Virus record (IMG/VR): IMGVR_UViG_3300043411_001076
Source: a virus
Lineage: Duplodnaviria > Heunggongvirae > Uroviricota > Caudoviricetes
Direction: 5' to 3' (one strand)
DNA: 64,000 bases
Shown: positions 1-64,000 of the stretch, in pieces
Numbering within the stretch: position 1 is the stretch's first letter
How the letters are laid out: the number at the start of each line of letters is the position of its first letter
Position numbers and translations under genes: made by a program
The notes under the pieces: generated by a model
Database searches by the model: none
What the model saw: only the letters and a program-made list of their open reading frames with translations
Told to the model about the DNA's origin: nothing

Positions 1-116
1 TAAATACTAAAAATAATAATGAGGAATACACTATCCGAAATCTCATTTCTTATTTAGATGCAGAAAAGTATGTTAATAAGTCATATCATAGCTATTGCCA
101 TTGTATACATATTAAA

Positions 117-341
117 TTGGAAACATTTCTAATCCATTACCTATTAGATACTAGGCTAAGTGCCGACTTAAAAGATGCCCTTCTTGATGCTTATTGCGGA
201 TTGATACATCCAATAGGAAGAGACTCTTTATCTAAAAAGTCAAAATTTATATTTTTAACCTATTTAAAAGAAAAATTTAGTCATAACAAATACTTCTGTA
301 CGATTATTGATGAACAAATTGCAGATAACTTTACTATTTAG
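117..341 (+). CDS. hypothetical small protein (ORF-track start is TTG; weak)
   Basis: 74-aa ORF beginning TTG GAA ACA; no recognisable motif. Confidence 0.25.
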   Translation: METFLIHYLLDTRLSADLKDALLDAYCGLIHPIGRDSLSKKSKFIFLTYLKEKFSHNKYFCTIIDEQIADNFTI

Positions 342-402
342 CTATAGTATTCTGTGAGTCCATTCATAGACTCATGTAACAAGAAAGTAGAAGGGACATA
401 AT

Positions 403-1665
403 ATGACCTCAGTAAAGACAGTTGAACTTGGTGTATTTTCGAAAGATGAAACTATCAAAGATGATAAGATTACTACTCGTAGTGGATGGGGTGACGGACT
501 AGTCACTTGTTACATGGATAAGTCAGAGACAAGAAAGGCTCTTATTACAGACTCTGAATATAAATTGGATTCAAATATCCACTTTGAATCAGAAAGTAAA
601 ACAGATTTCCTCCATAGAAATCTTTTTGATTACTTAGCCCTATGCTATTCTAATCATTATAATGCTATTTTAACTCCTGACATGGTTTGGTTTTCTATTA
701 TGTCTGAATTGGCTGGTGAAGTCAATAGACAACCAGAGACTTATCGAAAATATTTCACAGATTCTAAAGAAAAGAAAACACTTCTAGTTTCTGTAGATCC
801 ATCTCAACCTGGGTTTTTGAATTTTTCTGATTTTAAATCTGCTCTAAAAGAAGCAGTACCTGTAGACACTAATCTGTTCATGCCATCGTTTTCAACATCT
901 GATGCATTATCTAATATGGCTATTCAAGCCGTATTTATGGATGCGGTTTCTCCGTTTTATAACTATATGATGTTTATGTGTGGTATTCCAAAAATTGAAA
1001 TTCATGGGTCTACAGAAGATTGGAATACACTAAAAAATAGTTTTACTGGTATTGTAGAACTAATGAATAACTCTTTCCCTGCTTATGCTAAAAATTGGTC
1101 AGCAAACGTTTATAAAGTTATTGATCAGGTAATCAACACCCTAAATGAACATACACAAGAATTTGATTGGAAAACTATTTTCTATAGTAAAAGTTGTGGA
1201 TCTGGTTCTCAACAAAACGTTTATGGTTGGATCTTTAATCTAGTCATGAATCATGAAGGAAAAGGAAATTCAGAAGGTAAGATGCTCCATAACTACCCGA
1301 CACAAATTGCTAAAGTATCTTATACTATCGTAAATGATCCCAATAATTATACGTTTAAGATTGGACTAACGAAATCAAGTCTAAACGAAAATAATTTCCT
1401 TATCCCTGAATTTGGCTATGTTGTTAACAAAGAGGTTGAAGTTAAAGAACAACCTAGACAACAGAATACAAATAAAGAAGTAGTTATAAAATCTGAATTA
1501 ATTACAACATCCAGACAGAAACTAGATGTTACATGGGAACCGAGAACTGAGATTTTTATATTATCTGGTGATGACGATAAAAGTAAACATCTCGGTCTAA
1601 GGGTAGAAGAAAAGATAGGTGTAGCCTGGACAACTAAAAAATATACTTTTTTACCAGAAGATTAA
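403..1665 (+). CDS. hypothetical protein (420 aa)
   Basis: Long ORF, ATG preceded by AGAAGGGA; followed by GC hairpin terminator; no motif recognised. Confidence 0.6.
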   Translation: MTSVKTVELGVFSKDETIKDDKITTRSGWGDGLVTCYMDKSETRKALITDSEYKLDSNIHFESESKTDFLHRNLFDYLALCYSNHYNAILTPDMVWFSIMSELAGEVNRQPETYRKYFTDSKEKKTLLVSVDPSQPGFLNFSDFKSALKEAVPVDTNLFMPSFSTSDALSNMAIQAVFMDAVSPFYNYMMFMCGIPKIEIHGSTEDWNTLKNSFTGIVELMNNSFPAYAKNWSANVYKVIDQVINTLNEHTQEFDWKTIFYSKSCGSGSQQNVYGWIFNLVMNHEGKGNSEGKMLHNYPTQIAKVSYTIVNDPNNYTFKIGLTKSSLNENNFLIPEFGYVVNKEVEVKEQPRQQNTNKEVVIKSELITTSRQKLDVTWEPRTEIFILSGDDDKSKHLGLRVEEKIGVAWTTKKYTFLPED

Positions 1666-1680
1666 TAAAATTGGTTACTA

Positions 1681-1706
1681 GGGGCTTCGGCCCCTTTCAC
1701 ATTTTC
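1681..1706 (+). terminator. intrinsic terminator
   Basis: GGGGC-TTCG-GCCCC hairpin then TTTCACATTTT. Confidence 0.6.
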
Positions 1707-1722
1707 AAAAAAGGTAATAAAA

Positions 1723-3054
1723 ATGGCTAAGAGAATCAAACCAAAAAACAATAAGACAGTAGAGAAATCTTCTGTGACTCCTTTAACTAATAATCAGGAA
1801 ACAGAAAAACTAGAATCTACTTCAGAATTAAATGTATCTTCGGAAAATCAAAATCCTGAAGTACAACAAACTGATAATGTAGTTTCAGAACCTACAGTTG
1901 ATGGAGCTTTACTTGATGAACAACCAGTTGTTCCAGAACCTACAGAAACGTTGGTTATAGAAGTAAGTTCATTGCTTCTCAATAACGATGTGAAAGTTCA
2001 AGACTCAGTAAAGACTAAAGTAATTCTTCCTTTATCATCAGATGATAAGTTTGAATCATCTGTCACCGTTTCACAGTCAAAAAGTAAACATGTTAAGGGT
2101 CTTTTAGATCATTGGGTTGACGCAGAATCTAAAGGACTTATGTATCGTTCTTTATTAGGCATTGCTCTAGGTGATGCTTTCGGTATGTTATTTGGTGAAT
2201 TTCCAAAAGATCCAAGTATCATTAGAAACATTGGATCAAAGGTTATTCCTCCAGAGAAGAATGCTCCTTCTTACTTGTGGAGATGGAGTGATGACACAGT
2301 TGCAGCAACTGCTATTGTAAAAACATTAGAGGAATTTAACGGTATCGATCAAGAAGAACTGAGTGATAACTTAGTATCTGGATATAATGCCTATTCAGAT
2401 AGAGGTTTTGGTGGTGGATTCAAGAAATTAATGGTAGGAATTAATGCTGGAGGATCTTGGAAGAAACTATCAAAAGACTTATTTGATGGGATTGGATCTT
2501 TTGGAAATGGATCGGCTATGAGAGTTGCACCTGTAGGTGCTTTTTTACACGATACAAGTATCCAAGCTGTTATACAGGAGGCAACAGAATCAGCAGAAGT
2601 GTCACATGCCCATCCAGAAGGAATTGCAGGGGCTGTTGCAGTAGCATTAGCTTCCTATTTTCTAAGTCAAGAAAATAATGAACCTCGTTCATTATTAAAT
2701 AAAATTCTGGAACATATGCCAGAATCAGAGACTAAAAATCAAATTAAGAAAATAAGTCACGTTGATATTCAAGAGCATCCATCATCTGTTGCTGAACTTT
2801 ATGGAACAGGAATGGCTCCAAAAAGTACGAAAATCAGTACAACATGTCAACATACAGTTCCATTCTGTCTTTGGATGGTACAGAGAAGTCTACTTTTTAA
2901 TAAGTCTTTTTCTACGACCATGTGGGAAGTTGCAGAATGTCTTGGTGATATTGATACGACTTGTGCTATTGTCGGTGGCATCCTTGCCTGCAATAAAAAT
3001 ATTAAGCTTCCTCAAGAATGGATTTCTAAACTAGAACCTATTCCTGTATTTTGA
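1723..3054 (+). CDS. ADP-ribosylglycohydrolase (DraG/ARH) family protein with low-complexity N-terminal extension
   Basis: Motifs LLGIALGDAFG, WSDDTVAATA, GNGSAMRVAPVGAF typical of ARH family; N-terminal ~140 aa S/T/E/Q-rich. Confidence 0.7.
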   Translation: MAKRIKPKNNKTVEKSSVTPLTNNQETEKLESTSELNVSSENQNPEVQQTDNVVSEPTVDGALLDEQPVVPEPTETLVIEVSSLLLNNDVKVQDSVKTKVILPLSSDDKFESSVTVSQSKSKHVKGLLDHWVDAESKGLMYRSLLGIALGDAFGMLFGEFPKDPSIIRNIGSKVIPPEKNAPSYLWRWSDDTVAATAIVKTLEEFNGIDQEELSDNLVSGYNAYSDRGFGGGFKKLMVGINAGGSWKKLSKDLFDGIGSFGNGSAMRVAPVGAFLHDTSIQAVIQEATESAEVSHAHPEGIAGAVAVALASYFLSQENNEPRSLLNKILEHMPESETKNQIKKISHVDIQEHPSSVAELYGTGMAPKSTKISTTCQHTVPFCLWMVQRSLLFNKSFSTTMWEVAECLGDIDTTCAIVGGILACNKNIKLPQEWISKLEPIPVF

Positions 3055-3083
3055 TAGCCAGAGGTCAAAATTAATATTCAATA

Positions 3084-3113
3084 AAGGGATGGTTTTCATC
3101 CCTTTTATTTTTT
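3084..3113 (+). terminator. intrinsic terminator
   Basis: AAGGGATG-gttttc-CATCCCTT hairpin followed by TTTTATTTTTT. Confidence 0.65.
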
Positions 3114-3123
3114 GAGGGAAAGG

Positions 3124-3762
3124 ATGTTAAAACAAAATCAATTATTTTATATCAATACGTATATCACATACAAAAATAATAATTTTGATATTTTGCAAGT
3201 AAATAATTTATTGGAAGGATTAAGTACAATAGACTTAAAAGAAATACAACAGATAAAAGAAGATATCGATTATATATTTGACGGGATGCCTGTAGAAAAT
3301 AGTCTTACAGAGGGAAGAATAAATGCATTATACGCTGAATGTATGTCTGATTTCCAGTCATTTCAGTGGAAGTGTTGTTTATCAACAGCAAGGATGTTAG
3401 TTAGAACTGATTCTAAATACCGATCCATTTATCTGTTTATGATGGGGAGATGTTATCAGTCATTAAATGCAATAGACTTATCTGTTTTTGTTTATCAGAA
3501 AACTCCTATTTATAAACTATATTTATGGATTGGATCTCTATGGAGAGATCCGCACATGATGAGTATTGAATCTATAAATAATGAACCTGATTCTGTCTGT
3601 TTGGAATGGTGGAAAGACAAAAAGAAACTTACTGTTTACATAGATTCTGATAAAATATCTTATTTGCAAGTGTCGGGTCCGTCCATACTAAATGATATGG
3701 TAGACGGAATATTGACGGAAGAAAACGCAGAAGGAGTATTTCAATGGATTTTGAAAGGTTAG
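3124..3762 (+). CDS. hypothetical protein
   Basis: ORF track starts at TTG 3112 inside terminator T-run; first ATG 3124 preceded by GAGGGAAAGG. Confidence 0.5.
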   Translation: MLKQNQLFYINTYITYKNNNFDILQVNNLLEGLSTIDLKEIQQIKEDIDYIFDGMPVENSLTEGRINALYAECMSDFQSFQWKCCLSTARMLVRTDSKYRSIYLFMMGRCYQSLNAIDLSVFVYQKTPIYKLYLWIGSLWRDPHMMSIESINNEPDSVCLEWWKDKKKLTVYIDSDKISYLQVSGPSILNDMVDGILTEENAEGVFQWILKG

Positions 3763-5438
3763 AAAGAACTATTATAGATAATCCTTCTGATGTTTTATTA
3801 TGTGAGGCGGTCCTAACACAGATTAAAAGAAATAAAGCATTAAGTGACTCCATAGAAGATCATTTGATCTTATCTGATCAACCTGAATTATTAAGTATTA
3901 TAAATGGAGTTCTTAATAAGTCCTATAATAATATTGAGGATTTATATAAGATAATAAAGGCCCGTAAGATAGCCTGGGAAGAATCTTATTCATTTGGATT
4001 TTCTAAGATTAAAGCCGAAAATAAGTCCTTATCAATTCGATTTATTAATTATTTATTCGAAAATGTAAATGATGATTTAGTAGTAGGCATGTTTAATACT
4101 TACTGTGAGATACATGTTCCAATTTATATCACGGATAAGTTGTCAGATACTAAGTACGTATTACTACTAAAATATTTTATTAAAGATGTGGAAAAAATAC
4201 AAACGAAAGAAATTAATAAACTTCATGTAAAATCATTAGTAAATGTTAAAAAGGAAATAGCAAGTAGTATAGTTTTTATCATTAAAACCTTAATTGATGC
4301 CGTACAAACAGAGAAAATAATATCATTCAAACAGATTCATCCATTTCTCACAGAAGAGTTAGGTACGGATATTTTAATAGATGAGCGTATTTTTAATTCT
4401 CCATTATCAATAGTAGAAGATAAATATACGCATGATTATCCATGTGGATCTTTAAGAAAAAATTCAAAAGATGCAAATTATGAAATGCAGCAGATTTATC
4501 AAGATTTTTACACAAGAGAAGCAGGATACAGTAGGGCAACACTTCAATACGGAAATCCTGTAGTTCCTTCTTTCCATTTATTTAAATACAAGTCATCGAA
4601 GACCATCGGATCTTTGAAATTGAAAGATGGATCGTTACAATACGAGATTACCTATGAAGCATTTTATATAAAATCAGTCACAGTAGGAAATCACGATGTA
4701 TTCTATAACCAATGTTCTTCAAACTATCTTCTAGGAGATGCTATAGGACATGGACTTAGACTATATATCCGCAAAAGTAAAATAGATACTTCATTTCGAG
4801 ATTTTTTAATCGAAAATTCAGTATTCATGTATGCTTCAGAACTTATAAAGATATTAGGTATTAGTACCATACAAGCAAATGGTAATTTCTCATATAGACT
4901 GAACAACTACAACAAATTTATCATTTGTGCGGGAAAATATTTACGCGGAGAACATAATACAAAGAAAACAAATAGCCTTACTACTTTTAAAGTAAATATG
5001 TTTAATAATGCGACACTTAATAGTGATCGGGCCATTTTTTATACTTTGGCTACTAACAATGTATCGTCTATCTCTAGTGAGTTGTACAATATAATCACAA
5101 AAACTAATGGCAGAGAGACATTAGATAAGACATTTAATTTTTTATTTGGAAATGATGACTTATATAAAGAAGTGACTATACATCCAAAAACTGTTAGATC
5201 ATATTATTTTGGGAGTCGTACATACGAAATATCCGCGTATACCTACAATACACCCCTTATTTACGAAACCTCGATGGTTAAAATAAAGCAGTTATTATCA
5301 AAAATAAAAGAGGCTTTAGTTGTTAAAGGAGAAACTAACAGATTAAATGATCCACCTTCATGGATAGATTTTCTTGACTGGAGTACTGTAAGTATAGAAT
5401 ATGCAGACACAATAAGGGCGTTTTTAAGTTTGACATGA
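3744..5438 (+). CDS. hypothetical protein (564 aa), N-terminus MDFERL resembles MDxERL paralog family
   Basis: Long ORF; N-terminal MDFERLERTI similar to starts of genes at 15565-19704. Confidence 0.55.
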   Translation: MDFERLERTIIDNPSDVLLCEAVLTQIKRNKALSDSIEDHLILSDQPELLSIINGVLNKSYNNIEDLYKIIKARKIAWEESYSFGFSKIKAENKSLSIRFINYLFENVNDDLVVGMFNTYCEIHVPIYITDKLSDTKYVLLLKYFIKDVEKIQTKEINKLHVKSLVNVKKEIASSIVFIIKTLIDAVQTEKIISFKQIHPFLTEELGTDILIDERIFNSPLSIVEDKYTHDYPCGSLRKNSKDANYEMQQIYQDFYTREAGYSRATLQYGNPVVPSFHLFKYKSSKTIGSLKLKDGSLQYEITYEAFYIKSVTVGNHDVFYNQCSSNYLLGDAIGHGLRLYIRKSKIDTSFRDFLIENSVFMYASELIKILGISTIQANGNFSYRLNNYNKFIICAGKYLRGEHNTKKTNSLTTFKVNMFNNATLNSDRAIFYTLATNNVSSISSELYNIITKTNGRETLDKTFNFLFGNDDLYKEVTIHPKTVRSYYFGSRTYEISAYTYNTPLIYETSMVKIKQLLSKIKEALVVKGETNRLNDPPSWIDFLDWSTVSIEYADTIRAFLSLT

Positions 5439-5580
5439 TTTCTATGTTACGTTTTTGTAGGTTCTGCGATATAATAGGCATCAGAAAGGTAGTAGCTAAT
5501 AGCTACTGCGGCGACTTGGATCGTTTTAAGGTTCTATCTATATGTGTAGTTGAACCTTAAAGCATTTTTTGGGAAAGAAA

Positions 5581-7194
5581 ATGACTAGACTAGCAAACGT
5601 TGTAAATCTTGTATCCGAAACTCCTTCGATGAAGGCTGATACCGTAAATAAGGAAGGATACGCCGCTTTCAAAAAGCAATTTGAAGAACAGTATATTCAG
5701 ACATTGTTAACTAATACTTTTGGAAAGGCATTTTACGCTACGTCTAATGAATTGATTAAAGAGTCTATTAATCTACACAACGAGATGGTAGAGAAAGATC
5801 CTGCATTTATGGCAAATGCCCTTGTATATGCCAGAAACAAGGGATACATGCGTTCTCAACCTATCTATGGTCTTGCAACATTGGCACGAAAATCAGTAAC
5901 TGATGCCAAAGCAGGACTAAAAGATTCGGCTGCTAGAGATAACTTCAAAAGAGTTTTCTCTCTAGTCGTACTAACTCCAAAGGACTTGTTAGACTTTGTT
6001 ACAGTGACAAGGTCTATGAGAGGATGGGGAAGTCTTGTTAGAAAGCAAGTACAGAAATGGCTAAGTGATAAGATGAATACCTATTGGGCCATTAAATATG
6101 GTTCCATGAAATCTGGAACCTATTCTTTGAGAGATGTTTATCGTATTTCTCACCCAAAGGTTTTGGAAGGTGCAAGGAAAGGAATCGTAAACTACATTGT
6201 TCGCGGTGAATTAGGTATGGAACACCCTGATCTGGAGCAGATTAATTGCTTTGAACAGTTAAAAACTGCAACTGATGCAGATTCCAAAGTTGAATTAATT
6301 AGACGCGGGCGCTTACCTCACGAAGTTGCGACTACCTTTGCAGGTAAAGATAAGAAGGTATGGGAATCCATTGTCCCTCAAATGCCTATCTTTGCCTTAC
6401 TACGGAATTTAGCAACCATTGAAAGAAATGATGTTGTGAAGGAAAGTAAGAATAAGATTGAGAGCACCTTCTCAAATGAACAGCAAGTACGAAAAAGTAA
6501 GATTCTTCCGTTCCAATTTTTATCTGCGATGGATAAGGTAACTACTCCTTTCATTAAAGATGCTCTTAGGGATGGTCTTGAGTTGTCTTTCAGTAATCTC
6601 CCAGAAATCACTGGTAACACAGTCGTATTCTTAGATATCTCTGGATCTATGGACGAATTAGATACCTCTGGATCTATGACCAATGGAAGTAAGATAAAGA
6701 CAGCCTCTATTTTTGCTGTTGCTCTTATGAAGAAGATTGAAGAAGGAAAACTATATCTTTTTGATACGGCTATTGAAGAAAGGGTAATCTCAAAAAGAGA
6801 TAGTCTTATGACTCAGGCAGAAAGAATCAAAACCAGAGGTGGTACTGAGACATCTATTACTATCGATACTATTCTTAGGAAGAAAGAAAAATATGATAAT
6901 ATTATTATGCTCACAGATGAACAGCAAAATTCTGGGCGTCCATTCTGTGATCGTTTAGCTGCATATCAAAGAGTTTACCCAGACGTAAAAACGTTTATTA
7001 TAGATATTTCTCCATACACTCAATCAAGGTCTTTACCTATTGATATGAAGAATGTATATTATATCTTTGGATGGTCCCCTAAAGTTTTGGAATTCATTTC
7101 TATGACTACTAAAGGATGGTCAACTATGACAGAAATGATCCGTGATCCGAAAAATTATTCTCTGCTTTCTGATAAAACAGAAGATGATGAATAA
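5581..7194 (+). CDS. Ro60-like protein: TROVE domain + von Willebrand A (vWA) domain
   Basis: N-terminal NKEGYAAFK...TNTFGKAFYATS...ANALVYARNKGYMRSQPIYGLATLA (TROVE-like); C-terminal MIDAS motif VVFLDISGSMD; ORF-track start 5569 is TTG, ATG 5581 has GGGAAAG upstream. Confidence 0.65.
   Translation: MTRLANVVNLVSETPSMKADTVNKEGYAAFKKQFEEQYIQTLLTNTFGKAFYATSNELIKESINLHNEMVEKDPAFMANALVYARNKGYMRSQPIYGLATLARKSVTDAKAGLKDSAARDNFKRVFSLVVLTPKDLLDFVTVTRSMRGWGSLVRKQVQKWLSDKMNTYWAIKYGSMKSGTYSLRDVYRISHPKVLEGARKGIVNYIVRGELGMEHPDLEQINCFEQLKTATDADSKVELIRRGRLPHEVATTFAGKDKKVWESIVPQMPIFALLRNLATIERNDVVKESKNKIESTFSNEQQVRKSKILPFQFLSAMDKVTTPFIKDALRDGLELSFSNLPEITGNTVVFLDISGSMDELDTSGSMTNGSKIKTASIFAVALMKKIEEGKLYLFDTAIEERVISKRDSLMTQAERIKTRGGTETSITIDTILRKKEKYDNIIMLTDEQQNSGRPFCDRLAAYQRVYPDVKTFIIDISPYTQSRSLPIDMKNVYYIFGWSPKVLEFISMTTKGWSTMTEMIRDPKNYSLLSDKTEDDE
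6638..6680 (+). repeat. in-frame tandem duplication (CTCTGGATCTATG x2, 27 nt apart) within vWA MIDAS motif
   Basis: Encodes SGSMDELDTSGSMTNG; direct DNA repeat visible. Confidence 0.5.
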
Positions 7195-7225
7195 TTAACC
7201 GCAAAAAACTGAAAACAACTCGATA

Positions 7226-7264
7226 AAAGCTCTATTATTTTTATAATAGGGCTTTTATCTTTTT
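7226..7264 (+). terminator. intrinsic terminator
   Basis: AGCTCTATTAT-tttt-ATAATAGGGCT hairpin followed by TTTATCTTTTT. Confidence 0.6.
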
Positions 7265-7274
7265 AGAGGGTATT

Positions 7275-7910
7275 ATGAAACATATAGATGATATTAAGGC
7301 AAGATCAGGGGTAACGTTAGAGCAAGTAAAAGATGAATTAAAATTTCCAACTATTTATGATCCAGAAAAATTTATATCAAAGACTCCCTATCCTAATAGT
7401 CATCCTTCTTACTTGAAAAATATAAAAATAGTTAAACATATCTCTGAAAACTTAAAGCCAGTAGATCACGAAGAGATGATGGCTTATGATAGGTCATTTC
7501 GACATGAAATTAGTAATAAATTAGATAAATTAAAGATTCCATATCAATGGGTAGACGGATTATTCGAAGAATTAGAATATCTTATAGTACTTGAAAAGTA
7601 CAGGCATAACAAGCCAAGACCTTTTATTTTAGGACCACACATAGGAGTAGAAATAACACCGATACATTACAGATATGCACAATCACCTTCATATCCTTCG
7701 GGCCACGCCATGCAAGCATATTTGGTGTCAGAGGTTATAAAATTACTATTAAATATTGACGAACTGGACTCTGTAGCAGGTAGAGTCTGTTTAATTCGTA
7801 TGCAAGCGGGTGTACACTTTCCATGTGATCTTATAGAAGGGATGAAATTAGCTAAAAATCTGGCTAAATATCTAGTAGAGACATATGGAAAGAATATTTT
7901 TAATTTGTAA
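7275..7910 (+). CDS. PAP2-superfamily phosphatase (soluble, no signal peptide or TM)
   Basis: All three PAP2 signature motifs with correct spacing: K-x6-RP (KYRHNKPRP), PSGH (YPSGHA), R-x5-H-x3-D (RMQAGVHFPCD). Confidence 0.65.
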   Translation: MKHIDDIKARSGVTLEQVKDELKFPTIYDPEKFISKTPYPNSHPSYLKNIKIVKHISENLKPVDHEEMMAYDRSFRHEISNKLDKLKIPYQWVDGLFEELEYLIVLEKYRHNKPRPFILGPHIGVEITPIHYRYAQSPSYPSGHAMQAYLVSEVIKLLLNIDELDSVAGRVCLIRMQAGVHFPCDLIEGMKLAKNLAKYLVETYGKNIFNL

Positions 7911-7927
7911 AACAGAAACGGGGAAGC

Positions 7928-8548
7928 ATGGACTGTTACAGTGATCCGCCTCTAATAGTAATGAGTACTATTGAATGTATTCAGCATCGACCTGGGATGT
8001 ATATAGATAAAACAGATGTCCTTCCAGAACATATCCCATACCAGATTTTATGGTATCTGTTAGATTGGGTGTCTTACTTAAATCCGACAACAGTATCTAT
8101 AGGAATTCATTCTTCTGGTGAGCTAGAGATAGTAGCCTCACCTATCAATCGTCAATATTTAAATCTTGAATCAGAATTAGAAAATGGTCATGGAGTTGAA
8201 GATAGGTATAGTTTATTTTCAAACTATAAATATATGATAGATCCTGTATCTAAAAAATTAGATATGGGGACTCTAGTTATTGTAAACGCCTTATCTGAAG
8301 AATTAGAATTAGATTATAACTGTGACAATAAAAATTTTAATTTTCGATACCAAAATGGTAATTTAGTAAGCAGATCTGAGGAAGATAGATCGGATAATCA
8401 TGTCAGAATTAGATTCAGACCTTCTTCAGAGATATTCAAAAAGCTTTGCGATATACCTTTCAATATATCGGACCTATCTTATATCTTAGGCTATGTAAGT
8501 AAATTAACATTACCCTTTAAAATTCATTTACTATCTACAAAGGAATAA
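7928..8548 (+). CDS. GyrB/ParE N-terminal (GHKL) -like fragment, catalytic residues not conserved
   Basis: IQHRPGMYIDKTD...ILWYLLDWVSYL aligns with type IIA topoisomerase RPGMYIG...LHHLVxEVVDNxxDE but N/E positions are W/Y; only 206 aa. Confidence 0.4.
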   Translation: MDCYSDPPLIVMSTIECIQHRPGMYIDKTDVLPEHIPYQILWYLLDWVSYLNPTTVSIGIHSSGELEIVASPINRQYLNLESELENGHGVEDRYSLFSNYKYMIDPVSKKLDMGTLVIVNALSEELELDYNCDNKNFNFRYQNGNLVSRSEEDRSDNHVRIRFRPSSEIFKKLCDIPFNISDLSYILGYVSKLTLPFKIHLLSTKE

Positions 8549-8549
8549 A

Positions 8550-8732
8550 ATGTTAGACTCAAAAAAGAACCCCGCATTAGTACTTGCCGTAAAAGAAGCA
8601 GAGAAAACATTCTTTATTCCTAAGTTTGTTGAAAATGATATAACGATTAATAATCCTGCAATTCTAAACGCTTTGAAAACAGTAAAATTTTATATGCCAA
8701 ATGTTCCCTATACGAAAAAGGAAGAAAAATGA
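8550..8732 (+). CDS. hypothetical small protein
   Basis: 60-aa ORF, SD AAAGGAATAAA upstream, stop overlaps next start. Confidence 0.4.
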   Translation: MLDSKKNPALVLAVKEAEKTFFIPKFVENDITINNPAILNALKTVKFYMPNVPYTKKEEK

Positions 8733-9088
8733 GCACGATTTTTGAAAAGATCATAGCAAGACAGATCCCTGCAAATATTGTCTATGAAGACGAAAACGTG
8801 TTAGCATTTGAGAGTAATGATCCTATTGCACCTGTTCATATAATTATTATTCCTAAGTTATCCACCGTTAGTAGAGACATCAATGACCTTTTTTATAAAT
8901 ATGTGCATGAGGAAGCCAAAACATATTTAGGACTTCTATTTGAAGTTGCCTATTCGTTAGCACTTTTGAAAGGAATAGCTAAGACAGGTTATCGTACTGT
9001 TATTAATAATGGACCAGATTCAGGACAGCAAGTTCCCTACATACATCTACATCTCATTGGTGGTAAACAATTAGGGAGCATCGGTTAA
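8729..9088 (+). CDS. HIT-family (HINT-like) nucleotide hydrolase
   Basis: Histidine triad YIHLHLIGG near C-terminus; N-terminal IFEKIIARQIPANIVYEDENVLAFESNDPIAPVHIIIIPK typical of HINT. Confidence 0.8.
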   Translation: MSTIFEKIIARQIPANIVYEDENVLAFESNDPIAPVHIIIIPKLSTVSRDINDLFYKYVHEEAKTYLGLLFEVAYSLALLKGIAKTGYRTVINNGPDSGQQVPYIHLHLIGGKQLGSIG

Positions 9089-9090
9089 AT

Positions 9091-9414
9091 ATGTCAAATG
9101 AAGGAAATTATAAGCAGGCTATTTTAGATGAAATAATGAATATAAGAAATAGACCTGAGATGTTTGCTAGGGATTTAAACGAAGCATGTCATATTTTGAT
9201 AACCCTATTCGATATTTTAAACAGAAATAGAGAGTTCGAAGAACTAGAGGTAAACGTATTTAAAATCTATCTTAATAAATTGGAAGTTACGTTTTCAAAT
9301 TCAAAAATAACTAATATAGAGCCACTTGTTCTTTTTTCAGATAAAAGAGCAGGGGAATTTATTAAAGACTTTGTAGATACTATCGTATCAGCATTGAGAT
9401 TAAACCATAATTGA
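9091..9414 (+). CDS. small GyrB N-terminal-like protein (degenerate)
   Basis: IRNRPEMFARDLNEACHILITLFDILNRN resembles topo IIA RPGMYIG..LHHLV.EivDN segment; 107 aa. Confidence 0.35.
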   Translation: MSNEGNYKQAILDEIMNIRNRPEMFARDLNEACHILITLFDILNRNREFEELEVNVFKIYLNKLEVTFSNSKITNIEPLVLFSDKRAGEFIKDFVDTIVSALRLNHN

Positions 9415-9425
9415 GTAGGGAAAAC

Positions 9426-9683
9426 ATGACTAAGAAAATTGATTTGGAAGATTTAGTTAGATTAAGAAATTCAGAAGTAAATGCAAATAAAGAAAGGATA
9501 AGAACAGGTGTTATTAAAGTATCTGAAGAAAATTACGTACCGAAGGAAGTCAAAGTAAGAGCTTGGATCTCACATTTTCTAGCAACAGTTGAATTAAAGG
9601 ATGATTTTGAAGGTGATTTTGAAGACTTAACAGATCCAAAAATTATATACATTGAACCCCATAGGAAATTAAATCTTTTATGA
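9426..9683 (+). CDS. hypothetical small protein
   Basis: ORF-track start 9411 is TTG; ATG 9426 preceded by GTAGGGAAAAC. Confidence 0.4.
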   Translation: MTKKIDLEDLVRLRNSEVNANKERIRTGVIKVSEENYVPKEVKVRAWISHFLATVELKDDFEGDFEDLTDPKIIYIEPHRKLNLL

Positions 9684-9886
9684 TGAGCTATATGATAGCC
9701 GTAAAGAAAGCAGAAGACTTAGAAAGTCTATGTTCTATTTTAAAAGAAAATAGTATATCTTATAGAAAATCTTTTGATACGTCAGTACGTGTCAATTACA
9801 GTAGTTCATTAGAATTAGGTATTTTACTATCCAAAACAAAAGTAGGATTTGAAATATTTCCTAGTTCAAAACTGGAATTCTTTTAA
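9680..9886 (+). CDS. hypothetical small protein
   Basis: ATGA overlap with upstream gene. Confidence 0.4.
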   Translation: MMSYMIAVKKAEDLESLCSILKENSISYRKSFDTSVRVNYSSSLELGILLSKTKVGFEIFPSSKLEFF

Positions 9887-9901
9887 TAAAGGAAAAAGGC
9901 T

Positions 9902-10282
9902 ATGCTACGAAAAATCTTAAGAGAAGCTTTGCTAAGTGAAAATCCAACAAGTAAACAGTTGGAAACACTTACAAGTAACTTGAAAATGTTTCCAGAAATG
10001 GCAGGTGTTAAAAACACTGAATTTGTAGACGAATTGAGATCTTATCTCATAAAGAATGAAAACGCAAGTATATGGGAAGCAATGCTTTTTTCTTTTCATA
10101 AGCGAATGTTTTTAGCAGAAGGTGGTGACGAAGAAAGCACTGAAAAAGATTGGGAAGAGACGAAATCAGACCTTCTAGGATTCGTAGAGCACACGATGGA
10201 TTTAAGAGCAGAACAAGTATTAGGAAAGAAAATCGAAGAAGAAATGGAAAAGCGGAAGGAAAATCCAACAACAATCCATTAA
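9902..10282 (+). CDS. hypothetical protein, acidic C-terminus
   Basis: SD AAAGGAAAAAGG upstream; followed by GGGGACA/TGTCCCC hairpin. Confidence 0.45.
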   Translation: MLRKILREALLSENPTSKQLETLTSNLKMFPEMAGVKNTEFVDELRSYLIKNENASIWEAMLFSFHKRMFLAEGGDEESTEKDWEETKSDLLGFVEHTMDLRAEQVLGKKIEEEMEKRKENPTTIH

Positions 10283-10291
10283 CCATATGTA

Positions 10292-10316
10292 GGGGACACT
10301 GTCCCCTAATTTATTT
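10292..10316 (+). terminator. hairpin terminator (weak T-run)
   Basis: GGGGACAC-TGTCCCC perfect hairpin then TAATTTATTT. Confidence 0.45.
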
Positions 10317-10414
10317 GGAGTTAACTCCGTAGTCTATTTATAGTGTGTATTACTATACAATACAATTACATGTATCATACTTCCACGACTAACTCACCTA
10401 GAAGAGTAGCATTT

Positions 10415-10891
10415 ATGTCAGAAAAACAGTCTAAGATCAAAAAATTCTTCCATTCAGCCTTTCAAGTTGTGTGGACACCTATAGCCCTACCTATTTTTTT
10501 ATTTACACAGTATATTATGATGTTAGAGAAAAATAGGGCTGATAAATTTAATGCCGAGGAAGATAAAAAGTATAGAACGGAACTAACCAATAAACTTATA
10601 GAGAGATTGAAAAAAGATTTAGAATTATCAGGTCCAAATTGGAAAATACATAGTCTCTCATACGACAATAACAACTATAATCTAGAAAATGATTATTACT
10701 ATTTTACAAGGAATCCAAATTTTACAACTTCGGTTGTCTATACTCTTACAGATAAAATTTCAGGTAAATATAGGCTATTTGAAAATAAACTAAAACATAA
10801 TAAAACCACCAACGAATTTGATATTGTTCTGACAGAAATTCCTTTAGATAAGGAAGAACAGGCATTTGATGATTTGGAAAGTTACTGGTAA
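10415..10891 (+). CDS. membrane protein (one predicted TM helix)
   Basis: ORF-track start 10343 is GTG; ATG 10415 (MSEKQSK); hydrophobic stretch VWTPIALPIFLFTQYIMML. Confidence 0.4.
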   Translation: MSEKQSKIKKFFHSAFQVVWTPIALPIFLFTQYIMMLEKNRADKFNAEEDKKYRTELTNKLIERLKKDLELSGPNWKIHSLSYDNNNYNLENDYYYFTRNPNFTTSVVYTLTDKISGKYRLFENKLKHNKTTNEFDIVLTEIPLDKEEQAFDDLESYW

Positions 10892-10908
10892 TTTATATGG
10901 TTTATGAA

Positions 10909-11187
10909 ATGAATAGAAAAATATACACATCGCCTTATTCGGTTGATATTATATATGACTATGCAACCGCAAAAAATAGTAGGGTACAGAGTTATAGGCA
11001 TAAAAAGAACTACGAAAAGTCTATAGTAACCTATGGAAAATTGGAAGAGAAAAATTATAATACTGCCTATATATTTCATATAGATAATAATAACGGCAAT
11101 TGGGATTCTATGTTTATTGAAAATAATTCAATCTATTCTAATTTTGAAGAAATAAGATTTTTCATTCGACAAACAAGAAAATTATAA
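10909..11187 (+). CDS. small Y-rich protein, tandem paralog family member 1 (MNRK[VI]YT ... TRKL)
   Basis: Shares N-terminal M[ND]RK[VI]YT and C-terminal [FL]TRKLNN with next three ORFs; second ATG chosen to match paralogs. Confidence 0.45.
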   Translation: MNRKIYTSPYSVDIIYDYATAKNSRVQSYRHKKNYEKSIVTYGKLEEKNYNTAYIFHIDNNNGNWDSMFIENNSIYSNFEEIRFFIRQTRKL

Positions 11188-11196
11188 AGGATCTTT

Positions 11197-11484
11197 ATGG
11201 ATAGGAAAGTATATACGACTAAAGAGGAAGTGGACTTTGCTTATAATTACGGATTAGTGGAATCGATTTATGGTGTAAAAGATGGAAGACCTTTAAAATC
11301 TATCTTAACATACGAAAATAGAAAATCACGCGAATACTTAGGCTATCCGCATAATTTGGATAACGAGATAAATAATTTATCTTCGACATCTCCCAGGTCG
11401 TTACCCCCTATTTTTAGATCCAACTTAACTAAAGAACGCTATCATTTTAGACTTACTAGAAAATTAAATAATAGGATAGGTTAA
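11197..11484 (+). CDS. small protein, tandem paralog family member 2
   Basis: MDRKVYTT...FRLTRKLNN. Confidence 0.45.
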   Translation: MDRKVYTTKEEVDFAYNYGLVESIYGVKDGRPLKSILTYENRKSREYLGYPHNLDNEINNLSSTSPRSLPPIFRSNLTKERYHFRLTRKLNNRIG

Positions 11485-11792
11485 TGGATGAGAAAGAAGA
11501 AATACGCAGAGTAGTCTATACATCTAGAATACAGGTGGAAGGTCCATTTAAATATGACGATATAAAATTATATGATAAATTAAAACGATATGACGAAAGC
11601 CGATTCTCTAATCTAACTTATAGTAAAAAAGAACAGTTACATATAGGAAATCCAGGGAATTTAAATGATGGTGGTAACAAGTACTCTACTTCTCCTGACT
11701 ATTATTTAGATATGTCTATTGAAGACGGACATTTTAGCGATGTCAGGTTGTTTAAAAGATTAAAGAGAAGATTACCAACTAACAAGGTATAA
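11484..11792 (+). CDS. small protein, divergent tandem paralog family member 3
   Basis: RRVVYTS...RLFKRLKRRL; weaker similarity. Confidence 0.4.
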   Translation: MDEKEEIRRVVYTSRIQVEGPFKYDDIKLYDKLKRYDESRFSNLTYSKKEQLHIGNPGNLNDGGNKYSTSPDYYLDMSIEDGHFSDVRLFKRLKRRLPTNKV

Positions 11793-11796
11793 AATA

Positions 11797-12087
11797 ATGA
11801 ATAGAAAAGTTTATACTGATATAATGCCTATTGCATATGTCTATGACTATGCTAATGTGTTCAATAGTACACTATGTGATTATAAATACAAAAAAGGATA
11901 TGTAGGAAAATCCATTATATCTCATGAACAGAGGAAAGAACAAGATTACACATATGCCTATAAATATGCTTTAGATAACGATTATAGTAATTGGGATGCT
12001 ATGTCACCTCAAAATGACGTTCCTTATTCTGGCTTCGGAAAAATGCGATATTTCTTTAATTTGACAAGGAAATTAAATAATGGCTGA
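11797..12087 (+). CDS. small protein, tandem paralog family member 4
   Basis: MNRKVYTD...FNLTRKLNNG. Confidence 0.45.
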   Translation: MNRKVYTDIMPIAYVYDYANVFNSTLCDYKYKKGYVGKSIISHEQRKEQDYTYAYKYALDNDYSNWDAMSPQNDVPYSGFGKMRYFFNLTRKLNNG

Positions 12088-12283
12088 AATCATATCAGAT
12101 GGGAATAAAAGAACATGTATATGTAATCGTTGTAGAAGTACAATCTCATACAATCTATCAGAAATTGTTTATTACGATAGTAAATTCTCAATTTTAGGCA
12201 CAGTAACAGCACTGTTAGAATGCCCTTCATGTCGAAATATGATTAACTTGGATAAACAGGAAAGAAAGAAAAGGGGACTGTAA
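12080..12283 (+). CDS. zinc-ribbon protein (CxxC...CxxC)
   Basis: CICNRC ... CPSCRN. Confidence 0.45.
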   Translation: MAEIISDGNKRTCICNRCRSTISYNLSEIVYYDSKFSILGTVTALLECPSCRNMINLDKQERKKRGL

Positions 12284-12568
12284 ATGCAAAACTTTATACC
12301 AACTGAAGTACATTTATATAAAGACATGTTAGATGATAGGGTACGTTCTCGTATAGGACATTCCTTAAATGCATGGGCAATTAAAGATTTTGCACGAATA
12401 AATAGCCGTAAACGTAGTTTAATAAATAGAAAAGAAATTATTTATTATTCTAAAGATTCTCGTGGTTCTTATGATAATAAACTAGATGAAAGGACTTCCG
12501 AAAGTAAGTCAAGATTTAGTCCAATCACAGTTCAGAGAATAACACATCATTATAATTCCTTATTTTAA
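12284..12568 (+). CDS. hypothetical protein
   Basis: ORF adjacent (stop/start abutting). Confidence 0.4.
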   Translation: MQNFIPTEVHLYKDMLDDRVRSRIGHSLNAWAIKDFARINSRKRSLINRKEIIYYSKDSRGSYDNKLDERTSESKSRFSPITVQRITHHYNSLF

Positions 12569-12582
12569 GGAAAGGAAGTAAA

Positions 12583-13197
12583 ATGAATCCACCTCAATAT
12601 GGTCCTTTTAGGACAGATAGTACAGAAGGTCTTGCTTTTGATACTATTCATGTATTAAATAAAAAAATAGAAACATATATGAGGACTAATTCTAAAACAA
12701 AATCTGATATAGATTATCAAAAAATGAGAGAGACACTTGACACAGATCTGAAATCCTGTGGATGTGATACTTGTCTTTCTTATCTAAAAGATATTTCCTT
12801 AATATCAGAGGATGAAGACCTTACTTGGAAATTTTTAATAGATCATTATCCTTGGCTAATTGCCAGATCTTATGGTGAGAATGTTACTTTTATTGTGTTA
12901 AAACCCTGCATTATATCTTCAGCACTTGGAACAATGTCAGCACGTTATTTATGGTCTTATTATCTACCTCAAGGAAGATGCCCTAATCGGTATTATAATT
13001 GGAATACGAAGGAATACGGTGAACCTGTTACACGCGGTTCTCTAGTTTTGCAAGTACCTCTTGAAGGAATGGTTCAGAGAAAACCTAAAATGGTTTTTAA
13101 TGAAGAAGTCCTAATTAAATGCTTATCTTTAGTTTACACTCTGAATCATGATCTTCAAGTTTTTGTCGATTCAACCCATGATCCTATCAAACCTTAA
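12583..13197 (+). CDS. hypothetical protein (204 aa)
   Basis: SD TTAAGGAAAGGAAG upstream. Confidence 0.5.
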   Translation: MNPPQYGPFRTDSTEGLAFDTIHVLNKKIETYMRTNSKTKSDIDYQKMRETLDTDLKSCGCDTCLSYLKDISLISEDEDLTWKFLIDHYPWLIARSYGENVTFIVLKPCIISSALGTMSARYLWSYYLPQGRCPNRYYNWNTKEYGEPVTRGSLVLQVPLEGMVQRKPKMVFNEEVLIKCLSLVYTLNHDLQVFVDSTHDPIKP

Positions 13198-13242
13198 AAA
13201 TGATTTACCATCTTCTATTTATTTTAATATACTATAATGCAA

Positions 13243-13270
13243 GACAGGGTTGTTAATTAACAATCCTGTC
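13243..13270. promoter_or_regulatory. 28-bp near-perfect palindrome (possible terminator/operator)
   Basis: GACAGGGTTGTTAA|TTAACAATCCTGTC, one G-T mismatch, no T-run. Confidence 0.4.
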
Positions 13271-13303
13271 AATTCTTAACAAGAAAAAAGAAGGAACTTT
13301 TTT

Positions 13304-14194
13304 ATGAAAGAAATCAGTGTTATCGGACTGCTATTTTGTACAATGATTCTAACAGGTTGCGGTGAGCGTGTCTCGATTCAGCCTGGGGAGGTAGGCAAGC
13401 AGCTTACAACAGATGGATTGGAAAAGGATATTCGTAGACCAGGAGCGTTCCGAATGGAACAATGTTGGATCGTAGCTTGTCCACGGCTTGTGCGTCTGCA
13501 AGTACAGAAGGCAACGAAACAATTCAAAATTGATAAACTTCTCCTAATGAAGTCGAATGTAGACTTATCTAATGTAGAAGTCGGTGTTCAGTTTCAGGTA
13601 AAGGATAATGAAGAGGCAATTAATCGTATCTTTGAAGAGGTTCGTCCAGTAGCTGCCTCATCGATTGAGGGTGAAAGTCTATCTGGTAGTTCAGTGTTAA
13701 TTATTACGACTGACATGTTATATAGTACCTATATTGAACGTAAAGCGCCAGATGCTGTTATTTCCGCTCTACGAGAATATACAGTTGAAGAGGCTATGGC
13801 AAAAACTCCAGAAATTGCCAAGTATGCTAAAGATAAAGTCAATGAGATGTTAAAAGACACTCCCATTGAGATTACAGAACTTGGTTTCCCTAATGGGGCT
13901 GGAGAACCACCTCCAGAGGTACTTGAAGCGAAGCGTAAATACTTTGTTGTCGAAGAGGAAACCGCACGTACTCTAAAGAAGTATGAAGCAGCTATCGAAA
14001 TTGAAAAAGCCAGACAAGCTGTTCAGAGAACACGTGTTTCAAACGATCTTGAAAATGCGGAAAAAGCAGGCATACCGTTTGGACTTTATGTTCTTCTGAA
14101 AAACATGGAACGATTTGCAGAGGAAGGTGTTCCTCTCGGTTATGTTCCAATTCAAGCATTTATGGAGCATGGTCAATGCACGCAATCTTTGTAA
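13304..14194 (+). CDS. lipoprotein, SPFH/band-7-like domain (tentative)
   Basis: Signal peptide + lipobox MKEISVIGLLFCTMILTGC; central beta-rich region and C-terminal coiled-coil EAAIEIEKARQAVQRT resemble prohibitin/stomatin family. Confidence 0.5.
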   Translation: MKEISVIGLLFCTMILTGCGERVSIQPGEVGKQLTTDGLEKDIRRPGAFRMEQCWIVACPRLVRLQVQKATKQFKIDKLLLMKSNVDLSNVEVGVQFQVKDNEEAINRIFEEVRPVAASSIEGESLSGSSVLIITTDMLYSTYIERKAPDAVISALREYTVEEAMAKTPEIAKYAKDKVNEMLKDTPIEITELGFPNGAGEPPPEVLEAKRKYFVVEEETARTLKKYEAAIEIEKARQAVQRTRVSNDLENAEKAGIPFGLYVLLKNMERFAEEGVPLGYVPIQAFMEHGQCTQSL

Positions 14195-14541
14195 TTCCTA
14201 GTGGACTTCTTGGTTTTTGCCTACTTATCTTCTTCTTACAAATCTTTTGGTTCGGAGATGTTCCAAAGAAAGTGAGAAAGAAGATAAAGAGAGTAAATTA
14301 CAGTGTCGCAACTATGGCTACACTTTGGATTGTCTGCTTTGTAGCCTTAGCTCATACAAAAGTAATTGACGTGGCCTTGCCTTGGGATAAACAGCCAATG
14401 GCTGAAAATCTTCCAAAGAGAGGTCAAGACCCACAAGTACCAATCCCTGTTGATCCAGGTAATGTTGAAAAACCTTCTCCTCTAAAAGACGAGAAGGAAA
14501 ATAACAAAGAGATTATTAAAGAATTGGATAACAGTCACTGA
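14176..14541 (+). CDS. small membrane protein (2 TM) with Pro-rich tail
   Basis: Hydrophobic segments FVIPSGLLGFCLLIFFLQIFWF and ATMATLWIVCFVALA. Confidence 0.45.
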   Translation: MHAIFVIPSGLLGFCLLIFFLQIFWFGDVPKKVRKKIKRVNYSVATMATLWIVCFVALAHTKVIDVALPWDKQPMAENLPKRGQDPQVPIPVDPGNVEKPSPLKDEKENNKEIIKELDNSH

Positions 14542-14564
14542 CCTTACATGTAGGTCAACAACAA

Positions 14565-14603
14565 AAGGCAGAGGACGTAAAAATTCTCTGCCTTTTTATT
14601 TTT
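14565..14603 (+). terminator. intrinsic terminator
   Basis: AAGGCAGAG...CTCTGCCTT hairpin then TTTTTATTTTT. Confidence 0.65.
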
Positions 14604-14614
14604 AAGGAACGAAA

Positions 14615-15553
14615 ATGGATACTGAAAAGATGGTAGGACAGCCATATCTACACTTCAAAGGAAATATCTACACAGTATTAGGATTCTGTAATGTAGACTT
14701 TGGAGGTAATTCAGACGTACTTCATGTAATCTATTGTGATTACATTAAGAGATTACAGGCAACTGATAATCTAGCCTTTCATACTGAAAGCTTATCTGCC
14801 TATAATATAGACAAAGACCTGACTATTCCATTGTCTCACTTTTATAAGGCTACAAGGGAGATTGGTAAATATGAAGAGGAGACAGATTTAACTAGAGAAT
14901 GTCGATCCACGTTTCAACATACCTGGATTAGACCTTTACAGTCATTTACGGATATCCTTGAGGATGGAACTCCTAGATTTAAACAATGTTTAAATTCTAA
15001 AGAATACTGGAAAGTATTTCACATAAGAAATCATTCAGCACCTCATACTTACCAAGATCATACCTACGAAGAATTCCCTATATACTGTGAAGATGATTTA
15101 AATACGGAAGATAACCAATTGCAAGTTAAAATTAATTTATTTAGGAATCTATTCTCAGAAAAAGGACCGGGAATTTACTATTTACAGAATGGTTCTATCC
15201 GTTATTTAGAAAATACAGAGCGTAATAATTATAAAACAACATCTGAACAGTTGTTTGTCAATGCCTCTTATTATAATGACTATTTTGATCATCCAAATGA
15301 TAAAAATAGAGTCACTGTGAACAAGATATCTACTATTGATATTCTAAAAGTCCTATCCCATTTCAATCTATGGGATACGGAGAAGGTGAATAAGCACGTT
15401 GCTCAAATTCAATTTATCCAAAAATGGTTTGAGTATCAAATCACAGTAGATGATTCAAGAAAATTTACATATGATACGCGAAATAATGTTATAGCAAATA
15501 TTCCAGAAAATATATTGGCGTCACTTCTAAGAAAGTTCAAGATTATCTTATAA
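14615..15553 (+). CDS. hypothetical protein with N-terminal DUF1653-like segment
   Basis: YLHFKGNIYTVLGFCN...VLHVIYCDY resembles DUF1653 consensus (YRHYKGxxYxVL...). Confidence 0.5.
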   Translation: MDTEKMVGQPYLHFKGNIYTVLGFCNVDFGGNSDVLHVIYCDYIKRLQATDNLAFHTESLSAYNIDKDLTIPLSHFYKATREIGKYEEETDLTRECRSTFQHTWIRPLQSFTDILEDGTPRFKQCLNSKEYWKVFHIRNHSAPHTYQDHTYEEFPIYCEDDLNTEDNQLQVKINLFRNLFSEKGPGIYYLQNGSIRYLENTERNNYKTTSEQLFVNASYYNDYFDHPNDKNRVTVNKISTIDILKVLSHFNLWDTEKVNKHVAQIQFIQKWFEYQITVDDSRKFTYDTRNNVIANIPENILASLLRKFKIIL

Positions 15554-15564
15554 AGGAAATAACT

Positions 15565-16596
15565 ATGGATGCAGAAAGAATAATAAATCTAGCTATAGCT
15601 GGTGATACCAGTATAAAAGAAGAATTAAATTCAAGAGCAAAAAGAACAAGTGACCCGTTCTTAAAGTGTTTTAATGAGATATACAGACTGAAACCTGCAT
15701 CTCTAGTGGATCATACTGACGAAAAGTTTTCAGAGTATAGCAAATATGGATCAGTTATAGGTAAATATGAAAAGTCCATAGATACAATGTCGGAACAAGA
15801 AATAGATTATTTAGATAAGATCTCCACAAAGTTAGTCCCCGTTTATAAACGAAAAATACATAATAAAAGAAATATGTCATTATCATTTCCAAGTAGGAAC
15901 GTCCTGTTATTGTGTAAACACCTACACATAAAGAACGCAAACTATTTTGATTATTTAGGATGCCTGGAGCCGTTAGGTGGTGAGTGTGCTATAACTTTTA
16001 GTAGTAATACTCCGTTATTTGAAAAGTATTTAGATCCTCTACTGCATGTAGTGGGGGATATTAGATACCTAAATCTAGGTATTTCTTTTAGAAGTCAAAA
16101 AACCCTAGAAAGGGCATGGAGATTAAACCATTTAGATACTTTCATATCTAATGAAGAGTGGTATGTTGATAGATATGCTAATAAGTTAACAAACTATTTG
16201 AGTACTATAAGTTCTATAAAAATAATGAAAATACACGCAAATTGTTTACAGGTATTACCTACCACATGTTCTATTGAAAATTTACATATTCACAGTCTAA
16301 CAAAAAGAATGCTTTTAAAGTTAGACAAAGACGTGAAAATAGATAAATTAATAATTACGGATGAAGTATCCTATATTGATAAAGAAACAGTAAAATGTAT
16401 TATTTCTCTGATAGAAGATTATCCTAATATAAAAGTATTGAGATTATCTTACACAGAATGTATCGATTACACTTCTTATTCTAGGGATGACGAAAATATA
16501 AATAGATTAAAGGATACTATGAAATACTATCATAGTAAAGCTAAAAGAACTAACTATACTAGTTATGGTTATTATGAAGATGATTTACACGATTAA
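15565..16596 (+). CDS. MDxERL paralog family protein 1 (leucine-rich C-terminal region)
   Basis: N-terminal MDAERIINLAIAGD...KRTSDPFLK and YKRK motif shared with four downstream paralogs. Confidence 0.6.
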   Translation: MDAERIINLAIAGDTSIKEELNSRAKRTSDPFLKCFNEIYRLKPASLVDHTDEKFSEYSKYGSVIGKYEKSIDTMSEQEIDYLDKISTKLVPVYKRKIHNKRNMSLSFPSRNVLLLCKHLHIKNANYFDYLGCLEPLGGECAITFSSNTPLFEKYLDPLLHVVGDIRYLNLGISFRSQKTLERAWRLNHLDTFISNEEWYVDRYANKLTNYLSTISSIKIMKIHANCLQVLPTTCSIENLHIHSLTKRMLLKLDKDVKIDKLIITDEVSYIDKETVKCIISLIEDYPNIKVLRLSYTECIDYTSYSRDDENINRLKDTMKYYHSKAKRTNYTSYGYYEDDLHD

Positions 16597-16611
16597 ATTA
16601 AGGAATAAAAA

Positions 16612-17607
16612 ATGGACATTGAGAGACTCTTACATTTGGCGTTAGAAGGTGACACAGGAGTAGTAGGTGACATTAAAAAATACGCTAAAAGGACAGACGA
16701 CATCTTCACAAAATACTTTTCAACTATATTATCCTTAAAAGGATCTACCGTAATAGATAGTATTAAACAACGCCTGTTAGTATCAAATTCTAAATTTGGT
16801 ACTAACTTACAAAAGCTAGATAATTTACATTACTTATCTAACATCTCGTCAGATAATCTTATTTTACTAAATAAATTAGCTGATATGAAAGTTCCTTATT
16901 ATAAGAGAAAGTTTAGTAATCACTATGAGACTTCAAATAATTCATACCCAAACAAAAGGGCTGTGACCTTATTTAGACACTTGCAGATAAATACTCAGGA
17001 CTATGTGAGACACTTTTTCACAGACGACTTTTTTGAAATATTTGCAGAGGGCGATTATGCTCTATCTTTAGATCTAAAATCAAAGAATCTAAATGATATC
17101 CAGACATCTCATATCCTGTCTAGATTTTCTAATCTAAAATTTCTTGATATGAATTCCTATACTATAGGAAATATTGAAGAATCTGAATATGCTAGTTTAA
17201 TGTCTAAACTAGATGTGTTAATTGTAAAAGATAGTTATCCTATAGAAAGGATACTTATGACTTATACTGGAACTAAAAAAGTAGAATACCGATTAAAGCA
17301 GTTATTAGAATATTTAGCCAATAAAGAAATTGGACTTTCACATCTATATCTAGATTCAAATAAAATAAGGTTGCTTCCGAAAAAAGGACATATAAAATGT
17401 CTCTATGTTTATAGGTATACTGATGAGTTATGTTCCATACCAAAAGATTTAAATATAGATGTCGTGGTTATTAATAATCTTGGGAGTCATACTTATTTTC
17501 CAAGAATCGATAAGCTATTAAAGGATAAACCAAATATAAAAGATGTAGATTTTGACCTACAAGGAGTTAGGCGATCCTATAAACTATATAGTGCATATTG
17601 TGTGTAA
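16612..17607 (+). CDS. MDxERL paralog family protein 2
   Basis: MDIERLLHLALEGD...KRTDDIFTK...YYKRK. Confidence 0.6.
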   Translation: MDIERLLHLALEGDTGVVGDIKKYAKRTDDIFTKYFSTILSLKGSTVIDSIKQRLLVSNSKFGTNLQKLDNLHYLSNISSDNLILLNKLADMKVPYYKRKFSNHYETSNNSYPNKRAVTLFRHLQINTQDYVRHFFTDDFFEIFAEGDYALSLDLKSKNLNDIQTSHILSRFSNLKFLDMNSYTIGNIEESEYASLMSKLDVLIVKDSYPIERILMTYTGTKKVEYRLKQLLEYLANKEIGLSHLYLDSNKIRLLPKKGHIKCLYVYRYTDELCSIPKDLNIDVVVINNLGSHTYFPRIDKLLKDKPNIKDVDFDLQGVRRSYKLYSAYCV

Positions 17608-17638
17608 TTCTGGTTATTCTTACACATAAGGAAGTAAG

Positions 17639-18646
17639 ATGGATATAGAAAGGTTGATAGAACTTTATGTTTTCGGTGACAATTCAGTTATACCCTTAAT
17701 AAAAAAGGAATCAAGTAGAAGAAATGATCCCTACTTAAAATTAATTACTAGTTTCATGGCCATGAGAGGCTCATGCTATATTGGGACTCTAGACTATACA
17801 AACTACTCGACATTTGCAGGAGTTATTGCAAAATACAGTGATGCTCTAAAAGACTTCTCATCAGATCAAATGAGAATATTGGAGTTAGTCTGTGAAGGAA
17901 TACCGACGTTTAAGAGAAAATGTCCTATTGATATCCCATTATCTAATAATAGTCTATCCCTTTGTAGGCAGTTTAAGATACAAACGCGAAGAATGTTGAA
18001 TTCTTTATTAGCGGCAAGTAGTTTATTAAATAACCAAAAAGAAATAGATATTGCTTACGAACTAAGAATCCCCCATTATCAACTTAACATATATGAAGAT
18101 ATTATTAAGCTATATGGTATTCAGAAAGGGGTGTTAAAATGGTTTCATTCAGATAATACAATATTTAATAAGTTAATGGACCAGCAGTATGACTTATTTA
18201 ATAATATAGAGTTATTATCCATTGATTATTACCAGGATAGTCAAAGTTATAGGTATCAAAGACTAGATAAATTAAAACATCTGATATTTTCAGGTTATAA
18301 TATAAATTCCACTTTTGATACTTTTAAATTCAAAAATAAGCTAGATATTATAAGTATAAAATCTATCGAAACGGTTAATAAATTACATTACTCAACAAGA
18401 TGTTCAATTATAAAAGTGGAAGAAAAAATATTTTTACGGTACAGCAGTATGGAACTTTCTGGGAGATTACGAAAAATCAAGGAAACTTTATCCTATTTTA
18501 ATGATACCCTTAAAGATGTTGACTCTATACAGATCACTTTCCACTGTTGGATAAATAAAAACCACGCTCACAATACATTTTTAATAGATCGTAGTAAGAC
18601 AATCGAAGAACACATGGATGCAATAAACCAGCTATTTAAAGAGTAA
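17639..18646 (+). CDS. MDxERL paralog family protein 3
   Basis: MDIERLIELYVFGD...RRNDPYLK...FKRK. Confidence 0.6.
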   Translation: MDIERLIELYVFGDNSVIPLIKKESSRRNDPYLKLITSFMAMRGSCYIGTLDYTNYSTFAGVIAKYSDALKDFSSDQMRILELVCEGIPTFKRKCPIDIPLSNNSLSLCRQFKIQTRRMLNSLLAASSLLNNQKEIDIAYELRIPHYQLNIYEDIIKLYGIQKGVLKWFHSDNTIFNKLMDQQYDLFNNIELLSIDYYQDSQSYRYQRLDKLKHLIFSGYNINSTFDTFKFKNKLDIISIKSIETVNKLHYSTRCSIIKVEEKIFLRYSSMELSGRLRKIKETLSYFNDTLKDVDSIQITFHCWINKNHAHNTFLIDRSKTIEEHMDAINQLFKE

Positions 18647-18648
18647 GT

Positions 18649-19704
18649 ATGGACTTTGAAAGGCTATTAACACTTGCCTTAGAGGGGGATAAGGCAGTAT
18701 TAAACGATATAAAAGCAGAAGCAAAAAGAAGATGTTCCCCTTATATGCACTTGGTATATGGTCTTCTAAAAGAAATAGGAGACGAGAATATAGACTACAA
18801 TTACAAATCGTCGTTTTCTAATATACTAGAGAAAAATGTTGAAACTCTAAAGGGTTTAAGCAATGAAGAGTATGAAGTACTGAGGTTAATAGCAAGTAAA
18901 ATACCGTATTACAAGAGAAGTAGTCCGTTAAAGAAGGACAATATGTATAACGATTCTATTTTTAGACTGTGTACATATTTTAAAATAGACTCCGTAGTCT
19001 GTATGCATAACGTTCAAAGACTAAACTCTGTACATGGTAAATACTTAGAGAAAAACCTAGCGTATAAGATTTCTGAAACGGTTTCAGATAATAAAGAAAT
19101 CTATAAATTTATTAGAAGTGTTAAGGATAACACACGATTCCTTGATATCCCTACAAATTTAGCAAATTTAATTTACTATCCAAATGTATACAAGAACAAA
19201 CGTGTTAGTTGGGACGTACTGTACAATTTAAAATACTTAAAATTATCTGGGCTGAATTTTGGAAATGGTAAAATAAATCCTTTAATAGAAGCTGCACCAC
19301 ATTTAGAGTTTTTGGATGTTAATGCATTTGAGTTAAAACAAGATTCTCTACCAGAAACTATGAATCTAAAAGTCCTAAAAATATCAAATAGTGTAGGACT
19401 TAATAATATTAATCTGCCTTATACTGAGCATATGCAGATAGATAAGTTAATATTATCTGATCCGATCTCAGCGGCAGATTTTAATAGTTTTAAAAAACTA
19501 CTTTATATACTATTTAATAGTAAATATAGCATACATAAGGTACACTACGGTATTTCAAATTATTTCTATGGAAAGAAGGGGAAAATAAATGTAAAATGGT
19601 ATACGATAGATACATCTACTGATAGTATCGATGATATTTATCGTGACTTAGAGAGGATCAGTAAAAAATTAATGTTAAAAGAGAGCAACGCAGATAAATC
19701 TTAG
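18649..19704 (+). CDS. MDxERL paralog family protein 4
   Basis: MDFERLLTLALEGD...KRRCSPYMH...YYKRS. Confidence 0.6.
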   Translation: MDFERLLTLALEGDKAVLNDIKAEAKRRCSPYMHLVYGLLKEIGDENIDYNYKSSFSNILEKNVETLKGLSNEEYEVLRLIASKIPYYKRSSPLKKDNMYNDSIFRLCTYFKIDSVVCMHNVQRLNSVHGKYLEKNLAYKISETVSDNKEIYKFIRSVKDNTRFLDIPTNLANLIYYPNVYKNKRVSWDVLYNLKYLKLSGLNFGNGKINPLIEAAPHLEFLDVNAFELKQDSLPETMNLKVLKISNSVGLNNINLPYTEHMQIDKLILSDPISAADFNSFKKLLYILFNSKYSIHKVHYGISNYFYGKKGKINVKWYTIDTSTDSIDDIYRDLERISKKLMLKESNADKS

Positions 19705-20516
19705 GTTATCTTCGATAGGTTAGGGAAACAGTATTTCAAGGCTGCTCTATCAGCTATCTTCAAAGTATCACCTAGTTTTAAAGTATGTAATTTCGGGGAT
19801 TTTAATAAGTATAGATTCTCTATATCCCTAATAGGATTCTTACTAAGAATTAGAACCCCTAGATTTGGGAATCGACATTTTTCCAGTCCTTCTAAAGATG
19901 TCACTGCATTATTCGTTAAATTTAGCAACTGTAATTTTTTACAGTTCAATTCATGTAAATTATAAATACTATTAATTAAATTGTTACCAAGATCTAAGTA
20001 TTTAAGATTTGGCAAATTCCATGTACGTATTAGGTCTATATCAGTTATCTTATTGTAATCTAATGAAAGATGACTTAAACTTGGAAAACTTAGATTCTCA
20101 CTGCCTTCTAAAGAGCTTATTTGATTATTGACACATATTAGTTTATCTAAAGATATTGCGTTTAAATAATTGATTCCTGCTAAAGAAGAAATACCTGTAT
20201 CAGTTATCCATAGTTCTTTAAGATTATTAGCATTTACTCCTGTAAGCCACTGGATATCGTTTAAAGCTTTATTGTTAAATTCCCATTTCTCTCCATTCAA
20301 ATCCAGATTAATATTATAATTGGTTTTAAGATATTCTAAAAGAAAGTCTGGATTTGCTCCTCTTCTACTTAATAGAGAATAGTAGGTTGAAAGGAGTGAT
20401 GGGTCTGTTGGATTTAGTCGAATTAAATGTTCCAATCTCTCCAATACAGAATCGCTAGAAGCTCTAATATGCTTTGCTAGTTTCTTAATAGACTTGTGGA
20501 TAGTCATAAAATACAA
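19701..20516 (-). CDS. leucine-rich repeat (internalin/SDS22-type LRR) protein, IKKLA paralog 1
   Basis: ~22-residue repeats LxxLxxLxLxxNxIxxIxxL (e.g. LNLTNNAVTSLEGLEKCRFPNLGVLILSKNPIRDIENL); N-terminal IKKLAKHIR shared with 20525 and 22282 genes. Confidence 0.7.
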   Translation of the reverse strand: MYFMTIHKSIKKLAKHIRASSDSVLERLEHLIRLNPTDPSLLSTYYSLLSRRGANPDFLLEYLKTNYNINLDLNGEKWEFNNKALNDIQWLTGVNANNLKELWITDTGISSLAGINYLNAISLDKLICVNNQISSLEGSENLSFPSLSHLSLDYNKITDIDLIRTWNLPNLKYLDLGNNLINSIYNLHELNCKKLQLLNLTNNAVTSLEGLEKCRFPNLGVLILSKNPIRDIENLYLLKSPKLHTLKLGDTLKIADRAALKYCFPNLSKIT

Positions 20517-20524
20517 CTCACAAT

Positions 20525-21109
20525 TTATATTAAAATTTCAGCGTCTGGGAATTTCAATTGAAGACTATCGTACACAACACTTTTATTAATTATGGGATTT
20601 TTTGTGAGATCTAAAGTTTTCAAATTATCTGCGTCTAATTCTAATAATTCATCCACATGAGTCAGATTGTTTGATGATAGAATAAGATGCTCTAAATTAT
20701 CAGCCTTAAGATTCTGTAAGTCTCTTAAAGAAACTAACATATTATTGGCTACTAAAATGCTCTGTAGATTAGGAGCAATAAGCCCACCTATTCCTCTAAG
20801 GCTTACCAACTCATTATTAGATAAATCTAATTCTTCAAGATTATTTAGTCTCAAACCGCTCATCCATAAAATATGTGGGACTCCATGATTAAATAAATCT
20901 AAAAATGGGGATTTTATATCTAATACATCACCACCAATAAAATTATCTAAGTAATAAGGATAAGCCCCAGACCTGGACCATAGTTTATTATATAACTGCC
21001 AAGCTAAAACATTACTATCATTCTTTTTCAACTTAGCGGCTGCATTATCTAGTTCTCTCTGATTTGCAATCCGAATCATACTAGCTAATTTTTTTATCTC
21101 TGTATACAT
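20525..21109 (-). CDS. leucine-rich repeat protein, IKKLA paralog 2
   Basis: NLEELDLSNNELVSLRGIGGLIAPNLQSILVANNMLVSLRDLQNL... LRR units; N-terminal EIKKLASMIR. Confidence 0.7.
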   Translation of the reverse strand: MYTEIKKLASMIRIANQRELDNAAAKLKKNDSNVLAWQLYNKLWSRSGAYPYYLDNFIGGDVLDIKSPFLDLFNHGVPHILWMSGLRLNNLEELDLSNNELVSLRGIGGLIAPNLQSILVANNMLVSLRDLQNLKADNLEHLILSSNNLTHVDELLELDADNLKTLDLTKNPIINKSVVYDSLQLKFPDAEILI

Positions 21110-21183
21110 AACTACCTAAATTTGTGATTTATTATATAAAATCGGTATTTGTTTTCGGGGCTTATACTATAAGGAACAAGAGA

Positions 21184-22239
21184 ATGGAACTAGAAAGAAT
21201 TTATTCTTTAGCGTCATTAAAAGATCCATCATATGCCTCTTCTATTTTATCAGAAGGAAATAGAAGAAACGACCCATTAATTTCATTAATTGCTCACCTT
21301 CTGGATTTATATTCTTCTAAGCTATCCGTAAACTCTGTTGACAGTAATATGGTTAAAGAAGATTATAGAACGAGTTCTACATACAGTAGAATCCTTACTC
21401 AATATAAGCAACTTATTGATTCATTATCAGAAGAACAGATTCAGTATTTAATCACGTTAACAGAGGGACTTAATTATAGATACAAGTTATGTCCACCAAA
21501 ACTAAAAGACATATCGACTAATATACTCAAGCTCTGTAATTATTTTTGTATAACGAAAACTAATTTCATGGACCAATTACATTACCATGCTGTTACACAT
21601 CCAAGTATAAATAAAGAACTAAGATATGATCTTATGCTAGGAACTCACCTACCAATTTCAGATTTTTTAGGAAATAGTAAACAACATGGGGTACTTAAAA
21701 GACTTAGAATTCCAACATCTCAACTATTAACTTTGGAAGATCAGGGTTCGGTAGGGAACGTGGATTATTTGTATTTAGATTATATTAATAGGCATACAGC
21801 TATGCGGTTTACACATCGAAAAACCATAGAAGAAGCTTATTATAAGGCTTTTACATTATTTTCTAATTTGAAACATCTCAAAATATTAAATTTTCAATAT
21901 GACAATATTCCATTACCTTCTTTAGAATCTTTGGAATTGGATGTAACTTTCGATCCAAGATGTGATATACAGTCAGACAAATTAATTAATTATGTAAATA
22001 GATTTATAAATGTGAAAAAACTCATCATATCTAATAAAATAAATGTGAGATCCAATATTAATGGGGAACTATACCTAGAGCCAGGAGATATAAAATTATT
22101 ATGGATGTTGGAAAAATCTAAAATAGATAATTTATATGTGAAAGTAAAATCTCGGCAGAATACTATTCTAGTAAATTCTACTCCTGGAACCGACTACTGT
22201 TCTTCTATCTTTAACAAGATTAAGGAACTTGACAGTTAA
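21184..22239 (+). CDS. MDxERL paralog family protein 5
   Basis: MELERIYSLASLKD...NRRNDPLISL; ORF-track start 21124 extended, ATG 21184 preceded by TAAGGAACAAGAGA like the other paralogs. Confidence 0.55.
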   Translation: MELERIYSLASLKDPSYASSILSEGNRRNDPLISLIAHLLDLYSSKLSVNSVDSNMVKEDYRTSSTYSRILTQYKQLIDSLSEEQIQYLITLTEGLNYRYKLCPPKLKDISTNILKLCNYFCITKTNFMDQLHYHAVTHPSINKELRYDLMLGTHLPISDFLGNSKQHGVLKRLRIPTSQLLTLEDQGSVGNVDYLYLDYINRHTAMRFTHRKTIEEAYYKAFTLFSNLKHLKILNFQYDNIPLPSLESLELDVTFDPRCDIQSDKLINYVNRFINVKKLIISNKINVRSNINGELYLEPGDIKLLWMLEKSKIDNLYVKVKSRQNTILVNSTPGTDYCSSIFNKIKELDS

Positions 22240-22248
22240 AATATGTAG

Positions 22249-22274
22249 GAACTATGACACAAAAGTCATAGTTC
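22249..22274. terminator. hairpin between convergent genes
   Basis: GAACTATGAC-acaaaa-GTCATAGTTC, 10-bp stem, no T-run. Confidence 0.4.
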
Positions 22275-22281
22275 ATATATG

Positions 22282-23088
22282 TCAAGTAATTATAGTCAAA
22301 TTTTTATGTTTTTTTGATTTATATATTTGATTTGCTAGATTAGGATCTAAACCTAATAAATAAACATCTAGACCTTTTGTCCTTCCCTCTGCTAGTTTGT
22401 TCAACTGATTTACGATATATGGCGCATTGGACAGAGGGTTTCCATTTAAGAACAGATTTTTTAATTTAGGAAAATTTAAATCCTCAATTCCATCTAGATC
22501 GTAGATTTTATTTAATACAAGATGTATGTTTTTCAAATTAGGTGCTGTTATATGAGATAATTCAGATATGTGACTTATATTGTTATGGTTTAACAACAGA
22601 TTTCTTAATACAGGAGCATCCATTTGCGGGATTTTCGATATTTTATTCTTTTCTAAATTTATTCTTATTACCTTAGATAAGTCTAATGTGGACAGATCAT
22701 CAATATCTGTAAGCTTATTATTAGAAAAATCAATCTCTATCAAGTTAGGAGTAATAGCATCTCCTAATCCTTCTATTGATGTGAGATTAGCGTAGTCATA
22801 AGCAAGGACTTCTAAATTAGGAAAAGTAAGCCCTGCCATCCATTGTAAATCATCAACCGCACCGCCTAAGTTAAAAGCATCCAAGTGTAAATAGAAACCA
22901 TACGTCTCTGATACCCAATTTATGTATATTTCTGGATCTTCCGTTAGTCTATTACATAATTTAAGATAGGCTTTTCTAATAGAAACATCTCTAGGATCAA
23001 GTTGTAATCGTCTTCCTAGAATTTCTAATTCTGCATTGGTTGATGACAAGCGAATATGAGAAGCGATTCTTTTTATTGCTTTAAACAT
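22282..23088 (-). CDS. leucine-rich repeat protein, IKKLA paralog 3
   Basis: LRR units LxxLxLxxNKIxxIxxL (e.g. LKNLFLNGNPLSNAPY, IRINLEKNKISKIPQM); N-terminal FKAIKRIASHIR. Confidence 0.7.
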   Translation of the reverse strand: MFKAIKRIASHIRLSSTNAELEILGRRLQLDPRDVSIRKAYLKLCNRLTEDPEIYINWVSETYGFYLHLDAFNLGGAVDDLQWMAGLTFPNLEVLAYDYANLTSIEGLGDAITPNLIEIDFSNNKLTDIDDLSTLDLSKVIRINLEKNKISKIPQMDAPVLRNLLLNHNNISHISELSHITAPNLKNIHLVLNKIYDLDGIEDLNFPKLKNLFLNGNPLSNAPYIVNQLNKLAEGRTKGLDVYLLGLDPNLANQIYKSKKHKNLTIIT

Positions 23089-23120
23089 ATTAATTTTCCA
23101 TAGTTAATATAAAATAAAAA

Positions 23121-23149
23121 GGGGAAGTATCTACTTCCCCTTTTTATTT
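23121..23149. terminator. bidirectional intrinsic terminator
   Basis: AAAAA-GGGGAAGTATCTACTTCCCC-TTTTTATTT. Confidence 0.65.
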
Positions 23150-23163
23150 GTTAATTATAAATT

Positions 23164-26100
23164 TTACTGTTCGCATCCACCAGCAGAGCAGGCAGCTTCA
23201 CCTTGAAATGAAGTTCCATCTTCTAATTCAAGCATAAATTCATAGTTCACAGGCTTGAAATTAGAAACAATATTATTCCATAGGAATTCATCTTTTTCAG
23301 TAACTACTTCTTCTCTTGGAGCAAAGGCATAATCTTTATCTCCTGAGTAGGGAAGCATCGAGATACCAGAAAACTGGAACCTTCTATCCCATAAGAAATG
23401 TTTTACATCTTCCCATTCATCAGGTTTAACAACGACGGTATTAGACACATTATTCTTAAGTCCTGGATTATCAGTATCTCTGGCAGTTCCGTAAGCAATC
23501 CAATTAGTCTGTGTCAAGAATACCCTCTCCAAAAATTCTAAAGCCGTCATATCATTTCTTGTTACTGCTCCTTCAGGAGCTTCTACACAGAACGTAATAA
23601 CATCTTCTGTGTCATTAACCTTTTCACACATATGGGGATTTATACTCTTGAAAAATTGATAAACTGCTTCACCTGGAGACATACGAACACGTCTAAAATA
23701 TCTCTTAGCATGATGCGGATGTATTCCACTACCCACACAACCTAGAGCTAAGGACGCTGTACCTGAAGGTTTTACTGCGGTAAGTCTAGCAGCAGAATTA
23801 ATACCTAGTAGGGCAGAAAACTTTTCATTTACTTCTTTGCATAATAAGGCTGCCCTTCTCTGAAGATCGGCATTAAAAGCAATAGCAGGGTTATCTACCA
23901 TTCCCGTCATAGAAACGCCCAACAAGGCATCTCTACGAGCAAGTAACTCTGTCACTGGTCCTAAATATGGAAAATCTGTATATCCAGCTTGGCAAGTACC
24001 AATGATTGTAGCTGCCGTCACCGATTCTAAAAATTCTTCTTCTGTCTTACATGCTGCAACATTTACTTCTGATAAATTACAAAACGACCAACCACATAAG
24101 ATATCTCCAATATTGACATTAATATTTCTTTCTTTTAAGAAGATTTGGGCTTTAGAATCAACAACATAGAAAGGATTGAATTGGACCTCGCTACAATTTC
24201 CACTAACAATACCATTAGCGATTACGCTATTCGTTTCGGGCTGAGTGAGACAGTACACATCTGTTCTCTCATCCATTTTCGTAATAGAAACTATTTTTGT
24301 AATGTGTCTTTCGGGCTTATTACAATCTCTACCTCGTTCGTCTAAAACCTGTGTAAGTCTTCTTCCTTTTGCCCCAGGTAATTTAATTGTATTTTCAAAA
24401 GTTATACAATTAGGACGGCTAATAATAAGTTCGTGCATAGGTTGGCATAGATAATCTTTATGGCCACCCTTTCCATCAGGTAACTTACGATAAGCTTCTT
24501 CAGTTCTCCTATACACCTTAGAAACAATTCCAAAACCCATCAAAAGATTTTGAATATCTTCCAATAAATCTCGATTAACTTGTGAAATTCTTAATGAAAC
24601 CGTTTTCTTTTTATCCTTTCCAGAACACAAGACAGTTCCATCAGATACAATCATTCCTGCAATATAGCCAGCCACCATTTCTTTGGTTCCCTTCCAAACA
24701 ACTTCTGGAACCATTTTTTTCAGATCACTGGTAGACTGTCCCTGTAAAATATTCTCAACTACTTTATAGAAATTTGCACCCCCTATTCTCTTTTTTGTTC
24801 CATGATCTTGACTATGCCACCCCAAATCATTTTTATTATTTAATTTGAATAGTTGTCTCTGATCATTAACAATCTTATGTAGTAAATCAGATAATTCGAA
24901 GTCCGACTCCCAAATGTCTATAAACGCACTTTTACCGCTGAAACATCCATCTCCTGTAAGCATTCCGAGAATAAATCCTTGATCCCAGCTTCCCTCCCTC
25001 CCAAATCTTACAGAACCAGAGTTTAACAAAAGAGTATCCCCAACAGATAACTCATGCGTTTCCTTTCTTCCATTAAAAGTAGGGAATTTATGGTTTTCTG
25101 TTACTTTTAATCTCTGCCCATGTTCTGTCTGTATCTCAAATACTTCTGCGCTCTTTTTGGTAAGGAACGCAGAAGTTGCCTTTCTTAGTTTATTTCCCTT
25201 TAATTCTGGAAATATCAGATCCCCTTTACCAACTCTGGTATCTGTATTAACACATAAGGGTATCCCATTTTTCTCCATATCTCCGATTTTCATCCATCCT
25301 TTACTTGTAGAGATCCTAGTATCAGGATGGAAACACGGATTTGTGCCGTAATCTAGACTATCTACAAATAAGAACCCAGGCTCTCCATATTCTTTTGTAG
25401 ATCTAAATAGTCTGCTATACTGTTCAAAAGTTGCTTGACTTCTTAATAGTACTGCCGAATTATTAGCGCGAGATCTCCAAGGATGTGTTTTCCACCATTC
25501 TCCAGTTTTAGCATTAATCATTTCCTCATCATCAATAGAAAATAAGGAAATCGAAGCACTGCGACGGACACCCCCAGCTAATACAGCTTCGCTAGCTAAA
25601 CATACGATGTCATGGCATTCAATAGGTCTTAAATGCCTGCCTTGAACTGAATCTAGTACTTTCCTAATACGACGAATTGCCAATTTAAGAGGGATATGTC
25701 CTGGTGCTCTACCGCCTGATGTAGACAGGTAAGATCCTTTACCTCTTATTTGACTATAAGAAAATTCGGTATAGTAGTCTCCTTCGACATAAGACATAAT
25801 AAGTGCATGCAATGCATCTGCCCATCCTTGGATCGTATCTTCTACGATATGATGTCTTACTTTGTCTTTATTAATATGCTTTAAAGGAGCTAATTGCGCG
25901 ACATGGTGCTTCTGTACTGAAAACCCTGTACCGCATCCACAGAGAAGTAAGAAAAAGGCTTCTTTAAAGAAAGAAAAACGATTGCATGGGCTAAAGCTAC
26001 AATTATAAATTCGTTCATTGATCGCTTTTACGCCCTTACCACCAAACTGCATAGATCGCATACTTGGAAGGGAAACACGATCTCTAACTTTATTAAAAGC

Positions 26101-26607
26101 CCATCTGATATCATTTTCAATTTGAGGAAACTTTTCAATGTGCATATTCTGTACACGGTCTATACTTTCCCCATGTACTTCGCGTCTAAATACTTCCTTC
26201 TTATACTGAGAATATTTAGCAACGTGAATGAAATCTGCTATTACTTCTTTAGGTAATCCTGGAAGCCTTTGATTTCTAAGTTCACTTCTCTTATTTCTAT
26301 AAAGAATATAAGACTTGGCTGCTTGGGGTAGATTAGCGCCAACTAAGATGTTTTCGACAATATCTTGAATAAGTTCTACATCAACGAAATCTTTATTTTC
26401 GGTGTCATTTGTCTTAGACAGTAAGATATACTGTGAAACTGCCTTACAAACATTATTTGTTAAATCTTCTAAATTATAAGTTTTAACATCATCACAAGAT
26501 AGTAAGCATTTATAAATAGCGTCTTTTATTTTTCCCTTTTCAAACGAGACAAGAGAACCATTTCGCTTTTTCACTAAAAAATTGGTATCGTAAATCGACA
26601 TGGACAA
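23164..26607 (-). CDS. ribonucleotide reductase catalytic subunit (ATP-cone; class II-like NPC[S]E active-site motif) interrupted by an intein
   Basis: N-terminal ATP-cone-like region; extein junction GTNP|CSEVQF matches RNR active-site NPCGE; C-terminal redox pair C-x4-C (AACSAGGCEQ); 380-aa Hint+LAGLIDADG insertion. Confidence 0.85.
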   Translation of the reverse strand: MSMSIYDTNFLVKKRNGSLVSFEKGKIKDAIYKCLLSCDDVKTYNLEDLTNNVCKAVSQYILLSKTNDTENKDFVDVELIQDIVENILVGANLPQAAKSYILYRNKRSELRNQRLPGLPKEVIADFIHVAKYSQYKKEVFRREVHGESIDRVQNMHIEKFPQIENDIRWAFNKVRDRVSLPSMRSMQFGGKGVKAINERIYNCSFSPCNRFSFFKEAFFLLLCGCGTGFSVQKHHVAQLAPLKHINKDKVRHHIVEDTIQGWADALHALIMSYVEGDYYTEFSYSQIRGKGSYLSTSGGRAPGHIPLKLAIRRIRKVLDSVQGRHLRPIECHDIVCLASEAVLAGGVRRSASISLFSIDDEEMINAKTGEWWKTHPWRSRANNSAVLLRSQATFEQYSRLFRSTKEYGEPGFLFVDSLDYGTNPCFHPDTRISTSKGWMKIGDMEKNGIPLCVNTDTRVGKGDLIFPELKGNKLRKATSAFLTKKSAEVFEIQTEHGQRLKVTENHKFPTFNGRKETHELSVGDTLLLNSGSVRFGREGSWDQGFILGMLTGDGCFSGKSAFIDIWESDFELSDLLHKIVNDQRQLFKLNNKNDLGWHSQDHGTKKRIGGANFYKVVENILQGQSTSDLKKMVPEVVWKGTKEMVAGYIAGMIVSDGTVLCSGKDKKKTVSLRISQVNRDLLEDIQNLLMGFGIVSKVYRRTEEAYRKLPDGKGGHKDYLCQPMHELIISRPNCITFENTIKLPGAKGRRLTQVLDERGRDCNKPERHITKIVSITKMDERTDVYCLTQPETNSVIANGIVSGNCSEVQFNPFYVVDSKAQIFLKERNINVNIGDILCGWSFCNLSEVNVAACKTEEEFLESVTAATIIGTCQAGYTDFPYLGPVTELLARRDALLGVSMTGMVDNPAIAFNADLQRRAALLCKEVNEKFSALLGINSAARLTAVKPSGTASLALGCVGSGIHPHHAKRYFRRVRMSPGEAVYQFFKSINPHMCEKVNDTEDVITFCVEAPEGAVTRNDMTALEFLERVFLTQTNWIAYGTARDTDNPGLKNNVSNTVVVKPDEWEDVKHFLWDRRFQFSGISMLPYSGDKDYAFAPREEVVTEKDEFLWNNIVSNFKPVNYEFMLELEDGTSFQGEAACSAGGCEQ
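24196..25335 (-). mobile_element. intein (Hint domain + LAGLIDADG homing endonuclease) inserted at RNR catalytic Cys
   Basis: Starts CFHPDTRISTSKGW (block A), LAGLIDADG motifs ILGMLTGDGCF and IAGMIVSDGTV, ends VYCLTQPETNSVIANGIVSGN followed by +1 Cys (blocks F/G); aa 425-804 of host protein. Confidence 0.75.
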
Positions 26608-26755
26608 CTCCGAAAAAAATAAACAACATCTATTTATTCACCATGTCCTTCGAAAAGGTCACTGGTAAATAGATAGAAACTATAAAGGTAAAAACTACAG
26701 GATAACCTATTGACTTGTTCTATAGGGCCGCAAAAGAATTTAACAATTTTTTAAA

Positions 26756-27133
26756 TTATAATTTTCTTAAAATCAATCTATTTTTTAACATATTCCGTAA
26801 ATATGTATACTTATCATTTAGACGTATAGCTTCTTCGTCATTCGTATTTAAAACATAAGATAAAACCAGCATTTCGATATCAATCTTTATGTTGTCAATA
26901 GCTTGATATAATGTAATACCTAATCCCCATAAATCAAGATCTGGAATATGCGCCATCTTAAATGCTTCACTGCGTTTTCTATCCTTTGAGTATACTATTA
27001 TTTCAAAGGGTGGATGGAACTGATAGTATTTATCATCAGTTTTAATAAACTGTAGCATAGTTCTACTGATGGGCTTTACGATTGAATCTTTATTAAATGG
27101 ACCATTCCCATCGGTAGAACTATTAGATGACAT
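26756..27133 (-). CDS. hypothetical protein
   Basis: 125-aa ORF in co-directional block. Confidence 0.45.
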   Translation of the reverse strand: MSSNSSTDGNGPFNKDSIVKPISRTMLQFIKTDDKYYQFHPPFEIIVYSKDRKRSEAFKMAHIPDLDLWGLGITLYQAIDNIKIDIEMLVLSYVLNTNDEEAIRLNDKYTYLRNMLKNRLILRKL

Positions 27134-27160
27134 ACATATAGCCCTTATGTATTATATTTT

Positions 27161-27922
27161 TTAGTTTATAACAGATCCTTTTGCTTTAAATCTAATTCCA
27201 AGCTTAGTTAGGATTTTTAGTAGTTCACTAGGAGTCAATTTTTCTACTAACTTCTTATTTTGGTTATAAAAATTTAACAGTCTTTGGCTATCTGATTTAT
27301 TTTGGATGGTGTAAGTATTAGTTGAAGTATCTCCAACTTCAATGTCTACTGTAGACCCGTCAACAGAGATAATATGAAAACCTTTACCTGTGATATCATA
27401 TAGAACTTTATCTGAGATATCAGATAAATACTCTAAGTCTTCGTATATCACACCAGAAACCTTAGTATAAACAGTGCAGCTTCCTAAATCATCTACCTCT
27501 CTATCTTTAAATCTTTTAACAATTATATTGTAGCACTGATCAAAACTAAAATCACCTTTTGTCAACATGCTCATAATAGCTTTTACATTTCTCTTCTGCG
27601 TTTCTATGATTGAAGAATTGATAGGCTCCATAACTTCATTGGAATGAATATCAAAATTTACATAAAAAATGTGATTCTTTCCTGATTTTATTTTTCCTTT
27701 GATAAATTGTATATGAATCGACGTTTGTGCTTTAGACATCTTCTTTATAAAGACATAAGCAAAGAAGTCTTTCCCTTTCCAGCTTCTCTGTAACTCTCCC
27801 TTTCTCCAAGCAGTTTTATAGTTGAGATATTCTATATACGGACGTACATCAGTTGGATTTTTATTTGCCTCTTCTTTTAAATTAGATAATGTATTGTTCG
27901 TATCAAAAATATTAAATGACAT
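27161..27922 (-). CDS. hypothetical protein
   Basis: 253-aa ORF. Confidence 0.5.
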   Translation of the reverse strand: MSFNIFDTNNTLSNLKEEANKNPTDVRPYIEYLNYKTAWRKGELQRSWKGKDFFAYVFIKKMSKAQTSIHIQFIKGKIKSGKNHIFYVNFDIHSNEVMEPINSSIIETQKRNVKAIMSMLTKGDFSFDQCYNIIVKRFKDREVDDLGSCTVYTKVSGVIYEDLEYLSDISDKVLYDITGKGFHIISVDGSTVDIEVGDTSTNTYTIQNKSDSQRLLNFYNQNKKLVEKLTPSELLKILTKLGIRFKAKGSVIN

Positions 27923-27953
27923 ATACCCTCTTACTTATTATTTTGTTTTATTA

Positions 27954-28883
27954 TTAGGATCTGGCTAATAAACTAGGTCTTCCTAATCCCAAACCTGCTG
28001 GACGTGGTGTAGACAACATTCCAGGGGATCTTCCTAATCCTAATCCAGCAGGCTTTGTAGGAGCACCATCATCTTCAGAGGGAGGCATAGATAGTCCAGG
28101 TGGCTTCGGTATATCTTTTCCAGCATAGGCATCAAATTTTCCTTTTGCTTTTGAAAAGTCTTCATCCTCTTTCTTTTCTTCCCAAGGTTCATCACCTACC
28201 GCAAAACCTTTCCTCGCTTTTAAATCATAAACTTTTGCCATAAGACCGTTAGATTTTAATAGTTTATGGAACTCTTGTGGTGTAATATTTTTAAGAACTT
28301 CTTCTTTTTCTCGCATCTTGTTTACAAATTTTTCTGCTTCTCGCGCATCATTATATAAAGCTGTTATATAATAATCTTTGCCGAAATATCCTTGGATCAT
28401 ATCAAATCCAAAGGTTAATTTTACGGTAGGGGACACCACTTTAAATATTTGCTTTTTCTGATCCTTATATTCTGTTTTACCTTTCTTTAAGGACACAAAA
28501 GACCTGTCATCTGCTTTAAATAATTTTGCTACGACTTTTTGTAAATCAGAAACAGCATTATCATATGTCATAGAATCAGACTGTGACCACCTAGCTACTA
28601 GCTGATCCATGATTTTGACAAAATTTAAGTAATCCTCCAATCCCTTCTTTTTTAAATCTGCTTTATCTACCAGCAGTGTTATTGAATCCTTCATATCCCC
28701 TGTTGTTGTCTTATCGACTAATCTAAGAATAAAAATCTTCGCATCAGGATCGTATTTTTGTAAAACGACATTGGGATTTCTTGATAGAGGTGTGGCTGCT
28801 AACCGAATAAGCCTTGCCATCTTTCTTATGGTTCTGATTAATTTAGCTTTTTTATACATAGTAATCCATTTTTTAAGTTCCAA
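27954..28883 (-). CDS. hypothetical protein with C-terminal PAGLGLGR repeats
   Basis: 309-aa ORF; C-terminal repeated PAGLGLGRSP / PAGLGLGRPS mirrored by a DNA direct repeat. Confidence 0.5.
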   Translation of the reverse strand: MELKKWITMYKKAKLIRTIRKMARLIRLAATPLSRNPNVVLQKYDPDAKIFILRLVDKTTTGDMKDSITLLVDKADLKKKGLEDYLNFVKIMDQLVARWSQSDSMTYDNAVSDLQKVVAKLFKADDRSFVSLKKGKTEYKDQKKQIFKVVSPTVKLTFGFDMIQGYFGKDYYITALYNDAREAEKFVNKMREKEEVLKNITPQEFHKLLKSNGLMAKVYDLKARKGFAVGDEPWEEKKEDEDFSKAKGKFDAYAGKDIPKPPGLSMPPSEDDGAPTKPAGLGLGRSPGMLSTPRPAGLGLGRPSLLARS

Positions 28884-28943
28884 AAAATAATAAAGCCTCT
28901 ACTAAGAGGCTCTATAGATAAATATACATATTTTATGAAAAGA

Positions 28944-29786
28944 TTATTTCAGACTCAAAAACTCATTAATTTTAAGCTTTAATCCGTCTATTGCCTTATG
29001 TAAAGAGGTACTATTGATACCTAGCTCCTCTGCTATTTCTTTTTTCTTCTTACCAGAAGACAGTAGTTCAACAATCGAAACCACAGAATCCCCCATACCT
29101 CTTTTTGTTTTAATCCACTTTTTAAAATCACTCATAATCATTTCTTCATTTGAATAATCCGAATCTTCTGTTGAGTTCTCTGTATAGTTTTTAGGTATCT
29201 CTGCTTTTTCCTTCATACCTCTTTTGATTTCTTTCTTTCTAAAATTTTTATACACACTACCAGCTACCATGTGAACATAACTTCCAAAACTTCCTCTACT
29301 AGGATTCCATGCCCCCTTTCCCTTGTTTCTAACAAGTAATCCCTTAAATACCTCTTGTAATAAGTCTTCTACCGATAAACCCTCTGACACTGCCCTTTTA
29401 GCATAATAAGCGTAAAATATCTTTTCTATATCTTTTTTCTTCTTTACTATATCTATCCCTGTATTAGATGGAGAGGTGACGCTCTCATCATCTACTACTA
29501 ATTCAGAATTATCTGCGTTACACGCCGCACATGTCTCTTTATAAGTTTTAATATTTTCTAAAATTCTATATATTGTCATGTCTGTTTTCGTATTTACCCT
29601 AAAATAGTTAAAAAATGTAGTGGCGGCCTTACTTTTCGACTGTTTCAGGAAATCTTTTACTGAATTATAGACAAACTCCCCAATCTTAAGCTCATACCTT
29701 TTTCTTTTTCCTTCCCCTTTTTCCTTAATCTGTACAGGTAATGAACCATCTTCGTATCTTGAATATAAAATATAAGTACTTTCCAT
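28944..29786 (-). CDS. sigma-70 family (ECF-like) RNA polymerase sigma factor with N-terminal extension
   Basis: Region 2: DLLQEVFKGLL...WNPSRGSFGSYVHMVAGSVYKNFRKK (cf. ECF D[LV]xQExF ... FDPSRGSFxxWL); region 4 HTH KKEIAEELGINSTSLHKAIDGLKLKINEFL. Confidence 0.7.
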   Translation of the reverse strand: MESTYILYSRYEDGSLPVQIKEKGEGKRKRYELKIGEFVYNSVKDFLKQSKSKAATTFFNYFRVNTKTDMTIYRILENIKTYKETCAACNADNSELVVDDESVTSPSNTGIDIVKKKKDIEKIFYAYYAKRAVSEGLSVEDLLQEVFKGLLVRNKGKGAWNPSRGSFGSYVHMVAGSVYKNFRKKEIKRGMKEKAEIPKNYTENSTEDSDYSNEEMIMSDFKKWIKTKRGMGDSVVSIVELLSSGKKKKEIAEELGINSTSLHKAIDGLKLKINEFLSLK

Positions 29787-29792
29787 AGCATA

Positions 29793-29830
29793 CCTCTAAA
29801 ATAAAAAAGACCCTATATAGGGTCTTTTAC
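29793..29830 (-). terminator. intrinsic terminator-like hairpin in the sigma-gene leader
   Basis: AGACCCTATATAGGGTCT palindrome; on - strand followed by TTTTTTATTTT, then SD AGAGG and the ATG at 29786. Confidence 0.55.
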
Positions 29831-29906
29831 TTAAATCTGATAACTGAGATATTCTTCATAAAACACTTAAAATAGTAGAGTACGTCAAGGGCATTAATAT
29901 ACCCTG

Positions 29907-29940
29907 ATTACTATAATAGTGTTTTTTATCAGTATGTCAA
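29907..29940 (-). promoter_or_regulatory. candidate sigma-70-type promoter (TTGACA-N16-TATTAT) upstream of sigma factor gene
   Basis: On - strand TTGACATACTGATAAAAAACACTATTATAG; two further TTGAC motifs nearby. Confidence 0.3.
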
Positions 29941-29951
29941 GATAGAGCGGG

Positions 29952-30581
29952 TCAATTTTCTTTATTTATAGCGTCTCTAAGTACTCTTAGTGCTAAGGCA
30001 TTGACATCTTTAGGTATAGAAGGAATAGTATAGTCTGGAAGTTTCTTAATATCTTTACTATTCTTTGGAGGACGGCCTGCTTTTCTTTTTAGCTGACCGT
30101 TATGTTTCAAATATTCGTTTACTCTGTTATCTACGAGATCGTTTACGTCATCATCGGACATGATGGGAGTAGATGTTACTTCCTTTAACTTTTCTCTTAG
30201 ATCTTTCAATTTACCTTTTGAACGTACAATGATATCGTCTTCACTATCTTCATCATAATCCTCTATAGTCGGGTCTTCTATAACAAGACCTGACTTTTCA
30301 TCTACAACGTCATCTTCTAATATATTAAAAGCCTCTGCAAAGAAAGATGGGCCTCTGTTATTAAATCTCTCAACCCAAGATAAAAGAGTTTGAAGACTAA
30401 TTCCCATGTCCTTATGTATAGTATTCATATAAGTATCAATAGATAAAAGATATACTGCAAATGCTTTTCTCTGCCCATCTTTTGTTGGGAAGTTTAAAGC
30501 TATATGAAATAATCCTTTTCTAGAGATACCCCATTTTTTATAATGTACTGCTAATTGCTTCTGTAATATTTTTTTAGGCAC
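29952..30581 (-). CDS. hypothetical protein with C-terminal AT-hook-like motif (RKAGRPPK)
   Basis: 209-aa ORF; acidic middle; KRKAGRPPKNSK. Confidence 0.45.
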   Translation of the reverse strand: MPKKILQKQLAVHYKKWGISRKGLFHIALNFPTKDGQRKAFAVYLLSIDTYMNTIHKDMGISLQTLLSWVERFNNRGPSFFAEAFNILEDDVVDEKSGLVIEDPTIEDYDEDSEDDIIVRSKGKLKDLREKLKEVTSTPIMSDDDVNDLVDNRVNEYLKHNGQLKRKAGRPPKNSKDIKKLPDYTIPSIPKDVNALALRVLRDAINKEN

Positions 30582-30596
30582 GATAAATTCTCTCTG

Positions 30597-31217
30597 CTAA
30601 ATAAATTTTAAACCTTTTTCTATAATCCTAGTTATCTCAGGATGGGGATAACCGTTAATCATAATACTATCGTGCTCGATTTTTATCTCTATTCCATCGT
30701 CACCAATAGGCCAATTATTTACAAGATGTTTATATCTATCCGATAAAATATGAACTACTTGATTGTCAGAACCAATATATCTACGTTTTCTACTTGCCTG
30801 ATCTTTTTTAAACAAGCCATCAACTATGATATCTGCATTATCAATAAGATCTGACTCACCATTCTTATTTTTAAGTCTTTTTAAAGCATTAAGAGTAAAT
30901 CCAGTAAAAATCATAACGGAAAGATCATGTTTCTTTAGTTCTTTTGCCAATACTGCAAGAGACTTTGCTTGTGCAAAGGGTTCACCACCAATAAAAGTAA
31001 CACCTTCGATAGTGTCTTTTACTTTTAAAATTTCTTCCAAGAGAAATTCTACGGTAACAGTTCTGTTTTCTTTAAACTCTAATAAATGAGGATTACAACA
31101 ATCAGGGCATCTAAAAAAGCATCCTTGCACCCATAGGGCAAATCGTTTTCCTGGCCCTTCAACCTCTGTGACTGAGTTGTAGTATCCAATATTGAGAGTT
31201 ACTTCGTTCAATAACAC
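30597..31217 (-). CDS. glycyl-radical-enzyme activating protein (PflA/NrdG-like radical SAM)
   Basis: EGPGKRFALWVQGCFFRCPDCCNPHL matches activase signature DGPGxRxxxFxxGCxxxCxxCxN (Cx3Cx2C cluster). Confidence 0.7.
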   Translation of the reverse strand: MLLNEVTLNIGYYNSVTEVEGPGKRFALWVQGCFFRCPDCCNPHLLEFKENRTVTVEFLLEEILKVKDTIEGVTFIGGEPFAQAKSLAVLAKELKKHDLSVMIFTGFTLNALKRLKNKNGESDLIDNADIIVDGLFKKDQASRKRRYIGSDNQVVHILSDRYKHLVNNWPIGDDGIEIKIEHDSIMINGYPHPEITRIIEKGLKFI

Positions 31218-31226
31218 AGAAACCTC

Positions 31227-32402
31227 CTACAGAACATTTTTTAAGAATTGAAGCGGATCTTTTGGGGACTTCTTTAATCTCCGCTCCTTATAGAATAGTG
31301 CTTTTTTCCAGTCTTTTATTAAATCATATATCCAAGTAGTATCCTTAAAGAAGGATATGTTCTTTTCGTCTGTTGTTTCTCTTAGTCGTATTAGTATATT
31401 TTTAAAAAATACGGACGATCTTCTCTTATTATTGTCATAAGGTAAATGAATTATAAAGTCTATTTTCGATCCATAATTCTTAACATCTGTAATTTCTATG
31501 ATTATATTTCCTTCTAATCTATCAAACGTGAATGAAATTAATCTATCTTTCCTATCCCAATTCTTATGGAAGGTAAACGTAAACCAAGTCGGCTTTACAT
31601 TCAAACCAAGTAGACAGATAATTTCACTATGACTTATATCGTCAGAATTTTGTTTCAAATGTTTTAAAAATCTTGGGGAAACATGAGCATCACATGACAT
31701 ACCGAAAAACGTAAGGCTGTCATTTTCTTTTGGTCCTATTTTTAATCCGCATATCTGCTGACTTCTCAACATCGGCTTTCTATAAGCGGGTCGCTTACTA
31801 CACGGGTTAATTCCCAAATAAGCCCTATCTTTTAAAGATAGATATAATATGAAGTCCAAAGAATCACATCTGGTATTTATAGCGTAACTAAAATCGAATC
31901 CTTCTATAAAATTTGAACCTTTCAAAAATTTTATAATATCATCCAAACTTATTATCTCTGCACAGTCTATTTTATCCAGTAAAGCGACTAAAGATTTAAG
32001 ATATACCTCATGTTCCCTATAAAAAGAAATCGTTGTATACCTGTCTAAAGACTCATAGATAGTTCCTACCAAGTATCTCGGTAAAACATGAGATGGGGAA
32101 CTTTCTAGTATCATTACTATTTTATTATTTTTGGCCCATTTATTTTCTAAATCATCAAAATAAATACGTTCTAATATATCTGGGTCAGAGTCTGCGTCTC
32201 TGATTTCCCATAAAATCTCCAAAGATTTACTATCCCCTTGCTCTACGAACATAGTTATATTATCTTGTATAATACTCTTATCATCCTCCCAATGTTCGTC
32301 TCTAAAAGATTTTCGCTTATGGTATGAATAAAGGTCGTAAGTTGCTAATTTGTCGCTTAAATCAGATAATAATCTTAGCCTATCTATATCAGTATTAAAC
32401 AT
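31227..32402 (-). CDS. hypothetical protein (391 aa)
   Basis: Long ORF; no motif recognised. Confidence 0.5.
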   Translation of the reverse strand: MFNTDIDRLRLLSDLSDKLATYDLYSYHKRKSFRDEHWEDDKSIIQDNITMFVEQGDSKSLEILWEIRDADSDPDILERIYFDDLENKWAKNNKIVMILESSPSHVLPRYLVGTIYESLDRYTTISFYREHEVYLKSLVALLDKIDCAEIISLDDIIKFLKGSNFIEGFDFSYAINTRCDSLDFILYLSLKDRAYLGINPCSKRPAYRKPMLRSQQICGLKIGPKENDSLTFFGMSCDAHVSPRFLKHLKQNSDDISHSEIICLLGLNVKPTWFTFTFHKNWDRKDRLISFTFDRLEGNIIIEITDVKNYGSKIDFIIHLPYDNNKRRSSVFFKNILIRLRETTDEKNISFFKDTTWIYDLIKDWKKALFYKERRLKKSPKDPLQFLKNVL

Positions 32403-32470
32403 AAAAAGCCTCTATTAGGAAGAGAATGGACTCTCCTAATAGAGGCTTTTATAAAATTTTACGACATAGA

Positions 32471-34636
32471 TCAGCCAGCATTAAACTCTGTAACGAGTTT
32501 TTCAATGTCAGCTTTCAATAGAGTCTTCTTATCAAGAAGTTCTGTAAGTAATTTATCGAATAATGGACGATTATCAGCCAAAATCGTCTGGCAACGTTTT
32601 TGCTGTTCTTTTAGAATATTATCAATGTGAACATCAATTTTATTCGATAGTTCAGCACTTACACTAGGACGATCATCTTTGTCGTGAACATGACCGACAG
32701 GTGCTGTAATTGCTCTCAATGTAGCATCTGACATACCCAACCGTTCTACCATGAGTCTAGCGATATCAGTAGCTTTTTCGAGATCGTTCGCACAACCAGC
32801 CGAAAAATCACCATAAATTAGGAGTTCTGCTTCACGACCGCCAAATAGGATGCAAATGGTATCCAGGAATTGACCGCGTGTTTGAACGTATTTCTTATCA
32901 CCTGTCTCATGCAATACGTAACCAAGAGCACCTTCTTTATCAGAAGCAATGGTAATTTTTTCAATAGGTTCACTATTTGTAGTCTTTAGTCCAATGATAG
33001 CATGGCCTACTTCATGAACTGCAATTACCCTTTCTTCTTTCACACTCAACTTAATTTTTGTAGATGCCGATTTAGGCAAAGCAGCCATACAATTTTCTTC
33101 TGTAAGCAAAATTTCTTCGGCTTTAATGAACTTTCCCTTCTTTGCAGTTTCTTGAGAACGTCGAATGGATTCACGTTTCAATCCGCGTGCAATAGCGTTC
33201 AAGTGATCACCTGAAAACTTGAGATTGTTCTTAACGTCAGAGTATCCGCCTGTACGATCTACGAGAAACTTAATCAGTTCGTCAGACAGATTAAGATTGA
33301 ATTTTTTACGGTACAGATCAAGGATGATCTTTCTATCGTCTTCTTTTGGGTAAGGAATCTCAATCTGCAATTCAAAACGACCAGGACGTAACAGTGCAGC
33401 ATCGATACTTTCCACAAAGTTTGTGGTGGCTACGATAAATACAAGATCTTCCTTACGGAATCCGTCCATTTCTGTGAGTAGTTGGTTAACCATTGAGTGT
33501 TCAACACCGCTACCACCGTAAGTACCACGGTGAGTTGCAAAGCTATCAATTTCGTCAAACACGATAATTGACGGTGCCGATTTTCGTGCCTTCATAAATA
33601 CGTCACGAATGTTTTTCTCTGAATCACCAACCCACTTACTTTTTAGTTCTGGACCAGAAACAATAATGATTGTGGCATCCAATGCAGTGGCCATAGCCTT
33701 TGCAAAGAATGTTTTACCCGTACCTGGAGGTCCAGAGAAAATCATACCTTTTGGTATAATTTCTTCAATCTGCTTAACCTCATCTACAGAGGTTAGTGTC
33801 TCCTTATAATTAAGGAGTTCAAGAATTTCGTTTTTAATGCGTTTTTTTACTTCTGAGTACCCACCGATGTCATTATCCAAACTTACGTTTGGAAAATCTA
33901 CATCTGAGGTGATAGTCATATTACGAAGTTCTCGGTACAATGCATTTGTCTGAGACTCGTCATCTTTATTATAATCTAAACGATCATGAAAAGACTCAAG
34001 GACTTCACGTAGTCTAACAACGTTCATCCCAGAAACATATTTATACAATTTGAAAGGATTAAATTCTTTATGTCCAAATTTCTTGGCCTCTGTCTGAGTA
34101 ATTACACAAGGCAGAATATCACGTGTAATTCCAGAAATCGTTCTCTTAGCCGAGAATAGATGTTCAATAGGCTCTGGAATTTCCAAAGAAGGATCTTTAA
34201 ACATGACGATACGAACATCAGGATTATCGTAGACAGCAGCCATCAATTCTCTACTCGTATCTGTCATACCTGATTTAGAGGTAGTAACTGCAACGTCAAG
34301 GTGAGGAATAAACAAGCAGATATTAGATTCACCAGAGAAAATTCTCACAAGCGTTTGTGCCAACAAGTGTCGCATAATATTTCCACCACTTTCAGGATCT
34401 GGACCTGCAATGAGGTGGCTGGTAAATTTAAATGCTGTATTGTCTTTCAATGCTGTACGAATAAGTTTATACACATAAGTATAAAGTTGCTTCTCACATT
34501 CAATGAGAACGTTCATTCCCTTTACAATCTTATCAACGATCCATTCCAAATCTTCACGATATGCGATTTGTACAGCATTCAAATGTGTCAATTTTGCAGG
34601 CAGTGAACTGATCTGTGTCAAAGTCTTATCCGACAT
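32471..34636 (-). CDS. FtsH-like AAA+ ATPase / M41 zinc metalloprotease, no N-terminal TM region
   Basis: Walker A GPPGTGKT, Walker [37 protein letters not shown] (HEVGHAIIG), [33 protein letters not shown] matches the FtsH protease core; ORF-track start 34729 is TTG, ATG 34636 preceded by AAGAGAGAAAAGAAG. Confidence 0.8.
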
Positions 34637-34736
34637 CTTCTTTTCTCTCTTCTTTTCTTGTTTTTGATTAACACCCACAGACAGTCTCTGTGAGTTCTTA
34701 GTATAAAATAATTGATAATGAATGTGCAAATAAAAA

Positions 34737-35744
34737 CTAAGACACTATTTTATCTTTTGGTAGCCCTGTATACTCATGTACATCGTTCACCTTACTATTT
34801 TTATAGAATCCAGTATAAAATAGTCGATATTCGATGGGATTTCCATCTATATCTCTAGGGACTATAAAAATAAGTGGATCTTTTTCCACAAATCTAATAA
34901 AATTGTATATAGCACACATGGTTTTATAACGTAAATGTGCTAAGGATCTACGTGTCCAATCACAATGTATGGAAGTGACATATCCAGTATCACCTGTGGA
35001 ACTAAAGTACAGTACAGAATAAATACTCACTTTATTTTTATCAGTTAATCTAAATCCTTCACGGATTGTAGATACTGACTTTAGCTGTCTCTTCATCTCT
35101 TCCGTGAGTTCATTAAATGCAGACTCGTTGAACTTTACACTACACATGGTAGAACGGTTAACATCTTTAATTAATCTAGGATCATTATAGGTATATTCTA
35201 TAGATAGATCCAAATTAAGACGGTAGACAATAGATTTTTTATAAGACTCGTTTATCTGCTTAATGGGCTTATTTTTAGTCTCTTTTTTATCTGAATCTGT
35301 AGTAGGGTCTGTTTTTTCTTCTCTACGTCTAATAGAAACAGACTCTGATATATTATTAATTTGAGGAAGTGTTTCCTGCTCCGTATTAGAAGCTGGAATA
35401 TCTATTTTGTAAGGGATAATTATCTGTCTACTATTAACGAAATCTATAGTAATATTTTTAACATACTCTTGGGATGCAAAACTATGTACAATAGTATCAA
35501 AAGCTATTTTCAACACTGTTACAATATTATATAAATCTTTACTTATAACAGGTATGATAAAGTCATTATCAAAATGAGAATACATTAAAAAGTGACCATA
35601 TCTATTATTTCTTTCAAAACCAGAAAATAAGTAAATACGATTTCTAAGTAAAAATTCTACCTCGTTCTTCTGTATAGCAAAACGTTCGTATAGTCTATGC
35701 ATAGCATGTGATGACCAACGAAGTTTATTAAAGTTGATGTCCAT
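34737..35744 (-). CDS. hypothetical protein
   Basis: 335-aa ORF. Confidence 0.5.
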   Translation of the reverse strand: MDINFNKLRWSSHAMHRLYERFAIQKNEVEFLLRNRIYLFSGFERNNRYGHFLMYSHFDNDFIIPVISKDLYNIVTVLKIAFDTIVHSFASQEYVKNITIDFVNSRQIIIPYKIDIPASNTEQETLPQINNISESVSIRRREEKTDPTTDSDKKETKNKPIKQINESYKKSIVYRLNLDLSIEYTYNDPRLIKDVNRSTMCSVKFNESAFNELTEEMKRQLKSVSTIREGFRLTDKNKVSIYSVLYFSSTGDTGYVTSIHCDWTRRSLAHLRYKTMCAIYNFIRFVEKDPLIFIVPRDIDGNPIEYRLFYTGFYKNSKVNDVHEYTGLPKDKIVS

Positions 35745-35777
35745 TTTCTTCTTTCCTAGAGAGAATTTCCCCCGTGG

Positions 35778-36233
35778 TTAAATTAAAAGATGGAATAAAG
35801 AATCGTCTACTCTTCCATCTTTATGTCCAAAAATAAAGAATGTCCCTGATGAGTCATCTTCTATCTCTATAGACACCTCAAATCTAATTCCTCTTGTTAA
35901 ATTAATTTCACTTGGTATTAACTTATAATAATGCAACGGATACTTTATGCTAGGTAAATTTTTCAGAACACATCTTAAAGTAGTTCCTTCCCTTTTCCCA
36001 AGTAGACTAAAAGAATCCATTGGTTTATCTTTATAAATTTGATTTTCACAGGAAAAATATTCTCTCGTACTTTTTACGTCAGTTCTTCTAACTAAAATGA
36101 TATTTTCTTGAAATAACATACTCATTCGTTTATAAATAGAAAATAGATGATTAACTGCTGTATGGTCATCTGGATTTTCTATTAAAGTATGAAGTAATTG
36201 GATTCTTTTATCAGAACTTTGTTCTGAAGACAT
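35778..36233 (-). CDS. hypothetical protein
   Basis: 151-aa ORF. Confidence 0.45.
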   Translation of the reverse strand: MSSEQSSDKRIQLLHTLIENPDDHTAVNHLFSIYKRMSMLFQENIILVRRTDVKSTREYFSCENQIYKDKPMDSFSLLGKREGTTLRCVLKNLPSIKYPLHYYKLIPSEINLTRGIRFEVSIEIEDDSSGTFFIFGHKDGRVDDSLFHLLI

Positions 36234-36236
36234 AAG

Positions 36237-37202
36237 TTATTCCAAATTTAATAAGTCAGTAATAGACTGCTTCTCGTTTTCTATCTTATTAGTTTCTTGT
36301 ATAGTATCCTGCTCTGGATCTGTAAATTCCAAAATAGGAATCTGCTTCATTTTGTGAAACATACGAGAGACAAACTTTCTCGCTCGTTCCACACTCTTAA
36401 AGATAGCAACTTTCGGATCTCTATTGTAATAAAAACTAAAAGAATCAAACTCCTCACCGATACCCCTTCCTACCTCTACCTCATAAATAATGTATGAGTC
36501 TCTAAAGTTAAAATCAATCAAGACATCCAAATCATCTCCGAAGGTAAAATCCATACCGTCAATTTCACAAGCATTCTCCTTAATATTGGAGAATTCTTTC
36601 ATAATCTTTCTAATATCAGAACAAGCACGTCTTGATAATAAGACTTTTGACATTGCATACGAAATCTGATGTAAAAAAGGTTCCCAATTATAGTCATGGG
36701 GAGGAGGAATAGTTAAATTTTCAGTATGGATTTTCTGACCTTCACTATAAAAATATAAAATTCCGTCCAAATATTCAGTGTTGCTCTGATCCGTAGAAAT
36801 AAATATTTCTATAGATACACGGATACTATCTGTTGTATTGAAATAAATAAAATGCTTCTCTTCCAAAGATTCAGTATATACTTTATATCCTGCTAAAGGC
36901 CGAAGTTTGGACTTTATTAGAGAAGACATCTTAAATAAATTAATGGATCTATTGGGAGAATTTGAGAATATAGACATATTAGCATCCCTATTATCCTTAT
37001 TAAATCTCATCTGATTTTTATTAGGACGCTCTATAGTAGTTTCGGATTTGTCTACGGTAGAGTAGCTATGGTTTTTATATTCTTTAATAGTCTTAGGAAA
37101 AGAATCTGCTTCAACTGTGTTAGGTAGCGTCTTTTGTGTCATTTTATTCATATTGGGCTTGACCATTATACTAATTCCTTTATACTGTTCTATACTAGAC
37201 AC
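36237..37202 (-). CDS. hypothetical protein
   Basis: 321-aa ORF; start uncertain (several in-frame Met near N-terminus). Confidence 0.5.
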   Translation of the reverse strand: MSSIEQYKGISIMVKPNMNKMTQKTLPNTVEADSFPKTIKEYKNHSYSTVDKSETTIERPNKNQMRFNKDNRDANMSIFSNSPNRSINLFKMSSLIKSKLRPLAGYKVYTESLEEKHFIYFNTTDSIRVSIEIFISTDQSNTEYLDGILYFYSEGQKIHTENLTIPPPHDYNWEPFLHQISYAMSKVLLSRRACSDIRKIMKEFSNIKENACEIDGMDFTFGDDLDVLIDFNFRDSYIIYEVEVGRGIGEEFDSFSFYYNRDPKVAIFKSVERARKFVSRMFHKMKQIPILEFTDPEQDTIQETNKIENEKQSITDLLNLE

Positions 37203-37222
37203 TCAAAAAGTGTCTACGGTTA

Positions 37223-37277
37223 ATCCTACCAAAACATCCCCAAAACTCCTTCCTTATTATCCTACCAAAACACCCTT
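37223..37277. repeat. two direct repeats ATCCTACCAAAACA(T/C)CC, 36 bp apart, in a divergent intergenic region
   Basis: C-rich repeats in an otherwise AT-rich intergenic region between divergent gene starts. Confidence 0.5.
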
Positions 37278-37299
37278 CCTAATCACCACCCCGAATAAA

Positions 37300-37331
37300 C
37301 CCTATCATGTGAATGGTAGGGTTTATTTTTA
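37300..37331. terminator. hairpin + T-run (terminator-like) inside the divergent region
   Basis: CCCTATCAT-gtga-ATGGTAGGG (one G-U pair) then TTTATTTTTAT. Confidence 0.45.
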
Positions 37332-37347
37332 TCTAATTGGAAAGAGT

Positions 37348-37626
37348 ATGGTATCAAAAGAAAAGAAGTGTAAAGTATCAAAAGAAGTGAAGAATGTATT
37401 CGCTAACGATCCAAAGAAATTGACAGTAGATGTAAAGATCATACTGTCAGAAGCTTATGCAAAAGAAGGGACTAAATGGATAAGAGAAACTTTCTTCAGA
37501 GAAGGAATCTCTATAGAGTCAGAAGATAAAGAAAATTTCTTCTTGGTTGCAAAGATACAGAAAAAACATATTGATCGACTAGACTACTCTATTTTTGTTA
37601 CGTTCGTGGACTTGCACAAAACTTAA
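37348..37626 (+). CDS. hypothetical K/E-rich small protein (short form; ORF track gives 37117 with TM + PT-rich N-terminus)
   Basis: GGAAAGAG upstream of ATG 37348; the long form would overlap the divergent gene start and contain the terminator-like hairpin. Confidence 0.3.
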   Translation: MVSKEKKCKVSKEVKNVFANDPKKLTVDVKIILSEAYAKEGTKWIRETFFREGISIESEDKENFFLVAKIQKKHIDRLDYSIFVTFVDLHKT

Positions 37627-37629
37627 ATA

Positions 37630-37929
37630 TTATTTTAGTTTTGCGGATAATTCTTTTAACTCCTGTTCTTTTCTCTCTTGAATAATCCTTTTCTTTTTCT
37701 CGTCTTTCGATTCTTCTTTGACAACTTCTGTTACACAATACAGATTCTTCATTTCTCTTACTTCCTGAAGTAAATTTCTATTCATATCACATAAAATTAC
37801 TCTTGTCGATTCTAATATGTGATTTATTAATACTCCTTTAGAAAGTAAGATAGCTTTAATAGTTTCAAACTCTTCATTAGTAGATTCTGGAAAACCACGT
37901 ACTATAACGTATGCCATATTCGTAATCAT
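37630..37929 (-). CDS. hypothetical small protein
   Basis: 99-aa ORF, charged C-terminal coiled-coil. Confidence 0.45.
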   Translation of the reverse strand: MITNMAYVIVRGFPESTNEEFETIKAILLSKGVLINHILESTRVILCDMNRNLLQEVREMKNLYCVTEVVKEESKDEKKKRIIQERKEQELKELSAKLK

Positions 37930-38023
37930 TTTTATATCCTTAAAAAATAAAAAGAAGAAGTAGAGTCTTAAATCGAAAACCCCACTTCTTCTTAATAGGT
38001 TATTCTACCCAGATTGTCAAAAT

Positions 38024-39244
38024 TTATGGTGTAGGATTTGTAGGTGTATTAGCAGGTGGATCTACTACACCTGTAACATCCAAATAGTCTTGTAGACCTC
38101 TAGTTATAATCATCCCTGTATTTTTTAATACATAGGGCAAATATTTAGCTGAGTTCTCTACTTGGGTTACGAAAATATTTCCTGCTGATGCTCTATATGC
38201 TGGAGTAACACCTATAATACTAGCAATACCATCCTTAAATAATCCCTTAAGATCTTTTGCCCATTTAGTATCTGTAACTCCTGTCATTTGAGCTATCCCA
38301 AATAACATACTAGCAAATCCTTTTCCTAAAGACACAAGAGGATTTGATCCATCGTCCCTATCGTCATCGTCATCATCGTCGTCTTGATCACGATCATCAA
38401 GTCCATCATCTTTTATATTAAAAGCCTCCTTTATCTTCTTCATAGGTAAGGGAGGTGGTTTAATTTTAGGAATGTGGGTTATTTCCTGTAATGTTGAGTC
38501 AAGAACCTTCTTTACAGACTGTACTAAAGAACCCACTTCTTTAGAATGCACTAATTTTTCATCTATACGAATAGGTATATACTTAGAAGTTATTTTTGCA
38601 GACTCTATATCTAATCTCAGACTAATAGTTATACCGAGAGTATTTAATACAGTAATTGCATTTTCTAACTTAGTCTCCCCTTGGATACGTTTTATTTGTT
38701 TTTCTTTTTGTGCATGGCTTATAAGTGTATTTACTCTATTTTTACCAAGGCATATGGGTAAGAAACTTCCCTCAAGGATATTCCATTTAACCTCTATAGC
38801 TTCTTTCCCATAATTTAACTCAACATTAATACCCTTAATTTTATTACTATTCAAAATATCCCTAATTCTTTGAACTACTTCTCTGACGAAATGTTGTCTC
38901 GGAAATTCACTATTTGACTCTATCTCTTCAATCATTTCAAGCTTATCGTCATCAAAAGAATTTAGCATCAATTTCATGTATTCTTGATTACTTTTTCCAG
39001 ATATAATCAATGCGGGATCTATAGGTGTACTCTCATTTTCTTCTTCTAAAGAAAAACCCATAGAGCCATCTGGATTTTGGGTCATTCTAATTTTTCTTTG
39101 ATTTTGTCCGATTAGATCGGTAATATTGGAAAGACTTGGTAATTGTCCTTGTGGACCTGCATTTTGTCCTTGTGCGGCTATTTTCGAGATTCCTTCAGCA
39201 CCTAATGTGTGAAAGCCTAATTTCATGAAATCTTCTATGTTCAT
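38024..39244 (-). CDS. hypothetical protein with poly-Asp tract
   Basis: DDRDQDDDDDDDDRDDG; start moved to ATG (MNIEDF) preceded by GAGGAA; ORF track gives 39292. Confidence 0.5.
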   Translation of the reverse strand: MNIEDFMKLGFHTLGAEGISKIAAQGQNAGPQGQLPSLSNITDLIGQNQRKIRMTQNPDGSMGFSLEEENESTPIDPALIISGKSNQEYMKLMLNSFDDDKLEMIEEIESNSEFPRQHFVREVVQRIRDILNSNKIKGINVELNYGKEAIEVKWNILEGSFLPICLGKNRVNTLISHAQKEKQIKRIQGETKLENAITVLNTLGITISLRLDIESAKITSKYIPIRIDEKLVHSKEVGSLVQSVKKVLDSTLQEITHIPKIKPPPLPMKKIKEAFNIKDDGLDDRDQDDDDDDDDRDDGSNPLVSLGKGFASMLFGIAQMTGVTDTKWAKDLKGLFKDGIASIIGVTPAYRASAGNIFVTQVENSAKYLPYVLKNTGMIITRGLQDYLDVTGVVDPPANTPTNPTP

Positions 39245-39327
39245 TTTAAATTCCTCAAGGTGTATCGACTGTACAGTATTACATAATACCATAGATTATA
39301 AAATTATTAGTTACGAGGATTAAGCAT

Positions 39328-40119
39328 ATGAGTAAAGGTCTTTCAGAAACTTTAGAGTTTGCTTTAGATAGCAAATCTATCAGACCGTTAGCAAAAAGAT
39401 TAGACCGTATCCTTTCAGAAAAATATGATCTTGAAGGTTATTTAACAGACGAATCTGGATACCCTCAACTTGTATTACAAAAAGGCGATAAAGCAATTGT
39501 TTTAGAATCTAAACAAGATAACCAAGATTCTGACTGCCTTTGGACAGCCACTACATATTATGAAGATGAGTCTAGGGCGTATGTTTGGAAGAGAGACGTT
39601 GTAAATCAAATACTTTGGCTAATTTCTAATAAAAAACCACAAAAATATGAAGTTAATGAACCTATTCGTACTGATACTACAAAAAATGAACCTATAAGAG
39701 GTACTAAAAATAATATGTCTACAGGTAATCCAACAAATAACAAACTTGCCTATGTAAGAGACGTTTTTGATGTTTTATTTAGAATCATGGAAGAAGAGTC
39801 TTTTCCGAAAGAAAGCAGAATGGACCTTATTACTATGGGAGTTAATGAGTTCATAGGACTGAAAGGATTTAATACTATTTTTGAAAATATCCAAAAGAAG
39901 AGAGAAACTAATGCGTTGAGTTCAAAGATCAATCAACTAGAGGAGCTAGTTAAACAACTATCAGCTAGTAATAAACCTGCCCCAGGTGGATTTACAATTA
40001 AAAAATCTAGCGGTGGGACTCGTCAAGAAATTATCCGAGAGGATGATGAAGACGAAGATGAAGATGGTGAATTAAACGATTTCGACCAAGAACTAGAAAA
40101 CATCGAAGACGAAGAGTGA
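39328..40119 (+). CDS. hypothetical protein with acidic C-terminus
   Basis: 263-aa ORF; EDDEDEDEDGELNDFDQELENIEDEE tail. Confidence 0.5.
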   Translation: MSKGLSETLEFALDSKSIRPLAKRLDRILSEKYDLEGYLTDESGYPQLVLQKGDKAIVLESKQDNQDSDCLWTATTYYEDESRAYVWKRDVVNQILWLISNKKPQKYEVNEPIRTDTTKNEPIRGTKNNMSTGNPTNNKLAYVRDVFDVLFRIMEEESFPKESRMDLITMGVNEFIGLKGFNTIFENIQKKRETNALSSKINQLEELVKQLSASNKPAPGGFTIKKSSGGTRQEIIREDDEDEDEDGELNDFDQELENIEDEE

Positions 40120-40129
40120 GGGCAATAAT

Positions 40130-40621
40130 ATGAAAATCAAAAAACCTAGAGTATTTCTTTCTAAAGAATTAGAGGGTCATAAGAACCCTCTAAGAGTTTC
40201 CCTTCAAGAACTAAATAAATTTGCAGAGACACCAGAATATATCTTTTGGTTATGTCATGGAATTAACTTTATTAATTCCAATGCAAAAGAAGCAATTTGG
40301 AATCCAGTTTTTGAATTTATCTATGAAGAAGATAAAACCATGCTCAATAAATGTAAACTAAAACATATTATAAGAGCAATTGAAATAAAAGACTTGGACG
40401 CAAAATCTGCTTTATGGGCCGTACAACCCCCTCTTATCATGTATGAGTTGTCCAGATTTTCTGAAATGAAGCCTGAACTAAGGCTTCCTGCAAATAGCGA
40501 GATTTGGACATACTTTGACACATTCATCTCTAATTTGAATGTACACTCAAAACTCAGTTTAGAAGAAATGACCCATTTCAATCAAGAAGTAAAACAAGAG
40601 TTGTCCGAGATTGTTGATTAA
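40130..40621 (+). CDS. hypothetical protein
   Basis: 163-aa ORF. Confidence 0.45.
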   Translation: MKIKKPRVFLSKELEGHKNPLRVSLQELNKFAETPEYIFWLCHGINFINSNAKEAIWNPVFEFIYEEDKTMLNKCKLKHIIRAIEIKDLDAKSALWAVQPPLIMYELSRFSEMKPELRLPANSEIWTYFDTFISNLNVHSKLSLEEMTHFNQEVKQELSEIVD

Positions 40622-40690
40622 ATCTCTCGTTTTTTCTTATTAACAATAGGTGGGAGGGTTTATTTAACCTGTTTTGTTAGTAGGAATAAA

Positions 40691-42235
40691 ATGAACGACA
40701 ATCAAGAACTCGGATGTCTGTATCTAAACCCAGAAGATTTACAAAATTTCTTCTGGGCCTCCCTCTCTGAGAGAGGTCACAAAAATGAACCTACCGCTTG
40801 GTCATTTAGACAGGCTATCACATGGTACATTGAACTTTATAGTAAAGGTTGGGACTCTGTCCCATTCTTTTTTGTTTATGACTTGGGATTGCTTCTTATG
40901 GAAGCTAATAAATTTCAATTCCGAAACTATTCGGAAACAGATGTTACGAAAAACACAGAAGAAGTTAACGCCCAGATTAGTCGTCGTGTAACCTATCAAA
41001 ATAGAATCTTAAATAGATTTTTGGCTCTCCCTGTATTTAGTGAATTACATGATTTTGTGGTAGAATCGAAAAACCCAAAATTGCAAATTGCAGCTATTTT
41101 GTCTTACTGGTTAGAACCAATTAAGAAATCTAACATTGAGTCTGTGCAGACATCTGCACAAATTCTAAGACAACTTACAAGTCCAGCTATTACTGTAGAA
41201 GAGGCTAGAGTAGCGGTAGAACAGTTACTAGAAGCCCCTAATTATTTCTATGATCAACTTGAAGAAGTTATCCGAGTAATGTCGGAGACACATCTGTCAA
41301 ACTTAATCCAGCCCGAAGACATTTTTATTATTAAAAATATCGAGGCGTTAAGCAGTGACGCCCTGCGTCTTTCTGCAAAGCAAGTAGTAGGTATTGAACA
41401 ACAAATGGGAGATGTAGACCATCCTCCCGTACATATGAGAAAAGAAGCACCCCAAGCACACGTTAATCTTTCAGACGTAGGTTTATATCCTCAAGGTGGA
41501 TTAGATCAACTTTCTAATAGAGGAAGTATTGAAAATCTTGTAAGAACTGAATTGGCTTATGTAGACGATAAAGCCGATATTGATATGTTTACTATGCGTT
41601 ATCTTGAGGGTGAGCTTCTATACTACACTAGAGATGAGGCACAGCTTCTAAGAAGAAACAGAACTACTCATATTTCCCTTGAGTTCGGGCACGCTCACCA
41701 TATCAAATACCCTAACCATCCAACTCAAATGTCTATTCTTTTACGGGCTATGACAGCCCGATTAATTGACGATTTATTTAAGTTATTTGCTAATGACTCA
41801 TTAAAAGTTATTTTACATATCCATGATATTAGATCTTCTGATGCTGTAGAACTGTGGAAAATCCGATTCAAAGATCAGTTGACTAGAAGTGATATGCAAT
41901 TAAATGTTGTAAACTCTCCTCCATTTGCTAATGTGAAAAAGAAAGACTTTAAAGCTTTGCAAGAAGAAACTGCTAAATACATTGATACTGGTAGATACTC
42001 TACATTAATACGCATTTCTCCGTTAGAACCTCTTTCTAATGAAGAATTAAGTCTTGCAGGTAGACAGGGATTAAATATCCTGCATCTACAATGTCCTTTC
42101 AAAAAGCCTGCTGAGAAAAAAGAGGACGTACCAACCCAACAAAAATTTATTGGTGTAACTTCAGATGATAGAAATATTATCGAAAGCCTACACGAAGCTA
42201 GAAAGTATCTCTTGTGGACTCTCTTAGGTTGCTGA
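40691..42235 (+). CDS. hypothetical protein (514 aa)
   Basis: Long ORF; followed by bidirectional terminator. Confidence 0.55.
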   Translation: MNDNQELGCLYLNPEDLQNFFWASLSERGHKNEPTAWSFRQAITWYIELYSKGWDSVPFFFVYDLGLLLMEANKFQFRNYSETDVTKNTEEVNAQISRRVTYQNRILNRFLALPVFSELHDFVVESKNPKLQIAAILSYWLEPIKKSNIESVQTSAQILRQLTSPAITVEEARVAVEQLLEAPNYFYDQLEEVIRVMSETHLSNLIQPEDIFIIKNIEALSSDALRLSAKQVVGIEQQMGDVDHPPVHMRKEAPQAHVNLSDVGLYPQGGLDQLSNRGSIENLVRTELAYVDDKADIDMFTMRYLEGELLYYTRDEAQLLRRNRTTHISLEFGHAHHIKYPNHPTQMSILLRAMTARLIDDLFKLFANDSLKVILHIHDIRSSDAVELWKIRFKDQLTRSDMQLNVVNSPPFANVKKKDFKALQEETAKYIDTGRYSTLIRISPLEPLSNEELSLAGRQGLNILHLQCPFKKPAEKKEDVPTQQKFIGVTSDDRNIIESLHEARKYLLWTLLGC

Positions 42236-42258
42236 TACACATTATAATAAGATAAAAG

Positions 42259-42290
42259 AAAAGCCCCAATTAAGGGGCTTTTCTTTTATC
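42259..42290. terminator. bidirectional intrinsic terminator
   Basis: AAAGCCCC-aattaa-GGGGCTTT then TTCTTTTATC; between convergent genes. Confidence 0.65.
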
Positions 42291-42297
42291 TACTCAT

Positions 42298-42723
42298 TTA
42301 TATATTTCTAAGTAACTCACACCTATGTATCTCATCATTAAATAGATTAACTAGTTTAGTCATTAATTTATCTACTAATTCTGGAAGATAGTACAGAAGG
42401 CTGCTAATAATTTGTTCGTCAGTAGTTTGTTTTTCGTCAAATGGCAATTGAAATAATCTATGTGCATGATATACTTTATCTGCATGTTCTTCTAAATTCT
42501 CAAAACATATAAATTCCGTTTTCTCTTGGTCTATAAAAAATTCGAAATGAAAATAACGTGGATCTAAACGAGTAACAATCCCCCCAAACCAACCGGGATT
42601 GTTCGGAAAGTGGGCATAGTTTTCATGGTACTGACAATACCGAATGTTTCGATCAAATACACAGCCTTGTTTTTCAAATAGATCTTGAAATTTATCTAAC
42701 AGGATATTTAGTCTATCTTCCAT
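42298..42723 (-). CDS. hypothetical protein
   Basis: 141-aa ORF. Confidence 0.45.
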   Translation of the reverse strand: MEDRLNILLDKFQDLFEKQGCVFDRNIRYCQYHENYAHFPNNPGWFGGIVTRLDPRYFHFEFFIDQEKTEFICFENLEEHADKVYHAHRLFQLPFDEKQTTDEQIISSLLYYLPELVDKLMTKLVNLFNDEIHRCELLRNI

Positions 42724-43171
42724 GAGTTAATCCTTTTTTATCCTCTTCGTAGTCTTCGGACACTGACAAGAAAAACTCTTGCGCTATTAAATCCTGCTGA
42801 TAATCATCAGCAGCTATAAAAATACTTGATTTAAGACTTGATTTTAATGATTTAAATAAACGGTCAAGTATATTTGAGGATTGTTCTTCAATATCTCCAG
42901 TAGAGTTAAAGGTCAATAGACAAATATTAACATAACTCCCTGTTCCCTTAAAATCCTCGTAAAAAATTATATCCTGTTTGTTAAATACCCTGATCTTAAT
43001 ACTTGGCTTTCTAAACGTAGTATAGGGGACTTTAAAATGAATAACATTTTGATACGACCCATAAAGGCCGTCATTTTGGTTTTCTGTCCTAACCACCCTA
43101 TCTACAGAGATACCTTTTTCTGTAAAAATTTCGCAGATCTTGGCTGTTACATGATTTAGCATAGTGGACAT
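42713..43171 (-). CDS. hypothetical protein
   Basis: 152-aa ORF directly downstream of the helicase gene. Confidence 0.45.
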   Translation of the reverse strand: MSTMLNHVTAKICEIFTEKGISVDRVVRTENQNDGLYGSYQNVIHFKVPYTTFRKPSIKIRVFNKQDIIFYEDFKGTGSYVNICLLTFNSTGDIEEQSSNILDRLFKSLKSSLKSSIFIAADDYQQDLIAQEFFLSVSEDYEEDKKGLTHGR

Positions 43172-43172
43172 G

Positions 43173-46100
43173 TTATTCCTCTAGTTTTTCTTTTTCTTCG
43201 TTATCAACTGGAAGAACGTCTTCCAATTCCGTATTTTCTTTCTGCTGTAAATTATTAAGATCTATAATACAAGACTCATCAATAAACATTGAGGGTCCAG
43301 AATCTTTATTCATATGGTCTTTTCTAGACCATACAGCCAATACAGTTTCCTCACCTCTTGTAATAGCTACATAGGCAAGTCTTCGTTCCTCTCTTATTTT
43401 ATTATTGTACTTGTAGACATTTTCTGATTTAGGATGGTCATAGATAGGTTTCTTATTATTCTTAGGACCAACTAAAAATAATCTACGGCCATCTGGAAAT
43501 GTAGTACTATTCATAACTATAAATACGTGTTTGGCTTCTAATCCTTTCCACATGTGAACAGTATAAATCGGAACTGCATCTTCTTCACCAGCCTTAATTT
43601 TATTCTTATTCGATTCAGCTATTTTCTTTAATTTAAAGAAATAGTCAACAACTGTCTTAATATCATTTATACCGTACTCTTCGGTTTCCCCCTTCTTTTG
43701 AGAAGCCGATAATATCTGCTTTAATGATAGAACGACAGGTAGATCATATTTTTTTACAACTGGAGCATTTGTGTCTGTTGATACTTCTAATGACTCTTCA
43801 GAGTCGTCTGTAACGGTATCATCTTGGACATCCTCATTTACATCATTTTTTACTTCTTTATCTAAATCTTTTAAAGCATCTCTCAATGTCTTTCTATTTG
43901 GATTACCGTCTTTATAATCTAGCATGTAGTCTAGTAAAGAATCAAATGAAATATCTGCTTCTGCCGCTTTTGCCCTAATATCTAAACACATCTTTGCATG
44001 GGATAATAAACTAGACTCCATAGACTTCTTAGAATAAACTGGCATAGATTGACTTAAAACAAGCCGTAAAATACCCTGCTCATTTAATAGTCTATCAAAC
44101 CTAGAATTTGTGTTTGTAAGTTGTATAATTTTCTTCTTTAAAGTGTCAGCAGATAAACCTGTTTCTGGAAAAGAAAGAGTGGCATAGAACATATCTGCTA
44201 ATTTATCCCGATCATCTACGACTGCTAAACTCAACCAATTTATTAGTCTAGTGAGTACAGGATCAGACATCATCGATTTTGATTTTATATAAGGAATTTG
44301 ATATTTTAAAGCAGCTAATTCAAAACCATGAGATTCATCATTTACCCTAATAACAATACCAAAATCTTTCCACTTTAAGTCTTGTCTTTCGTCTTTTAGT
44401 ACTCTTACTTCTTTCATTACATATTCACATAACTCGGAATAGCTATCAAATCCCCTAGAAGCAACCAATCCTGAACCCTTATGAGGAGTAGCCTGACATG
44501 CCATAGGAATTTGATAAGACGAGTTATGACTTATCAATGTATTAGCTGCATCTACTATCTGTTCTCCAGATCTATAATTTGTGGATAGTAAAATAGTTTT
44601 AAAATTTCCACTTTGTAAATCTGATCTGTGAATAAATTCTTCTGGGTCTGCTGATCTAAAAGAGTAGATAGAATTATGACTTAGTACATTATTTCCAAAG
44701 AAATTAGATGCGTCATTCACATCTAAGTCTATGAAAGAATCTTCTACTTTCTCCACAGATACTATTTTATCTTCATAGACATTTCCAAAATCATCTATAC
44801 ATATAACTCCCATTCCGACCTGCACGGTCATACTCATCATTAATTCAAAAAATTTCCCATTAAACCCTATTTTTTCTACGATATGCTGTCCATATGAAGT
44901 TGCAAATGTAAGGGCCTCTCTGTAATTATCAAAATTATGCATACCATTTAAATATTTGACAACAGTTCCTCTATCTGTATGTGCCAAAATATTTACATAA
45001 TTCTTATAAGACCTGTTACTGGAATCACTTGACACCCAAATCCTATGATTTGGTGACATAATTAATAGATTACCTGTATCTGTCGTTATCTTATATCCCC
45101 AAGTCCAAGATGTCTCACAAACATGAGATACAACTTGCTCAACTACTTCAGCATTTCTATAAGAAAGTATCTTATCTCCTATGTTTACCTCTGATAATAA
45201 CTTGTAACCATCTTTAGTAGAAATACAGGTAGTTGCGCTAAGACACTGTTTGTCATCCCCAATTATAGAATAAACTTCAGCAGTTAAACCTCTTGCAGGG
45301 CGAGATTTATCTTTGATTTCCCAAGTTGCATCAGTTGCAGGGTTTCTGATTCCTGCAATATATTCAAAGAATCTGTGTTGAGCAGCATTAAGATCCTGTC
45401 CCTCATCAATAAGAACAACTTTAAATCTGGATTGTAATTGGGACCGGGCATTTGAATTATGCTGCATTAAATCACCAAATGCCCATAATGTATCTGTCCT
45501 ATCAAGAGGAAATTCATTACCTAATACTTTCTGAATACTAGGCTCATTTCTCTTTAACCATTCATAAGCACCCCATACCGCTAACATACAGGGTGATTCT
45601 GGTGGTATATGAGAATTATCTTTTTCCTCTCCTGTCTCTGAATAAGTATTGTAAAAGTCCTTATACTTATCCCATAACTCTTCTGGATTTCTGAACTTGC
45701 CGCTTAATCTAGCAACAGCGGAAGCTGCATCCTTTATAGTCAATTTATAAGGATATCCGATATTAAACCACTGATTAGCAGGTTTGTATAAGTAGGGACT
45801 CTTCTTTGCTTCTTGAGCTACTAGATTTCTTTTAGACTCTTGTTCTGTGGAGTCTTGAAATGACGCTAATTTTGAAATTTCAGATCCTGTCTGAATCCCT
45901 GTTATATCCTTAAAATAAGATTTCCCACTGTTTGATTTAGAAAAATTGAAATCAGTGAGTCCAATAAATAACTCTATTCTTTCTATGTCTCTTTCAGAAA
46001 TTTGGGATTTAATATTAGGAGAGATACTTGTTATATCATTAGAGTAATTATTAGTGATCGTATTTCTTAATAATTTTAGGGTTGCATTAGATAAATTTAA

Positions 46101-48125
46101 TCTCTTAGTTCTCCCATATTCTTCTATGGAATCTTTTAATCTAAAACCTATATCGGAATCAGAGGCAACAACAATATTTAAAAACTTCACTAGAGCATAG
46201 TCTAATGAGTCATCATCATTAAACATCCCTACTTGACATACAGCCGCTCTTAATAAAGAATTAAATAAGTCCGTCTTATCGGTAAAATAAAACATTCTCT
46301 TTACGTATCTATCTTTACCATATTTTAAGAGTAAAGAAGCTACGGTACTATCTATAGTCCTACCGATATATAGGTTATCGCCTTTTAATCCGTCTTTAGC
46401 CATTCCTAAAAAATGTTCACATCGTTCCCTTAATTCCTGTGAAGATTTTCTAGTAAATGAATTTGCTATGATTTCTTCTGGACGAGCTAATCCAGACTCA
46501 ATACTTTTAGCAACTGTCCCTGCCATCGCTCTTGTTTTTCCAGATCCTGCACCCGCAGCAACTATTGATGATCCTCGTTGTAAGATAACTTGGGTCTGTT
46601 CTGAAGAAAAACCAATTCTCTTAATAAGATCATTTTGTCTATTATTTACAGCTTGATTAGCTATAGTAGCTGTAATGGCTTCATAGTTAGGGGTGGTTTT
46701 TAATACTTCATCTAGTTTCGTCTTCTCTTGATGCAAAGATAATGAAGCTGCATCGTATAAATTACCTGTGGACACATTAGCCAGAGTTTCTAACTCAGAA
46801 ACCTTTGCAGCCAGTCTATTTGCTGCCAATGCCTCGGAAGATATCCTATCGACAGCACTACGTTCTATTCCTAATCGAGTGCAGACAGTATCCATCCATT
46901 CAGACGTACCTAAAAAACTACGATAATTAGGAATCGTAGACAGTTCACCTATTAAACCTTTTCTATTTCCCTTTTTCTCTGAAAATATTCTTAATAAATT
47001 TGAAATGTCTTCTCTTAAATGTAACGGAAAGAAATTTGTAAATTCAGCATTTTCAGAAGAAATATCGATAATCTTCTTAACATTAATAATAACCTTTTTC
47101 CAGTCTCCCTTATCAAAGGATAACAAGTCCAAGGGTTCTAGTAATGCTTCCAGATCGGTATTTCCATTTACAATGGGATTTAGAATATTTAAAAATGATG
47201 CTTTAATAGTCCTTGTATGTTTATTGGCTATTAAAAGACCAGAAGCCGATAGATTCTTTGATTCTGGTGATTCAATCAAAGTAACTAGAAATAAGACTGT
47301 GATAAAGTTGAATCCGTCAATAAAGGATTCATATGATACGGATCTAGCTAAATTGTTATTAACAACAGACTCTTCCTCTAAACCTTCACTCTTCTTAATT
47401 GTCACAGGAACAGATACAGAGATTACGTCGTCTACCGTTTTAATGCCTGTAGAACTATCATCCTCAGAATCAGTATCTGAGGATGAGTCCATCACTATAT
47501 TTTTAGATAAGAAGAAATTATCAGGATGCCCTGTTATTGTAATGTAATGGTTCTCTGTGAGCCAGTTTTTCAAATCTGATATTTGATTTTCTTTTAACTT
47601 TGACCAATCAACTGTAAATGAACCTTTTAAATTAATCGGTGAATTTATATATTTTACACTAACTCCCGATCCTATTAAATCTCGTATTTCCTTCCTTACA
47701 TTTGATATTTCATCAACAGAGAGTCTAAAAATAATAGGAGATGTGATAGAGTCTCCCTCATCTGTATTTTCAGATAGAACAGTGTCTGCTTTCAAGGCAA
47801 ATATATTATTGATGCCTTCTGATATAGCAGTTAACTGGATTTTTGGAGCGTTAATACCTCCAATAGATTTTACATCAAGATTAAATTCAGTAAGAAATGA
47901 TAAAATCTGTTCTAATTGTTCTCTTGTCAACCTTCTGGTTGTTTTTATGGAGAACGACCCATAACTAATTGGATCTTGGCTGTCTAAATTTACAACGATA
48001 TTAACAGGTAGAAGAGGGTATCGTTTTGTTAGCTGTTTATCTATCTTATTTATCTGAGATTCAGATAATCTTATAAAAGTACGTTTTGCAGCCAATTTAT
48101 TCAGACAAGATGCAATTTTAAACAT
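43173..48125 (-). CDS. 1650-aa protein: ~500-aa unknown N-terminal region fused to a UvrD/PcrA-like SF1 helicase interrupted by a mini-intein
   Basis: Walker A AAGAGSGKTRAMAG, motif II VVLIDEGQDLN, motif III IIGDDKQ|SIYSFRSA split by the intein, motif VI TVHMWKGLEAKHVFIV, RRLAYVAITRGEETV. Confidence 0.8.
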   Translation of the reverse strand: MFKIASCLNKLAAKRTFIRLSESQINKIDKQLTKRYPLLPVNIVVNLDSQDPISYGSFSIKTTRRLTREQLEQILSFLTEFNLDVKSIGGINAPKIQLTAISEGINNIFALKADTVLSENTDEGDSITSPIIFRLSVDEISNVRKEIRDLIGSGVSVKYINSPINLKGSFTVDWSKLKENQISDLKNWLTENHYITITGHPDNFFLSKNIVMDSSSDTDSEDDSSTGIKTVDDVISVSVPVTIKKSEGLEEESVVNNNLARSVSYESFIDGFNFITVLFLVTLIESPESKNLSASGLLIANKHTRTIKASFLNILNPIVNGNTDLEALLEPLDLLSFDKGDWKKVIINVKKIIDISSENAEFTNFFPLHLREDISNLLRIFSEKKGNRKGLIGELSTIPNYRSFLGTSEWMDTVCTRLGIERSAVDRISSEALAANRLAAKVSELETLANVSTGNLYDAASLSLHQEKTKLDEVLKTTPNYEAITATIANQAVNNRQNDLIKRIGFSSEQTQVILQRGSSIVAAGAGSGKTRAMAGTVAKSIESGLARPEEIIANSFTRKSSQELRERCEHFLGMAKDGLKGDNLYIGRTIDSTVASLLLKYGKDRYVKRMFYFTDKTDLFNSLLRAAVCQVGMFNDDDSLDYALVKFLNIVVASDSDIGFRLKDSIEEYGRTKRLNLSNATLKLLRNTITNNYSNDITSISPNIKSQISERDIERIELFIGLTDFNFSKSNSGKSYFKDITGIQTGSEISKLASFQDSTEQESKRNLVAQEAKKSPYLYKPANQWFNIGYPYKLTIKDAASAVARLSGKFRNPEELWDKYKDFYNTYSETGEEKDNSHIPPESPCMLAVWGAYEWLKRNEPSIQKVLGNEFPLDRTDTLWAFGDLMQHNSNARSQLQSRFKVVLIDEGQDLNAAQHRFFEYIAGIRNPATDATWEIKDKSRPARGLTAEVYSIIGDDKQCLSATTCISTKDGYKLLSEVNIGDKILSYRNAEVVEQVVSHVCETSWTWGYKITTDTGNLLIMSPNHRIWVSSDSSNRSYKNYVNILAHTDRGTVVKYLNGMHNFDNYREALTFATSYGQHIVEKIGFNGKFFELMMSMTVQVGMGVICIDDFGNVYEDKIVSVEKVEDSFIDLDVNDASNFFGNNVLSHNSIYSFRSADPEEFIHRSDLQSGNFKTILLSTNYRSGEQIVDAANTLISHNSSYQIPMACQATPHKGSGLVASRGFDSYSELCEYVMKEVRVLKDERQDLKWKDFGIVIRVNDESHGFELAALKYQIPYIKSKSMMSDPVLTRLINWLSLAVVDDRDKLADMFYATLSFPETGLSADTLKKKIIQLTNTNSRFDRLLNEQGILRLVLSQSMPVYSKKSMESSLLSHAKMCLDIRAKAAEADISFDSLLDYMLDYKDGNPNRKTLRDALKDLDKEVKNDVNEDVQDDTVTDDSEESLEVSTDTNAPVVKKYDLPVVLSLKQILSASQKKGETEEYGINDIKTVVDYFFKLKKIAESNKNKIKAGEEDAVPIYTVHMWKGLEAKHVFIVMNSTTFPDGRRLFLVGPKNNKKPIYDHPKSENVYKYNNKIREERRLAYVAITRGEETVLAVWSRKDHMNKDSGPSMFIDESCIIDLNNLQQKENTELEDVLPVDNEEKEKLEE
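44673..45245 (-). mobile_element. mini-intein (191 aa) in helicase motif III
   Basis: CLSATTCIST... (block A), SPNHRIW (block B), IDLDVNDASNFFGNNVLSHN followed by +1 Ser; excision restores GDDKQSIYSFR. Confidence 0.7.
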
Positions 48126-48186
48126 TTTTCATAATCTCTTGATTTAATCTAATAAAAATTGTTTATCCTTCTAAGATCAAAATAGA

Positions 48187-48786
48187 TTATTTAGAACTTA
48201 CAGGGATTATAATCCTTTTCTCATTATCGTTTTTAATAGCTGTATGAGATTCTTTTTCTTTAGATAGAGCCTTATCTAAATCTTGTTTATTTAATTTTTC
48301 TATGTTCGCTTTTCCAGCTTCAATAACTCTAAACAATTCCCTCTGATCTTCTGTAAGTTTCCAAGACCCGTCATATCTATTAGTAAGTCCAACAGTGCCA
48401 GACTTTACTCGTTTAACAATAAATGGGTCCAATTTCTTAAACTGGATTACCCAATTCATTGAAAACACCTCCCCCGATTTCACCATAATAGGATCTCCCA
48501 AAGATAATTTCTGCCTAAAAATCTCCTCTCCTGTTCTTATCTGTAATGACAAATCTAAATAATAGACGGGCAGATAGAATTCTGGCTTGGTAAAAGGGAT
48601 AGTAAAATCGATGGATAAGACAGCGTCACCTAATACTGGCTTTCTATCAAAAATATTAACCATCCCAAATCCAACCACTTCTATCTGAAGATCATTTGCA
48701 TCTATTAATCTATTTATAGCGTCTTGCTCATCCTCTGATAGAGGAGCATAGGCAAACGATTCATTTTTCCCGCCTAAAATATTCAT
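48187..48786 (-). CDS. hypothetical protein
   Basis: 199-aa ORF. Confidence 0.45.
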   Translation of the reverse strand: MNILGGKNESFAYAPLSEDEQDAINRLIDANDLQIEVVGFGMVNIFDRKPVLGDAVLSIDFTIPFTKPEFYLPVYYLDLSLQIRTGEEIFRQKLSLGDPIMVKSGEVFSMNWVIQFKKLDPFIVKRVKSGTVGLTNRYDGSWKLTEDQRELFRVIEAGKANIEKLNKQDLDKALSKEKESHTAIKNDNEKRIIIPVSSK

Positions 48787-48791
48787 AATTA

Positions 48792-49115
48792 TTATCCCCT
48801 TAGGAGTATCGATGGAATATGTGTATTTTGCATATTAGCAATGTCTTTATCTAAAGCCTCCCAATCAGGCAGTAGATACCGCACATTTGGATTATTTTCT
48901 ATAAGTAAAGTTAATCTTTCTTGTTCTTCAGGAAGAAGTGTTTCAAATATAATGTTAAAGTCAGTTCTTGCTTTAGGAACCCTATATAAATAGTATAGGA
49001 TTTCTTCATCTGATATAATAGCTGGATTCTCTGGATCTCCAGGTATACCTTTTAAGAAATTTCTATTAGTTTCATCATACCACCATTTACCTGGAAGAAC
49101 AGATTCCCCTGGCAT
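48792..49115 (-). CDS. hypothetical protein
   Basis: 107-aa ORF. Confidence 0.4.
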   Translation of the reverse strand: MPGESVLPGKWWYDETNRNFLKGIPGDPENPAIISDEEILYYLYRVPKARTDFNIIFETLLPEEQERLTLLIENNPNVRYLLPDWEALDKDIANMQNTHIPSILLRG

Positions 49116-49140
49116 ATGTCTACCTCAAGAGTGAATTAAT

Positions 49141-49656
49141 TTAATTGAAATCAATACGTTTTGTTTTAACAGACACTGCATCTGTCTTTGGAACATTATC
49201 TAAAGTAAATATAAAATTTGGGACGACAGGAGATCCTGTTTTTAACATGCCTACAGGTTTTCCATTAGAGCAGTCCTCATTATTTGTTTTAGTATCTGTC
49301 ATATTAAGATCTAATCTTAATTCAGATTTTTGTTCTATATTTGTAGAATCTGGCTTCAAATCTTCTTCGGAAGAAAAAGACAAATCTTTAATATCAGATT
49401 TTTTCGATTGCTTTTCTACACCCTTCTTTACTGTCTCAGTAGCTTCCTTCCTACCTCTTTTCTTCTGAGATGTAGGCTCTATAACTTTTTCTACAGGCTT
49501 TTCTTCTTTTACAGGTAGCGGTTCTTTTATAGATAGAGAAGGCTGAACATACGATTTCAAAACTTGTGATTCGGATTTTGGTGGGCGACCACGACGTTTT
49601 GGTGCTTCTTTAACTTCAGAGTTTTTCGATTTAATTGTCTTTTTCACTTCGCTCAT
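49141..49656 (-). CDS. AT-hook-containing basic protein
   Basis: PKRRGRPPKSESQ canonical AT-hook, KKRGRKEA; ORF-track start is TTG; ATG (MSEVKK) preceded by ACGGAGG. Confidence 0.5.
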   Translation of the reverse strand: MSEVKKTIKSKNSEVKEAPKRRGRPPKSESQVLKSYVQPSLSIKEPLPVKEEKPVEKVIEPTSQKKRGRKEATETVKKGVEKQSKKSDIKDLSFSSEEDLKPDSTNIEQKSELRLDLNMTDTKTNNEDCSNGKPVGMLKTGSPVVPNFIFTLDNVPKTDAVSVKTKRIDFN

Positions 49657-49714
49657 AATTAAAACCTCCGTTAATTGAGATAAATTTCCCAATATTTATA
49701 GTATAGTACTTTAA

Positions 49715-50143
49715 TCATTCCTTTTCAATTATCGGATGAAAATAAGTACATAAATCATAGTATTTCTTATAGTTATCAGATAAAGTAAGTAATGCTTTTG
49801 AGGTTTCCTCATCTTCTCTAATAACATAGCAAGGAGATGTTCCTTTTAGAAATAATTCCTCTTGTGTTTTCGGAATAAATAATGACCAGTACAACGGACA
49901 TTCAACACATTTATCACATAAATAAGGATAAAATTTTGGATAGTCTTTGAGTATCTCTGTTTTGCTCTGCTGAACTGTGCATTTTACCGAAAGTCCATTT
50001 TCAGATAAACACGAAATTATATTATTTCTCTCCGTATTTGTAAGACATAATGTCCAAACAGAGATATGATTAGCCTTATGGTTAAAATGACCATTTCCAA
50101 GTATATAAAGACTAAAATCCACTGGACCACAGACTTCAATCAC
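49715..50143 (-). CDS. Cys-rich hypothetical protein
   Basis: CDKCVECP cluster; ORF-track ATG at 50197 would overlap the upstream gene by 62 nt; GTG at 50143 forms a GTGATTGA stop/start overlap with AAAGGA 7 nt upstream. Confidence 0.35.
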   Translation of the reverse strand: MIEVCGPVDFSLYILGNGHFNHKANHISVWTLCLTNTERNNIISCLSENGLSVKCTVQQSKTEILKDYPKFYPYLCDKCVECPLYWSLFIPKTQEELFLKGTSPCYVIREDEETSKALLTLSDNYKKYYDLCTYFHPIIEKE

Positions 50144-50831
50144 CGATATATCCTTTTGCTTTATAGTACCATCCAACTTTTCTATCTGAGTAGTCATTAA
50201 CTGTCTCCACCATTAGAAATATAGCATTTAAATTATTTTCCATACAGAATTTATAAATATTTATAGAGAATACAGATATGACATTTTGTAAGTAATCAAA
50301 ATTTTCATTTAAATTGTCATTAATATCTAATGTCCATCTGTCTTGCTTTAATATGGTATTTTCATCTTCAGGCATCTCAACTTGACTGACTATTATATTT
50401 CTATCTGTCAAATGCTTAGATACTGCATTCCAGATATTTACAGACATCTGCTGTCTGTACCGTGTCGTCTTGATATCAGAATGTAATGAAGATCCTTTCT
50501 GACCAGCATCTCTACAAACTAGCTGTGTTTCTGTACTATGATATTTTGGTAAGCTCTCGGCCTTTTCATCAATATATCGATTATTTGTTTCCAATATCTT
50601 CTCAAACTGTAATCTCTCTGCTAATGTAGCTATTAAAACAGGATTATATTTTACTACACCCTCTTGTGTTTTAAAAAATGCCACGCTTTGATATTCAGGA
50701 CATGACATACACACAAAGGATATTGCAAATTTTAATATTTCTTCTGGTCTAGCATCCGTACCTAACTGATTTATAACAAAAATTTGATTTAGTACATCAT
50801 CCCCAATTTTAGCTAGTATATTTGCTGACAT
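50136..50831 (-). CDS. hypothetical protein
   Basis: 231-aa ORF. Confidence 0.45.
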   Translation of the reverse strand: MSANILAKIGDDVLNQIFVINQLGTDARPEEILKFAISFVCMSCPEYQSVAFFKTQEGVVKYNPVLIATLAERLQFEKILETNNRYIDEKAESLPKYHSTETQLVCRDAGQKGSSLHSDIKTTRYRQQMSVNIWNAVSKHLTDRNIIVSQVEMPEDENTILKQDRWTLDINDNLNENFDYLQNVISVFSINIYKFCMENNLNAIFLMVETVNDYSDRKVGWYYKAKGYIGD

Positions 50832-50846
50832 AAATGGATAAAGCCC

Positions 50847-51785
50847 TCATTTAGGTTTTTTATTATCTAGTTTATTCAATCTATTAGAAGAGGTATTAAC
50901 TGTAGGTCTACTTACTACTGTAGGTCTGCTTGTGGCAGCAGGTGGTGAAGGGTCATTATTTGTCAGAGTAACAGTTACTTTGTTTGAATCATGTGTTTTA
51001 CTCCCCCAATCCATTTTTCTAGGCTGCTCTTTATTTAATTGGCTACCTGCTTGACTTGCTGGTCTTGTATTAGCTTTTCCATCAGATCTAGATAACATGA
51101 TACCACCTATAGGGATAGGAGTATTTCTGGGTAGATGCCTCAATACCGTTTTATCATCCGTAGATTCTGGTATATTATTAGGAATTTGAGATGTATTTAT
51201 GACTTTTAAATAATCGGTTCCTTTATGTATTACTTCGTCATCCGTCGTATCAGAATCTTCCCTAGAATCGTCATATTCATTGTTTATACTATGTTCATCA
51301 ATATCTAAATCCTCATTCGTAATATGTTCGTCTGTGTCTAATTCTTCTTCTAAATTGTCCTCAGACTCAGCTTCTTCTGGATATGGGTCATTATAGTCTA
51401 TGGAGGAATGTTGATTAGGTTTTTCTGAAAATCCTTGGGGTGATAATTTTCCTTCTTTATATTTACTAACTTCTTCCTTAGAAGGAATTATCCAATTATT
51501 GTTTTTGTTTACTACTTCTCTCATAAGAGCATTGTCTAACAAATCCGTAAATTCCAACTTTCTGATAGTTTCAAATTTCGGATCATCAGGATCTGCTATA
51601 TTTGGATTTTCAAAAAATCTATACTCCTGTGTCCGAACTCTATTCTCCCATAAAGAATTAGAAAATTCGGACACGGAGCATTCTTTATTTTGACACCGTG
51701 AGCAAAAATTATTTCTAAGAAAAGATTCTGTGTTCTTTCCTCCGATTTCTGATAAACACTGCTCTGTTAAATCTTTTCTTATCAT
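50847..51785 (-). CDS. hypothetical acidic/S-T-rich protein with N-terminal Cys cluster
   Basis: ATG (MIRKDL) lies 5 nt after the polymerase stop; ORF-track start 51848 would overlap the polymerase gene. Confidence 0.45.
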   Translation of the reverse strand: MIRKDLTEQCLSEIGGKNTESFLRNNFCSRCQNKECSVSEFSNSLWENRVRTQEYRFFENPNIADPDDPKFETIRKLEFTDLLDNALMREVVNKNNNWIIPSKEEVSKYKEGKLSPQGFSEKPNQHSSIDYNDPYPEEAESEDNLEEELDTDEHITNEDLDIDEHSINNEYDDSREDSDTTDDEVIHKGTDYLKVINTSQIPNNIPESTDDKTVLRHLPRNTPIPIGGIMLSRSDGKANTRPASQAGSQLNKEQPRKMDWGSKTHDSNKVTVTLTNNDPSPPAATSRPTVVSRPTVNTSSNRLNKLDNKKPK

Positions 51786-51789
51786 ATAA

Positions 51790-54537
51790 TCACTGCTCCA
51801 ATCTATCGAGACTAGCTTGTATCGTATTCTTAAAAACAAGATCGTCAAAACAATTAATGGCTATACCCTTATAAGCTAATTTGATTTTTATTTTATCTTT
51901 CGTAGTGTCATCTGCAATATTATTATGTAAGTATACCACTAACTTTTCAACATCCTCCGATGATAATTCTTTTTTCAAGTTAAATACTTTAGTCGCTATC
52001 TCAGGTTTTGACTCAAATCTGTTAAATTTCTTAGACTGTTCTACAAATTTAGGAAATAAGTGGGCGTACTCTTCTGGCCAATCCTTTATGTTATAATAAC
52101 AAGGATAAAAACTAAAATCCCCATCCCAAGTTCTACCAATATCCATATCGATATCTAAAGGAACTGGTAATTTTATACTCTTGATAAAGGTATTATCAAT
52201 CATAATAGGTCTTAACACTTCAACAAATTCTTGAGCAAGAGATTCCTTTACCTCAAAAACTAATTCGTCATGCATTGTGATAATGAGTCTTACTTGATCT
52301 AATGCTGGATTTTCCAAATTAATCCATCCTCTCTTGACAAATTCAATATATGACAAGGACATAGCTATTTTAGTAATATCAGCAGAAAGACCTTGAATAG
52401 GACTATTCGTGCAGTTTCTTTCTGATTTGCTTCTGATAGCTCCATCTTCATGGAGAATATCAGGAACTGGATATTTTCTATTAAATTTAGTAAGTACAAA
52501 CTTGTACTGTCTAGCAAAGTCCTTAATATCTTCCCACCATTTAGTAAGTCCTACGTAAAATTGGTCGAATTTATTTTTGAACCGCTTTGCTTCTGTTATC
52601 GTACATTTTGTCGCTCTAACAAGAGCATTAGGACCACCACCATAAGCTAATGAGAAGTTGCCACCCTTCGCATTTTTTCTTAACTGTGACCAGTTATTTG
52701 ATTGTTTTGCTTCCTCTCCATAAACACCGACAGCAGTAAGACTATGGAGATCCCCAATTTCTAGTGATCCACATTTATAACAATACTTAACGGCTGTCTC
52801 CGATCTTGGAAATAAGAATCCACACTTAGCGCATTTGAAATATTCTTGCTCCCATAGCTTTTCTCTTGATAAACTAGTAGCAAGTCTTAACTCAACACCT
52901 GCATAGTCAGCAGCTACGATAATATATCCGATTCTCGCTTTAAATGCATTTCTTAGCTCCCGCATGGGTCTAATTTTCTTAGCGTCAATAGACGCAGGAA
53001 CACCATGTATGAAAACTTTAGCTTGACCTGTTTTCTCATAAGAGTCGTCTTTCTTATTTCTTCCGTTACCTGAATTTTTATCCTCTTTTACCTTAAATCT
53101 ACCAGTTTCCGTTCCTAAAGTTAAAAAACTAACATGAATAGAGCTATCTCTAAAAATAAGATCCGATTTGCAATTAGGGCATGTGTTCGTCTTATTATCC
53201 ATGAAGGATAATCCGCAAGCCGTACATCCCCATCCTTCATTAGCACCATCATACATATTGATCAGATAGGTTGATATACATTTATCAACTTCTCTAAATT
53301 TAGAAAGAATTTTCAAGAAAGGAAAACTATCGGAATGTTTCTCGATAACTTTATCTAATTTATCTTTCCCTGTCGCTACTCTTCCTGATTTTTCTTTATA
53401 TTCTAAGTCTGGTACTTTTAATTCAAGAAGTAATTCGCCCAATTGTGTAGAGCTTGCAATATTGTAGGTCGGTCCTTCTTTTTCCAATGCAGATTTCACA
53501 TATTCTTCTGGATATGTCATTTGGAAAAATGGGCCTTTATTTATAGTTCGCTTTATCTTATCTCCTTCTTTTTTAGCTGCCTTTTTCATATTGATAAAGC
53601 AACGAGGATCACTTTTTTTATAAGGCTTCAATTCAGGGTTTTTAGTCTTCACATAGTTTTTAAGAACTAAATAAGAAATAGACGTTGCGTTTCTTCCCAA
53701 CAAAGAATCTAATTCACTATAAATTCTATCCCCGACATCAAAATACATCTCTATCGCTTCTTTAGTTAATTCACATACTTTATCCAGATCGACGAGAATC
53801 CTACAGCGTTCCATATGTCTTGTTGCCGTAGATACCATCTTCTCTAATCGATATATAAATTCTTGAGTAGCCTCCAATCCTTCTAATTTTAGACAAGTAT
53901 CTCTTTTACTTTTATATAAGGCAAGTGTACAAAACGCATCACCACAAGCATATCCAAGAACATTTTCATCAGAAGGATCTAGTTCATTAAAGGTACATTG
54001 TGTAGGTCTATTGTAATTTGTAATTTCATCATATTCAATCATCTCAAGATTCAAATCCTCTTTTGAAATAACTTTCAAAGAGAGATTAAATCTTTTAGAG
54101 TTTTCTAAATAAGAAAGGATCATGGTATCTTCCCATTTATTTGGGTTGTCCCATGCCCCACCTAATGCACCATAACCGTTATACTGTAATAATTCGTGAT
54201 CGAATTTTCCATTATGAAATACAAATTTAATATTAGCAGCAAATAAACGCTGCATCTCAATAAATACAATGGACCACGGAATATTATGCTTAGAAGAAGA
54301 TCCTGTGTGTCCTACAGGCAAATAAAAAGCTTCTTTATCATTACCACATAAACAAAAACCAGTGATCTGGTGTCGTGTCTGTTTATTGAATACACGAATA
54401 TCCAACCCTGTAGCTTCTAAGTCTACTGCACATGCCCCATATGGAGAACTTAATAAACTATCTATTACACTAGTAATAGTGTCTACCGTAACCATGACAA
54501 AACTTTTTGTTTTCATCCACTCTTTTAATAAACTCAT
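51790..54537 (-). CDS. family A (Pol I-like) DNA polymerase with 3'-5' exonuclease domain and Cys4 zinc-ribbon inserts
   Basis: Exo I AVDLEATGLD; motif A DYAGVELRLA; motif B RKNAKGGNFSLAYGGG; motif C ITMHDELVFEV; inserts CTACG...CPNCKS and CAKCG...CYKCGS. Confidence 0.85.
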   Translation of the reverse strand: MSLLKEWMKTKSFVMVTVDTITSVIDSLLSSPYGACAVDLEATGLDIRVFNKQTRHQITGFCLCGNDKEAFYLPVGHTGSSSKHNIPWSIVFIEMQRLFAANIKFVFHNGKFDHELLQYNGYGALGGAWDNPNKWEDTMILSYLENSKRFNLSLKVISKEDLNLEMIEYDEITNYNRPTQCTFNELDPSDENVLGYACGDAFCTLALYKSKRDTCLKLEGLEATQEFIYRLEKMVSTATRHMERCRILVDLDKVCELTKEAIEMYFDVGDRIYSELDSLLGRNATSISYLVLKNYVKTKNPELKPYKKSDPRCFINMKKAAKKEGDKIKRTINKGPFFQMTYPEEYVKSALEKEGPTYNIASSTQLGELLLELKVPDLEYKEKSGRVATGKDKLDKVIEKHSDSFPFLKILSKFREVDKCISTYLINMYDGANEGWGCTACGLSFMDNKTNTCPNCKSDLIFRDSSIHVSFLTLGTETGRFKVKEDKNSGNGRNKKDDSYEKTGQAKVFIHGVPASIDAKKIRPMRELRNAFKARIGYIIVAADYAGVELRLATSLSREKLWEQEYFKCAKCGFLFPRSETAVKYCYKCGSLEIGDLHSLTAVGVYGEEAKQSNNWSQLRKNAKGGNFSLAYGGGPNALVRATKCTITEAKRFKNKFDQFYVGLTKWWEDIKDFARQYKFVLTKFNRKYPVPDILHEDGAIRSKSERNCTNSPIQGLSADITKIAMSLSYIEFVKRGWINLENPALDQVRLIITMHDELVFEVKESLAQEFVEVLRPIMIDNTFIKSIKLPVPLDIDMDIGRTWDGDFSFYPCYYNIKDWPEEYAHLFPKFVEQSKKFNRFESKPEIATKVFNLKKELSSEDVEKLVVYLHNNIADDTTKDKIKIKLAYKGIAINCFDDLVFKNTIQASLDRLEQ

Positions 54538-54998
54538 TGAACCGACCCCTTTTTCGTATTTATCGTAAAACCTTCACTACTTACTAATACTACATAGTAG
54601 TCGGATTTTATATAGTCTAATAATTGACTAATAGGCTCTACTAAAGAGATGTCTCTAGGGTATTTATAGCACATAGGTACTTGTTGTGAACCTGGGTAAC
54701 ATGATGAAAGTCTCATACCACACTTATTTTTAGCGTGAGAGGAACACATCCAGTCAACACCAATTCTTGCTAATTTTAAGCTTGGAAGATCACCGACCTG
54801 CTGTAGAAAACTATTTAAATAACCATATAAAGCTTCTGATAAAGCTTCTCCTGTTACAGTTGTAAATAAACATTCCCAATCTGTTCCTTTTAATGGAGCA
54901 AATGCTCCCCATAAATCACTATCTCTGGGAATAACCCTAGCGACTTTTATAGTCCCCCAATTCTTTATTTCTTTAACGTGTTCTGTAAAATAGTTCAT
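54534..54998 (-). CDS. hypothetical protein
   Basis: 154-aa ORF; ATGA overlap with polymerase start. Confidence 0.45.
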   Translation of the reverse strand: MNYFTEHVKEIKNWGTIKVARVIPRDSDLWGAFAPLKGTDWECLFTTVTGEALSEALYGYLNSFLQQVGDLPSLKLARIGVDWMCSSHAKNKCGMRLSSCYPGSQQVPMCYKYPRDISLVEPISQLLDYIKSDYYVVLVSSEGFTINTKKGSVQ

Positions 54999-55006
54999 AA
55001 GATTAT

Positions 55007-55558
55007 TTAACCTATTATCTGTAAAGCTTCATTTTTTATCTTTACCAAGTAATTTTTTATTATCGGTTCGGCATAGGATTTTCTAAATTCAGCAGAGCAT
55101 AACATATCATATTTTCTCCAAAAAACAATGGCTTGCTCCTTTGAGAAATAACGGTTTCTGGACAGATAAAGTAATAAATCTTCCGTGTCTTTTTTTACGG
55201 AAGAAAAGTCTTTTTCGCTTCCAGCAATAGGAATTACTAATTCTGTAACATCTTTATATGTTTTTATACTATATTTTGTTTCTAAGTAATCTAAAGCATC
55301 TGTAAACGTAAGATGCTTTTTATCCATAATAGTCTGAACTGAATCCCTTCTTTTACCACAACCGAAACAATGCCATACATTTTGATCATAGTATAAGTGT
55401 GCAGAGGGTGAATGGTCCTCTGACCCGTGTAAATCACAACTAAATTGTTGATTAGACTCATCATAAGCATCAACATCATAATTTAAGTCGCTTAATACTT
55501 TTCCTACTTTCACAGCTTTCCATATGATAGCTGCTCTTTTCTTTAATAGATCTTTCAT
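55007..55558 (-). CDS. DnaG-type primase zinc-binding domain (CHC2) protein, no TOPRIM domain recognised
   Basis: FSCDLHGSEDHSPSAHL...WHCFGCGKRRDSVQTIM...FTDALDYL matches zf-CHC2 (CPFHxExTPSF...HCFGCGxxGxxIxF). Confidence 0.6.
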   Translation of the reverse strand: MKDLLKKRAAIIWKAVKVGKVLSDLNYDVDAYDESNQQFSCDLHGSEDHSPSAHLYYDQNVWHCFGCGKRRDSVQTIMDKKHLTFTDALDYLETKYSIKTYKDVTELVIPIAGSEKDFSSVKKDTEDLLLYLSRNRYFSKEQAIVFWRKYDMLCSAEFRKSYAEPIIKNYLVKIKNEALQIIG

Positions 55559-55576
55559 TTTTTGACTCCTAATAAA

Positions 55577-57112
55577 TTAGGCATCAGGTAATGCACTTTC
55601 AAAGTCCAAATCTTCTGCATCAAGGCTGTTATCATCTTTTTCTCCATCATCAGTGCATGTGAGAATGCGCCTACACTCCCAATAAATTCTGGATTTAAAT
55701 GGCTCTAACAGAGATTCATCTCTGCTCTTTAGGTTCTGTAATAATAGCCTAGATTGTTCTCTTAATTCATCATTTAAAAATGACAAGGTAATAATATCCG
55801 CTGATTTTTCTACCTCGTTTGAATAGTTAAAAGCAGTTAGGTCATAAATACCCTCTTCTTTCATCGCCTTTCGATAACCATCACGACTTGTCTGATATAA
55901 TGCTAGAATGCCTATTCCCTCATCCCTATTAAATTTCATTGTTAGTTGTTTTGTTTCTCTAACAATTTCATTTAATGAGTCTGTTCTACTAGCATATTTT
56001 TCGCTAGATCTCAAAAGCATTAAGTGGTCAATAATAATCATCTTTAGTGGGTCACGTGCATGATGAATTTCCGCTACACGACCAATATCAGATATTTTAG
56101 TTCCCTTTTTCTGATTATATGACTCAGTTTCAATTATTATCTTTCCGTAGTTCTGCTCTGGATCTTCTAAATCAGCCAATACACGATTAAATAGAAATAC
56201 CTCTTCATTAGGTTTTAGTTCTCCCTTCTTTAAGAACTTATAGGATAATGAACAAGGTTCATTTACATTCGTCTGTATTCCTAATTCCAATCTATCTTGT
56301 TCAAACTTGTCATTAAAGGAATGCATGCAGACAAGTATTCTCTGTAATTGTTCAAATGGCATCTCTAAAGAATAATAAAGAACATTGTATTTATAGTGGA
56401 TGGCTTGGTTATATGCCCAATTTAGAGCAATAGACGATTTCATATGGCTTACGAAGGCAGCATGTATCCATAGCTCCTTCTTCCTAAGTCCACCAATATG
56501 AGTATCCCACTGTTTAATACCTGAAAATTGTCCCTGATTCATATCAGGATTTGCTTTTATCTGTTCATAATTTAATTTAAAATCCTCCAATTTTTTAGGA
56601 TCAAAAGCATTACCGTTAATAGATGCTCCCATTTCTGGAGATAAGATATCATGGGAGTTGTCTAATACATAATTAATAGCGTCTTCGGGTCCAAAAAGCC
56701 TAGAGGTTTCTCTTCCATTTACAATATCTCGTCCCGTCTGTACGATATCAAAGGCTTCTTTTAATAATATAGAAGCCTTTGTTTTCTTCTGGGATCTTAT
56801 TTCTAATCGAATATTTTCTACGAAATCTCCCTGATAAACAGGTTTTCTAGTTTTTAATATAAAAGTATAATCTATAACTGATGGTTCGTTTTTATTAGAA
56901 AAATGTGCTTGAACCGTAGATATTTCTGGATTATGATGATTATCTAAAAAGAATCTTAAAACAAATGAATAGAGAGATTTTTGCGCTGATGTATTCATTT
57001 CCAAACTTGAACACATCAATAAACTATTAAAATTATCACGTAATAAGTCTCTCTGATCCGTAATATCAAAAGCAATACATGAGCGAAGAATTACATCTAA
57101 TCGATTGTCCAT
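55577..57112 (-). CDS. DnaB-family replicative helicase with non-canonical P-loop
   Basis: YYSLEMPFEQL (H1a), KMIIIDHLMLL (Walker B), LALYQTSRD, ADIITLSFL; P-loop position reads AAFVSHMKSS instead of GARPSMGKT. Confidence 0.7.
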   Translation of the reverse strand: MDNRLDVILRSCIAFDITDQRDLLRDNFNSLLMCSSLEMNTSAQKSLYSFVLRFFLDNHHNPEISTVQAHFSNKNEPSVIDYTFILKTRKPVYQGDFVENIRLEIRSQKKTKASILLKEAFDIVQTGRDIVNGRETSRLFGPEDAINYVLDNSHDILSPEMGASINGNAFDPKKLEDFKLNYEQIKANPDMNQGQFSGIKQWDTHIGGLRKKELWIHAAFVSHMKSSIALNWAYNQAIHYKYNVLYYSLEMPFEQLQRILVCMHSFNDKFEQDRLELGIQTNVNEPCSLSYKFLKKGELKPNEEVFLFNRVLADLEDPEQNYGKIIIETESYNQKKGTKISDIGRVAEIHHARDPLKMIIIDHLMLLRSSEKYASRTDSLNEIVRETKQLTMKFNRDEGIGILALYQTSRDGYRKAMKEEGIYDLTAFNYSNEVEKSADIITLSFLNDELREQSRLLLQNLKSRDESLLEPFKSRIYWECRRILTCTDDGEKDDNSLDAEDLDFESALPDA

Positions 57113-57124
57113 ATAGTTACTCTC

Positions 57125-58111
57125 TTATCTTCTAGGCTTTTTAACAGTCCTTGTCCTACTCGCCAATCTACTAGAAATATCAACCGTTTGATGCGCTTCT
57201 ATTGGTGTAGGAGGACTTAATACATCATCGCTGACTAGATGACTAATACTAGGAACTATAGGCAACTCAGCCTCTATTTTCTTCGCTTTATCTCTAATAA
57301 CTTCATCGGTTTTATTTTCAATAATATTACTACCTGATTTATTTTCAGTTTTTGCAGTAACACTATTAGAAGAATTTAGAGTTGCTAATCTTACTCTCCT
57401 ATGTGGCCATTGTCGAAGGAAAAAATCCAATTCTGTAGAATAGCATAAATGCCCTGTTGATAATGGCTTTTCTGGCTGATCTACTATCCATGTAGGCATA
57501 TTTAATTGATACCTAGTTCTTAACACCTCCATGAGTACATTTGTTGTCTCTTTATTAGATGCTGATTTAATACCAAGAATGATACAAAGAAAACTATTTG
57601 CTTTCGCTGCATGTTCAAGTGTGACATAGTCTGTTTCTAAAGGATCAATATCTTTATAGTCCCTATCTAAAATCTCAACTCCTTTCATGGCAATATTTGC
57701 TAGCCATGCTTGTACTAAATCGGCATCGGTTAATACCTTAAATTTCCAATGTGGTCCTTTATCAATAGCAACCCTTCTGAAATGACCCTTGAAAATATCA
57801 ATAGGAGACGTTATCCATGCATTCTTTCTAAGATAGTCACTTAACTCCGTTTTATCTGTCCTTCCAGCAAATACTAACCCCTTCCACCCTCTTTCCATAT
57901 TCTCTGCTAAATCTTGTTTTCTTCTACAGTCACATCTTTTAGATTCAGGAGGTGTAGAACCACCAGTAACCACCCTAATAAATCCTGAACTCCCACACTT
58001 TTCACATGCTATTTTCTTTTTCTCTTTACCCTCTATTCCTTTGTTCACATAATCTTCCGAAATCTTGTACTGTTTCCCGATAGAGTCTTTTATTGTGTCT
58101 CTTACAGACAT
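57125..58111 (-). CDS. hypothetical zinc-ribbon protein in the replication module
   Basis: CEKCGSS...CDCRRK near N-terminus; no Walker motifs. Confidence 0.45.
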   Translation of the reverse strand: MSVRDTIKDSIGKQYKISEDYVNKGIEGKEKKKIACEKCGSSGFIRVVTGGSTPPESKRCDCRRKQDLAENMERGWKGLVFAGRTDKTELSDYLRKNAWITSPIDIFKGHFRRVAIDKGPHWKFKVLTDADLVQAWLANIAMKGVEILDRDYKDIDPLETDYVTLEHAAKANSFLCIILGIKSASNKETTNVLMEVLRTRYQLNMPTWIVDQPEKPLSTGHLCYSTELDFFLRQWPHRRVRLATLNSSNSVTAKTENKSGSNIIENKTDEVIRDKAKKIEAELPIVPSISHLVSDDVLSPPTPIEAHQTVDISSRLASRTRTVKKPRR

Positions 58112-58125
58112 GGCCCCTCCAAATT

Positions 58126-58161
58126 AAAACAGCGCAAACGGTGGTATGCGCTGTTTTTTAT
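58126..58161. terminator. bidirectional intrinsic terminator
   Basis: AAAACAGCGCA-aacggtggtat-TGCGCTGTTTTTT. Confidence 0.6.
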
Positions 58162-58202
58162 AACAATTTTTTATGCTAATGGATAAAATAGATAAATTTA
58201 AC

Positions 58203-60371
58203 TTAGTCTTTAGCTACTTTTAAATCTTTCGCAGACTTTACTAAGTCATTATATATTTTTAGAATTGTCTGATTAGCATCATCCATTTGAAAATTATCAG
58301 TACTTTTTATTTGTTTACCGATAGTTTTCTCTATTGTTTTTATCTTACCTAGAACAATTTTCAATACGAGTTCGTCAATTGTTCCCTTAGCAACAATATG
58401 CACACAATAGATATTATCGTATTTAGATCCTATTCTATCAGTTCTTCCCAATATCTGCAAGTAGTTGCCACCAGAAAAAGGTATATCGTAATATATAACT
58501 ACCGACGCGCTCTGTAGATTAATGGCATGAGATGCCGCATCCGTAATAAATACTACCTTTACATCTGGATTGTTCTGGAACTCATTTTTTGCAGTATCTC
58601 TTTGTTTCTCATCCATGTCTCCGATAATTTTAACAAATTTCTTTTTCTCTGTAAAAGTTTCCTCAAAAATAGACACCATTTCGCTGAATCTCGTATATAC
58701 TACAACCTTTTCGTCTTTAAATTCACCTTCACAGAGTAAGTCTATGAGCATTTCCAATTTTACGGATGACCCTCTTCTGTCGATAAGTTTAGGATGATCT
58801 ACGATTTGTTGACAATAGATAAGTTCAGTTAGTTTCGATATCTTCTTTGCAGTTGCGTTTAAGTCCTCACCAATCTGCAACATACCTGATAAGGCTTCTG
58901 CATAGATTTGCAACTGATCATATTCCATTTCCACATAGATATCCTTGCGAATAATTGACGGGAGATCACTTGCTACTTCATATTTTAATCTTCCCAAATA
59001 ATAAGGATTGATAATCTGTGAGAACTTCTCAATATGCTTATCTGTATGTCCTGCCACCTTAGTCATACATTTATTTCCAACCATCTGAGTATACACTTTA
59101 CAGAAATTAACCAAAAAATCATTATATTCACCGAATAATCCAGGAACTACAACATTATAAATGCTATAACCCTCTAACAAATTATTTTTAATAAGGGTTG
59201 CTGTAAGCCCTATACATTTTTCTGATGCTTTTGACAGCCTTGAACATGCCAAATGCACGTCAGTAGTTAAACTCTTAAAAGCTGTACATTCATCACAGAC
59301 AAAAACAAAAGGTGTTTCCTTAAATAGATCTAGTATTATCTCCGCATCCATTGTTGCTTTTGCATAAGTTAATATCAGTACGGAAGGCCCATCTTTGTAC
59401 TCACTGAAATTAATATATTCACGTTTTCTCAAATCTTGCGTATCTACAGATAACATGCGGTATTTTTTAAATAATTCCTTAAGAGCGTGTATATCCTGTG
59501 AAGGTATTGGTTGCTCATTGGCTAATTTCTTTAAATTATCTTTTCCAAATGTAGAATCACTATAATTACCTTCTTTTTCAGCAAGATCAATCAAATACAT
59601 CAATTTTATATTATTTTTATTTGACCAGAATTTAGGATGATAAAATGGGATACCATATCTTACAGATAAGTCTCTTCTATAATCCGTAAAAAATTTCTTT
59701 GGGATGCTAGGAAAAGTCCCTCTTAAAGACTCAATAAATTCTAATTCTGAAAAAGATAAAGATTCGTTTTTGACAAATGATTTTATCACTTGTTCTAGTT
59801 TTTCCTTTACTTGTTTATCTTTTACCTTATAATATAAATAACACATCTCTGGATATATCGGATTTTCCCATAAATCCTTTTCCGAATTAATACGAGGATA
59901 CTCGAAAATAGAGTCAAATTTAGATTTGTCTTTATTAGAAAATAACTTTATTTTAATTTCTTTTACTGCTGCCTGAGTAGAAACCAAGAAAGGTTTCACG
60001 CCTACCGTAAACCTATCAATTTCAGTCCTCCACTGAGGAACCGAAGATTTACAAGAAACTATGATAACCTTTTTATTTGGTTCTGTTTCCCAAAGACAAC
60101 AACAAGCAGCTATAGCCTGTAAAGTCTTTCCCAATCCACAAGAATCACCAAGAACCATTCTTGGGGCTAAATAAGTAGATAAAGCCCCTTGTACCTGATA
60201 AGGTCTTAAAGCTAGGGGAAAAGTATTTCCATCTATGTCGTCGATAGTCTCAGATAAATATTTTAATTTTCTAAGGTTTACTTGCTTTTTTCTTACTTCT
60301 AAAATCGAATTAATAAGATACTCGGGAGTTAAATAAGTCATATCTCTTGCCTCATCATTATTTGGAATCAA
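58203..60371 (-). CDS. SNF2-family (SF2) ATPase/helicase
   Basis: LRPYQVQG, motif I DSCGLGKTLQAIA, motif II FVFVCDECTAFKS, motifs V/VI DAASHAINLQSAS...ILGRTDRIGS. Confidence 0.8.
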   Translation of the reverse strand: MIPNNDEARDMTYLTPEYLINSILEVRKKQVNLRKLKYLSETIDDIDGNTFPLALRPYQVQGALSTYLAPRMVLGDSCGLGKTLQAIAACCCLWETEPNKKVIIVSCKSSVPQWRTEIDRFTVGVKPFLVSTQAAVKEIKIKLFSNKDKSKFDSIFEYPRINSEKDLWENPIYPEMCYLYYKVKDKQVKEKLEQVIKSFVKNESLSFSELEFIESLRGTFPSIPKKFFTDYRRDLSVRYGIPFYHPKFWSNKNNIKLMYLIDLAEKEGNYSDSTFGKDNLKKLANEQPIPSQDIHALKELFKKYRMLSVDTQDLRKREYINFSEYKDGPSVLILTYAKATMDAEIILDLFKETPFVFVCDECTAFKSLTTDVHLACSRLSKASEKCIGLTATLIKNNLLEGYSIYNVVVPGLFGEYNDFLVNFCKVYTQMVGNKCMTKVAGHTDKHIEKFSQIINPYYLGRLKYEVASDLPSIIRKDIYVEMEYDQLQIYAEALSGMLQIGEDLNATAKKISKLTELIYCQQIVDHPKLIDRRGSSVKLEMLIDLLCEGEFKDEKVVVYTRFSEMVSIFEETFTEKKKFVKIIGDMDEKQRDTAKNEFQNNPDVKVVFITDAASHAINLQSASVVIYYDIPFSGGNYLQILGRTDRIGSKYDNIYCVHIVAKGTIDELVLKIVLGKIKTIEKTIGKQIKSTDNFQMDDANQTILKIYNDLVKSAKDLKVAKD

Positions 60372-61147
60372 AAGTCTACGGTAATTCTTCCAGATCCAGT
60401 ACCTATATTAAATTTAATACCGTTTGGATCATTTACAACACCCACGTCACCTGTCTGATTAATGTCAACTTCTCTATCTATAGATGCAGTAGATAGATAT
60501 AAATAACCCTTGTTATTTTGTGTTTTATTCGTTGATGGATCTCTTGAACAGAGTTCTATAGCTATATTTTCGTAAGTTATACCATATAAACCTAAAGACT
60601 GTAAAGACTTTTTAGTTCTATCAGTTAGAGTACCATTAATAGGACCACAATTAATACCTAGTCTGTGTAACTGACTCTGTATTAAAAACATAAGGTAGCC
60701 ATCATGAGATATCTTTCCAATATCCGTCATTGAAGCATACCACATAGAAGACCATGCATATTCTCCACTTCCTTCAGAATATAGTCTTTCCATAATCGGC
60801 TGCCATATACCAAAAAAATGAAATAAATCAGACCCCTCTCCTGGTAAGGGGTGTCTGTAATAAGGTAAAAATCCTAATGGATAAGCTAACGACCATACGG
60901 TACATATTTTTTCATAGACTGTCAGATTTAAGCTATTTTTACTAGAATAACGAATTAATACTTCTCTTCCTGAGTCATAGAAATTTTGTGCGTGGTTTTT
61001 TAGAACACTGTCAGAAGCATCTAAAATATCTAATATGATATTTTTCTCTCTTGCTTTTTGCTCCAAAATATGTAAAGCATAGGCTGTGTCAGTAGCCACA
61101 GATAACGCACCATATCTTGTAAGAGCAGTTCTCTTAATTATTTTCAT
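60368..61147 (-). CDS. hypothetical protein with peptidoglycan-binding-like segment (tentative)
   Basis: LHRLGINCGPINGTLTDRTKKSLQSLGL resembles PG_binding_1 repeat; N-terminal domain unrecognised. Confidence 0.4.
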   Translation of the reverse strand: MKIIKRTALTRYGALSVATDTAYALHILEQKAREKNIILDILDASDSVLKNHAQNFYDSGREVLIRYSSKNSLNLTVYEKICTVWSLAYPLGFLPYYRHPLPGEGSDLFHFFGIWQPIMERLYSEGSGEYAWSSMWYASMTDIGKISHDGYLMFLIQSQLHRLGINCGPINGTLTDRTKKSLQSLGLYGITYENIAIELCSRDPSTNKTQNNKGYLYLSTASIDREVDINQTGDVGVVNDPNGIKFNIGTGSGRITVDF

Positions 61148-61704
61148 TTTTTATCTCTATTTATATGTTGATCACAACGAGATTCGTAATTATCACCTGA
61201 ATCTAATAAGTATAATTCCTTCTTATCCTGTTTTACATAGGTATTTCTGGCTGGTGAATTACATACAAAGCATCTAGCATACAAAATCTCGACAAAATCA
61301 GCGATTTGAACTATTTTTTCGGAAATTGGAAAATAATCTCCGTTAGAGTCTGTGTCTAATCCACTTACAATAAAATTAAATCCCCTATCTAATAGACATC
61401 CAATGTACTCGATATCAGAAGCAGGGAAAAATTGGATCTCATCAATGAATATAAAATTTACGTTAGGATCTGGTTTATTAATATTAATTTCCATTTGAGA
61501 AAGACTGGACATAGAGATAGCAGGATGAGATACTCCTGTTCTTGATTTTATCAAATTTCCTTTTCTTTCATCATCAAAAGAATTTTTAAAAAGATAGGTA
61601 TTGATCGATCCAGCTTTCATTTGTAAATATTTTTCTAGTAGCCAATGAGTCTTTCCAGAAAACATACACCCTGTAACAAATAAAAGCTTGCCTCTAATAG
61701 CCAT
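61144..61704 (-). CDS. tdk: thymidine kinase (type II)
   Basis: P-loop LFVTGCMFSGKT; C-terminal zinc motif CFVCNSPARNTYV...CDQH. Confidence 0.85.
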   Translation of the reverse strand: MAIRGKLLFVTGCMFSGKTHWLLEKYLQMKAGSINTYLFKNSFDDERKGNLIKSRTGVSHPAISMSSLSQMEININKPDPNVNFIFIDEIQFFPASDIEYIGCLLDRGFNFIVSGLDTDSNGDYFPISEKIVQIADFVEILYARCFVCNSPARNTYVKQDKKELYLLDSGDNYESRCDQHINRDKK

Positions 61705-61717
61705 ATTTTAATATTTC

Positions 61718-62233
61718 CTATTTCAAGTCCGAAATTATAGACGAAAAGGTTGTTTGATAACAAGCCTCTTGTAAAGGACAACTATTACATATTTCGCTTT
61801 CAATATCAACATACCCGTAACAACTCATATTTGCTATTAATATCTTGTCATCTATAGACAAAGAGATCGGGGATAGCAGTACCTCTAAATATTTCTCAGG
61901 AAATTTAGAGTCTTCTACGGAAATAGTAATTTTTGCAGGCTTTGGTAAATCTTGTTTTACTGAAAACGAAGAATGAAATGATGTGGCAAGTATACCTAAT
62001 TTCAGAGCCTTTTTTAGTCCCTCTGGAGTTATATAATATATATCACTCTCTACATTCCGAATCCATTTTTTCTTCTTCATTGTACTTATAATAGAATTAT
62101 ATTCCGAATGTACTTTGGTTATATTCAACGGATCATCACATAAATTAGAAAAGATATCTACCAGAGTCTTCTCTTCAACAAATTCATTTGAGCATAATAC
62201 TTGTAAATAAGGTATTAGGTTAGCGTCTTCCAT
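61718..62233 (-). CDS. hypothetical protein
   Basis: 171-aa ORF. Confidence 0.45.
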   Translation of the reverse strand: MEDANLIPYLQVLCSNEFVEEKTLVDIFSNLCDDPLNITKVHSEYNSIISTMKKKKWIRNVESDIYYITPEGLKKALKLGILATSFHSSFSVKQDLPKPAKITISVEDSKFPEKYLEVLLSPISLSIDDKILIANMSCYGYVDIESEICNSCPLQEACYQTTFSSIISDLK

Positions 62234-62244
62234 TTATAATTCCT

Positions 62245-63291
62245 TTATAAATTCGTAGAATTTATTCCTGCTAAGTCAGATTCTAGTAATCTAAGTATTT
62301 TAAGACGTGTCTCTTCGTCAGGCAAACTGTCTGTCCATACTCTTATGGACCTAGCCAAGAGATTAGTTGTTTCCCCTGTTTCTTTTAGCATGTCCTGAGC
62401 ATGTCCAAGCCATCCCTTTAATGACCTAATGGAAAAATCGGCAAAAAATTGTTCATTGTCGATGGCTGAACGAATCTTAGATACTGCATTTCTTAAATCA
62501 ATCTGTATGTTTTTACACTCAGAGAAAACTAAAGGAAAACATTGCTGTAGAATAAGTTTTTCATCTTCCCACGGCATTGTTCCCATTTTAAATTTTCTTT
62601 CTATTCTATCAAATAATGACATATCAATTGGATTAGATGATAAATATTTTCCAGAAGCATCCCCTGATCCTGGACTATTACCAGTAAATACAAAGCACGT
62701 TCCTGGAAAAATAGAATATGTCACTCCATGTGGCCCTTTAATTCTTCCCTTAATAGAGTCAAGAATAAGTCTTAAAGATTCTGCTTGGCTTTTCTCTGCT
62801 CTATCAAAATCAGAAATTAATATCATATAAGGTATTTTCGTACCATCCGATAGGGTATAGCCATCCCTTATCATCTTTAATAATAAACCATCGGTAAAAA
62901 ATGTACCTTCTTTATTAAAATCTCTTAGAAAGAACCATGACTGAATATCTTCTCCTGGCCTTATCTGGAATATTTCAGAGGGTGTTTTTGTCATAGCACA
63001 ATAAGCATGAACAAATGAATCTTTTCCACAACCAGAAGTTCCCCAAATAAAGGTATGTCTTCTATTCTTTAATGCAATTACTATCTGCTGGAGAGTTTTT
63101 TCATATTTTTTATTCTTCGGAAACATATAATTATCAGGTAACATTAAACAGTCACTACTATTAACCAACCAATTTACTTTACATGGAATATCACAGATAA
63201 CAGTAAACAACGAATCGTAATTAACGCTAAAGCGTTTTTTCACATTAGCTATATGCTTTTTATATTTTTCGTAATCTATTTTTGTAAACAT
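62245..63291 (-). CDS. P-loop NTPase-like protein with atypical GKD P-loop
   Basis: IWGTSGCGKDSFVHAY (GxxxxGKD); kinase/AAA-like fold inferred. Confidence 0.45.
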   Translation of the reverse strand: MFTKIDYEKYKKHIANVKKRFSVNYDSLFTVICDIPCKVNWLVNSSDCLMLPDNYMFPKNKKYEKTLQQIVIALKNRRHTFIWGTSGCGKDSFVHAYCAMTKTPSEIFQIRPGEDIQSWFFLRDFNKEGTFFTDGLLLKMIRDGYTLSDGTKIPYMILISDFDRAEKSQAESLRLILDSIKGRIKGPHGVTYSIFPGTCFVFTGNSPGSGDASGKYLSSNPIDMSLFDRIERKFKMGTMPWEDEKLILQQCFPLVFSECKNIQIDLRNAVSKIRSAIDNEQFFADFSIRSLKGWLGHAQDMLKETGETTNLLARSIRVWTDSLPDEETRLKILRLLESDLAGINSTNL

Positions 63292-63302
63292 GGAAATCCA
63301 AA

Positions 63303-64000
63303 ATGAGTAATGATAATATACTATATCTTAAAGGTGATCTATATTATAATACCCACAAGATGACTGTTTTCTCTATATTAGGTAAAAAGTCTCCGACTAT
63401 TGAATCCAAACACCATAAATTAAGTAGTAATCATTTTTTCGTATATAGAGAATTAATGCAGGCTCTTTTTTTATTATCTGATAGTCTAACAGAAGATGAA
63501 CAAGCAGGTACTATCTATAGATATATAGAAAATAAGAAATCTAAATACATGAAAAATGAAAAAACGAATATAACTATACCTGACACACCTTTTAAACTTC
63601 CTGTAAAATTGGCAGAGTGTCTAATAGGAGGAATATATAGGGAATCATGGAAAATTCTATTCAATCCTCCTATATCCGAAAGACTTCCTAATATAGTAGA
63701 GATCAAAAATATACTTAAACAGATCCCAACAAGAGACTGGATAGAGTATAAAAATATTATTTTGGCACTTTATGATTTGATAGAAGATATCAGAATCCTA
63801 TCATTAGGACTACAAAAATATCCTAATACAGAGCCAAAAATAAACAGTTTATGGGAAGCCATAGCAAAGAAAGAAACTATAGACTTAGAAAATCCTTTTC
63901 CTATAAAAATAATACTTCATATGCTAAGAGACTTATGGCTAGGTAATCAGAATTCTGATTTATATCATGATCTGATGGATACGTATAGAGAGAAGTTTCC
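63303..64000 (+). CDS. hypothetical protein, 5' part of an ORF that runs off the window end
   Basis: ATG 63303 with no in-frame stop to position 64000 (232 codons); absent from ORF track because incomplete. Confidence 0.45.
   Translation, partial: MSNDNILYLKGDLYYNTHKMTVFSILGKKSPTIESKHHKLSSNHFFVYRELMQALFLLSDSLTEDEQAGTIYRYIENKKSKYMKNEKTNITIPDTPFKLPVKLAECLIGGIYRESWKILFNPPISERLPNIVEIKNILKQIPTRDWIEYKNIILALYDLIEDIRILSLGLQKYPNTEPKINSLWEAIAKKETIDLENPFPIKIILHMLRDLWLGNQNSDLYHDLMDTYREKF

Follow-up and report, generated by a model that had tools for sequence, protein, structure and literature searches.

A candidate promoter-leader-terminator unit in front of a phage gene for a divergent sigma factor

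Introduction

The T4-type phages RB49 and phi1 carry promoter-early stem-loop (PeSL) cassettes, which combine a strong sigma-70-like early promoter with a terminator-grade stem-loop and end in the Shine-Dalgarno (SD) sequence and ATG of the next gene; in one subclass the stem-loop lies downstream of the -10 element (PMC2839356). These cassettes are multi-copy and related in sequence, they have been tied to the shuffling of ORFans, and their stem-loops have been read as terminators or attenuators of upstream transcription (PMC2839356). The locus analysed here, a spacer in front of a sigma factor gene in a 64-kb stretch of phage DNA (the window), likewise joins a promoter, in this case a predicted one, and a stem-loop in a single intergenic cassette that ends at an SD sequence and ATG. 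The resemblance is closest in two related lineages, L002 and L006, where a hairpin follows immediately after the -10 element. The sigma spacer differs from PeSLs in that it is single-copy in the 64 kb, fronts a conserved regulatory gene, and includes, beyond the PeSL parts, some 80-125 nt of leader and a further terminator.

A comparable order of elements is known from the giant Pseudomonas phages 201phi2-1 and phiKZ. There, ONT-cappable-seq mapped premature-termination units that yield small RNAs derived from 5' UTRs. Each has a terminator no more than 250 nt after a transcription start and ahead of a phage gene; the units have no assigned function, one of them keeps its position among related giant phages, and the text consulted describes none for a sigma gene (PMC11512511). 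The sigma spacer shares with these units a start, here predicted, and then a terminator ahead of the gene. The giant-phage units, however, were mapped experimentally, in phages that have their own polymerases, whereas the present unit is read from sequence and has a promoter of the host sigma-70 type.

In phage lambda, the PR'-qut-tR' region, on which Q antitermination acts, has a constitutive promoter whose short RNA ends at a terminator placed before the next developmental stage. The sigma spacer would similarly have a promoter and a short RNA ending at a terminator, ahead of a developmental regulator. Unlike in lambda, the downstream gene encodes a sigma factor and is not a late operon, no Q-like protein is found among six neighbours, and no Q-binding element was identified. 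The pyrBI-type ribosome-coupled attenuation of E. coli, reportedly covered in a 2019 review by Turnbough, involves a leader ORF that reaches the terminator and has no run of regulatory codons. Here too a short ORF in the leader reaches the terminator, and a ribosome moving close behind the polymerase would keep the hairpin from forming, but the ORF, itself putative, differs from the pyrBI type in having no SD sequence and no known nucleotide-sensitive pause.

Some phage sigma factors, such as gp28 of Bacillus phage SPO1, are made early from host-type promoters and redirect transcription (PMC13401047). The gene studied here would also be driven by an early promoter of the host sigma-A/sigma-70 type, in this case a predicted one, and its product differs from the gp28 type in an extra N-terminal domain and in being only distantly related. 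We know of no leader terminator described for phage sigma genes of the SPO1 gp28 type.

Results

The sigma gene (Table 1) lies in a setting that resembles a phage replication module. Its product has a sigma-2/sigma-4 core of about 170 aa, preceded by an additional N-terminal domain (about 110 aa) that is kept across six orthologues. Compared with Pfam as a single protein, it scored 22.9 bits against Sigma70_r2 (cutoff 24; E = 7.5e-5) and had no region-4 match, while PHROG 1740, annotated as sigma factor, matched at E = 7e-6. A profile of 72 family members retrieved sigma-H (PDB 3mzy) at E = 1.4e-9, with an alignment that extends through the C-terminal helix-turn-helix (HTH), the sigma-4 domain; a PDB search with a smaller sigma profile of six sequences gave nothing significant. 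Pfam found Sigma70_r2 in 25 of the 72 members, Sigma70_ECF in 9 and Sigma70_r4_2 in 3. Foldseek searches with an AF2 model of the protein (pLDDT 85.6) returned sigma-H, sigma-E or ECF structures, or complexes containing them, at every rank from 1 to 12, with sigma-4 domains among the matches. Profile comparison and structural modelling together identify the product as a divergent sigma-H/ECF-like sigma factor (group 3/4), an assignment that is solid at the family level. The initial annotation had called it an ECF-like sigma factor, which the family profile and the Foldseek ranking bear out; it had also described regions 2 and 4 as clear, and this holds for the family but not for the single protein, in which region 2 falls under the cutoff and region 4 is unmatched. 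A tblastn search with the sigma protein gave one match, 25% identical, in an uncultured phage of 485 kb, and a DNA search among 50,697 phage records found no match for the region. Enrichment of 6-mers in upstream spacers yielded no candidate motif for promoters of the phage sigma factor, only words from terminator tails.

Table 1. Coordinates of the sigma gene, its spacer and adjoining features in the window
Feature	Coordinates	Strand	Remarks
Upstream gene, 209 aa	30581..29952	-	syntenic; weak HTH and AT-hook-like motif
Sigma-70/sigma-A-type promoter (predicted)	29940..29913	-	TTGACA 29940..29935, 16-nt gap, TATTAT 29918..29913
Hairpin 1, AGGGUA-UAUUAA-UGCCCU	29905..29888	-	predicted 5' end of leader; from folding
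Leader ORF (putative), MKNISVIRFK*	29859..29827	-	TAA stop overlaps first bases of terminator stem
Intrinsic terminator (predicted; candidate attenuator)	29828..29798	-	10-bp stem, 4-nt loop, U6-A-U4
SD of sigma gene, AGAGG	29797..29793	-	directly after U-run, 6 nt before ATG
Sigma factor gene	28944..29786	-	280-aa ORF, ATG at 29786
Second intrinsic terminator (predicted)	28915..28890	-	directly after sigma gene; from terminator scanner

The upstream gene and the sigma gene are separated by 165 nt. Within this spacer the sequence TTGACA-N16-TATTAT scores 11/12, which makes it the single best sigma-70-type match on either strand of the 64-kb window and the only one to reach that score; it is intergenic and co-oriented with the sigma gene. 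Intergenic DNA makes up 6% of the window (about 4 kb), and a perfect TTGACA-N16-TATWAT is expected by chance about 0.12 times in 128 kb and about 0.004 times in 4 kb of intergenic DNA. Sigma-70-like matches as a whole occur in the window at chance frequency. The consensus is that of the sigma-70 type, and we assume its use by the polymerase of the phage's own host. Transcription is predicted to begin near 29905, giving a 5' UTR of 119 nt; an RNA ending at the terminator would measure about 105-108 nt. The initial annotation had placed the promoter at this site, some 120 nt upstream of the gene, and both its position and the distance agree with what we find. It had further pointed to three TTGAC repeats in the spacer. 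Copies are indeed present at 29955 (overlapping the stop codon of the upstream gene), 29940 and 29888, and the window has no other cluster of this kind, but those at 29955 and 29888 are missing in the closest relative, L001 (86% aa identity), and only the -35 copy is conserved.

Immediately before the SD sequence the predicted transcript contains the hairpin AAAAGACCCU-AUAU-AGGGUCUUUU (29828..29805), after which UUAUUUU runs to 29798. The stem has a GACCC/GGGUC core, the U-tract UUUUUU-A-UUUU spans 29808..29798 immediately 3' of it, and the element was also picked up by the terminator scanner. Its fold has a dG of -12.8 kcal/mol (z = -4.1), and none of 200 shuffles was equally stable. An intrinsic terminator is expected to have a G+C-rich stem (5-12 bp), a short loop and an adjoining U-tract; this element has all of these. 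The hairpin and U-run occupy the place just before AGAGG-ATG that had been claimed for them. Since the promoter precedes the terminator and the terminator precedes the ribosome-binding site (RBS), any transcript started at this promoter has to run into the terminator ahead of the RBS, as had also been proposed, and this order is kept in relatives. A promoter overlapping or downstream of the terminator was rejected: about 11 nt are left before the SD, and inspection by eye of the window and its relatives for a -35 element paired with the TATTTT of the U-run found no conserved one at a suitable spacing. An out-of-frame ATG at 29791, which opens a 44-aa ORF, was discarded as well, being absent as a conserved feature in L001.

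The predicted leader opens with hairpin 1, which includes a conserved GGGTATAWT and with it a -10-like hexamer at about +5 to +10. The GGGTA...TACCC of this hairpin is retained in L001, and the hairpin has grown to 14-16 bp with a T-run in L002 and L006. GGGTATAWT is found just after the -10 element in the window, L001 and L002, which share an exact 10-mer. The hexamer, TATATT or TATAAT, occupies about +5 to +10 in L001 and in the window, where it is TATATT at 29901..29896. L002 has it at a shifted position, overlapping the predicted start, and L006 lacks it; the gap to the -10 element varies (11 nt vs 3 nt). GGGTATAWTA is not enriched genome-wide (11 matches vs 12 expected). The centroid fold of the leader contains the two terminal hairpins only, and folding of the nascent RNA gave no stable, mutually exclusive antiterminator hairpin that uses the 5' arm of the terminator. 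Rfam 15 had no match in the window at the gathering score, and no riboswitch was found with it; at a permissive E-value the best sub-threshold match in the region reached 27 bits against a required 90.

Between the hairpins lies the putative leader ORF, whose stop in the window falls at -1 nt from the foot of the terminator hairpin. The leader ATG ORFs of L001, L002 and L006, of 10, 13 and 18 codons, end at -1, -8 and -2 nt from the foot, respectively, and the frame is retained in L012. An ORF ending at the hairpin foot arises in 7-10% of shuffles per leader, and for the three of three leader-bearing lineages that have one the product of the shuffle frequencies is 6.5e-4, by a criterion chosen post hoc. 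The encoded peptides (MKNISVIRFK, MSFISDKVNFNSR and MQSPIHSELTASFSELSI) are not conserved in sequence, and none contains a run of regulatory codons of the trp/his type. No leader ATG has an SD sequence within 15 nt, the upstream stretches being merely A/U-rich.

The lineages compared (L001, L002, L003, L006/L012 and L008) show 49-86% aa identity; sequencing runs with relatives are SRR34217542, SRR30862820, SRR5571007, SRR35185575, SRR11674002 and SRR25018350. All five lineages have a hairpin and U-run at the same spot, 18-29 nt before the sigma ATG, built from three unrelated stem sequences and followed in every case by a U-rich tail. Within the GACCC/GGGTC stem group, 5'-arm changes are C-to-U and keep G-U pairs, as read by hand, since the MAFFT alignment placed L002 off its structural register by one column. 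The score of the RBS-proximal terminator is borderline in L002, L006 and L008, and GGGG or AGAGG occupies the equivalent SD position in relatives. The TTGAC -35 element and the 16-nt spacing are kept in three lineages (TTGACA-16-CATAAT in L002, scoring 11/12; TTGACT-16-TAAAAC in L006/L012), with about 105-160 nt from promoter to terminator. In L002 and L006 terminator 1 follows directly on the promoter, and terminator 2 comes about 100 nt later. In L003 the upstream stop codon is followed by 13 nt, the terminator and the sigma gene, which leaves no room for a promoter or leader. In more distant members of the sigma family, promoters of the TTGAC type are not followed by a leader terminator. 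Against L001, identity is 27/28 in the promoter, 34/34 in the terminator and 31/33 in the leader ORF, compared with 45-70% in the remaining spacer and 83-89% in the flanking genes; the chance of 34/34 identity in the terminator is 0.85^34, or about 0.004. In this alignment the promoter and terminator stand out as conserved islands in an otherwise diverged spacer, and the 3' two-thirds of the leader exceeds the flanking genes in conservation. Between lineages the leader is unalignable except for the hairpins and one 10-mer.

The design is not confined to this spacer: in at least 11 co-directional spacers of the window a terminator hairpin and U-run lie 1-34 nt ahead of the following start codon. 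Placing a terminator right in front of an RBS is common across the genome and not special to the sigma gene. The spacer itself does not recur: blastn-short finds only the spacer itself in the 64 kb, and the idea of a repeated PeSL-type cassette was dropped. The terminator after the sigma gene is kept in position in L001 and L002. The 209-aa protein encoded upstream has only two database homologues.

Discussion

We consider it about an even bet (probability roughly 0.5) that premature termination controls the sigma gene, with the 165-nt spacer acting as a promoter-leader-terminator unit. According to this reading, host RNA polymerase carrying its housekeeping sigma factor would start near 29905 at TTGACA-16-TATTAT, make the leader of about 105-108 nt and meet a canonical intrinsic terminator before reaching the SD, and sigma mRNA would come only from polymerases that read through it. 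The sigma factor is probably made only by such readthrough, and because only readthrough would give sigma mRNA, its output would lie well below promoter strength or be gated in time. The gene would also form an insulated single-gene unit, because a second terminator follows it. In L002 and L006 the extra strong terminator at the predicted start would end transcription coming from the upstream operon and could not form fully in transcripts initiated at the promoter; as this terminator would handle the upstream operon, the RBS-proximal one would act only on the sigma leader. The design is plausible and conserved in evolution, and its kind of control is a known one.

The leading candidate for setting the readthrough fraction is the short leader ORF with its stop at the hairpin foot. 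The 5' arm would be masked by a ribosome at this stop, and the hairpin could not form; because the ORF ends at the terminator foot, the terminator would form, and the sigma gene stay off, unless a ribosome closely follows the polymerase. A constitutive partial leak is equally possible. Readthrough may be regulated, as the initial annotation had suggested, though the folding, the Rfam comparison and the search of six neighbouring proteins turned up no alternative antiterminator structure, known RNA family or recognisable antiterminator protein. The fuller proposal, a ribosome-coupled attenuator that gates a developmental sigma factor of the phage, together with its variant in which readthrough has to await an as yet unrecognised antiterminator of the phage, is a tentative one to which we give rather low odds. 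If true, ribosome coupling would make the phage's change-over to its own sigma factor depend on the translational capacity of the host.

Other readings of the spacer merit consideration. It may specify a stand-alone, trans-acting small RNA of about 108 nt, with sigma mRNA supplied by leak or from the upstream operon. A promoter-to-terminator distance of about 105-160 nt in three lineages, the strong conservation of the 3' two-thirds of the leader in L001 and the reported occurrence of 5'-UTR-derived small RNAs made by premature termination in phiKZ-like giant phages (PMC11512511) all speak for this idea. We nevertheless find it unlikely, given that the leader cannot be aligned between lineages beyond the hairpins and 10-mer, lacks an Rfam match and has a centroid fold of two terminal hairpins only, and that L003 keeps the terminator while the RNA is absent entirely. 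It is slightly less likely still that the hairpin is an ordinary intercistronic terminator ending the upstream FtsH...NrdG-HTH operon, with the promoter unused or weak and the sigma factor expressed by unregulated leak. Such a terminator would fit the at least 11 spacers of the same design, the compact arrangement of L003 and the chance frequency of sigma-70-like matches overall, but it would not account for a promoter that is the best in 64 kb and falls within the 6% of intergenic DNA, that is conserved at 27/28 positions amid bases 45-70% identical, and whose -35 element and spacing recur in three lineages; moreover, L002 and L006 already own a separate terminator for the upstream operon.

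Readthrough by processive antitermination, dependent on a factor or an RNA in the manner of lambda PR'-qut-tR'/Q or HK022 put, seems doubtful. In this reading polymerase would be modified soon after starting at the promoter and would then ignore the terminator, the modifier being either a phage protein acting at a sigma-dependent pause caused by the -10-like TATAWT (+5 to +10) or the 5' stem-loop RNA. The succession of promoter, RNA of about 100 nt, terminator and next-stage regulator does parallel lambda PR'-6S RNA-tR', the GGGTATAWT with its exact 10-mer recurs just after the -10 element in the window, L001 and L002, and the many terminators within long co-directional arrays would gain from general antitermination. 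Yet no recognisable Q- or N-like antiterminator is present among the six neighbouring proteins, the 209-aa upstream protein having been rejected for this role on weak matches of the transposase-type HTH and two database homologues; the offset of TATAWT from the -10 element is inconsistent (11 vs 3 nt), with an overlap of the predicted start in L002; and L006 lacks the element. Least credible of all is a role in RNA processing or stability, in which the hairpin would be a nuclease site or protective stem-loop and not a terminator. Hairpins at transcript ends do stabilise RNA, and hairpin 1 lies at the predicted 5' end, but the RBS-proximal hairpin has every feature of a terminator, including a U6-A-U4 tail kept in all lineages, and RNase III-type sites require a longer stem than its 10 bp. 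The processing that the initial annotation had offered as another possibility is left without support, the stem being of the terminator type and, in our judgement, too short for a double-strand-specific nuclease.

Phage-encoded sigma factors are master switches of phage expression programmes, and their control in uncultivated large phages is little known. If synthesis of this sigma factor depends on terminator readthrough, an easily testable element of about 110 nt sets the timing or dose of the switch. The compact promoter, leader and terminator could also serve elsewhere as a cassette for attenuated expression. More broadly, the placement of terminators directly before RBSs across the genome suggests that readthrough or antitermination is a general strategy of expression in this phage group.

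Layout of the sigma spacer

The observation that a promoter, a leader and a terminator-like hairpin precede the ribosome-binding site (RBS) of the sigma gene is confirmed, and promoter-like and terminator-like sites were both picked up by the scanner. Folding gives -12.8 kcal/mol for the terminator segment (z = -4.1; 0 of 200 shuffles equally stable) and -23.6 kcal/mol for the whole predicted leader (z = -2.2), the centroid fold of the latter containing only the two terminal hairpins. A second ATG (29789-29791, minus strand), 5 nt 5' of the sigma start and 1 nt past the Shine-Dalgarno (SD) sequence, opens an out-of-frame 44-aa ORF that is not conserved in the related contig L001; it is probably irrelevant.

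Features of the sigma spacer, and co-directional spacers in the window with a hairpin and T-rich tail before the next start
Feature	Coordinates	Strand	Basis or remark
Stop codon TGA of upstream 209-aa gene	29954..29952	-	sequence
Putative -35, TTGACA	29940..29935	-	sequence
Spacer between -35 and -10, 16 nt, A-rich		-	sequence
Putative -10, TATTAT	29918..29913	-	sequence
Small hairpin 1, AGGGTA-TATTAA-TGCCCT	29905..29888	-	sequence
Leader between hairpin 1 and terminator hairpin, A/T-rich, ~60 nt		-	sequence
Terminator-like hairpin, AAAAGACCCT-ATAT-AGGGTCTTTT	29828..29805	-	then TTATTTT to 29798
SD, AGAGG	29797..29793	-	6 nt, then ATG at 29786
Sigma ORF, 280 aa	start ATG 29786, end 28944	-	ORF call
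Spacers with hairpin and T-rich tail	1666-1722, 3055-3111, 7195-7274, 10283-10342, 14542-14614	+
Spacers with hairpin and T-rich tail	23089-23163, 26608-26755, 28884-28943, 32403-32470, 37930-38023, 58112-58202	-

The promoter proposed in the initial annotation, TTGACA-N16-TATTAT at 29940-29913 (minus strand), is present and, as judged from sequence, is the best sigma-70 candidate in the window: it is the sole 11/12 consensus match on both strands of the 64 kb, falls in intergenic DNA (6% of the window) and is oriented toward the sigma gene. Since looser sigma-70-like matches occur at chance frequency, its quality and placement stand out; by our own arithmetic, ~0.12 perfect TTGACA-N16-TATWAT sites are expected in 128 kb. 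A -35 of the form TTGAC(A/T) is retained in three lineages, each time exactly 16 nt before a -10-like hexamer, the hexamers being TAGTAT, CATAAT (11/12; L002) and TAAAAC (L006). Three TTGAC copies had also been pointed out; all are present (29955, 29940 and 29888), but only that of the -35 is conserved in L001, and the first arises from the upstream stop codon.

Identity and context of the sigma gene

Family-level evidence from profiles and a predicted structure identifies the gene product as a sigma factor. Sigma regions 2 and 4, earlier described as clear, are so for the family but less so for the single protein, which scores 22.9 bits against Pfam Sigma70_r2 (just under the cutoff of 24), has only generic HTH matches at its C-terminus, and matches PHROG 1740 'RNA polymerase sigma factor' at E 7e-6. 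Among 1.84 billion representative proteins searched, 602 relatives were found. A profile built from 72 of them matches the Fusobacterium sigma-H crystal structure 3mzy (E 1.4e-9) from region 2 to the region-4 HTH; 25 of the 72 match Sigma70_r2 and nine Sigma70_ECF. The AlphaFold model (pLDDT 85.6) retrieves sigma-H, sigma-E or other ECF sigma structures, anti-sigma complexes included, at all of Foldseek ranks 1-12. An extra N-terminal domain (residues 1-~110; 29457-29786, minus strand) is predicted to be beta-rich, with four beta-strands plus helices at pLDDT >90, and in roughly half of the top-scoring family members the match to the profile begins in this region. Six orthologues conserve the N-terminus M...Y.LYSRYEDG, which supports the choice of start codon.

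PHROG families matched in the window include DNA polymerase, a DnaB-like helicase and other helicases, and neighbouring genes encode an intein-containing ribonucleotide reductase, its radical-SAM activase and an FtsH-like protease. Structural genes were not recognised anywhere in the window, which also holds no tRNAs, and among deposited phages only a 485-kb uncultured one showed any similarity, through a protein match at 25% identity. A phage is therefore the likely source. The FtsH-like AAA+/M41 protease (32471-34729, minus strand) belongs to the same co-directional array and is syntenic in all relatives. The ribonucleotide reductase (23164-26607, minus strand) contains an ATP-cone together with a LAGLIDADG-bearing intein; its longer L001 orthologue (7197 onward; 1550 aa) has repeated intein-splicing and LAGLIDADG matches, which suggests more than one intein. 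A 427-nt gap among minus-strand genes (37203-37629) carries a repeated TTTTGGTAGGAT motif and G-rich runs toward the 3' end of the gap, and is overlapped by a 169-aa plus-strand ORF (37117..37626).

Conservation in relatives

Close sigma proteins number only six among 5.8 billion clusters, and their contigs share the gene order FtsH-like, 391-aa, NrdG, 209-aa HTH, sigma and onward. Comparison of the leader in related phages, as the initial annotation had advised, places a hairpin and U-rich tail 18-29 nt 5' of the sigma ATG, with a G-rich SD after the tail, in 5/5 lineages. Because it is conserved, the arrangement is more than chance. Both substitutions among the GACCC-group stems are C-to-U changes in the 5' arm that retain a G-U pair, and the L002 stem differs from that of the window at two positions altered on both sides (A-U to G-C, U-A to C-G), pairs that were read by hand because automatic alignment put L002 one column out of register.

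Hairpins before the sigma RBS and short leader ORFs, by lineage
Lineage	Sigma aa identity to window	Hairpin	Leader ORF	Stop relative to hairpin foot
Window			MKNISVIRFK	-1 nt
L001	86%	AAAAGACCC...GGGTCTTTT, as in window	MKNNSVISFK	-1 nt
L002	51%	AAAGGCTCC-GTAA-GGGGCTTTT	13 codons	-8 nt
L006/L007/L012	58%	AGATCCTA...TAGGGTCT	18 codons (L006)	-2 nt
L008	57%	AGACTCT-ATTA-AGGGTCT
L003/4/5	49%	GCATAGTAGT-ATTC-ACTACTGTGC

Against L001 the spacer shows clear footprints of conservation: the promoter (27/28 identical), the leader ORF (31/33) and the hairpin plus U-run (34/34) stand beside 45% identity from stop codon to -35, 70% from the -10 to the leader ORF and 83-89% in flanking genes. A terminator directly 3' of the sigma gene is kept in the window, L001 and L002. 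TTGAC-type promoters and long leaders also occur in two distant family members (27-28% identity), but there no leader terminator follows; the device is specific to the window's clade.

Probable function of the leader and its terminator

Sigma synthesis is most likely limited or gated by premature termination, a function to which we give a probability of about 0.5. This kind of control is already known. A study of giant phages documents premature termination in 5' UTRs by long-read transcriptomics and derives 8 of 11 sRNAs of 201phi2-1 from it (PMC11512511); that the present unit makes a stand-alone small RNA seems unlikely, and its leader matches no Rfam family. T4-type phages carry promoter-early stem-loop (PeSL) cassettes, in which a strong sigma-70-like early promoter is paired with a terminator-grade stem-loop, in some cases 3' of the -10 (PMC2839356). 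PeSLs are multi-copy, whereas the sigma spacer is single copy in the window.

Slightly less probable than the small RNA is a plain intercistronic terminator with the promoter unused. In the L003 lineage only 13 nt separate the upstream stop from the terminator and the spacer has no sense promoter, so sigma there must come from readthrough out of the upstream operon. In L002 (3798-3866), L006 (71-135) and L012 (4140-4205), by comparison, a strong 14-16-bp hairpin with a T-run comes directly after the -10, a geometry like that of one PeSL subclass. Since the start predicted 7 nt past the -10 in L002 and L006 falls within its 5' arm, this hairpin could stop upstream transcripts but not form fully in promoter-born ones; in those genomes the RBS-proximal terminator is therefore not explicable as that of the upstream operon. 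Factor- or RNA-dependent antitermination is improbable. As a whole the arrangement recalls lambda PR'-tR', although among the neighbouring proteins nothing Q-like turned up. No antiterminator is recognisable beside the sigma gene (the 209-aa protein encoded upstream gives no more than weak matches to transposase-like HTHs), and no stable alternative fold sequestering the terminator 5' arm was found in the leader. Processing, which the initial annotation had also raised, is very improbable.

Two leads bear on how readthrough may be controlled. All lineages with a leader contain a short ORF that begins at the final ATG ahead of the terminator and stops at the hairpin foot; the stops of genuine upstream genes lie 7-78 nt before their terminators. 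An ORF of this kind arises in 7-10% of the dinucleotide shuffles of each leader, the product over three independent lineages being 6.5e-4 for a criterion picked after the data were seen. L012, a variant of L006, keeps the frame across three substitutions, one synonymous and two not. A ribosome at the leader-ORF stop codon would cover the hairpin 5' arm, and such covering of a terminator is the logic of pyrBI-type coupling. Against this reading, no SD precedes the leader ATGs in any lineage, whereas real genes here have strong SDs, and the peptides are unrelated. The other lead is GGGTATAWT, conserved just past the -10 in the window, L001 and L002, at a distance that varies between lineages; the exact 10-mer GGGTATATTA is common to the window (29895-29904, minus strand) and L002 (3826-3835), whose spacers are otherwise unalignable. 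The motif serves as the 5' arm of hairpin 1; at ~+5..+10 it also presents a -10-like hexamer reminiscent of the sigma-dependent pause elements used by lambda Q; neither motif nor 10-mer is enriched genome-wide in the window.

Putative terminators before start codons across the window

The 391-aa gene follows a 47-nt hairpin (within 32403-32470, minus strand; 20 pairs, dG -29 kcal/mol) that ends 1 nt before its ATG; because its only SD-like AGAGG sits within the 3' arm, translation initiation would need the hairpin to open. The 148-nt ribonucleotide reductase leader (26608-26755, minus strand) has a 20-bp hairpin and T-run 21 nt before the start, preceded by a weak promoter-like TTGTTA-16-TATAGA, and may be a second promoter-leader-terminator unit. 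It is near-identical in L001 (7043-7196) and has no Rfam match; L002 (7116-7244) shows a T-run and, by eye, an apparent hairpin before the same RBS.

The hairpin that the initial annotation singled out directly upstream of the sigma RBS is present and conserved, but its layout is generic. Among the 20 co-directional spacers at least 57 nt long, no fewer than 11 contain a stable hairpin with a T-rich tail, often T4-6-A-T4-6, ending 1-34 nt before the next start (for example 7222..7259, then TTTTTAGAGGG..ATG), and most have no visible promoter after the hairpin. Unique to the sigma spacer are the promoter and ~80-nt leader 5' of the terminator. The recurrence of such hairpins before start codons implies that readthrough or antitermination is widespread in this genome.

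Follow-up and report, generated by a model that had tools for sequence, protein, structure and literature searches.

The locus considered here raises the question of what an apparent activase of a glycyl-radical enzyme (GRE) does in a stretch of DNA that carries no such enzyme. The gene lies on the minus strand at positions 30597..31217 of the window, by which we mean the whole 64 kb stretch that was analyzed, and its 206 aa open reading frame (ORF), which begins with GTG, encodes a radical SAM protein (rSAM) of the NrdG/PflA-like kind. An initial annotation, made from the sequence, described it as an orphan activase with a partner encoded elsewhere or with a new target.

The activase-like character of the protein was borne out. 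The signature that had been quoted for it, EGPGKRFALWVQGCFFRCPDCCNP, corresponds to residues 20-43. It begins with the N-terminal loop EGPGKR (residues 20-25), which is of the GPGxR type, and contains the cluster motif C33-x3-C37-x2-C40 (CX3CX2C), which is unique among the window ORFs of more than 100 aa and is followed by C41-N42, invariant in the family to which the protein belongs. In the activating enzyme of pyruvate formate-lyase (PFL-AE), the GPGxR loop holds the glycine loop of the substrate. A GGEP motif is found at residues 77-80, and there is a family-specific C-terminal beta-hairpin (E177...ING-P191). The protein has every element required for binding a [4Fe-4S] cluster and SAM. The Pfam model Fer4_12 matched with an E-value of 6.5e-32 over all of its positions (1-137 of 137), and Radical_SAM matched with 1.1e-7. 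The best NCBIfam model was NrdG (TIGR02491, 1e-28, 100.2 bits) with PflA second (70 bits), and an identical protein is named NrdG in the JGI annotation. All of these scores are below the curated cut-offs: 100.2 vs 126.1 bits for NrdG, 70 vs 231.75 for PflA, 59 vs 131 for NrdG2, and 44 vs 152 for NrdG3. By the curated cut-offs, the sequence is classed as a member of neither NrdG nor PflA. The QueE models reached just 19.9-23.6 bits vs cut-offs of 260-300, and therefore the better fit to QueE or another non-activase family that would have spoken against an activase-like protein was not found. An AF2 model (pLDDT 90.3) had as its closest PDB fold PFL-AE with bound peptide (3cb8, E 4.5e-8), followed by QueE (1.4e-4) and then viperin-like enzymes (8e-3). 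PFL-AE was also the nearest solved structure by sequence (5e-16). Motifs, models, and predicted fold place rSAM firmly among the PflA/NrdG-like radical SAM proteins and not with QueE.

GREs carry their radical glycine near the C terminus. The motif R[VIT]xG[YFW] was absent from all window ORFs of more than 100 aa once an internal RTGGY string in the neighboring FtsH-like protein, picked up by the loose scan, had been set aside. This string was rejected as a glycyl-radical site, as it is internal and far from the C terminus, and we take it to be the ordinary lid motif of FtsH (R-x-T-P-G-F-S-G-A). Searches with phmmer using a phage NrdD and E. coli PflB gave no match in the window, and no GRE was present in the approximately 6 kb past its right end or in the loci of phage relatives. 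The absence of a GRE from the window, as initially claimed, is consequently confirmed. The same combination of phmmer searches for NrdD/PflB and a scan for a C-terminal RVxGY was applied to 82 bacterial loci of the rSAM family, the phage-like loci, and the window, and gave nothing in any of them. A GRE and the motif were found in every control locus, namely 14 IMG/VR NrdG-type loci (26-34% identity), phage JeffSchatz, and E. coli nrdDG and pflAB. In all 14 NrdG-type loci, NrdD was directly upstream. Between a distant GRE and a new target, the two possibilities left by the initial annotation, these results favor the new target; the sequence covered was 64 kb, and approximately 6 kb past one end, of a genome that is probably much larger.

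The ribonucleotide reductase (RNR) of the window (23164..26607, minus strand) is RTPR-like and matched the class II model TIGR02505 with 2.2e-55. It contains an ATP-cone and a LAGLIDADG intein, which is inserted at the catalytic NPC|SE cysteine, and its C terminus (...ACSAGGCEQ) bears a C-x4-C pair. The initial reading of this enzyme as class II-like, and hence not of the type that an activase would act on, was sound.

A search of a collection of 5.8 billion proteins recovered relatives of rSAM on phage-like contigs (95-62% identity), as well as a large set of bacterial proteins of 190-220 aa with 40-55% identity over the full length. Against an HMM of this bacterial family, the window protein scored 261 bits (7e-80). 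With one genome scanned per species, the family occupies at least 565 bacterial loci, mainly in Myxococcota, Planctomycetota, Verrucomicrobiota, Rhodobacterales, Paenibacillus, Neobacillus, and Treponema. Across 61 family members, E20, G21, P22, and R25 are invariant and G23 is nearly so; G21, P22, G23, and R25 are common to the family, E. coli NrdG, and PflA. Several hallmarks distinguish the family from E. coli and phage NrdG. These are an invariant T-E-x-x-E-G-P-x-R, the cluster motif G-C-x3-C-x2-C-C-N, in which the second C of the pair stands where NrdG has an aromatic residue (Tyr/Phe), the motif E-G-x4-G-G-E-P, and a conserved C-terminal E...ING-P hairpin that is missing from NrdG. In a simple neighbor-joining tree, computed without support values, the sequences from both main bacterial operon types (types A and B, below) and three phage sequences formed one clade, which was sister to the NrdGs with an adjacent NrdD. 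PflA fell outside the family and NrdG, and QueE was the outgroup. A phylogeny had been proposed as a means to decide between NrdG and PflA; the protein belongs to neither and lies in a separate clade. The placement of this family as sister to NrdG appears to be new here.

To describe the bacterial context, all ORFs of the 82 family loci were clustered and the conserved neighbors were annotated. In 35 of these loci (type B), an FtsH of the type discussed below is encoded within 10 kb, and fvmX5 and fvmX6 accompany it in 35/35 and 34/35 cases, respectively. The full order is rSAM - fvmX6 - fvmX5 - FtsH-like AAA+/M41 - X3-analog - fvmX7 - bpMoxR - ivWA, and this gene set is exactly that of the Pfam "FtsH ternary system" families. 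The bacterial proteins nearest to the window rSAM (P0008, 51%; P0007, 55%; P0010, 52% identity) come from operons with rSAM, fvmX6, fvmX5, FtsH, X3-analog, fvmX7, and bpMoxR, as far as the contig reaches, and the canonical operon L108 additionally has ivWA. Type A (19/82 loci) has a different composition, with an SF1 helicase, a PIN_4 protein, a coiled-coil protein of 385 aa, and a ClpB-like AAA+ that resembles the PADLOC candidates PDC-M37B and DolB, followed by rSAM. No conserved downstream partner was found in type A, as the genes after rSAM are heterogeneous. Some loci consist of just rSAM and fvmX6, and on two IMG/VR contigs rSAM is directly followed by a different AAA+. No AAA+ is encoded within 10 kb in 28 of the 82 loci, many of which are short contigs and some of which are full 20 kb loci. 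Overall, the rSAM family habitually adjoins a classical-clade AAA+ unfoldase, which may be FtsH-like, ClpB-like, or of another kind. The type A operon appears to be new here.

FtsH ternary systems (FtsH-MoxR-vWA) were defined computationally by Kaur, Burroughs, Iyer & Aravind (eLife 2020; PMC7159879, section 21). The simpler of their subtypes has a vWA fused to an all-alpha N-terminal domain and carries a "distinctive radical SAM". The corresponding Pfam families are fvmX5/6/7, ivWA, and bpMoxR. That paper mentions neither NrdG nor phage-borne copies, and in the literature searched it was the only account of FtsH ternary systems, with none found after 2020. The family and its association with FtsH were already known as a prediction, and the bacterial system is a predicted conflict system. 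It is very probable that the window rSAM belongs to the radical SAM family of these ternary systems.

The window encodes two further recognizable components of this system. The FtsH-like AAA+/M41 protease, of the ternary-system type, is encoded at 32471..34729 on the minus strand (Pfam AAA 6.7e-42, Peptidase_M41 1.1e-40), and translation probably begins inside this ORF, at about 34678 or 34636. A single Walker A motif (GPPGTGKT at residue 333) is accompanied by the Walker B motif VFDEID and the zinc site HEVGH, and no N-terminal membrane anchor is evident. An extra N-terminal region without a P-loop, an active-type AAA+ domain, and an M41 peptidase are the features by which a ternary FtsH is recognized, and the protein has all three. 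Against an HMM of the FtsH proteins from bacterial rSAM loci it scored 919.6 bits (E 1e-278), and its alignment with the FtsH of operon L108 spans 712 aa at 48% identity. The ivWA protein is encoded at 40691..42235 on the plus strand (Pfam ivWA 6.9e-26, ivWA-helical_N 1.4e-9), and combines an all-alpha N-terminal region with a divergent type of vWA domain that is confined to FtsH ternary systems. It scored 209 bits (1.3e-63) against a bacterial ivWA HMM and aligns with the ivWA of L108 over 391 aa at 29% identity (1e-48). On these sequence comparisons, three parts of the FtsH ternary system of bacteria have orthologues in the window, namely the rSAM, FtsH-like, and ivWA proteins. The protease, which had been treated as an unrelated neighbor, is a conserved partner, and "orphan" is not an apt description of a protein whose family is habitually partnered and whose window holds two such orthologues.

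The genes around rSAM form a tight string on the minus strand. Three lineage-specific genes (335, 151, and 321 aa; 34737..37202) lie upstream of the FtsH-like gene. The FtsH-like gene is followed by a lineage-specific gene of 391 aa (31227..32402), rSAM, and a gene of 209 aa with a weak HTH-like match (29952..30581); the gaps in the series 335 aa, FtsH, 391 aa, rSAM, and 209 aa are 7, 68, 9, and 15 nt. The 391 aa protein has just two representatives among 1.84 billion proteins, and it is placed where a partner or substrate might be expected. The position between a sigma factor and the FtsH-like protease given in the initial annotation is not one of direct adjacency, as the 209 aa and 391 aa ORFs intervene, one on each side. 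The ivWA unit lies a few kb upstream of this string and is transcribed from the other strand, with ivWA itself 9.5 kb away. Two small genes of 263 and 163 aa (39328..40621, plus strand) are directly upstream of ivWA and co-directional with it, and both are kept in the phage relatives. A gene of 422 aa on the minus strand (38024-39292) is 35 nt from the start of this unit.

Terminators and promoters were called by a consensus scan only, which gave 14 terminator-like sites in the window vs 6.5 expected. A hairpin with a T-run (29805..29828, minus strand) follows the 209 aa gene, which is the last gene before it. Together with a promoter-like site (29940-29913, 11-of-12), this hairpin marks off the FtsH-rSAM string, with the sigma-like gene and the RNR on its far side. 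At the other end, a terminator-like hairpin (37952..37993, minus strand) lies upstream of the string, between it and the 422 aa gene. A hairpin with an 18-bp stem (42250..42291, plus strand) closes the ivWA unit.

The remaining components were searched for with profiles from the bacterial loci. By HMM and profile-profile comparison, no MoxR, fvmX5, fvmX6, fvmX7, or X3-analog was detected in the window, and the positive control for the latter method (fvmX6a vs fvmX6b) gave 99.4%. The bpMoxR-type HMM had a best E-value of 0.15 in the window. An AAA_5 protein that is not of the bpMoxR type is encoded 20 kb away (62245-63291) and pairs with a vWA gene of 680 aa just past the window. No homologue of X3-analog was found among the window ORFs of at least 35 aa. 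The 391 aa protein was considered as a counterpart of the bacterial 385 aa coiled-coil protein or of fvmX6, which was rejected (BLASTP E 0.044, hhalign probability 0.1%). The 335, 151, 321, 422, 263, 163, and 209 aa neighbors were likewise rejected as fvmX5, fvmX7, or MoxR, with profile-profile probabilities never above 20%. PADLOC identified no known defense system matching rSAM or its phage neighbors, with just weak hits to the pVip core. The phage set is incomplete, or its remaining parts have diverged past recognition.

The window has a GC content of 32% and no tRNA genes. It encodes PolA, a DnaB-like helicase, an SNF2 helicase, an intein-containing UvrD-like helicase, thymidine kinase, LRR proteins, and many ORFans, and the best match of its PolA is to an uncultured huge phage of 485 kb (35% identity over 91% of the query). 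Its source is likely a large phage-like element; this status is likely rather than proven, because the 64-kb window contains no structural genes. Neither close matches to the window nor near-identical genomes were found among 50,697 phage records, and no deposited phage had the rSAM family or the ternary-type FtsH. A scan of IMG/VR with the single rSAM sequence gave no match, and a profile scan of the same resource gave three rSAM family members and 14 ordinary NrdGs. The arrangement is kept in phage relatives whose rSAM proteins are 82% and 62% identical to that of the window. Across these relatives, rSAM (82/62%) and FtsH (78/65%) are far better conserved than the flanking lineage-specific genes (23-52%). 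This conservation and the intact catalytic motifs speak for enzymes that function and against a relic. The reduced phage version of the FtsH ternary system appears to be new here.

The best explanation is that rSAM is a component of a reduced and rearranged cassette of the "FtsH ternary system" type in a large phage-like genome and is not an activase of an anaerobic RNR, which we regard as probable (about 0.7). Its most likely substrate is a protein or peptide of the cassette and not an RNR. A mechanism with a protein substrate can be outlined tentatively, at odds slightly short of even. Cleavage of SAM by rSAM would give a 5'-deoxyadenosyl radical, which would abstract hydrogen from a protein or peptide, most likely the backbone C-alpha-H, as in the GRE activases. 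The target may be a cassette partner such as the adjacent lineage-specific protein (fvmX6 in bacteria and the 391 aa protein in the phage), or alternatively a chain that the FtsH-like machine unfolds and then presents. An effector would be armed or altered in this way, and the modified product would act as the effector or regulate it. A phage could plausibly use the cassette in competition with other mobile elements, or to interfere with the host's own system.

A more far-reaching version of this explanation seems doubtful to us. The NrdG-sister family would represent a new class of protein-radical or peptide-modifying enzyme that works with an AAA+ unfoldase (FtsH- or ClpB-like), and a huge-phage lineage would have captured the minimal FtsH-rSAM-ivWA core and added its own partners. 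The unfoldase would present a polypeptide from which rSAM abstracts a backbone hydrogen. A glycyl-type radical that fragments in air, an epimerized residue, or a cross-link would then be the effector step of the conflict system, and the phage core would be aimed at the host or at rival elements.

Several other explanations have to be weighed against the cassette. One is that rSAM is a bona fide class III RNR activase (NrdG) whose NrdD is encoded in another part of the phage genome. NrdG is the top curated model, the name given by JGI to the identical protein, and the sister clade; most of the genome lies outside the window, and thousands of phages encode NrdD/NrdG. We nevertheless consider this very unlikely, as the score is under the cut-off, NrdD is adjacent in 14/14 NrdG-type loci and the controls but in 0/82 family loci and in neither the phage relatives nor the window, and the CCN motif and C-terminal hairpin of the family are missing from NrdG. 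Moreover, conserved operons unrelated to RNR harbor the family widely in Myxococcota, Planctomycetota, and Rhodobacterales, and the phage, with its class II RNR, is already equipped with an oxygen-independent enzyme. That rSAM assists this very enzyme, by giving it a 5'-deoxyadenosyl radical for a cobalamin-independent initiation, is extremely improbable. The bacterial loci include one RNR neighbor in 82, the phage RNR, as an ordinary RTPR-like enzyme, retains all catalytic cysteines, and five genes and two terminator-like hairpins separate it from rSAM in the window. In the window and both phage relatives, the RNR does follow rSAM on the same strand at a distance of approximately 4 kb, but the synteny of three close relatives can be explained by descent. 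In Neobacillus, the family rSAM is directly followed by a 534 aa RNR-barrel protein.

An action on a nucleotide or another small molecule, as in QueE or viperin, with a toxic or signaling metabolite as the effector of the cassette, is unlikely, albeit with several observations in its favor. QueE (1.4e-4) and viperin-like enzymes (8e-3) are the next-best folds, the PADLOC pVip models match weakly (6e-5), thymidylate-kinase-like genes and the RNR-barrel protein are occasional neighbors in Neobacillus and Paenibacillus, and the phage relative L106 has Tmk. However, both sequence and fold are clearly nearer to PFL-AE and NrdG, and the substrate-loop motif of the protein-acting activases, GPGxR, is invariant. 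The nucleotide-enzyme neighbors are sporadic rather than conserved, whereas the conserved ones are AAA+ unfoldases and proteins without a known fold. Lastly, rSAM might be a non-catalytic decoy or decaying remnant of a captured host defense operon, given that 3 of approximately 8 system components are recognizable and the gene order is scrambled. This is highly improbable in view of the intact cluster and SAM motifs, the intact Walker A, Walker B, and HEVGH motifs of FtsH, and the fact that no other genes of the block are as well conserved among the phage relatives as rSAM and FtsH.

Activase-like radical SAM genes in phages and metagenomes are routinely annotated as NrdG, including the identical protein at JGI. 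The present analysis describes a large NrdG-sister family that is unrelated to anaerobic RNR and is coupled to AAA+ unfoldases in predicted conflict systems, across several hundred bacterial loci and one huge-phage lineage. The three-gene core of FtsH-like, rSAM, and ivWA is compact and strongly conserved, and offers an entry point for finding what the "distinctive radical SAM" of FtsH ternary systems acts on. A further question that it raises is why parts of a putative anti-invader system occur in a phage.

Among known proteins, QueE shares with rSAM a small radical SAM core of the COG0602 type and ranks second among its fold matches, but rSAM has no QueE signature, scores 20-24 bits with the QueE models vs 260-300, and lies in a context without queCD or dpd genes. 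PflA (PDB 3c8f/3cb8) is the best solved match by sequence and predicted fold and has the same partial TIM-barrel radical SAM core; it differs in that the identity is 27-28%, and rSAM is shorter, has no PFL-type partner, and remains below the PflA cut-off. NrdG (TIGR02491) is closer, as the sister clade with the same small size, GPGxR loop, CX3CX2C-N, GGEP, and DG...GSxNQ. In contrast to NrdG, the rSAM family has approximately 45 extra C-terminal residues, which form the conserved hairpin, and an invariant Cys in place of the Tyr or Phe that follows the third cluster Cys in NrdG; the window protein is below the curated NrdG cut-off, and none of the 82 bacterial loci has NrdD nearby. The type A operon carries the same rSAM family directly after an AAA+ unfoldase, but its partner set, which has no FtsH or ivWA, is wholly different, and it is not present in the window.

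The closest known counterpart is the FtsH ternary system itself. The window differs from it in its low-GC (32%), phage-like host, as the bacterial loci are high-GC, in the order FtsH-X-rSAM instead of rSAM-X6-X5-FtsH, in the separate, opposite unit for ivWA, and in having no detectable MoxR, fvmX5, fvmX6, fvmX7, or X3-analog. The likeness is nonetheless extensive: rSAM is 51-55% identical to copies in complete operons, the FtsH-like protein is 48% identical over its full length, and the N-terminal helical domain of ivWA is the mark of the simpler, rSAM-carrying subtype (PMC7159879). The window cassette is a phage-borne, reduced version of this computationally known system.

Beyond the type B lineage, the radical SAM protein related to that of the window (rSAM, 30597-31217, minus strand) also belongs to a conserved five-gene arrangement, the type A operon, in which genes for an SF1 helicase (AAA_11/12), a PIN_4 protein, a 385 aa coiled-coil protein, a ClpB-like AAA+ protein, and rSAM follow one another. 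This operon was found at loci L002, L004, L030, L032, L033, L038, L044, L052, L053, L059, L066-L068, L071, L073, L075, L077, and L080, and its hosts include Firmicutes, Treponema, Rhodobacterales, and Thermogutta. The operon matched none of the listed PADLOC systems; within it, only the AAA+ protein was matched, to PDC-M37B/DolB. The type A operon looks like an undescribed conflict-system candidate.

A further rSAM and AAA+ pairing is present on two IMG/VR contigs, L090 and L091 (the latter with a low GC content of 32%), where an AAA+ protein of ~550 aa directly follows the family rSAM and matches the FtsH model in its ATPase part only (72-92 bits). At four loci (L037, L057, L074, and L087), rSAM is paired with fvmX6, its neighbor in the type B operon, and FtsH is absent within 10 kb, which suggests that fvmX6 is the tightest partner of rSAM in this lineage.

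An RNR-barrel protein directly behind the family rSAM was found at one of the 82 bacterial loci surveyed, that of Neobacillus sp. PS3-34 (L004), where it is followed by thymidylate kinase. This 534 aa protein (8716-10320; Ribonuc_red_lgC, 7.6e-60) retains the thiyl motif NVCGE and lacks both a C-terminal Cys pair and a Gly-radical motif. It carries GLLGSLNL at the site where, presumably, the second redox cysteine of the class I/II motif would be expected.

A second MoxR-vWA-type pair, roughly 20 kb away from the block of ivWA, FtsH, and rSAM, straddles the window end. It is formed by a CobS/MoxR-like AAA_5 protein with the Walker A motif GTSGCGKD (62245-63291, minus strand) and a divergently encoded 680 aa vWA protein just past the window end (4199-6241 of sequence L115). 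The sigma-like gene (28944-29786, minus strand) encodes a protein with no Sigma70_r2 match above threshold (22.9 bits, with the cut-off at 24); conservation of this protein is about 50% in each of the two phage relatives. The gene comes with a promoter-like site of its own and lies between terminator-like hairpins.

Genes for an ADP-ribosylglycohydrolase-like protein (1723-3054, plus strand), a protein that combines an HNH-like stretch with a match to phrog_850, a PHROG family annotated "RNA-binding protein" (5569-7194, plus strand), and LRR proteins (22282-23088, minus strand) are unusual cargo in a phage-like element. An intein (Intein_splicing/Hint matches) interrupts the 1650 aa UvrD-like helicase (43173-48125, minus strand), which also has a long N-terminal extension. 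The class II RNR (23164-26607, minus strand) is RTPR-like, carries an ATP-cone at its N-terminus, and is interrupted precisely at the catalytic cysteine (NPC|SE) by a LAGLIDADG intein. The 750 aa RNR of the phage relative L106 is intein-less.

Follow-up and report, generated by a model that had tools for sequence, protein, structure and literature searches.

A tandem-AAA+/M41 protease of the bacterial FtsH ternary systems, with a reduced set of partner genes, carried by what is most probably a large phage

The viral record IMGVR_UViG_3300043411_001076 (IMG/VR; 64,000 nucleotides, in the following referred to as the window, meaning the whole stretch) encodes a protease which, judged by its sequence, belongs to the family forming the FtsH component of FtsH-vWA-MoxR ternary systems. 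Two further genes of the window, for a radical-SAM enzyme (rSAM) and an ivWA protein, are of the type found in the same systems, and we consider it probable that they form, with this dead-AAA+/live-AAA+/M41 protease of a bacterial family, a phage-borne and reduced ternary module. The FtsH-vWA-MoxR ternary conflict systems were described as bacterial systems by Kaur, Burroughs, Iyer and Aravind (eLife 2020; PMC7159879, section 21), who also recognized the dead-plus-live tandem AAA layout of the FtsH component by sequence analysis. The assignment of the protease to a family is ordinary, and its layout, including the dead N-terminal AAA+ domain, has been known since that study. What is new here is the reduced, virus-borne form of a known bacterial system; the protease does not represent a novel type of FtsH in phages. 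Our literature search for experiments or biochemistry on any member of the FtsH-ternary family found the computational paper of 2020 alone.

The longest version of the protease reading frame starts with TTG (32471..34729, minus strand) and ends with the stop codon TGA at 32471-32473. However, all close homologs share the ATG at 34636 as their start (100% coverage, MSDK...), and a purine-rich stretch lies 5' of this codon; we therefore placed the start there. The frame from 32471 to 34636, proposed as a gene in an earlier note on this DNA, is genuine according to these homolog starts, the full-length homologs and the matches to Pfam AAA (PF00004, aa 298-429, E=6e-42) and Peptidase_M41 (PF01434, aa 530-714, E=5e-41). 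Family assignment at the sequence level identifies the product as a soluble ATP-driven zinc protease. The positions of its domains and motifs and of the neighbouring features are summarized in Table 1.

Table 1 Features of the protease gene and its surroundings in the window.
Feature	Position	Strand	Details
Tandem-AAA+/M41 protease gene	32471..34636	-	721 aa; ORF list, Pfam, homolog N-termini
N-terminal degenerate AAA+ module	33902..34594	-	aa ~15-245
Active classical-clade AAA+ module	33137..33859	-	aa ~260-500; Pfam AAA, motifs by translation
Peptidase M41 domain	32495..33049	-	aa 530-714
Walker A GPPGTGKT	33710-33733	-	aa 302-309
Pore loop SKWVGD	33623-33640	-	aa 333-338
Walker B IIVFDEID	33545-33568	-	aa 357-364
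SRH with Arg fingers [21 protein letters not shown]	33374-33427	-	aa 404-421
HEVGH zinc motif	33002-33016	-	aa 541-545
Third-ligand region CANDLEKA with D618	32771-32794	-	M41 domain
rSAM enzyme	30597..31217	-	Fer4_12, CX3CX2C at aa 33-40; FtsH-ternary-system type
X391	31227..32402	-	391 aa; between protease and rSAM genes; lineage-specific
ivWA protein	40691..42235	+	N-terminal helical region and divergent ternary-specific vWA
Two small genes	39328..40621	+	263 and 163 aa; upstream of ivWA, same strand
Strong terminator-like hairpin	42250..42291	+	18-bp stem; directly 3' of ivWA; pattern match
Terminator-like hairpin	29805..29828	-	closes the X321-X151-X335-protease-X391-rSAM-X209 unit; pattern match
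Matching hairpin	37952-37993		upstream of the minus-strand X321-to-X209 unit; pattern match

The second AAA+ domain of the protease shows all features of an active ATPase as defined by Kaur et al. 2020, and its Walker A, Walker B, pore loop and SRH arginine fingers are invariant in 57 homologs. Invariant in the same set are H541, E542, H545 and D618 of the zinc site, where an alignment with the solved T. maritima FtsH places HEVGH opposite YHEAGHA and ANDLEKAT opposite ANDIERAT. The HExxH motif, the third-ligand region and the SRH, all of which had been read from the sequence earlier, are thus in place. The N-terminal module differs: VLIECEKQ (aa 43-50) occupies the expected position of strand beta1, the P-loop and the Walker A lysine, and ICLFIPHLD (aa 106-114) occupies the Walker B site. 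Without a P-loop and with a degenerate Walker B, this module classes as inactive under the definition of Kaur et al. 2020, and a motif check found a single Walker A in the whole protein, as the earlier note had stated. The AAA+ nature of the N-domain is visible at the level of the fold only. The full model aligned with tandem-AAA proteins over 429 (Rix7), 420 (Pex1) and 372 (55LCC) residues; an hhalign comparison of the N-region profile with the AAA profile of the same protein gave no signal (probability 0.1%), and a search of the PDB sequences with the N-domain profile HMM returned nothing significant. For the active AAA module, the best per-domain match among PDB sequences was VAT/Cdc48 D2 (157.6 bits). 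The proposed lack of N-terminal transmembrane helices is borne out by hydropathy (Kyte-Doolittle, 19 residues), which peaks at 1.16 in the N-terminal part compared with 2.3 for the transmembrane helices of E. coli FtsH; in the N-region of 116/120 homologs the maximum is at most 1.5, and it reaches 1.51–1.77 in the other four.

With canonical FtsH (E. coli HflB, T. maritima FtsH) the protein shares the fusion of AAA+ to M41 and the HExxH motif with a third acidic ligand. In contrast to these proteins, it has neither N-terminal transmembrane helices nor a periplasmic domain and carries the dead AAA+ module in their place. The core had been described as very close to FtsH, which overstates the similarity: identity over the core is 30–34%, and the scores fall below the cutoffs of the FtsH equivalog model TIGR01241 (288.8 versus 600 bits) and of NF008004 (185.9 versus 1008). 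By score, the active AAA module is closer to Cdc48/VAT D2 than to FtsH, and the pore loop of VAT D2 is nearly the same as that of the window protease [15 protein letters not shown].

The two-module D1-D2 layout is also that of Cdc48/p97/VAT, Rix7/NVL, Pex1/Pex6 and SPATA5 (55LCC). Unlike these type II AAA+ unfoldases, the window protease has M41 fused in cis, so that no separate peptidase partner is needed. It lacks the double-psi-barrel N-domain of Cdc48/p97/VAT and starts almost directly with the dead AAA+ module, and whereas those proteins have two ATP-binding rings, its D1 has lost the entire P-loop and not just catalytic residues. In Pex1/Pex6, D1 is inactive or weakly active and serves as a scaffold. 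The plastid FtsHi / Ycf2 motor presents a different situation, in which the peptidase of the membrane-anchored, eukaryotic FtsHi is dead and the ATPase live; in the window protease the peptidase site is intact and the dead part is an additional AAA+ module.

The relationship to the ternary systems is based on full-length similarity and on gene context. The protein is not a generic FtsH paralog, as first proposed: bacterial proteins from metagenome-assembled genomes (Myxococcota, Planctomycetota and others) share 47–57% identity with it along the full length. Four of these orthologs (P0061, P0006, P0020 and P0008; 49–57%) are encoded in fvmX/bpMoxR/ivWA loci with a partner set of fvmX3-analog, fvmX5, fvmX6, fvmX7, bpMoxR and ivWA; the Pfam families of the partners are ivWA (PF19997), ivWA-helical_N (PF19996), bpMoxR (PF20030) and fvmX2-7. 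The bacterial operons follow the order rSAM-fvmX6-fvmX5-[protease]-fvmX3analog-bpMoxR-fvmX7 (L003, L063, L064, L150); in L003 and L064 the ivWA gene follows at a greater distance downstream. The fvmX3-analog and fvmX7 genes were found in 30/34 and 27/34 bacterial loci, respectively. The N-domain profile detected at least 100 loci in GTDB genomes, mostly of Myxococcota and Planctomycetota, and the N-domain family comprises 354 cluster representatives among 1.84 billion proteins. A look-up of the exact protease sequence returned no record. The window protease forms a monophyletic group with P0001-P0004 (100/100 neighbour-joining bootstraps), nested in a bacterial single-AAA family. This tree shows a single acquisition of the protease by the ancestor of an AT-rich, probably huge-phage lineage, and we infer that the transfer went from bacteria to the phage lineage. 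PADLOC v2 gave generic AAA matches only for the protease (IetA, TRIP13 and mad8 at 7.5e-05; aa ~226-540) and no match for ivWA and X391.

Altogether, the window shares with the FtsH ternary component a dead AAA+, a live AAA+ and M41 in a protein with no transmembrane helix, and with the "simpler" ternary type an ivWA protein (helical-N plus vWA) and a distinctive rSAM. The differences concern host and organization: the bacterial systems belong to Myxococcota and Planctomycetota, whereas the window system is carried by a genome that is AT-rich (33% GC) and probably that of a huge phage, and the gene order is protease-X391-rSAM instead of rSAM-fvmX6-fvmX5-protease. In the window, the gene beside the rSAM is the lineage-specific X391.

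The rSAM, which resembles a glycyl-radical activase, matches Fer4_12 (6.5e-32) and has an intact CX3CX2C motif. Its best NCBIfam match is NrdG (TIGR02491, 1e-28), and a ribonucleotide reductase (RNR) gene lies 4 kb downstream. One could thus argue that it is the activase of a phage RNR, that its position next to the protease is coincidental and that there is no module. We regard this explanation as very improbable, since the NrdG score of 100.2 stays below the cutoff of 126.1, and no RNR gene occurs within ±8–10 kb of the bacterial FtsH-system operons. The rSAM is instead 49% identical to rSAMs of these operons (L003) and matches an HMM of three operon rSAMs at 2e-78. The RNR of the window carries an intein, and its catalytic region matches class II B12-dependent RTPR/NrdJ models, a class for which no activase is needed; a reading as NrdG acting with a class III RNR was rejected in view of this RTPR-type enzyme and the sub-cutoff score.

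The ivWA protein matches both PF19997 (6.9e-26; 91 bits, cutoff 35) and PF19996 (1.4e-9; 38 bits, cutoff 27) and is 30% identical to the ivWA of L003 (2e-50; HMM 3.5e-61). A motif scan found no DxSxS MIDAS motif in it, and it had no match in the phage collection. Its gene is located 6 kb from the protease gene, on the other strand, and belongs to a transcription unit of its own. The two small genes upstream of it have no family match and are 41–43% identical to syntenic genes of L001. The protease region is syntenic with L145 and L001, and X391 keeps its position in related contigs, with 51% identity in L145 and 35% in L001. X391 has only three relatives in 5.8 billion proteins, all lineage-specific, and no Pfam, PHROG, NCBIfam or PADLOC match; we rejected it as a candidate fvmX6, to which it shows no similarity and no significant hhalign match. 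A protein of a 76-kb JGI contig (P0121) is 100% identical to X391, and further contigs related to the window derive from SRR30862820, SRR5571007, ERZ27249664 and SRR35185575. From the hairpin patterns we infer co-transcription of the X321-X151-X335-protease-X391-rSAM-X209 unit. A scan for sigma-70 promoters found fewer sites than in shuffled sequences.

The presence of both rSAM and ivWA in the window suggests a specific multi-protein module rather than a general remodelling of host proteolysis. The dN/dS values, taken at saturated dS, were 0.08–0.12 for the protease and about 0.09 for the rSAM. With all three genes under purifying selection or in conserved synteny among diverged relatives, the phage most likely uses protease, ivWA and rSAM as a reduced working module. 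The remaining components were searched for throughout the window, including the small ORFs after ivWA. No bpMoxR was detected in the 64 kb by blastp, phmmer, a three-sequence HMM or Pfam scans, a search of limited sensitivity, as the same HMMs were positive in only 17/34 bacterial loci. Likewise, fvmX3-analog, fvmX5, fvmX6 and fvmX7 were not detected among the window ORFs by Pfam, blastp, phmmer, hhalign and small HMMs, whose sensitivity is limited because the partner-detection HMMs were built from 3–5 sequences only. The only AAA_5 protein of the window (62245-63291) was rejected as bpMoxR, being CobS-like, with no match to PF20030 and a VWA partner of its own. With the defining MoxR and the commonest bacterial partners not detected in the window, the phage module may work differently or may be a remnant.

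In the surrounding sequence, 12 consecutive ORFs of the replication module are collinear with the huge-phage record LR745208.1 (485 kb, submitted as an uncultured phage; 29–45% identity). The earlier note had called the protease phage-encoded, and on the strength of this shared module a large phage is the most likely identity of the element carrying the window. No virion gene (capsid, portal or terminase) turned up when 51 window ORFs were scanned with PHROG and Pfam, so that the replication module and the general gene content are the basis of the viral assignment. This lack of a hallmark gene within 64 kb would also suit a chromosomal, plasmid or other region of an AT-rich bacterium carrying an eroded ternary defence system, in keeping with the bacterial nature of the described systems (PMC7159879). 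The viral databases point in the same direction, as the N-domain family was found neither in INPHARED nor in IMG/VR. In the latter, generic GPPGTGKT matches dominated the results of the full-length alignment, and a rescan with N-domain patterns found no viral relative; the absence fits novelty, yet gives no independent viral confirmation. Nevertheless, we judge a non-viral origin improbable. Besides the collinear genes, the window encodes its own DNA polymerase, primase, DnaB, helicases, thymidine kinase, RNR and sigma factor, it contains no tRNA, rRNA or housekeeping genes, and the large majority of its ORFs are ORFans without a family. Among 185,579 GTDB species-representative genomes there was no match above 50%, the best for the N-domain being 49%, and the GC content of 33% lies below the 40–78% of the bacterial loci.

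A virus-encoded FtsH-like protein of the Pseudomonas jumbo phage MIJ3 and its homolog in PA5oct have been reported before (PMC6892783). Besides these two phages, the Microcystis phage MaAM05 and Yasminevirus/Megaviridae (FtsH/Yme1-like) encode AAA+/M41 proteins. However, all these proteins are only 24–32% identical to the window protease, their matches begin at about aa 190–255, and none of them covers the N-domain (BFVD TMq at most 0.49). No phage record covered 80% or more of the window protease. The existence of the MIJ3 and PA5oct proteins could nonetheless suggest a general-purpose viral FtsH, that is, a stand-alone cytosolic protease for quality control or host takeover with broad substrates and no dependence on its neighbours. 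Its catalytic motifs are all intact, and in two ORFan-rich contigs, L147 and L148, the available sequence around the protease gene contains no partner that could be recognized. We consider this reading unlikely, since the family is narrow and a bacterial member is nearly always part of a dedicated multi-gene system, the window lineage has kept and conserved the system-specific rSAM and ivWA, and identity to the PA5oct/MIJ3 proteins is only 29% over aa 193–635.

The reduced ternary module, which we favour, would thus be built around a cytosolic ATP-dependent zinc metalloprotease consisting of a dead D1 without P-loop, an active D2 with aromatic pore loop and arginine fingers, and an M41 domain with a complete HExxH...D site. 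If it works like FtsH and Cdc48-type machines, the protein would assemble into a stacked-ring hexamer: substrates would be unfolded by the active ring and threaded from there into the M41 chamber, and the dead ring might provide a scaffold or docking platform replacing the membrane anchor of true FtsH. The putative role of ivWA in such a machine is that of an adaptor or substrate-binder; the rSAM is a candidate modifier of a protein or peptide partner. A purpose in phage-host or phage-phage conflict (counter-defence or exclusion), and not in housekeeping proteolysis, is speculative. More tentative than the module itself, and in our view rather doubtful, is the idea that huge phages run the captured ternary core without the MoxR switch as a weapon, with the window lineage and L147-L149 forming a viral clade and X391 serving as the substrate or effector of the rSAM.

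If this were true, host defence complexes might be destroyed or hijacked by the captured module, or rival phages kept out. The three-gene, virus-borne version would offer a simpler entry into the biochemistry of these systems than bacterial operons of 8–10 genes, and it is a candidate example of immune-type machinery of the host being taken over by a phage. Should a role in counter-defence or inter-phage exclusion hold, a protease-based module would join the known functions of huge phages.

We conclude that the protease is a virus-borne, reduced form of the known component of FtsH ternary systems. In all close homologs its start corresponds to the ATG at 34636 (MSDK...), the coordinate also given in the earlier note, which yields 721 aa; a purine-rich stretch lies upstream. 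YHEAGHA and ANDIERAT of the solved Thermotoga maritima FtsH align with its HEVGH and the Asp of its ANDLEKAT, and H541, E542, H545 and D618 showed no variation among 57 homologs, which bears out the HExxH and third-ligand region noted earlier. The proposal of a soluble enzyme with neither a TM helix nor a second Walker A also stood: the top 19-residue Kyte-Doolittle value of the N-terminal 290 aa was 1.16, compared with 2.3 for the TM helices of Escherichia coli FtsH as control, and the protein has a single Walker A. However, the description of the core as a very close match to FtsH had to be dropped, as identity to canonical FtsH is 30-34% and the 289 bits reached with the FtsH equivalog model fall short of its 600-bit cutoff. 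By sequence comparison, the active AAA module is closer to Cdc48/VAT D2 (157.6 bits for that single domain) than to the AAA of FtsH; the AAA and M41 parts together reach about 223-228 bits against T. maritima FtsH, with an M41 share alone of 111-115.

Features of the protease, its partner genes and other genes of the window
Feature	Position	Strand	Evidence or remark
Protease ORF, longest form	32471..34729	-	ORF list
Protease, Pfam AAA	aa 298-429		6e-42
Protease, Pfam Peptidase_M41	aa 530-714		5e-41
Protease, Walker A GPPGTGKT	aa 302-309		translation check
Protease, pore loop SKWVGD	aa 333-338		translation check
Protease, Walker B IIVFDEID	aa 357-364		translation check
Protease, motif [21 protein letters not shown]	aa 404-421		translation check
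Protease, HEVGH	aa 541-545		translation check
Protease, CANDLEKA	aa 615-622		translation check
X391	31227-32402		between protease and rSAM
Radical-SAM enzyme (rSAM), Fer4_12	30597-31217	-	CX3CX2C intact
Unit X321-X151-X335-protease-X391-rSAM-X209	between 37952-37993 and 29805-29828	-	terminator-like hairpins at both ends
ivWA protein	40691-42235	+	PF19997 (ivWA) and PF19996 (ivWA-helical_N), both above cutoff
Hairpin after ivWA	42250-42291		strong, terminator-like
Class II (B12-dependent, RTPR-type) RNR	23164-26607	-	N-terminal ATP-cone; LAGLIDADG intein aa ~425-805
ECF-like sigma-70 family factor	28944-29786	-	sigma70_r2; TIGR02937 6.5e-8, under cutoff
Three leucine-rich-repeat (LRR) proteins	19701-21109, 22282-23088	-
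Four tandem paralogous ORFs	15565-19704	+	331-351 aa, no family match
1650-aa helicase protein	43173-48125	-	C-terminal third phage-type helicase (phrog_1967)
DUF4419 protein, ADP-ribosylglycohydrolase, phrog_850 'RNA-binding protein'	403-3054, 5569-7194	+
CobS/MoxR-like AAA_5 protein	62245-63291	-	atypical P-loop GTSGCGKD
680-aa VWA protein	63303-64000, past the right end; contig L151 4199-6241	+	divergent to AAA_5 gene

The N-terminal region is strongly conserved across the family, with invariant residues including C47, K49, D114, R129, E130 and D148. Its profile gave no significant match to PDB sequences, and an hhalign comparison with the AAA profile of the same protein returned a probability of 0.1%. 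AlphaFold2 models were confident (pLDDT 83.8 for the full-length protein, 81.0 for aa 1-258) and place the strands and helices of aa 43-241 in the order of the active module (aa 297-500), while the full model aligned over 370-430 residues with the tandem-AAA proteins Rix7 (429), Pex1 (420) and 55LCC (372). From these models, the region is a catalytically dead AAA+ module. Strand beta1 (VLIEC, aa 43-47) and helix alpha1 are separated by no more than one or two residues (E48, K49), which leaves no P-loop; 'PHLD' occupies the Walker B position.

A search of 5.8 billion proteins recovered hundreds of full-length homologs (~700-750 aa, 47-57% identity), several from named sources (MAGs of Myxococcota, Desulfobulbaceae and Sumerlaeia), where contigs reach 1.1 Mb. 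The N-domain was present in all of the best 120 matches, even in variants that have inteins or more than one (two or three) active AAA modules. In GTDB species genomes its profile detected no fewer than 100 loci, chiefly in Myxococcota and Planctomycetota (best identity 49%), and a search of 1.84 billion proteins yielded 354 cluster representatives; the family is thus real but small. Seven bacterial homologs of ~1170-1200 aa (P0013, P0040, P0052, P0089, P0093, P0102, P0103) have a LAGLIDADG endonuclease-containing intein between Walker A and M41. In others, such as P0018 and P0021 (~980 aa) or P0014 (1240 aa), the dead N-domain precedes two or three active AAA modules, after which comes M41, and more distant representatives have 100-790 additional residues ahead of the N-domain.

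Four bacterial loci (L003, L063, L064, L150) share the operon rSAM(Fer4_12)-fvmX6-fvmX5-protease-fvmX3-analog-bpMoxR-fvmX7; L003 and L064 also have ivWA, at a greater distance downstream. The Pfam names fvmX, bpMoxR and ivWA stem from 'FtsH ternary systems' (Kaur, Burroughs, Iyer and Aravind, eLife 2020; PMC7159879), where a 'simpler' type combines a helical-N+vWA protein with a distinctive radical-SAM effector. Two of these partners are encoded in the window. Its ivWA protein is 30-33% identical to bacterial ivWA proteins; a motif scan did not find the DxSxS MIDAS motif, which some described members also lack (PMC7159879). The rSAM is 49% identical to the operon enzymes and matches an HMM built from three of them at 2e-78. 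We rejected its assignment as NrdG, given a score under the NrdG cutoff and the class II B12-type RNR of the window. Such an RNR requires no activase. X391 keeps its position in the related contigs; the whole database yielded just three relatives, and no connection with fvmX6 could be detected. The genes of the minus-strand unit would be co-transcribed. All methods used failed to detect bpMoxR, fvmX3-analog, fvmX5, fvmX6 or fvmX7 in the ORFs of the window. Applied to 34 bacterial loci flanked by 8 kb or more on each side, the same shallow HMMs detected fvmX3-analog (30), fvmX7 (27), fvmX5 (25), rSAM, fvmX6 and bpMoxR (17 each) and ivWA (14); because bpMoxR was found in just half of them, its absence near the protease is less telling than that of fvmX3-analog and fvmX7. 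A separate MoxR-like/vWA pair lies ~28 kb from the protease.

Contigs L145 (78% protease identity) and L001/L002 (63%) are related to the window and share synteny with it around the protease, X391, rSAM and RNR. When the two-AAA class served as root of a neighbor-joining tree, the window protein and P0001-P0004 formed one clade (100/100 bootstraps) within the bacterial single-AAA family, and this nesting suggests that the window lineage acquired the protease once. The nearest neighbours, P0011 and P0012 (48%, weak support), lie on ORFan-rich contigs L148 and L147, in which no system partners were recognizable. On L149, P0015 is accompanied by ivWA and fvmX3-analog, with ORFans and an IF-1-like gene around them. 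These three contigs (44-61% GC), with the nearest relatives outside the lineage (51-55% identity), encode DHFR or an IF-1-like protein and have few system partners or none; they may represent additional viruses that carry the family. Compared with the relatives, dN/dS was 0.08-0.12 for the protease and 0.09 for rSAM, rough ratios owing to saturated dS; dN is far below dS, and both genes are maintained.

The window itself is probably of phage origin. It has 33% GC and no tRNA, and encodes a DNA polymerase, primase, DnaB-like helicase, two large helicases, a thymidine kinase, the intein-bearing class II RNR, the ECF-like sigma factor and LRR proteins, with no family match for the large majority of ORFs. 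The sole long match of its DNA polymerase is LR745208.1, a 485-kb record deposited as uncultured phage, and 12 consecutive ORFs (43-60 kb) are collinear with a 50-kb stretch of this record (29-45% identity). INPHARED held no relative at the nucleotide level, and no virion genes were found in the window. The intein part of the RNR also matches an insert splitting the DNA polymerase of LR745208.1 (L146, ~23.7-24.7 kb). The 1650-aa protein has three segments in common with that phage, and a match to L001 covers its N-terminal ~960 aa. L001 further has LRR genes at the same relative position. The sigma factor, which follows the protease-X391-rSAM block on its downstream side, is conserved in both L145 and L001 at ~50% identity. 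The four tandem paralogs share 25-38% identity, and the phrog_850 protein includes a region resembling HNH endonuclease.

Earlier work had described both the protein class and its layout of one dead and one live AAA module. An FtsH-like protein has also been reported in the jumbo phage MIJ3, and PA5oct has a homolog (PMC6892783); these proteins are of a different kind (29% identity, matches confined to aa 193-635 of the window protein). The family (N-domain and ivWA) had no match in INPHARED, IMG/VR or BFVD, PADLOC v2 has no model for FtsH ternary systems, the text of PMC7159879 contains none of the phage or viral-genome terms searched for, and we found no later paper on these systems. What is new is therefore the virus-borne, reduced form.

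Our analysis establishes the fold, motifs, solubility and family membership of the protease, as well as two partners and their conservation. By analogy with FtsH and Cdc48-type machines, it would assemble as a hexamer, in which the live AAA ring threads substrates past its Trp335 pore loop to reach the M41 chamber, and the dead ring might serve as a platform replacing the membrane anchor. vWA proteins generally act as peptide-binding co-factors of AAA+ partners (PMC7159879); from this role and the operon logic, ivWA may recruit or present targets of the protease, and rSAM may modify a partner protein or peptide, for which X391 is the obvious candidate. Speculatively, the module could serve conflict, for example in counter-defence or exclusion.

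Follow-up and report, generated by a model that had tools for sequence, protein, structure and literature searches.

A motif III mini-intein in a very large UvrD-like helicase of a phage-like genome

Why is motif III of a UvrD-like helicase gene interrupted by a segment of 191 codons, and what is the nature of the long N-terminal region that precedes its motor? The locus lies in a stretch of 64,000 nucleotides (the window, by which we mean the whole stretch analysed), where a preliminary description had reported a fusion of an unknown N-terminal region with a helicase carrying a mini-intein. The reading that we favor, and to which we assign a probability of about 85% on the basis of sequence analysis, is that the gene, part of a replication module in a large phage-like genome rich in AT, encodes the intein-bearing precursor of an SF1A helicase, and that the intein excises itself.

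The precursor is encoded by one ATG-initiated open reading frame of 1650 codons (Table 1), with a Shine–Dalgarno-like AAGAGA 9 nt upstream of the ATG. Its size and coordinates are as originally proposed, and its strand, which had been left unstated, is minus; a plus-strand reading of the same interval was rejected, its translation being full of stop codons. The predicted spliced product has 1459 aa (164.4 kDa). Full-length orthologs of the precursor are found in P0001 (96% identity) and P0002 (64–65%), and the P0002 contig has a length of 133.7 kb. The parts of the reading frame are under purifying selection, with dN/dS of 0.01–0.08 (0.027 for the intein; the acidic linker reaches 0.196), and GC and GC3 are uniform over all of them. 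The latter two measures were used in place of a codon-usage distance between intein and extein, which we set aside because its control was biased by self-inclusion.

Table 1. Parts of the helicase precursor and their positions in the window
Feature	Residues (aa)	Window coordinates	Strand	Basis or description
Whole precursor ORF		43173..48125	(-)	1650 aa, 185.9 kDa
Lineage-specific N-terminal add-on	1-210	47496..48125	(-)	two probable ferredoxin-like modules
Acidic Ser/Asp/Glu-rich linker	211-257	47355..47495	(-)	charge, low conservation, low pLDDT
Helical N-terminal extension (NTE)	258-505	46611..47354	(-)	hhalign to family NTE profile
N-extein helicase part	506-960	45246..46610	(-)	PF00580, PcrA 1pjr mapping, motifs
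Class-1 mini-intein	961-1151	44673..45245	(-)	PF14890, catalytic residues, homology
Endonuclease-domain remnant, ~70 aa	1034-1104	44814-45026	(-)	intein alignment
C-extein helicase part	1152-1650 + stop	43173..44672	(-)	PF13361, PcrA mapping, motifs

The earlier identification of a UvrD-like SF1 helicase with a mini-intein in motif III is borne out by the two Pfam domains that flank the insertion, UvrD-helicase (PF00580, aa 509–960, E 9e-31, 107.9 bits against a cut-off of 23) and UvrD_C (PF13361, aa 1178–1600, E 3e-23, 83.2 bits against 25.6), and the protein also matches PHROG 1967, “DNA helicase” (E 3e-55). When aligned to PcrA (1pjr), motifs Q, I, Ia, II, III, IV, V, and VI are all intact after splicing. 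The N-extein supplies the Q motif (Q510), Walker A (GAGSGKT, 525), Ia, motif II (DEGQD, 907), and the first half of motif III (GDDKQ, 956–960), and the C-extein supplies SIYSFRSA, motif IV (TNYRS, 1182), motif V (VHMWKGLE, 1523), and motif VI (YVAITRG, 1585), with an acidic tail at the end. These features place the enzyme among UvrD/PcrA/Rep-type SF1A helicases, with predicted 3′–5′ unwinding and DNA-dependent ATPase activities. None of the NCBIfam equivalog cut-offs for PcrA, UvrD, Rep, RecB, or AddA is reached, the best model, TIGR01073 (pcrA), giving 148.8 bits where 911.2 are required, and so wide a shortfall indicates that the protein is not an ortholog of any characterized helicase. The helicase had also been called unusually large, with long insertions. 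This is true of its dimensions, as 380 aa separate Walker A from motif II, the 1B region is expanded (~aa 588–864, window 45534–46364), and sequence alignment with PcrA 1pjr gives ~185 additional aa in 1B, ~22 between motifs II and III, and ~59 in 2B; the insertions are, however, traits of a whole family.

Motif III sits in domain 1A and couples ATP hydrolysis to DNA binding. Here it is split exactly by a segment of 21.5 kDa, reading IIGDDKQ/CLSATTC...NNVLSHN/SIYSFRSADPE (junctions marked by slashes), at the boundaries first given for it. The motif is intact only when the 191 residues are removed, and all helicase motifs would be complete once the protein is spliced. In the intein-less relatives aligned, at least 11, the motif runs uninterrupted as IGDDKQ[AS]IYxFRG, a motif scan found it intact in 36 family proteins, and the spacing of motifs II and IV, 77–93 aa in intein-less relatives, is 276 − 191 = 85 aa here. 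Within the segment, the residues expected to carry out splicing are invariant in three orthologs, even though identity across the intein is only 63%: Cys961 (intein position 1), block B SPNH (1024–1027, with S1024 in place of the usual Thr, and H1027), block F FIDLDV (its Asp being D1133) followed by NFFGN, block G SHN (1149–1151, with H1150 and N1151), and Ser1152 (extein +1). The Pfam model Intein_splicing (PF14890) is passed marginally by the isolated 191 aa (36.2 bits against a gathering cut-off of 35.8) and falls below the cut-off in the context of the full-length protein (28.5 bits), while BLASTP of the intein to the annotated phi92-like intein gives E values of 4e-14 and 4e-13. The preliminary description had named a conserved helicase insertion lacking Hint blocks as the finding that would speak against an intein; with motif III contiguous in relatives and blocks A, B, F, and G present, the comparison favors the intein. 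We conclude that the segment is a real class-1 mini-intein, whose splicing is itself a prediction.

The precursor would be inactive before splicing because the intein sits inside motif III. Excision would begin with an N–S acyl shift at Cys961, followed by trans-esterification to Ser1152 and cyclization of Asn1151 with the assistance of His1150, and a final O–N shift would join GDDKQ to SIYSFR. The mature helicase would then consist of a helical NTE of ~250 aa, an enlarged 1B, and a normal motor core, with the 255 aa of this lineage in front. Pfam gives no LAGLIDADG, HNH, or GIY-YIG match in the 191-aa intein. In an alignment with the inteins of PaulScherrer, LR745208, P0003, and CampHawk, ~130–150 aa are missing; the endonuclease core (VYLMxRxxxGFRxG...) is deleted, and only the C-terminal ~70 aa of that domain are kept. 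As the embedded endonuclease domain is absent, the element is classed as a mini-intein and does not have the status of a full-length (homing) intein. In the favored reading it descends from a family of endonuclease-bearing inteins found at this motif III position in the helicases of SPO1-like and phi92-like phages, and, with the endonuclease lost, the helicase intein is probably now immobile and vertically inherited.

What had been described as an unknown N-terminal region of ~500 aa turns out to have two parts. The first 255 residues are indeed lineage-specific, but aa 258–505 correspond to the NTE of a helicase family and are no fusion partner. A profile of the window lineage aligns end-to-end with the family NTE profile (hhalign probability 95.7%, E 1e-8, low mact), and a MAFFT alignment brings the NTE start motif “SFIDGFNFITVL” and a near-invariant Trp (aa 410) into register with the family, in which the NTE is a helical region of ~250–300 aa directly before Walker A, with an N-terminal F.D...F motif and a conserved Trp. 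This homology reaches significance only when the family profile of 36 sequences is used; window aa 256–500 compared with the LR745208 N-terminus alone by BLAST and hhalign gave nonsignificant E values of 0.25–0.28, and a profile search of the NTE against PDB sequences returned no match. The NTE has a dN/dS of 0.011. A transmembrane reading of the hydrophobic aa 268–286 was rejected. The stretch is not long enough, its Kyte–Doolittle value of 1.65 does not exceed that of a segment inside the intein, and its residues match up with the start motif conserved in the family NTE, which is soluble. The family consists of ~40 UvrD-like helicases of large size encoded on contigs of large or huge phages (P0073–P0111 and an ORF of the uncultured phage LR745208.1), with lengths of 1044–1365 aa, and 1741 aa for the LR745208.1 ORF; the distance from Walker A to motif II is 344–525 aa across the family, compared with 380 aa here. 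Taken by its sequence, the window helicase belongs to this so far undescribed family.

The residues before the NTE have a different distribution. Their first 210 probably form two beta-alpha-beta-beta-alpha-beta (ferredoxin-like) modules (~aa 16–86 and 131–210). The acidic linker, with a net charge of −9 over aa 211–255 and low pLDDT, is the least conserved segment, showing 44% identity to P0002 as well as indels. Structure predictions of the NTE and the add-on were of low confidence (pLDDT 54 and 49) and gave no significant fold match. Searches with aa 1–505 in Pfam, PHROGs, NCBIfam, and PADLOC, by exhaustive phmmer against 1.84 billion representative proteins, by pattern scans of IMG/VR, GTDB genomes, and JGI metagenomes, and by tblastn against 50,697 phage records (E ≤ 1) yielded no relatives other than the two orthologs and a single decayed fragment, and tblastn against the window and related loci detected no paralog or split gene. 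A recoded genetic code was rejected as the source of the in-frame stops in L005, the decayed copy, because each of the three stop codons appears in it and frameshifts are also present; L005 has therefore either decayed or been poorly assembled. As far as these searches detect, aa 1–255 have no relatives and are confined to the window lineage, that is, two full-length orthologs and the decayed copy.

A neighborhood of the form SNF2-x-DnaB-x-DnaG-...-PolA is conserved between the window and the loci L001, L002, and L007 (a 222-kb contig carrying P0080), and the closest PolA and helicase relatives are found in the 485-kb uncultured phage LR745208.1. In the window, SNF2 lies at 58203–60371, DnaB at 55577–57112, a DnaG-like protein at 55007–55558, and PolA at 51790–54537, and neighboring small ORFs lie at 42298–43171 and 48187–50831. 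No virion genes were recognized among the ORFs tested, and the “phage” assignment therefore rests on relatedness to LR745208.1. A megablast of 12 kb against isolated phages gave no match, and neither Rfam nor tRNA scanning produced a hit in the window. Judged from gene neighborhood only, the helicase could be an accessory replication or recombination enzyme that works alongside SNF2, DnaB, DnaG, and PolA, and the NTE and the add-on may serve to tether or regulate it. The window also holds a second, independent intein, as had been noted: it is a 380-aa LAGLIDADG intein at aa 425–804 of a ribonucleotide reductase ORF (23164–26607, minus strand), with no sequence relationship to the intein of the helicase (BLASTP E 0.56). 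The suggestion that such replication genes are intein-permissive and intein-rich is fair, but makes no new point, as it restates the known bias of inteins to ATP-binding motifs of replication proteins (PMC4760082), into which the helicase intein fits.

An alternative reading takes the 191-aa segment for a dead intein that no longer splices, or for a domesticated insert, kept in the mature protein, for example with a regulatory or DNA-binding role in 1A. Such a reading could draw on the endonuclease already being lost, on the Ser for Thr in block B and the marginal Pfam score, and on the ~70-aa remnant, whose constraint (dN/dS 0.019) equals that of the helicase core and could hint at a non-splicing function. 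We nevertheless consider it quite improbable. Cys1, the block B His, the block F Asp, the His-Asn pair, and the +1 Ser have all stayed invariant while the rest of the intein diverged among orthologs, and GDDKQ/SIYSFR is uninterrupted in every intein-less relative examined. Furthermore, the motor would be expected to fail with an unspliced insert in motif III, but its motifs are under strong purifying selection, which argues against a dead intein.

It is also unlikely that the N-terminal 255 (or 505) aa are a separate product, joined to the helicase by an artefact of assembly or annotation, or that the helicase is made from an internal start. The ~40 family proteins do begin at the equivalent of window aa ~258, and an acidic low-complexity linker does lie between the add-on and the helicase part; against this, the frame is open in three independent assemblies (the window, SRR34217542, and SRR23592399), the add-on has a dN/dS of 0.077, and even the decayed L005 has the C-terminal part of the add-on next to the NTE. 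There is no conserved internal Met (window Met212 is Ile in P0001), and promoter-like sites, at 26 versus 32 expected, are no more frequent than chance. Lastly, UvrD-like helicases recur in defence systems, and the best PADLOC matches are GajB models (up to E 2e-32), so one might see in this protein a conflict-system component, of the Gabija GajB-like defence or of counter-defence, instead of a replication accessory. The GajB matches span only generic motor motifs, however, and are outscored by the PcrA and Rep models; the adjacent genes include neither a GajA-like protein nor any other defence partner, and the gene is part of an SNF2-DnaB-DnaG-PolA module conserved in distant relatives, which leaves a defence role very improbable. 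The self-excising intein in a replication-module helicase thus remains our preferred reading.

The overall finding is modest. The helicase intein, of little importance on its own, adds a further endonuclease-less copy to a known family at a UvrD site that was likewise known; small natural endonuclease-free inteins with Ser at +1 are useful for protein engineering, although many are already available. Of wider interest, the analysis delineates a helicase family, coherent and so far unannotated, whose very large SF1A members belong to replication modules of large or huge phages and include two regions, the NTE and the expanded 1B, as yet unassigned in structure and function. Tentatively, and at well below even odds, we suggest that the 255-aa twin-module add-on and the NTE represent new helicase-tethering or regulatory domains without known relatives, and that one intein lineage has colonized different sites of one helicase family.

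Inteins occur in this family at no fewer than three sites, at least the P-loop, the position after motif II, and motif III, although most members have none. P-loop inteins are present in P0100, P0110, and P0111, and the helicases of LR745208 and P0100 carry an intein directly after motif II, 46 residues upstream of the window's site. Compared with the window intein, the post-motif-II intein of LR745208.1 and P0100 gives a pair of identity values of 36% and 45%, the allelic phi92-like inteins one of 37% and 38%, and the SPO1-like inteins one of only 29% and 16%; the window intein is thus about as similar to the post-motif-II intein as to the allelic phi92-like ones, and this points to a possible change of site. 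Two of the sites hold clearly related inteins, and the multi-site inteins form a compact data set on target-site change and endonuclease loss; if a change of site did occur, they would preserve evidence of natural ectopic intein transposition inside one gene.

Both the insertion site in motif III and the intein family have been described before, in the UvrD helicases of SPO1-like and phi92-like phages and in a bacterial UvrD, and the helicase intein is therefore not a novelty: homologous inteins at the same site are annotated in SPO1/CampHawk and phi92-like phages, and the window intein is homologous to those of phi92-like phages, LR745208, CampHawk, and a bacterial UvrD, that of a Nevskiaceae MAG, in which the site is identical. 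In phi92-like coliphages (Justusliebigvirus, e.g., PaulScherrer bas60_0082, annotated as “intein-containing UvrD / Rep family helicase precursor”), the site is identical (GDEFQ/C...SHN/CIYQFRG), the splicing halves share 38% (N, 73 aa) and 35% (C, 97 aa) identity with those of the window, and the block F/G string D[AT][AS]NFFGN.[IV]LSHN is common to both. The phi92-like intein has 346–347 aa with a full endonuclease-type domain, whereas the 191-aa window intein has only its last ~70 aa; the phi92-like intein is followed by Cys at +1 and the window intein by Ser, and the phi92-like host helicase has ~577 aa after splicing and no N-terminal extension. The UvrD-like helicase of SPO1/CampHawk (Okubovirus) also carries an intein (PMC3868849). 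It occupies the same motif III site (GDDDQ/CQPAGE...LVTHN/SMYSFRGA) and has an inserted domain of the same type, with the signature AVYLMQKGEDFRVG, but at 275 aa it has kept its endonuclease-type domain and is more distant from the window intein (29% and 16% identity in the N and C splicing parts).

As for the helicase itself, the bacterial enzymes PcrA (1pjr), UvrD (2is1), and Rep (1uaa) have the motor motifs and the 1A/1B/2A/2B order in common with it, and PcrA is its best PDB and NCBIfam match; after splicing, however, it is about twice as long as bacterial UvrD/PcrA/Rep, with 505 aa before the motor. With the large-phage family it has the motifs P.Y.Y...PA.QWFN.G and AVYGAYEWLK in common. 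The family proteins begin at the NTE and have Walker A at 165–302, whereas in the window lineage 255 residues precede the NTE and Walker A lies at 526.

We find that the 191-aa segment placed by the preliminary description at 44673-45245, within the UvrD-like helicase encoded by the window, is present exactly there, at aa 961-1151 of the precursor (minus strand 45245-44673). The ORF contains the junction string IIGDDKQ/CLSATTC...NNVLSHN/SIYSFRSADPE (slashes mark splice junctions), with Cys as intein residue 1 and Ser as the residue after the intein. Cys1, blocks B, F and G, and the +1 Ser are invariant in both full-length orthologs, P0001 and P0002 (96% and 64-65% identical overall), and the isolated segment narrowly passes the Pfam Intein_splicing gathering score (36.2 vs 35.8 bits). 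The alternative, that the segment is a conserved insertion of domain 2B, is contradicted by blocks A/B/F/G, by the contiguous motif III of intein-less relatives and by the position of the site, which falls in domain 1A rather than 2B when mapped onto the PcrA sequence. Motif III is uninterrupted, as IGDDKQ[AS]IYxFRG, in 11 aligned intein-less members of the family and intact in 36 family proteins by motif scan, and the motif II-IV spacing of the window helicase without its intein (276 - 191 = 85 aa) lies within the 77-93 aa of the family.

The gene is a single minus-strand ORF of 1650 codons (43173-48125), the plus-strand reading being ruled out by a translation full of stops; it starts with ATG, preceded by an AAGAGA element. 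It is part of a long run of minus-strand genes, which stops at a strong bidirectional hairpin between convergent genes 40691-42235 (+) and 42298-42723 (-), likely a bidirectional terminator closing the helicase operon. GC and GC3 are uniform along the whole helicase gene, and the dN/dS of the intein (0.027) is similar to that of the helicase core, 0.012-0.037 (window vs P0001), which argues that the intein has been resident and vertically inherited since the window and ortholog lineages split. Cys1 and Cys7 (CLSATTC / CVSSTTC; window 45227-45245 (-), intein aa 1-7) are kept in all three window-lineage inteins, and none of the phi92-like, LR745208, SPO1-like or bacterial relatives has this pair; conceivably, a Cys1-Cys7 disulfide could gate splicing in a redox-sensitive way.

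Coordinates of inteins, splicing blocks and neighbouring features
Feature	Position	Strand	Detail
Block B, window intein			LLIMSPNHRIW
Block F, window intein			SFIDLDVNDASNFFGN
Block G, window intein			VLSHN
LR745208.1 helicase	3138-8363	+	intein aa 795-1192, directly after motif II
P0100 (family helicase)	aa 942 onwards		intein directly after motif II
P0100	aa 306-566		P-loop (Walker A) intein
P0110 (family helicase)	aa 276-535		P-loop (Walker A) intein
P0111 (family helicase)	aa 302-738		P-loop (Walker A) intein
Hairpin	42250-42291		18-bp perfect stem, GC-cored, A/T runs on both flanks
PolA	51790-54537
DnaG zinc-ribbon protein	55007-55558
DnaB-like helicase	55577-57112
SNF2 helicase	58203-60371
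Ribonucleotide reductase large subunit (ATP-cone)	23164-26607	-	intein 24196-25335 (-)

Pfam UvrD-helicase (aa 509-960, E 9e-31) and UvrD_C (aa 1178-1600, E 3e-23) flank the intein, PHROG 1967 'DNA helicase' matches the ORF (E 3e-55), and every SF1A motif is intact in the sequence without the intein. In PDB and NCBIfam the helicase is matched best by PcrA, Rep and UvrD, with the NCBIfam equivalog cut-offs missed by far (148.8 vs 911 bits); PADLOC matches to GajB are confined to the generic motor. Compared with PcrA, the window helicase has ~185 additional aa in 1B, ~22 between motifs II and III, and ~59 in 2B.

The N-terminal ~500 aa had been described as unknown, which holds for aa 1-255 and not for aa 258-505. 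Pfam finds nothing in aa 1-505, and an exhaustive phmmer search of 1.84 billion representatives yielded nothing beyond P0002 (an ortholog), a fragment of 153 aa and one spurious match to a repeat protein; no relatives of this region were found in IMG/VR, GTDB genomes, JGI metagenomes or 50,697 phage records. LR745208.1, an uncultured phage of 485 kb, gives the top phage match both for the helicase and for the neighbouring PolA; its helicase homolog is a 1741-aa ORF starting at the equivalent of window aa ~263. The first 794 aa of this ORF as query retrieve ~40 proteins of 1044-1365 aa (P0073-P0111) on contigs of up to 376 kb. At the N-terminus most members have a hydrophobic motif of the type FxDxxxFxxA, which reads DFVDxAxFYLAL in the closest ones, and Walker A lies at residue 247-303 in almost all. 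The profile of their helical N-terminal extension (NTE) matches that of window-lineage aa 256-508 with a probability of 95.7% (E 1e-8), end to end under relaxed alignment, and the window's SFIDGFNFITVL and near-invariant Trp410 are in register with the family (MAFFT). Aa 258-505 are thus the family's standard NTE; the NTE profile has no relative among PDB sequences. The enlarged motif I-II spacing is likewise a family trait, at 380 aa in the window helicase and 344-525 aa among the members. The family to which the window helicase belongs comes from large or huge phages and is unannotated.

Only aa 1-255 are peculiar to the window lineage, the sole true orphan element. This add-on shows a beta-alpha-beta-beta-alpha-beta pattern twice, the same in both AlphaFold runs at low confidence, and its two halves are weakly alike (hhalign P 4.6e-4; shuffle z 3.3). 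Its connection to the NTE is an acidic linker rich in Ser and Asp (aa 211-257), which varies by indels among orthologs and has a net charge of -9 across aa 211-255. Three independent assemblies all keep the add-on in frame, there is no conserved internal Met, and the add-on is under purifying selection (dN/dS 0.077). A 2185-bp Logan contig (SRR28161539) carries at ~1120-2185 the equivalent of window aa ~164-530, spanning the add-on end, NTE and Walker A. Numerous stop codons of all three kinds, along with frameshifts, interrupt this copy, on which grounds a recoded genetic code was rejected; it represents a decayed pseudogene or else a poorly assembled sequence.

The helicase gene lies downstream of SNF2, DnaB-like, DnaG and PolA genes, and gene order is identical around P0001, P0002 and the family member P0080 (on a 222-kb contig). 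It may act as a Rep/PcrA-like accessory replication or recombination helicase beside a DnaB-type replicative helicase, with the NTE and add-on as putative tethering or regulatory modules. The label 'phage' is suggested by relatedness to LR745208.1 and by the replication module; no virion genes were recognised among the ORFs scanned.

Elsewhere in the window, an FtsH-like protein (32471-34729 (-); AAA ATPase and peptidase M41, each E ~1e-41) also occurs in the P0002 contig. A Ro60-like protein (5569-7194 (+)) has TROVE and Ro60 vWA domains; scans of the whole 64 kb gave no tRNA and no Rfam family, Y-RNA-like or other. At 403-3054 (+) and 40691-42235 (+) are a DUF4419 protein, an ADP-ribosylglycohydrolase (E 3e-40) and an ivWA-type von Willebrand A protein, whose gene is convergent with the helicase operon and whose Pfam matches come from its orthologs on the P0002 contig and a related locus (L002). 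Four tandem paralogous genes at 15565-19704 (+), of 331-351 aa and 25-38% pairwise identity (E down to 4e-19), have no PHROG match.

A second intein in the window had also been claimed, and it is borne out by the ribonucleotide reductase gene, with a 380-aa LAGLIDADG intein (aa 425-804; GTNP/CFHPD...IVSGN/CSEV) whose penultimate residue is Gly instead of His; a comparison of its sequence with the helicase intein shows no similarity (E 0.56). Within the helicase family, an intein directly after motif II, lying 46 residues upstream of the motif III site of the window intein, occurs in LR745208.1 and P0100 (DEAQDLN[KR]/C...SHN/CQH), motif III being uninterrupted in the former and P0100 being truncated by its contig edge. 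A different intein occupies the P-loop (GSGK/C...HN/T) in P0100, P0110 and P0111, with a LAGLIDADG domain match in the latter two; P0100 has two inteins within one gene. The family is therefore host to inteins at three sites at least. Across its N-terminal and C-terminal splicing parts, the window intein is 36% and 45% identical to the post-motif-II intein, 37% and 38% to the allelic phi92-like intein, and 29% and 16% to the allelic SPO1-like intein. The post-motif-II intein is thus as near to it as the phi92-like and nearer than the SPO1-like, and these pairwise identities suggest a single intein lineage at two of the sites.

Overall, the earlier observation is confirmed and its interpretation largely stands, with novelty overstated: the window intein adds a new member, lacking the endonuclease, to an intein family already known, and its site is known as well. 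The helicase family is unannotated and the add-on an orphan, and the significance is modest overall. The same junction is found in phi92-like coliphages (GDEFQ/C...SHN/CIYQFRG), where the annotation of PaulScherrer bas60_0082 already names an intein-containing UvrD/Rep helicase precursor; in SPO1-like Bacillus phages (CampHawk, GDDDQ/C...THN/SMYSFRGA; PMC3868849); and in the bacterial UvrD of a Nevskiaceae MAG. A published survey counted 16 bacterial UvrD inteins (PMC4760082). The window intein is homologous to the phi92-like one, to which its two splicing halves are 38% and 35% identical (E 4e-14, 4e-13), and forty phi92-like phage records match it across 84% of its length. In a five-way alignment, the longer inteins (346-398 aa) contain an inserted domain, not recognised by Pfam, whose signature is VYLMxRxxxGFRxG...PT. 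The window intein is without ~130-150 aa of this domain and retains its last ~70 aa (VNILAHTDRGTVVKY...FDNYREALTFA) under strong constraint (dN/dS 0.019); it is a mini-intein that arose through endonuclease loss.
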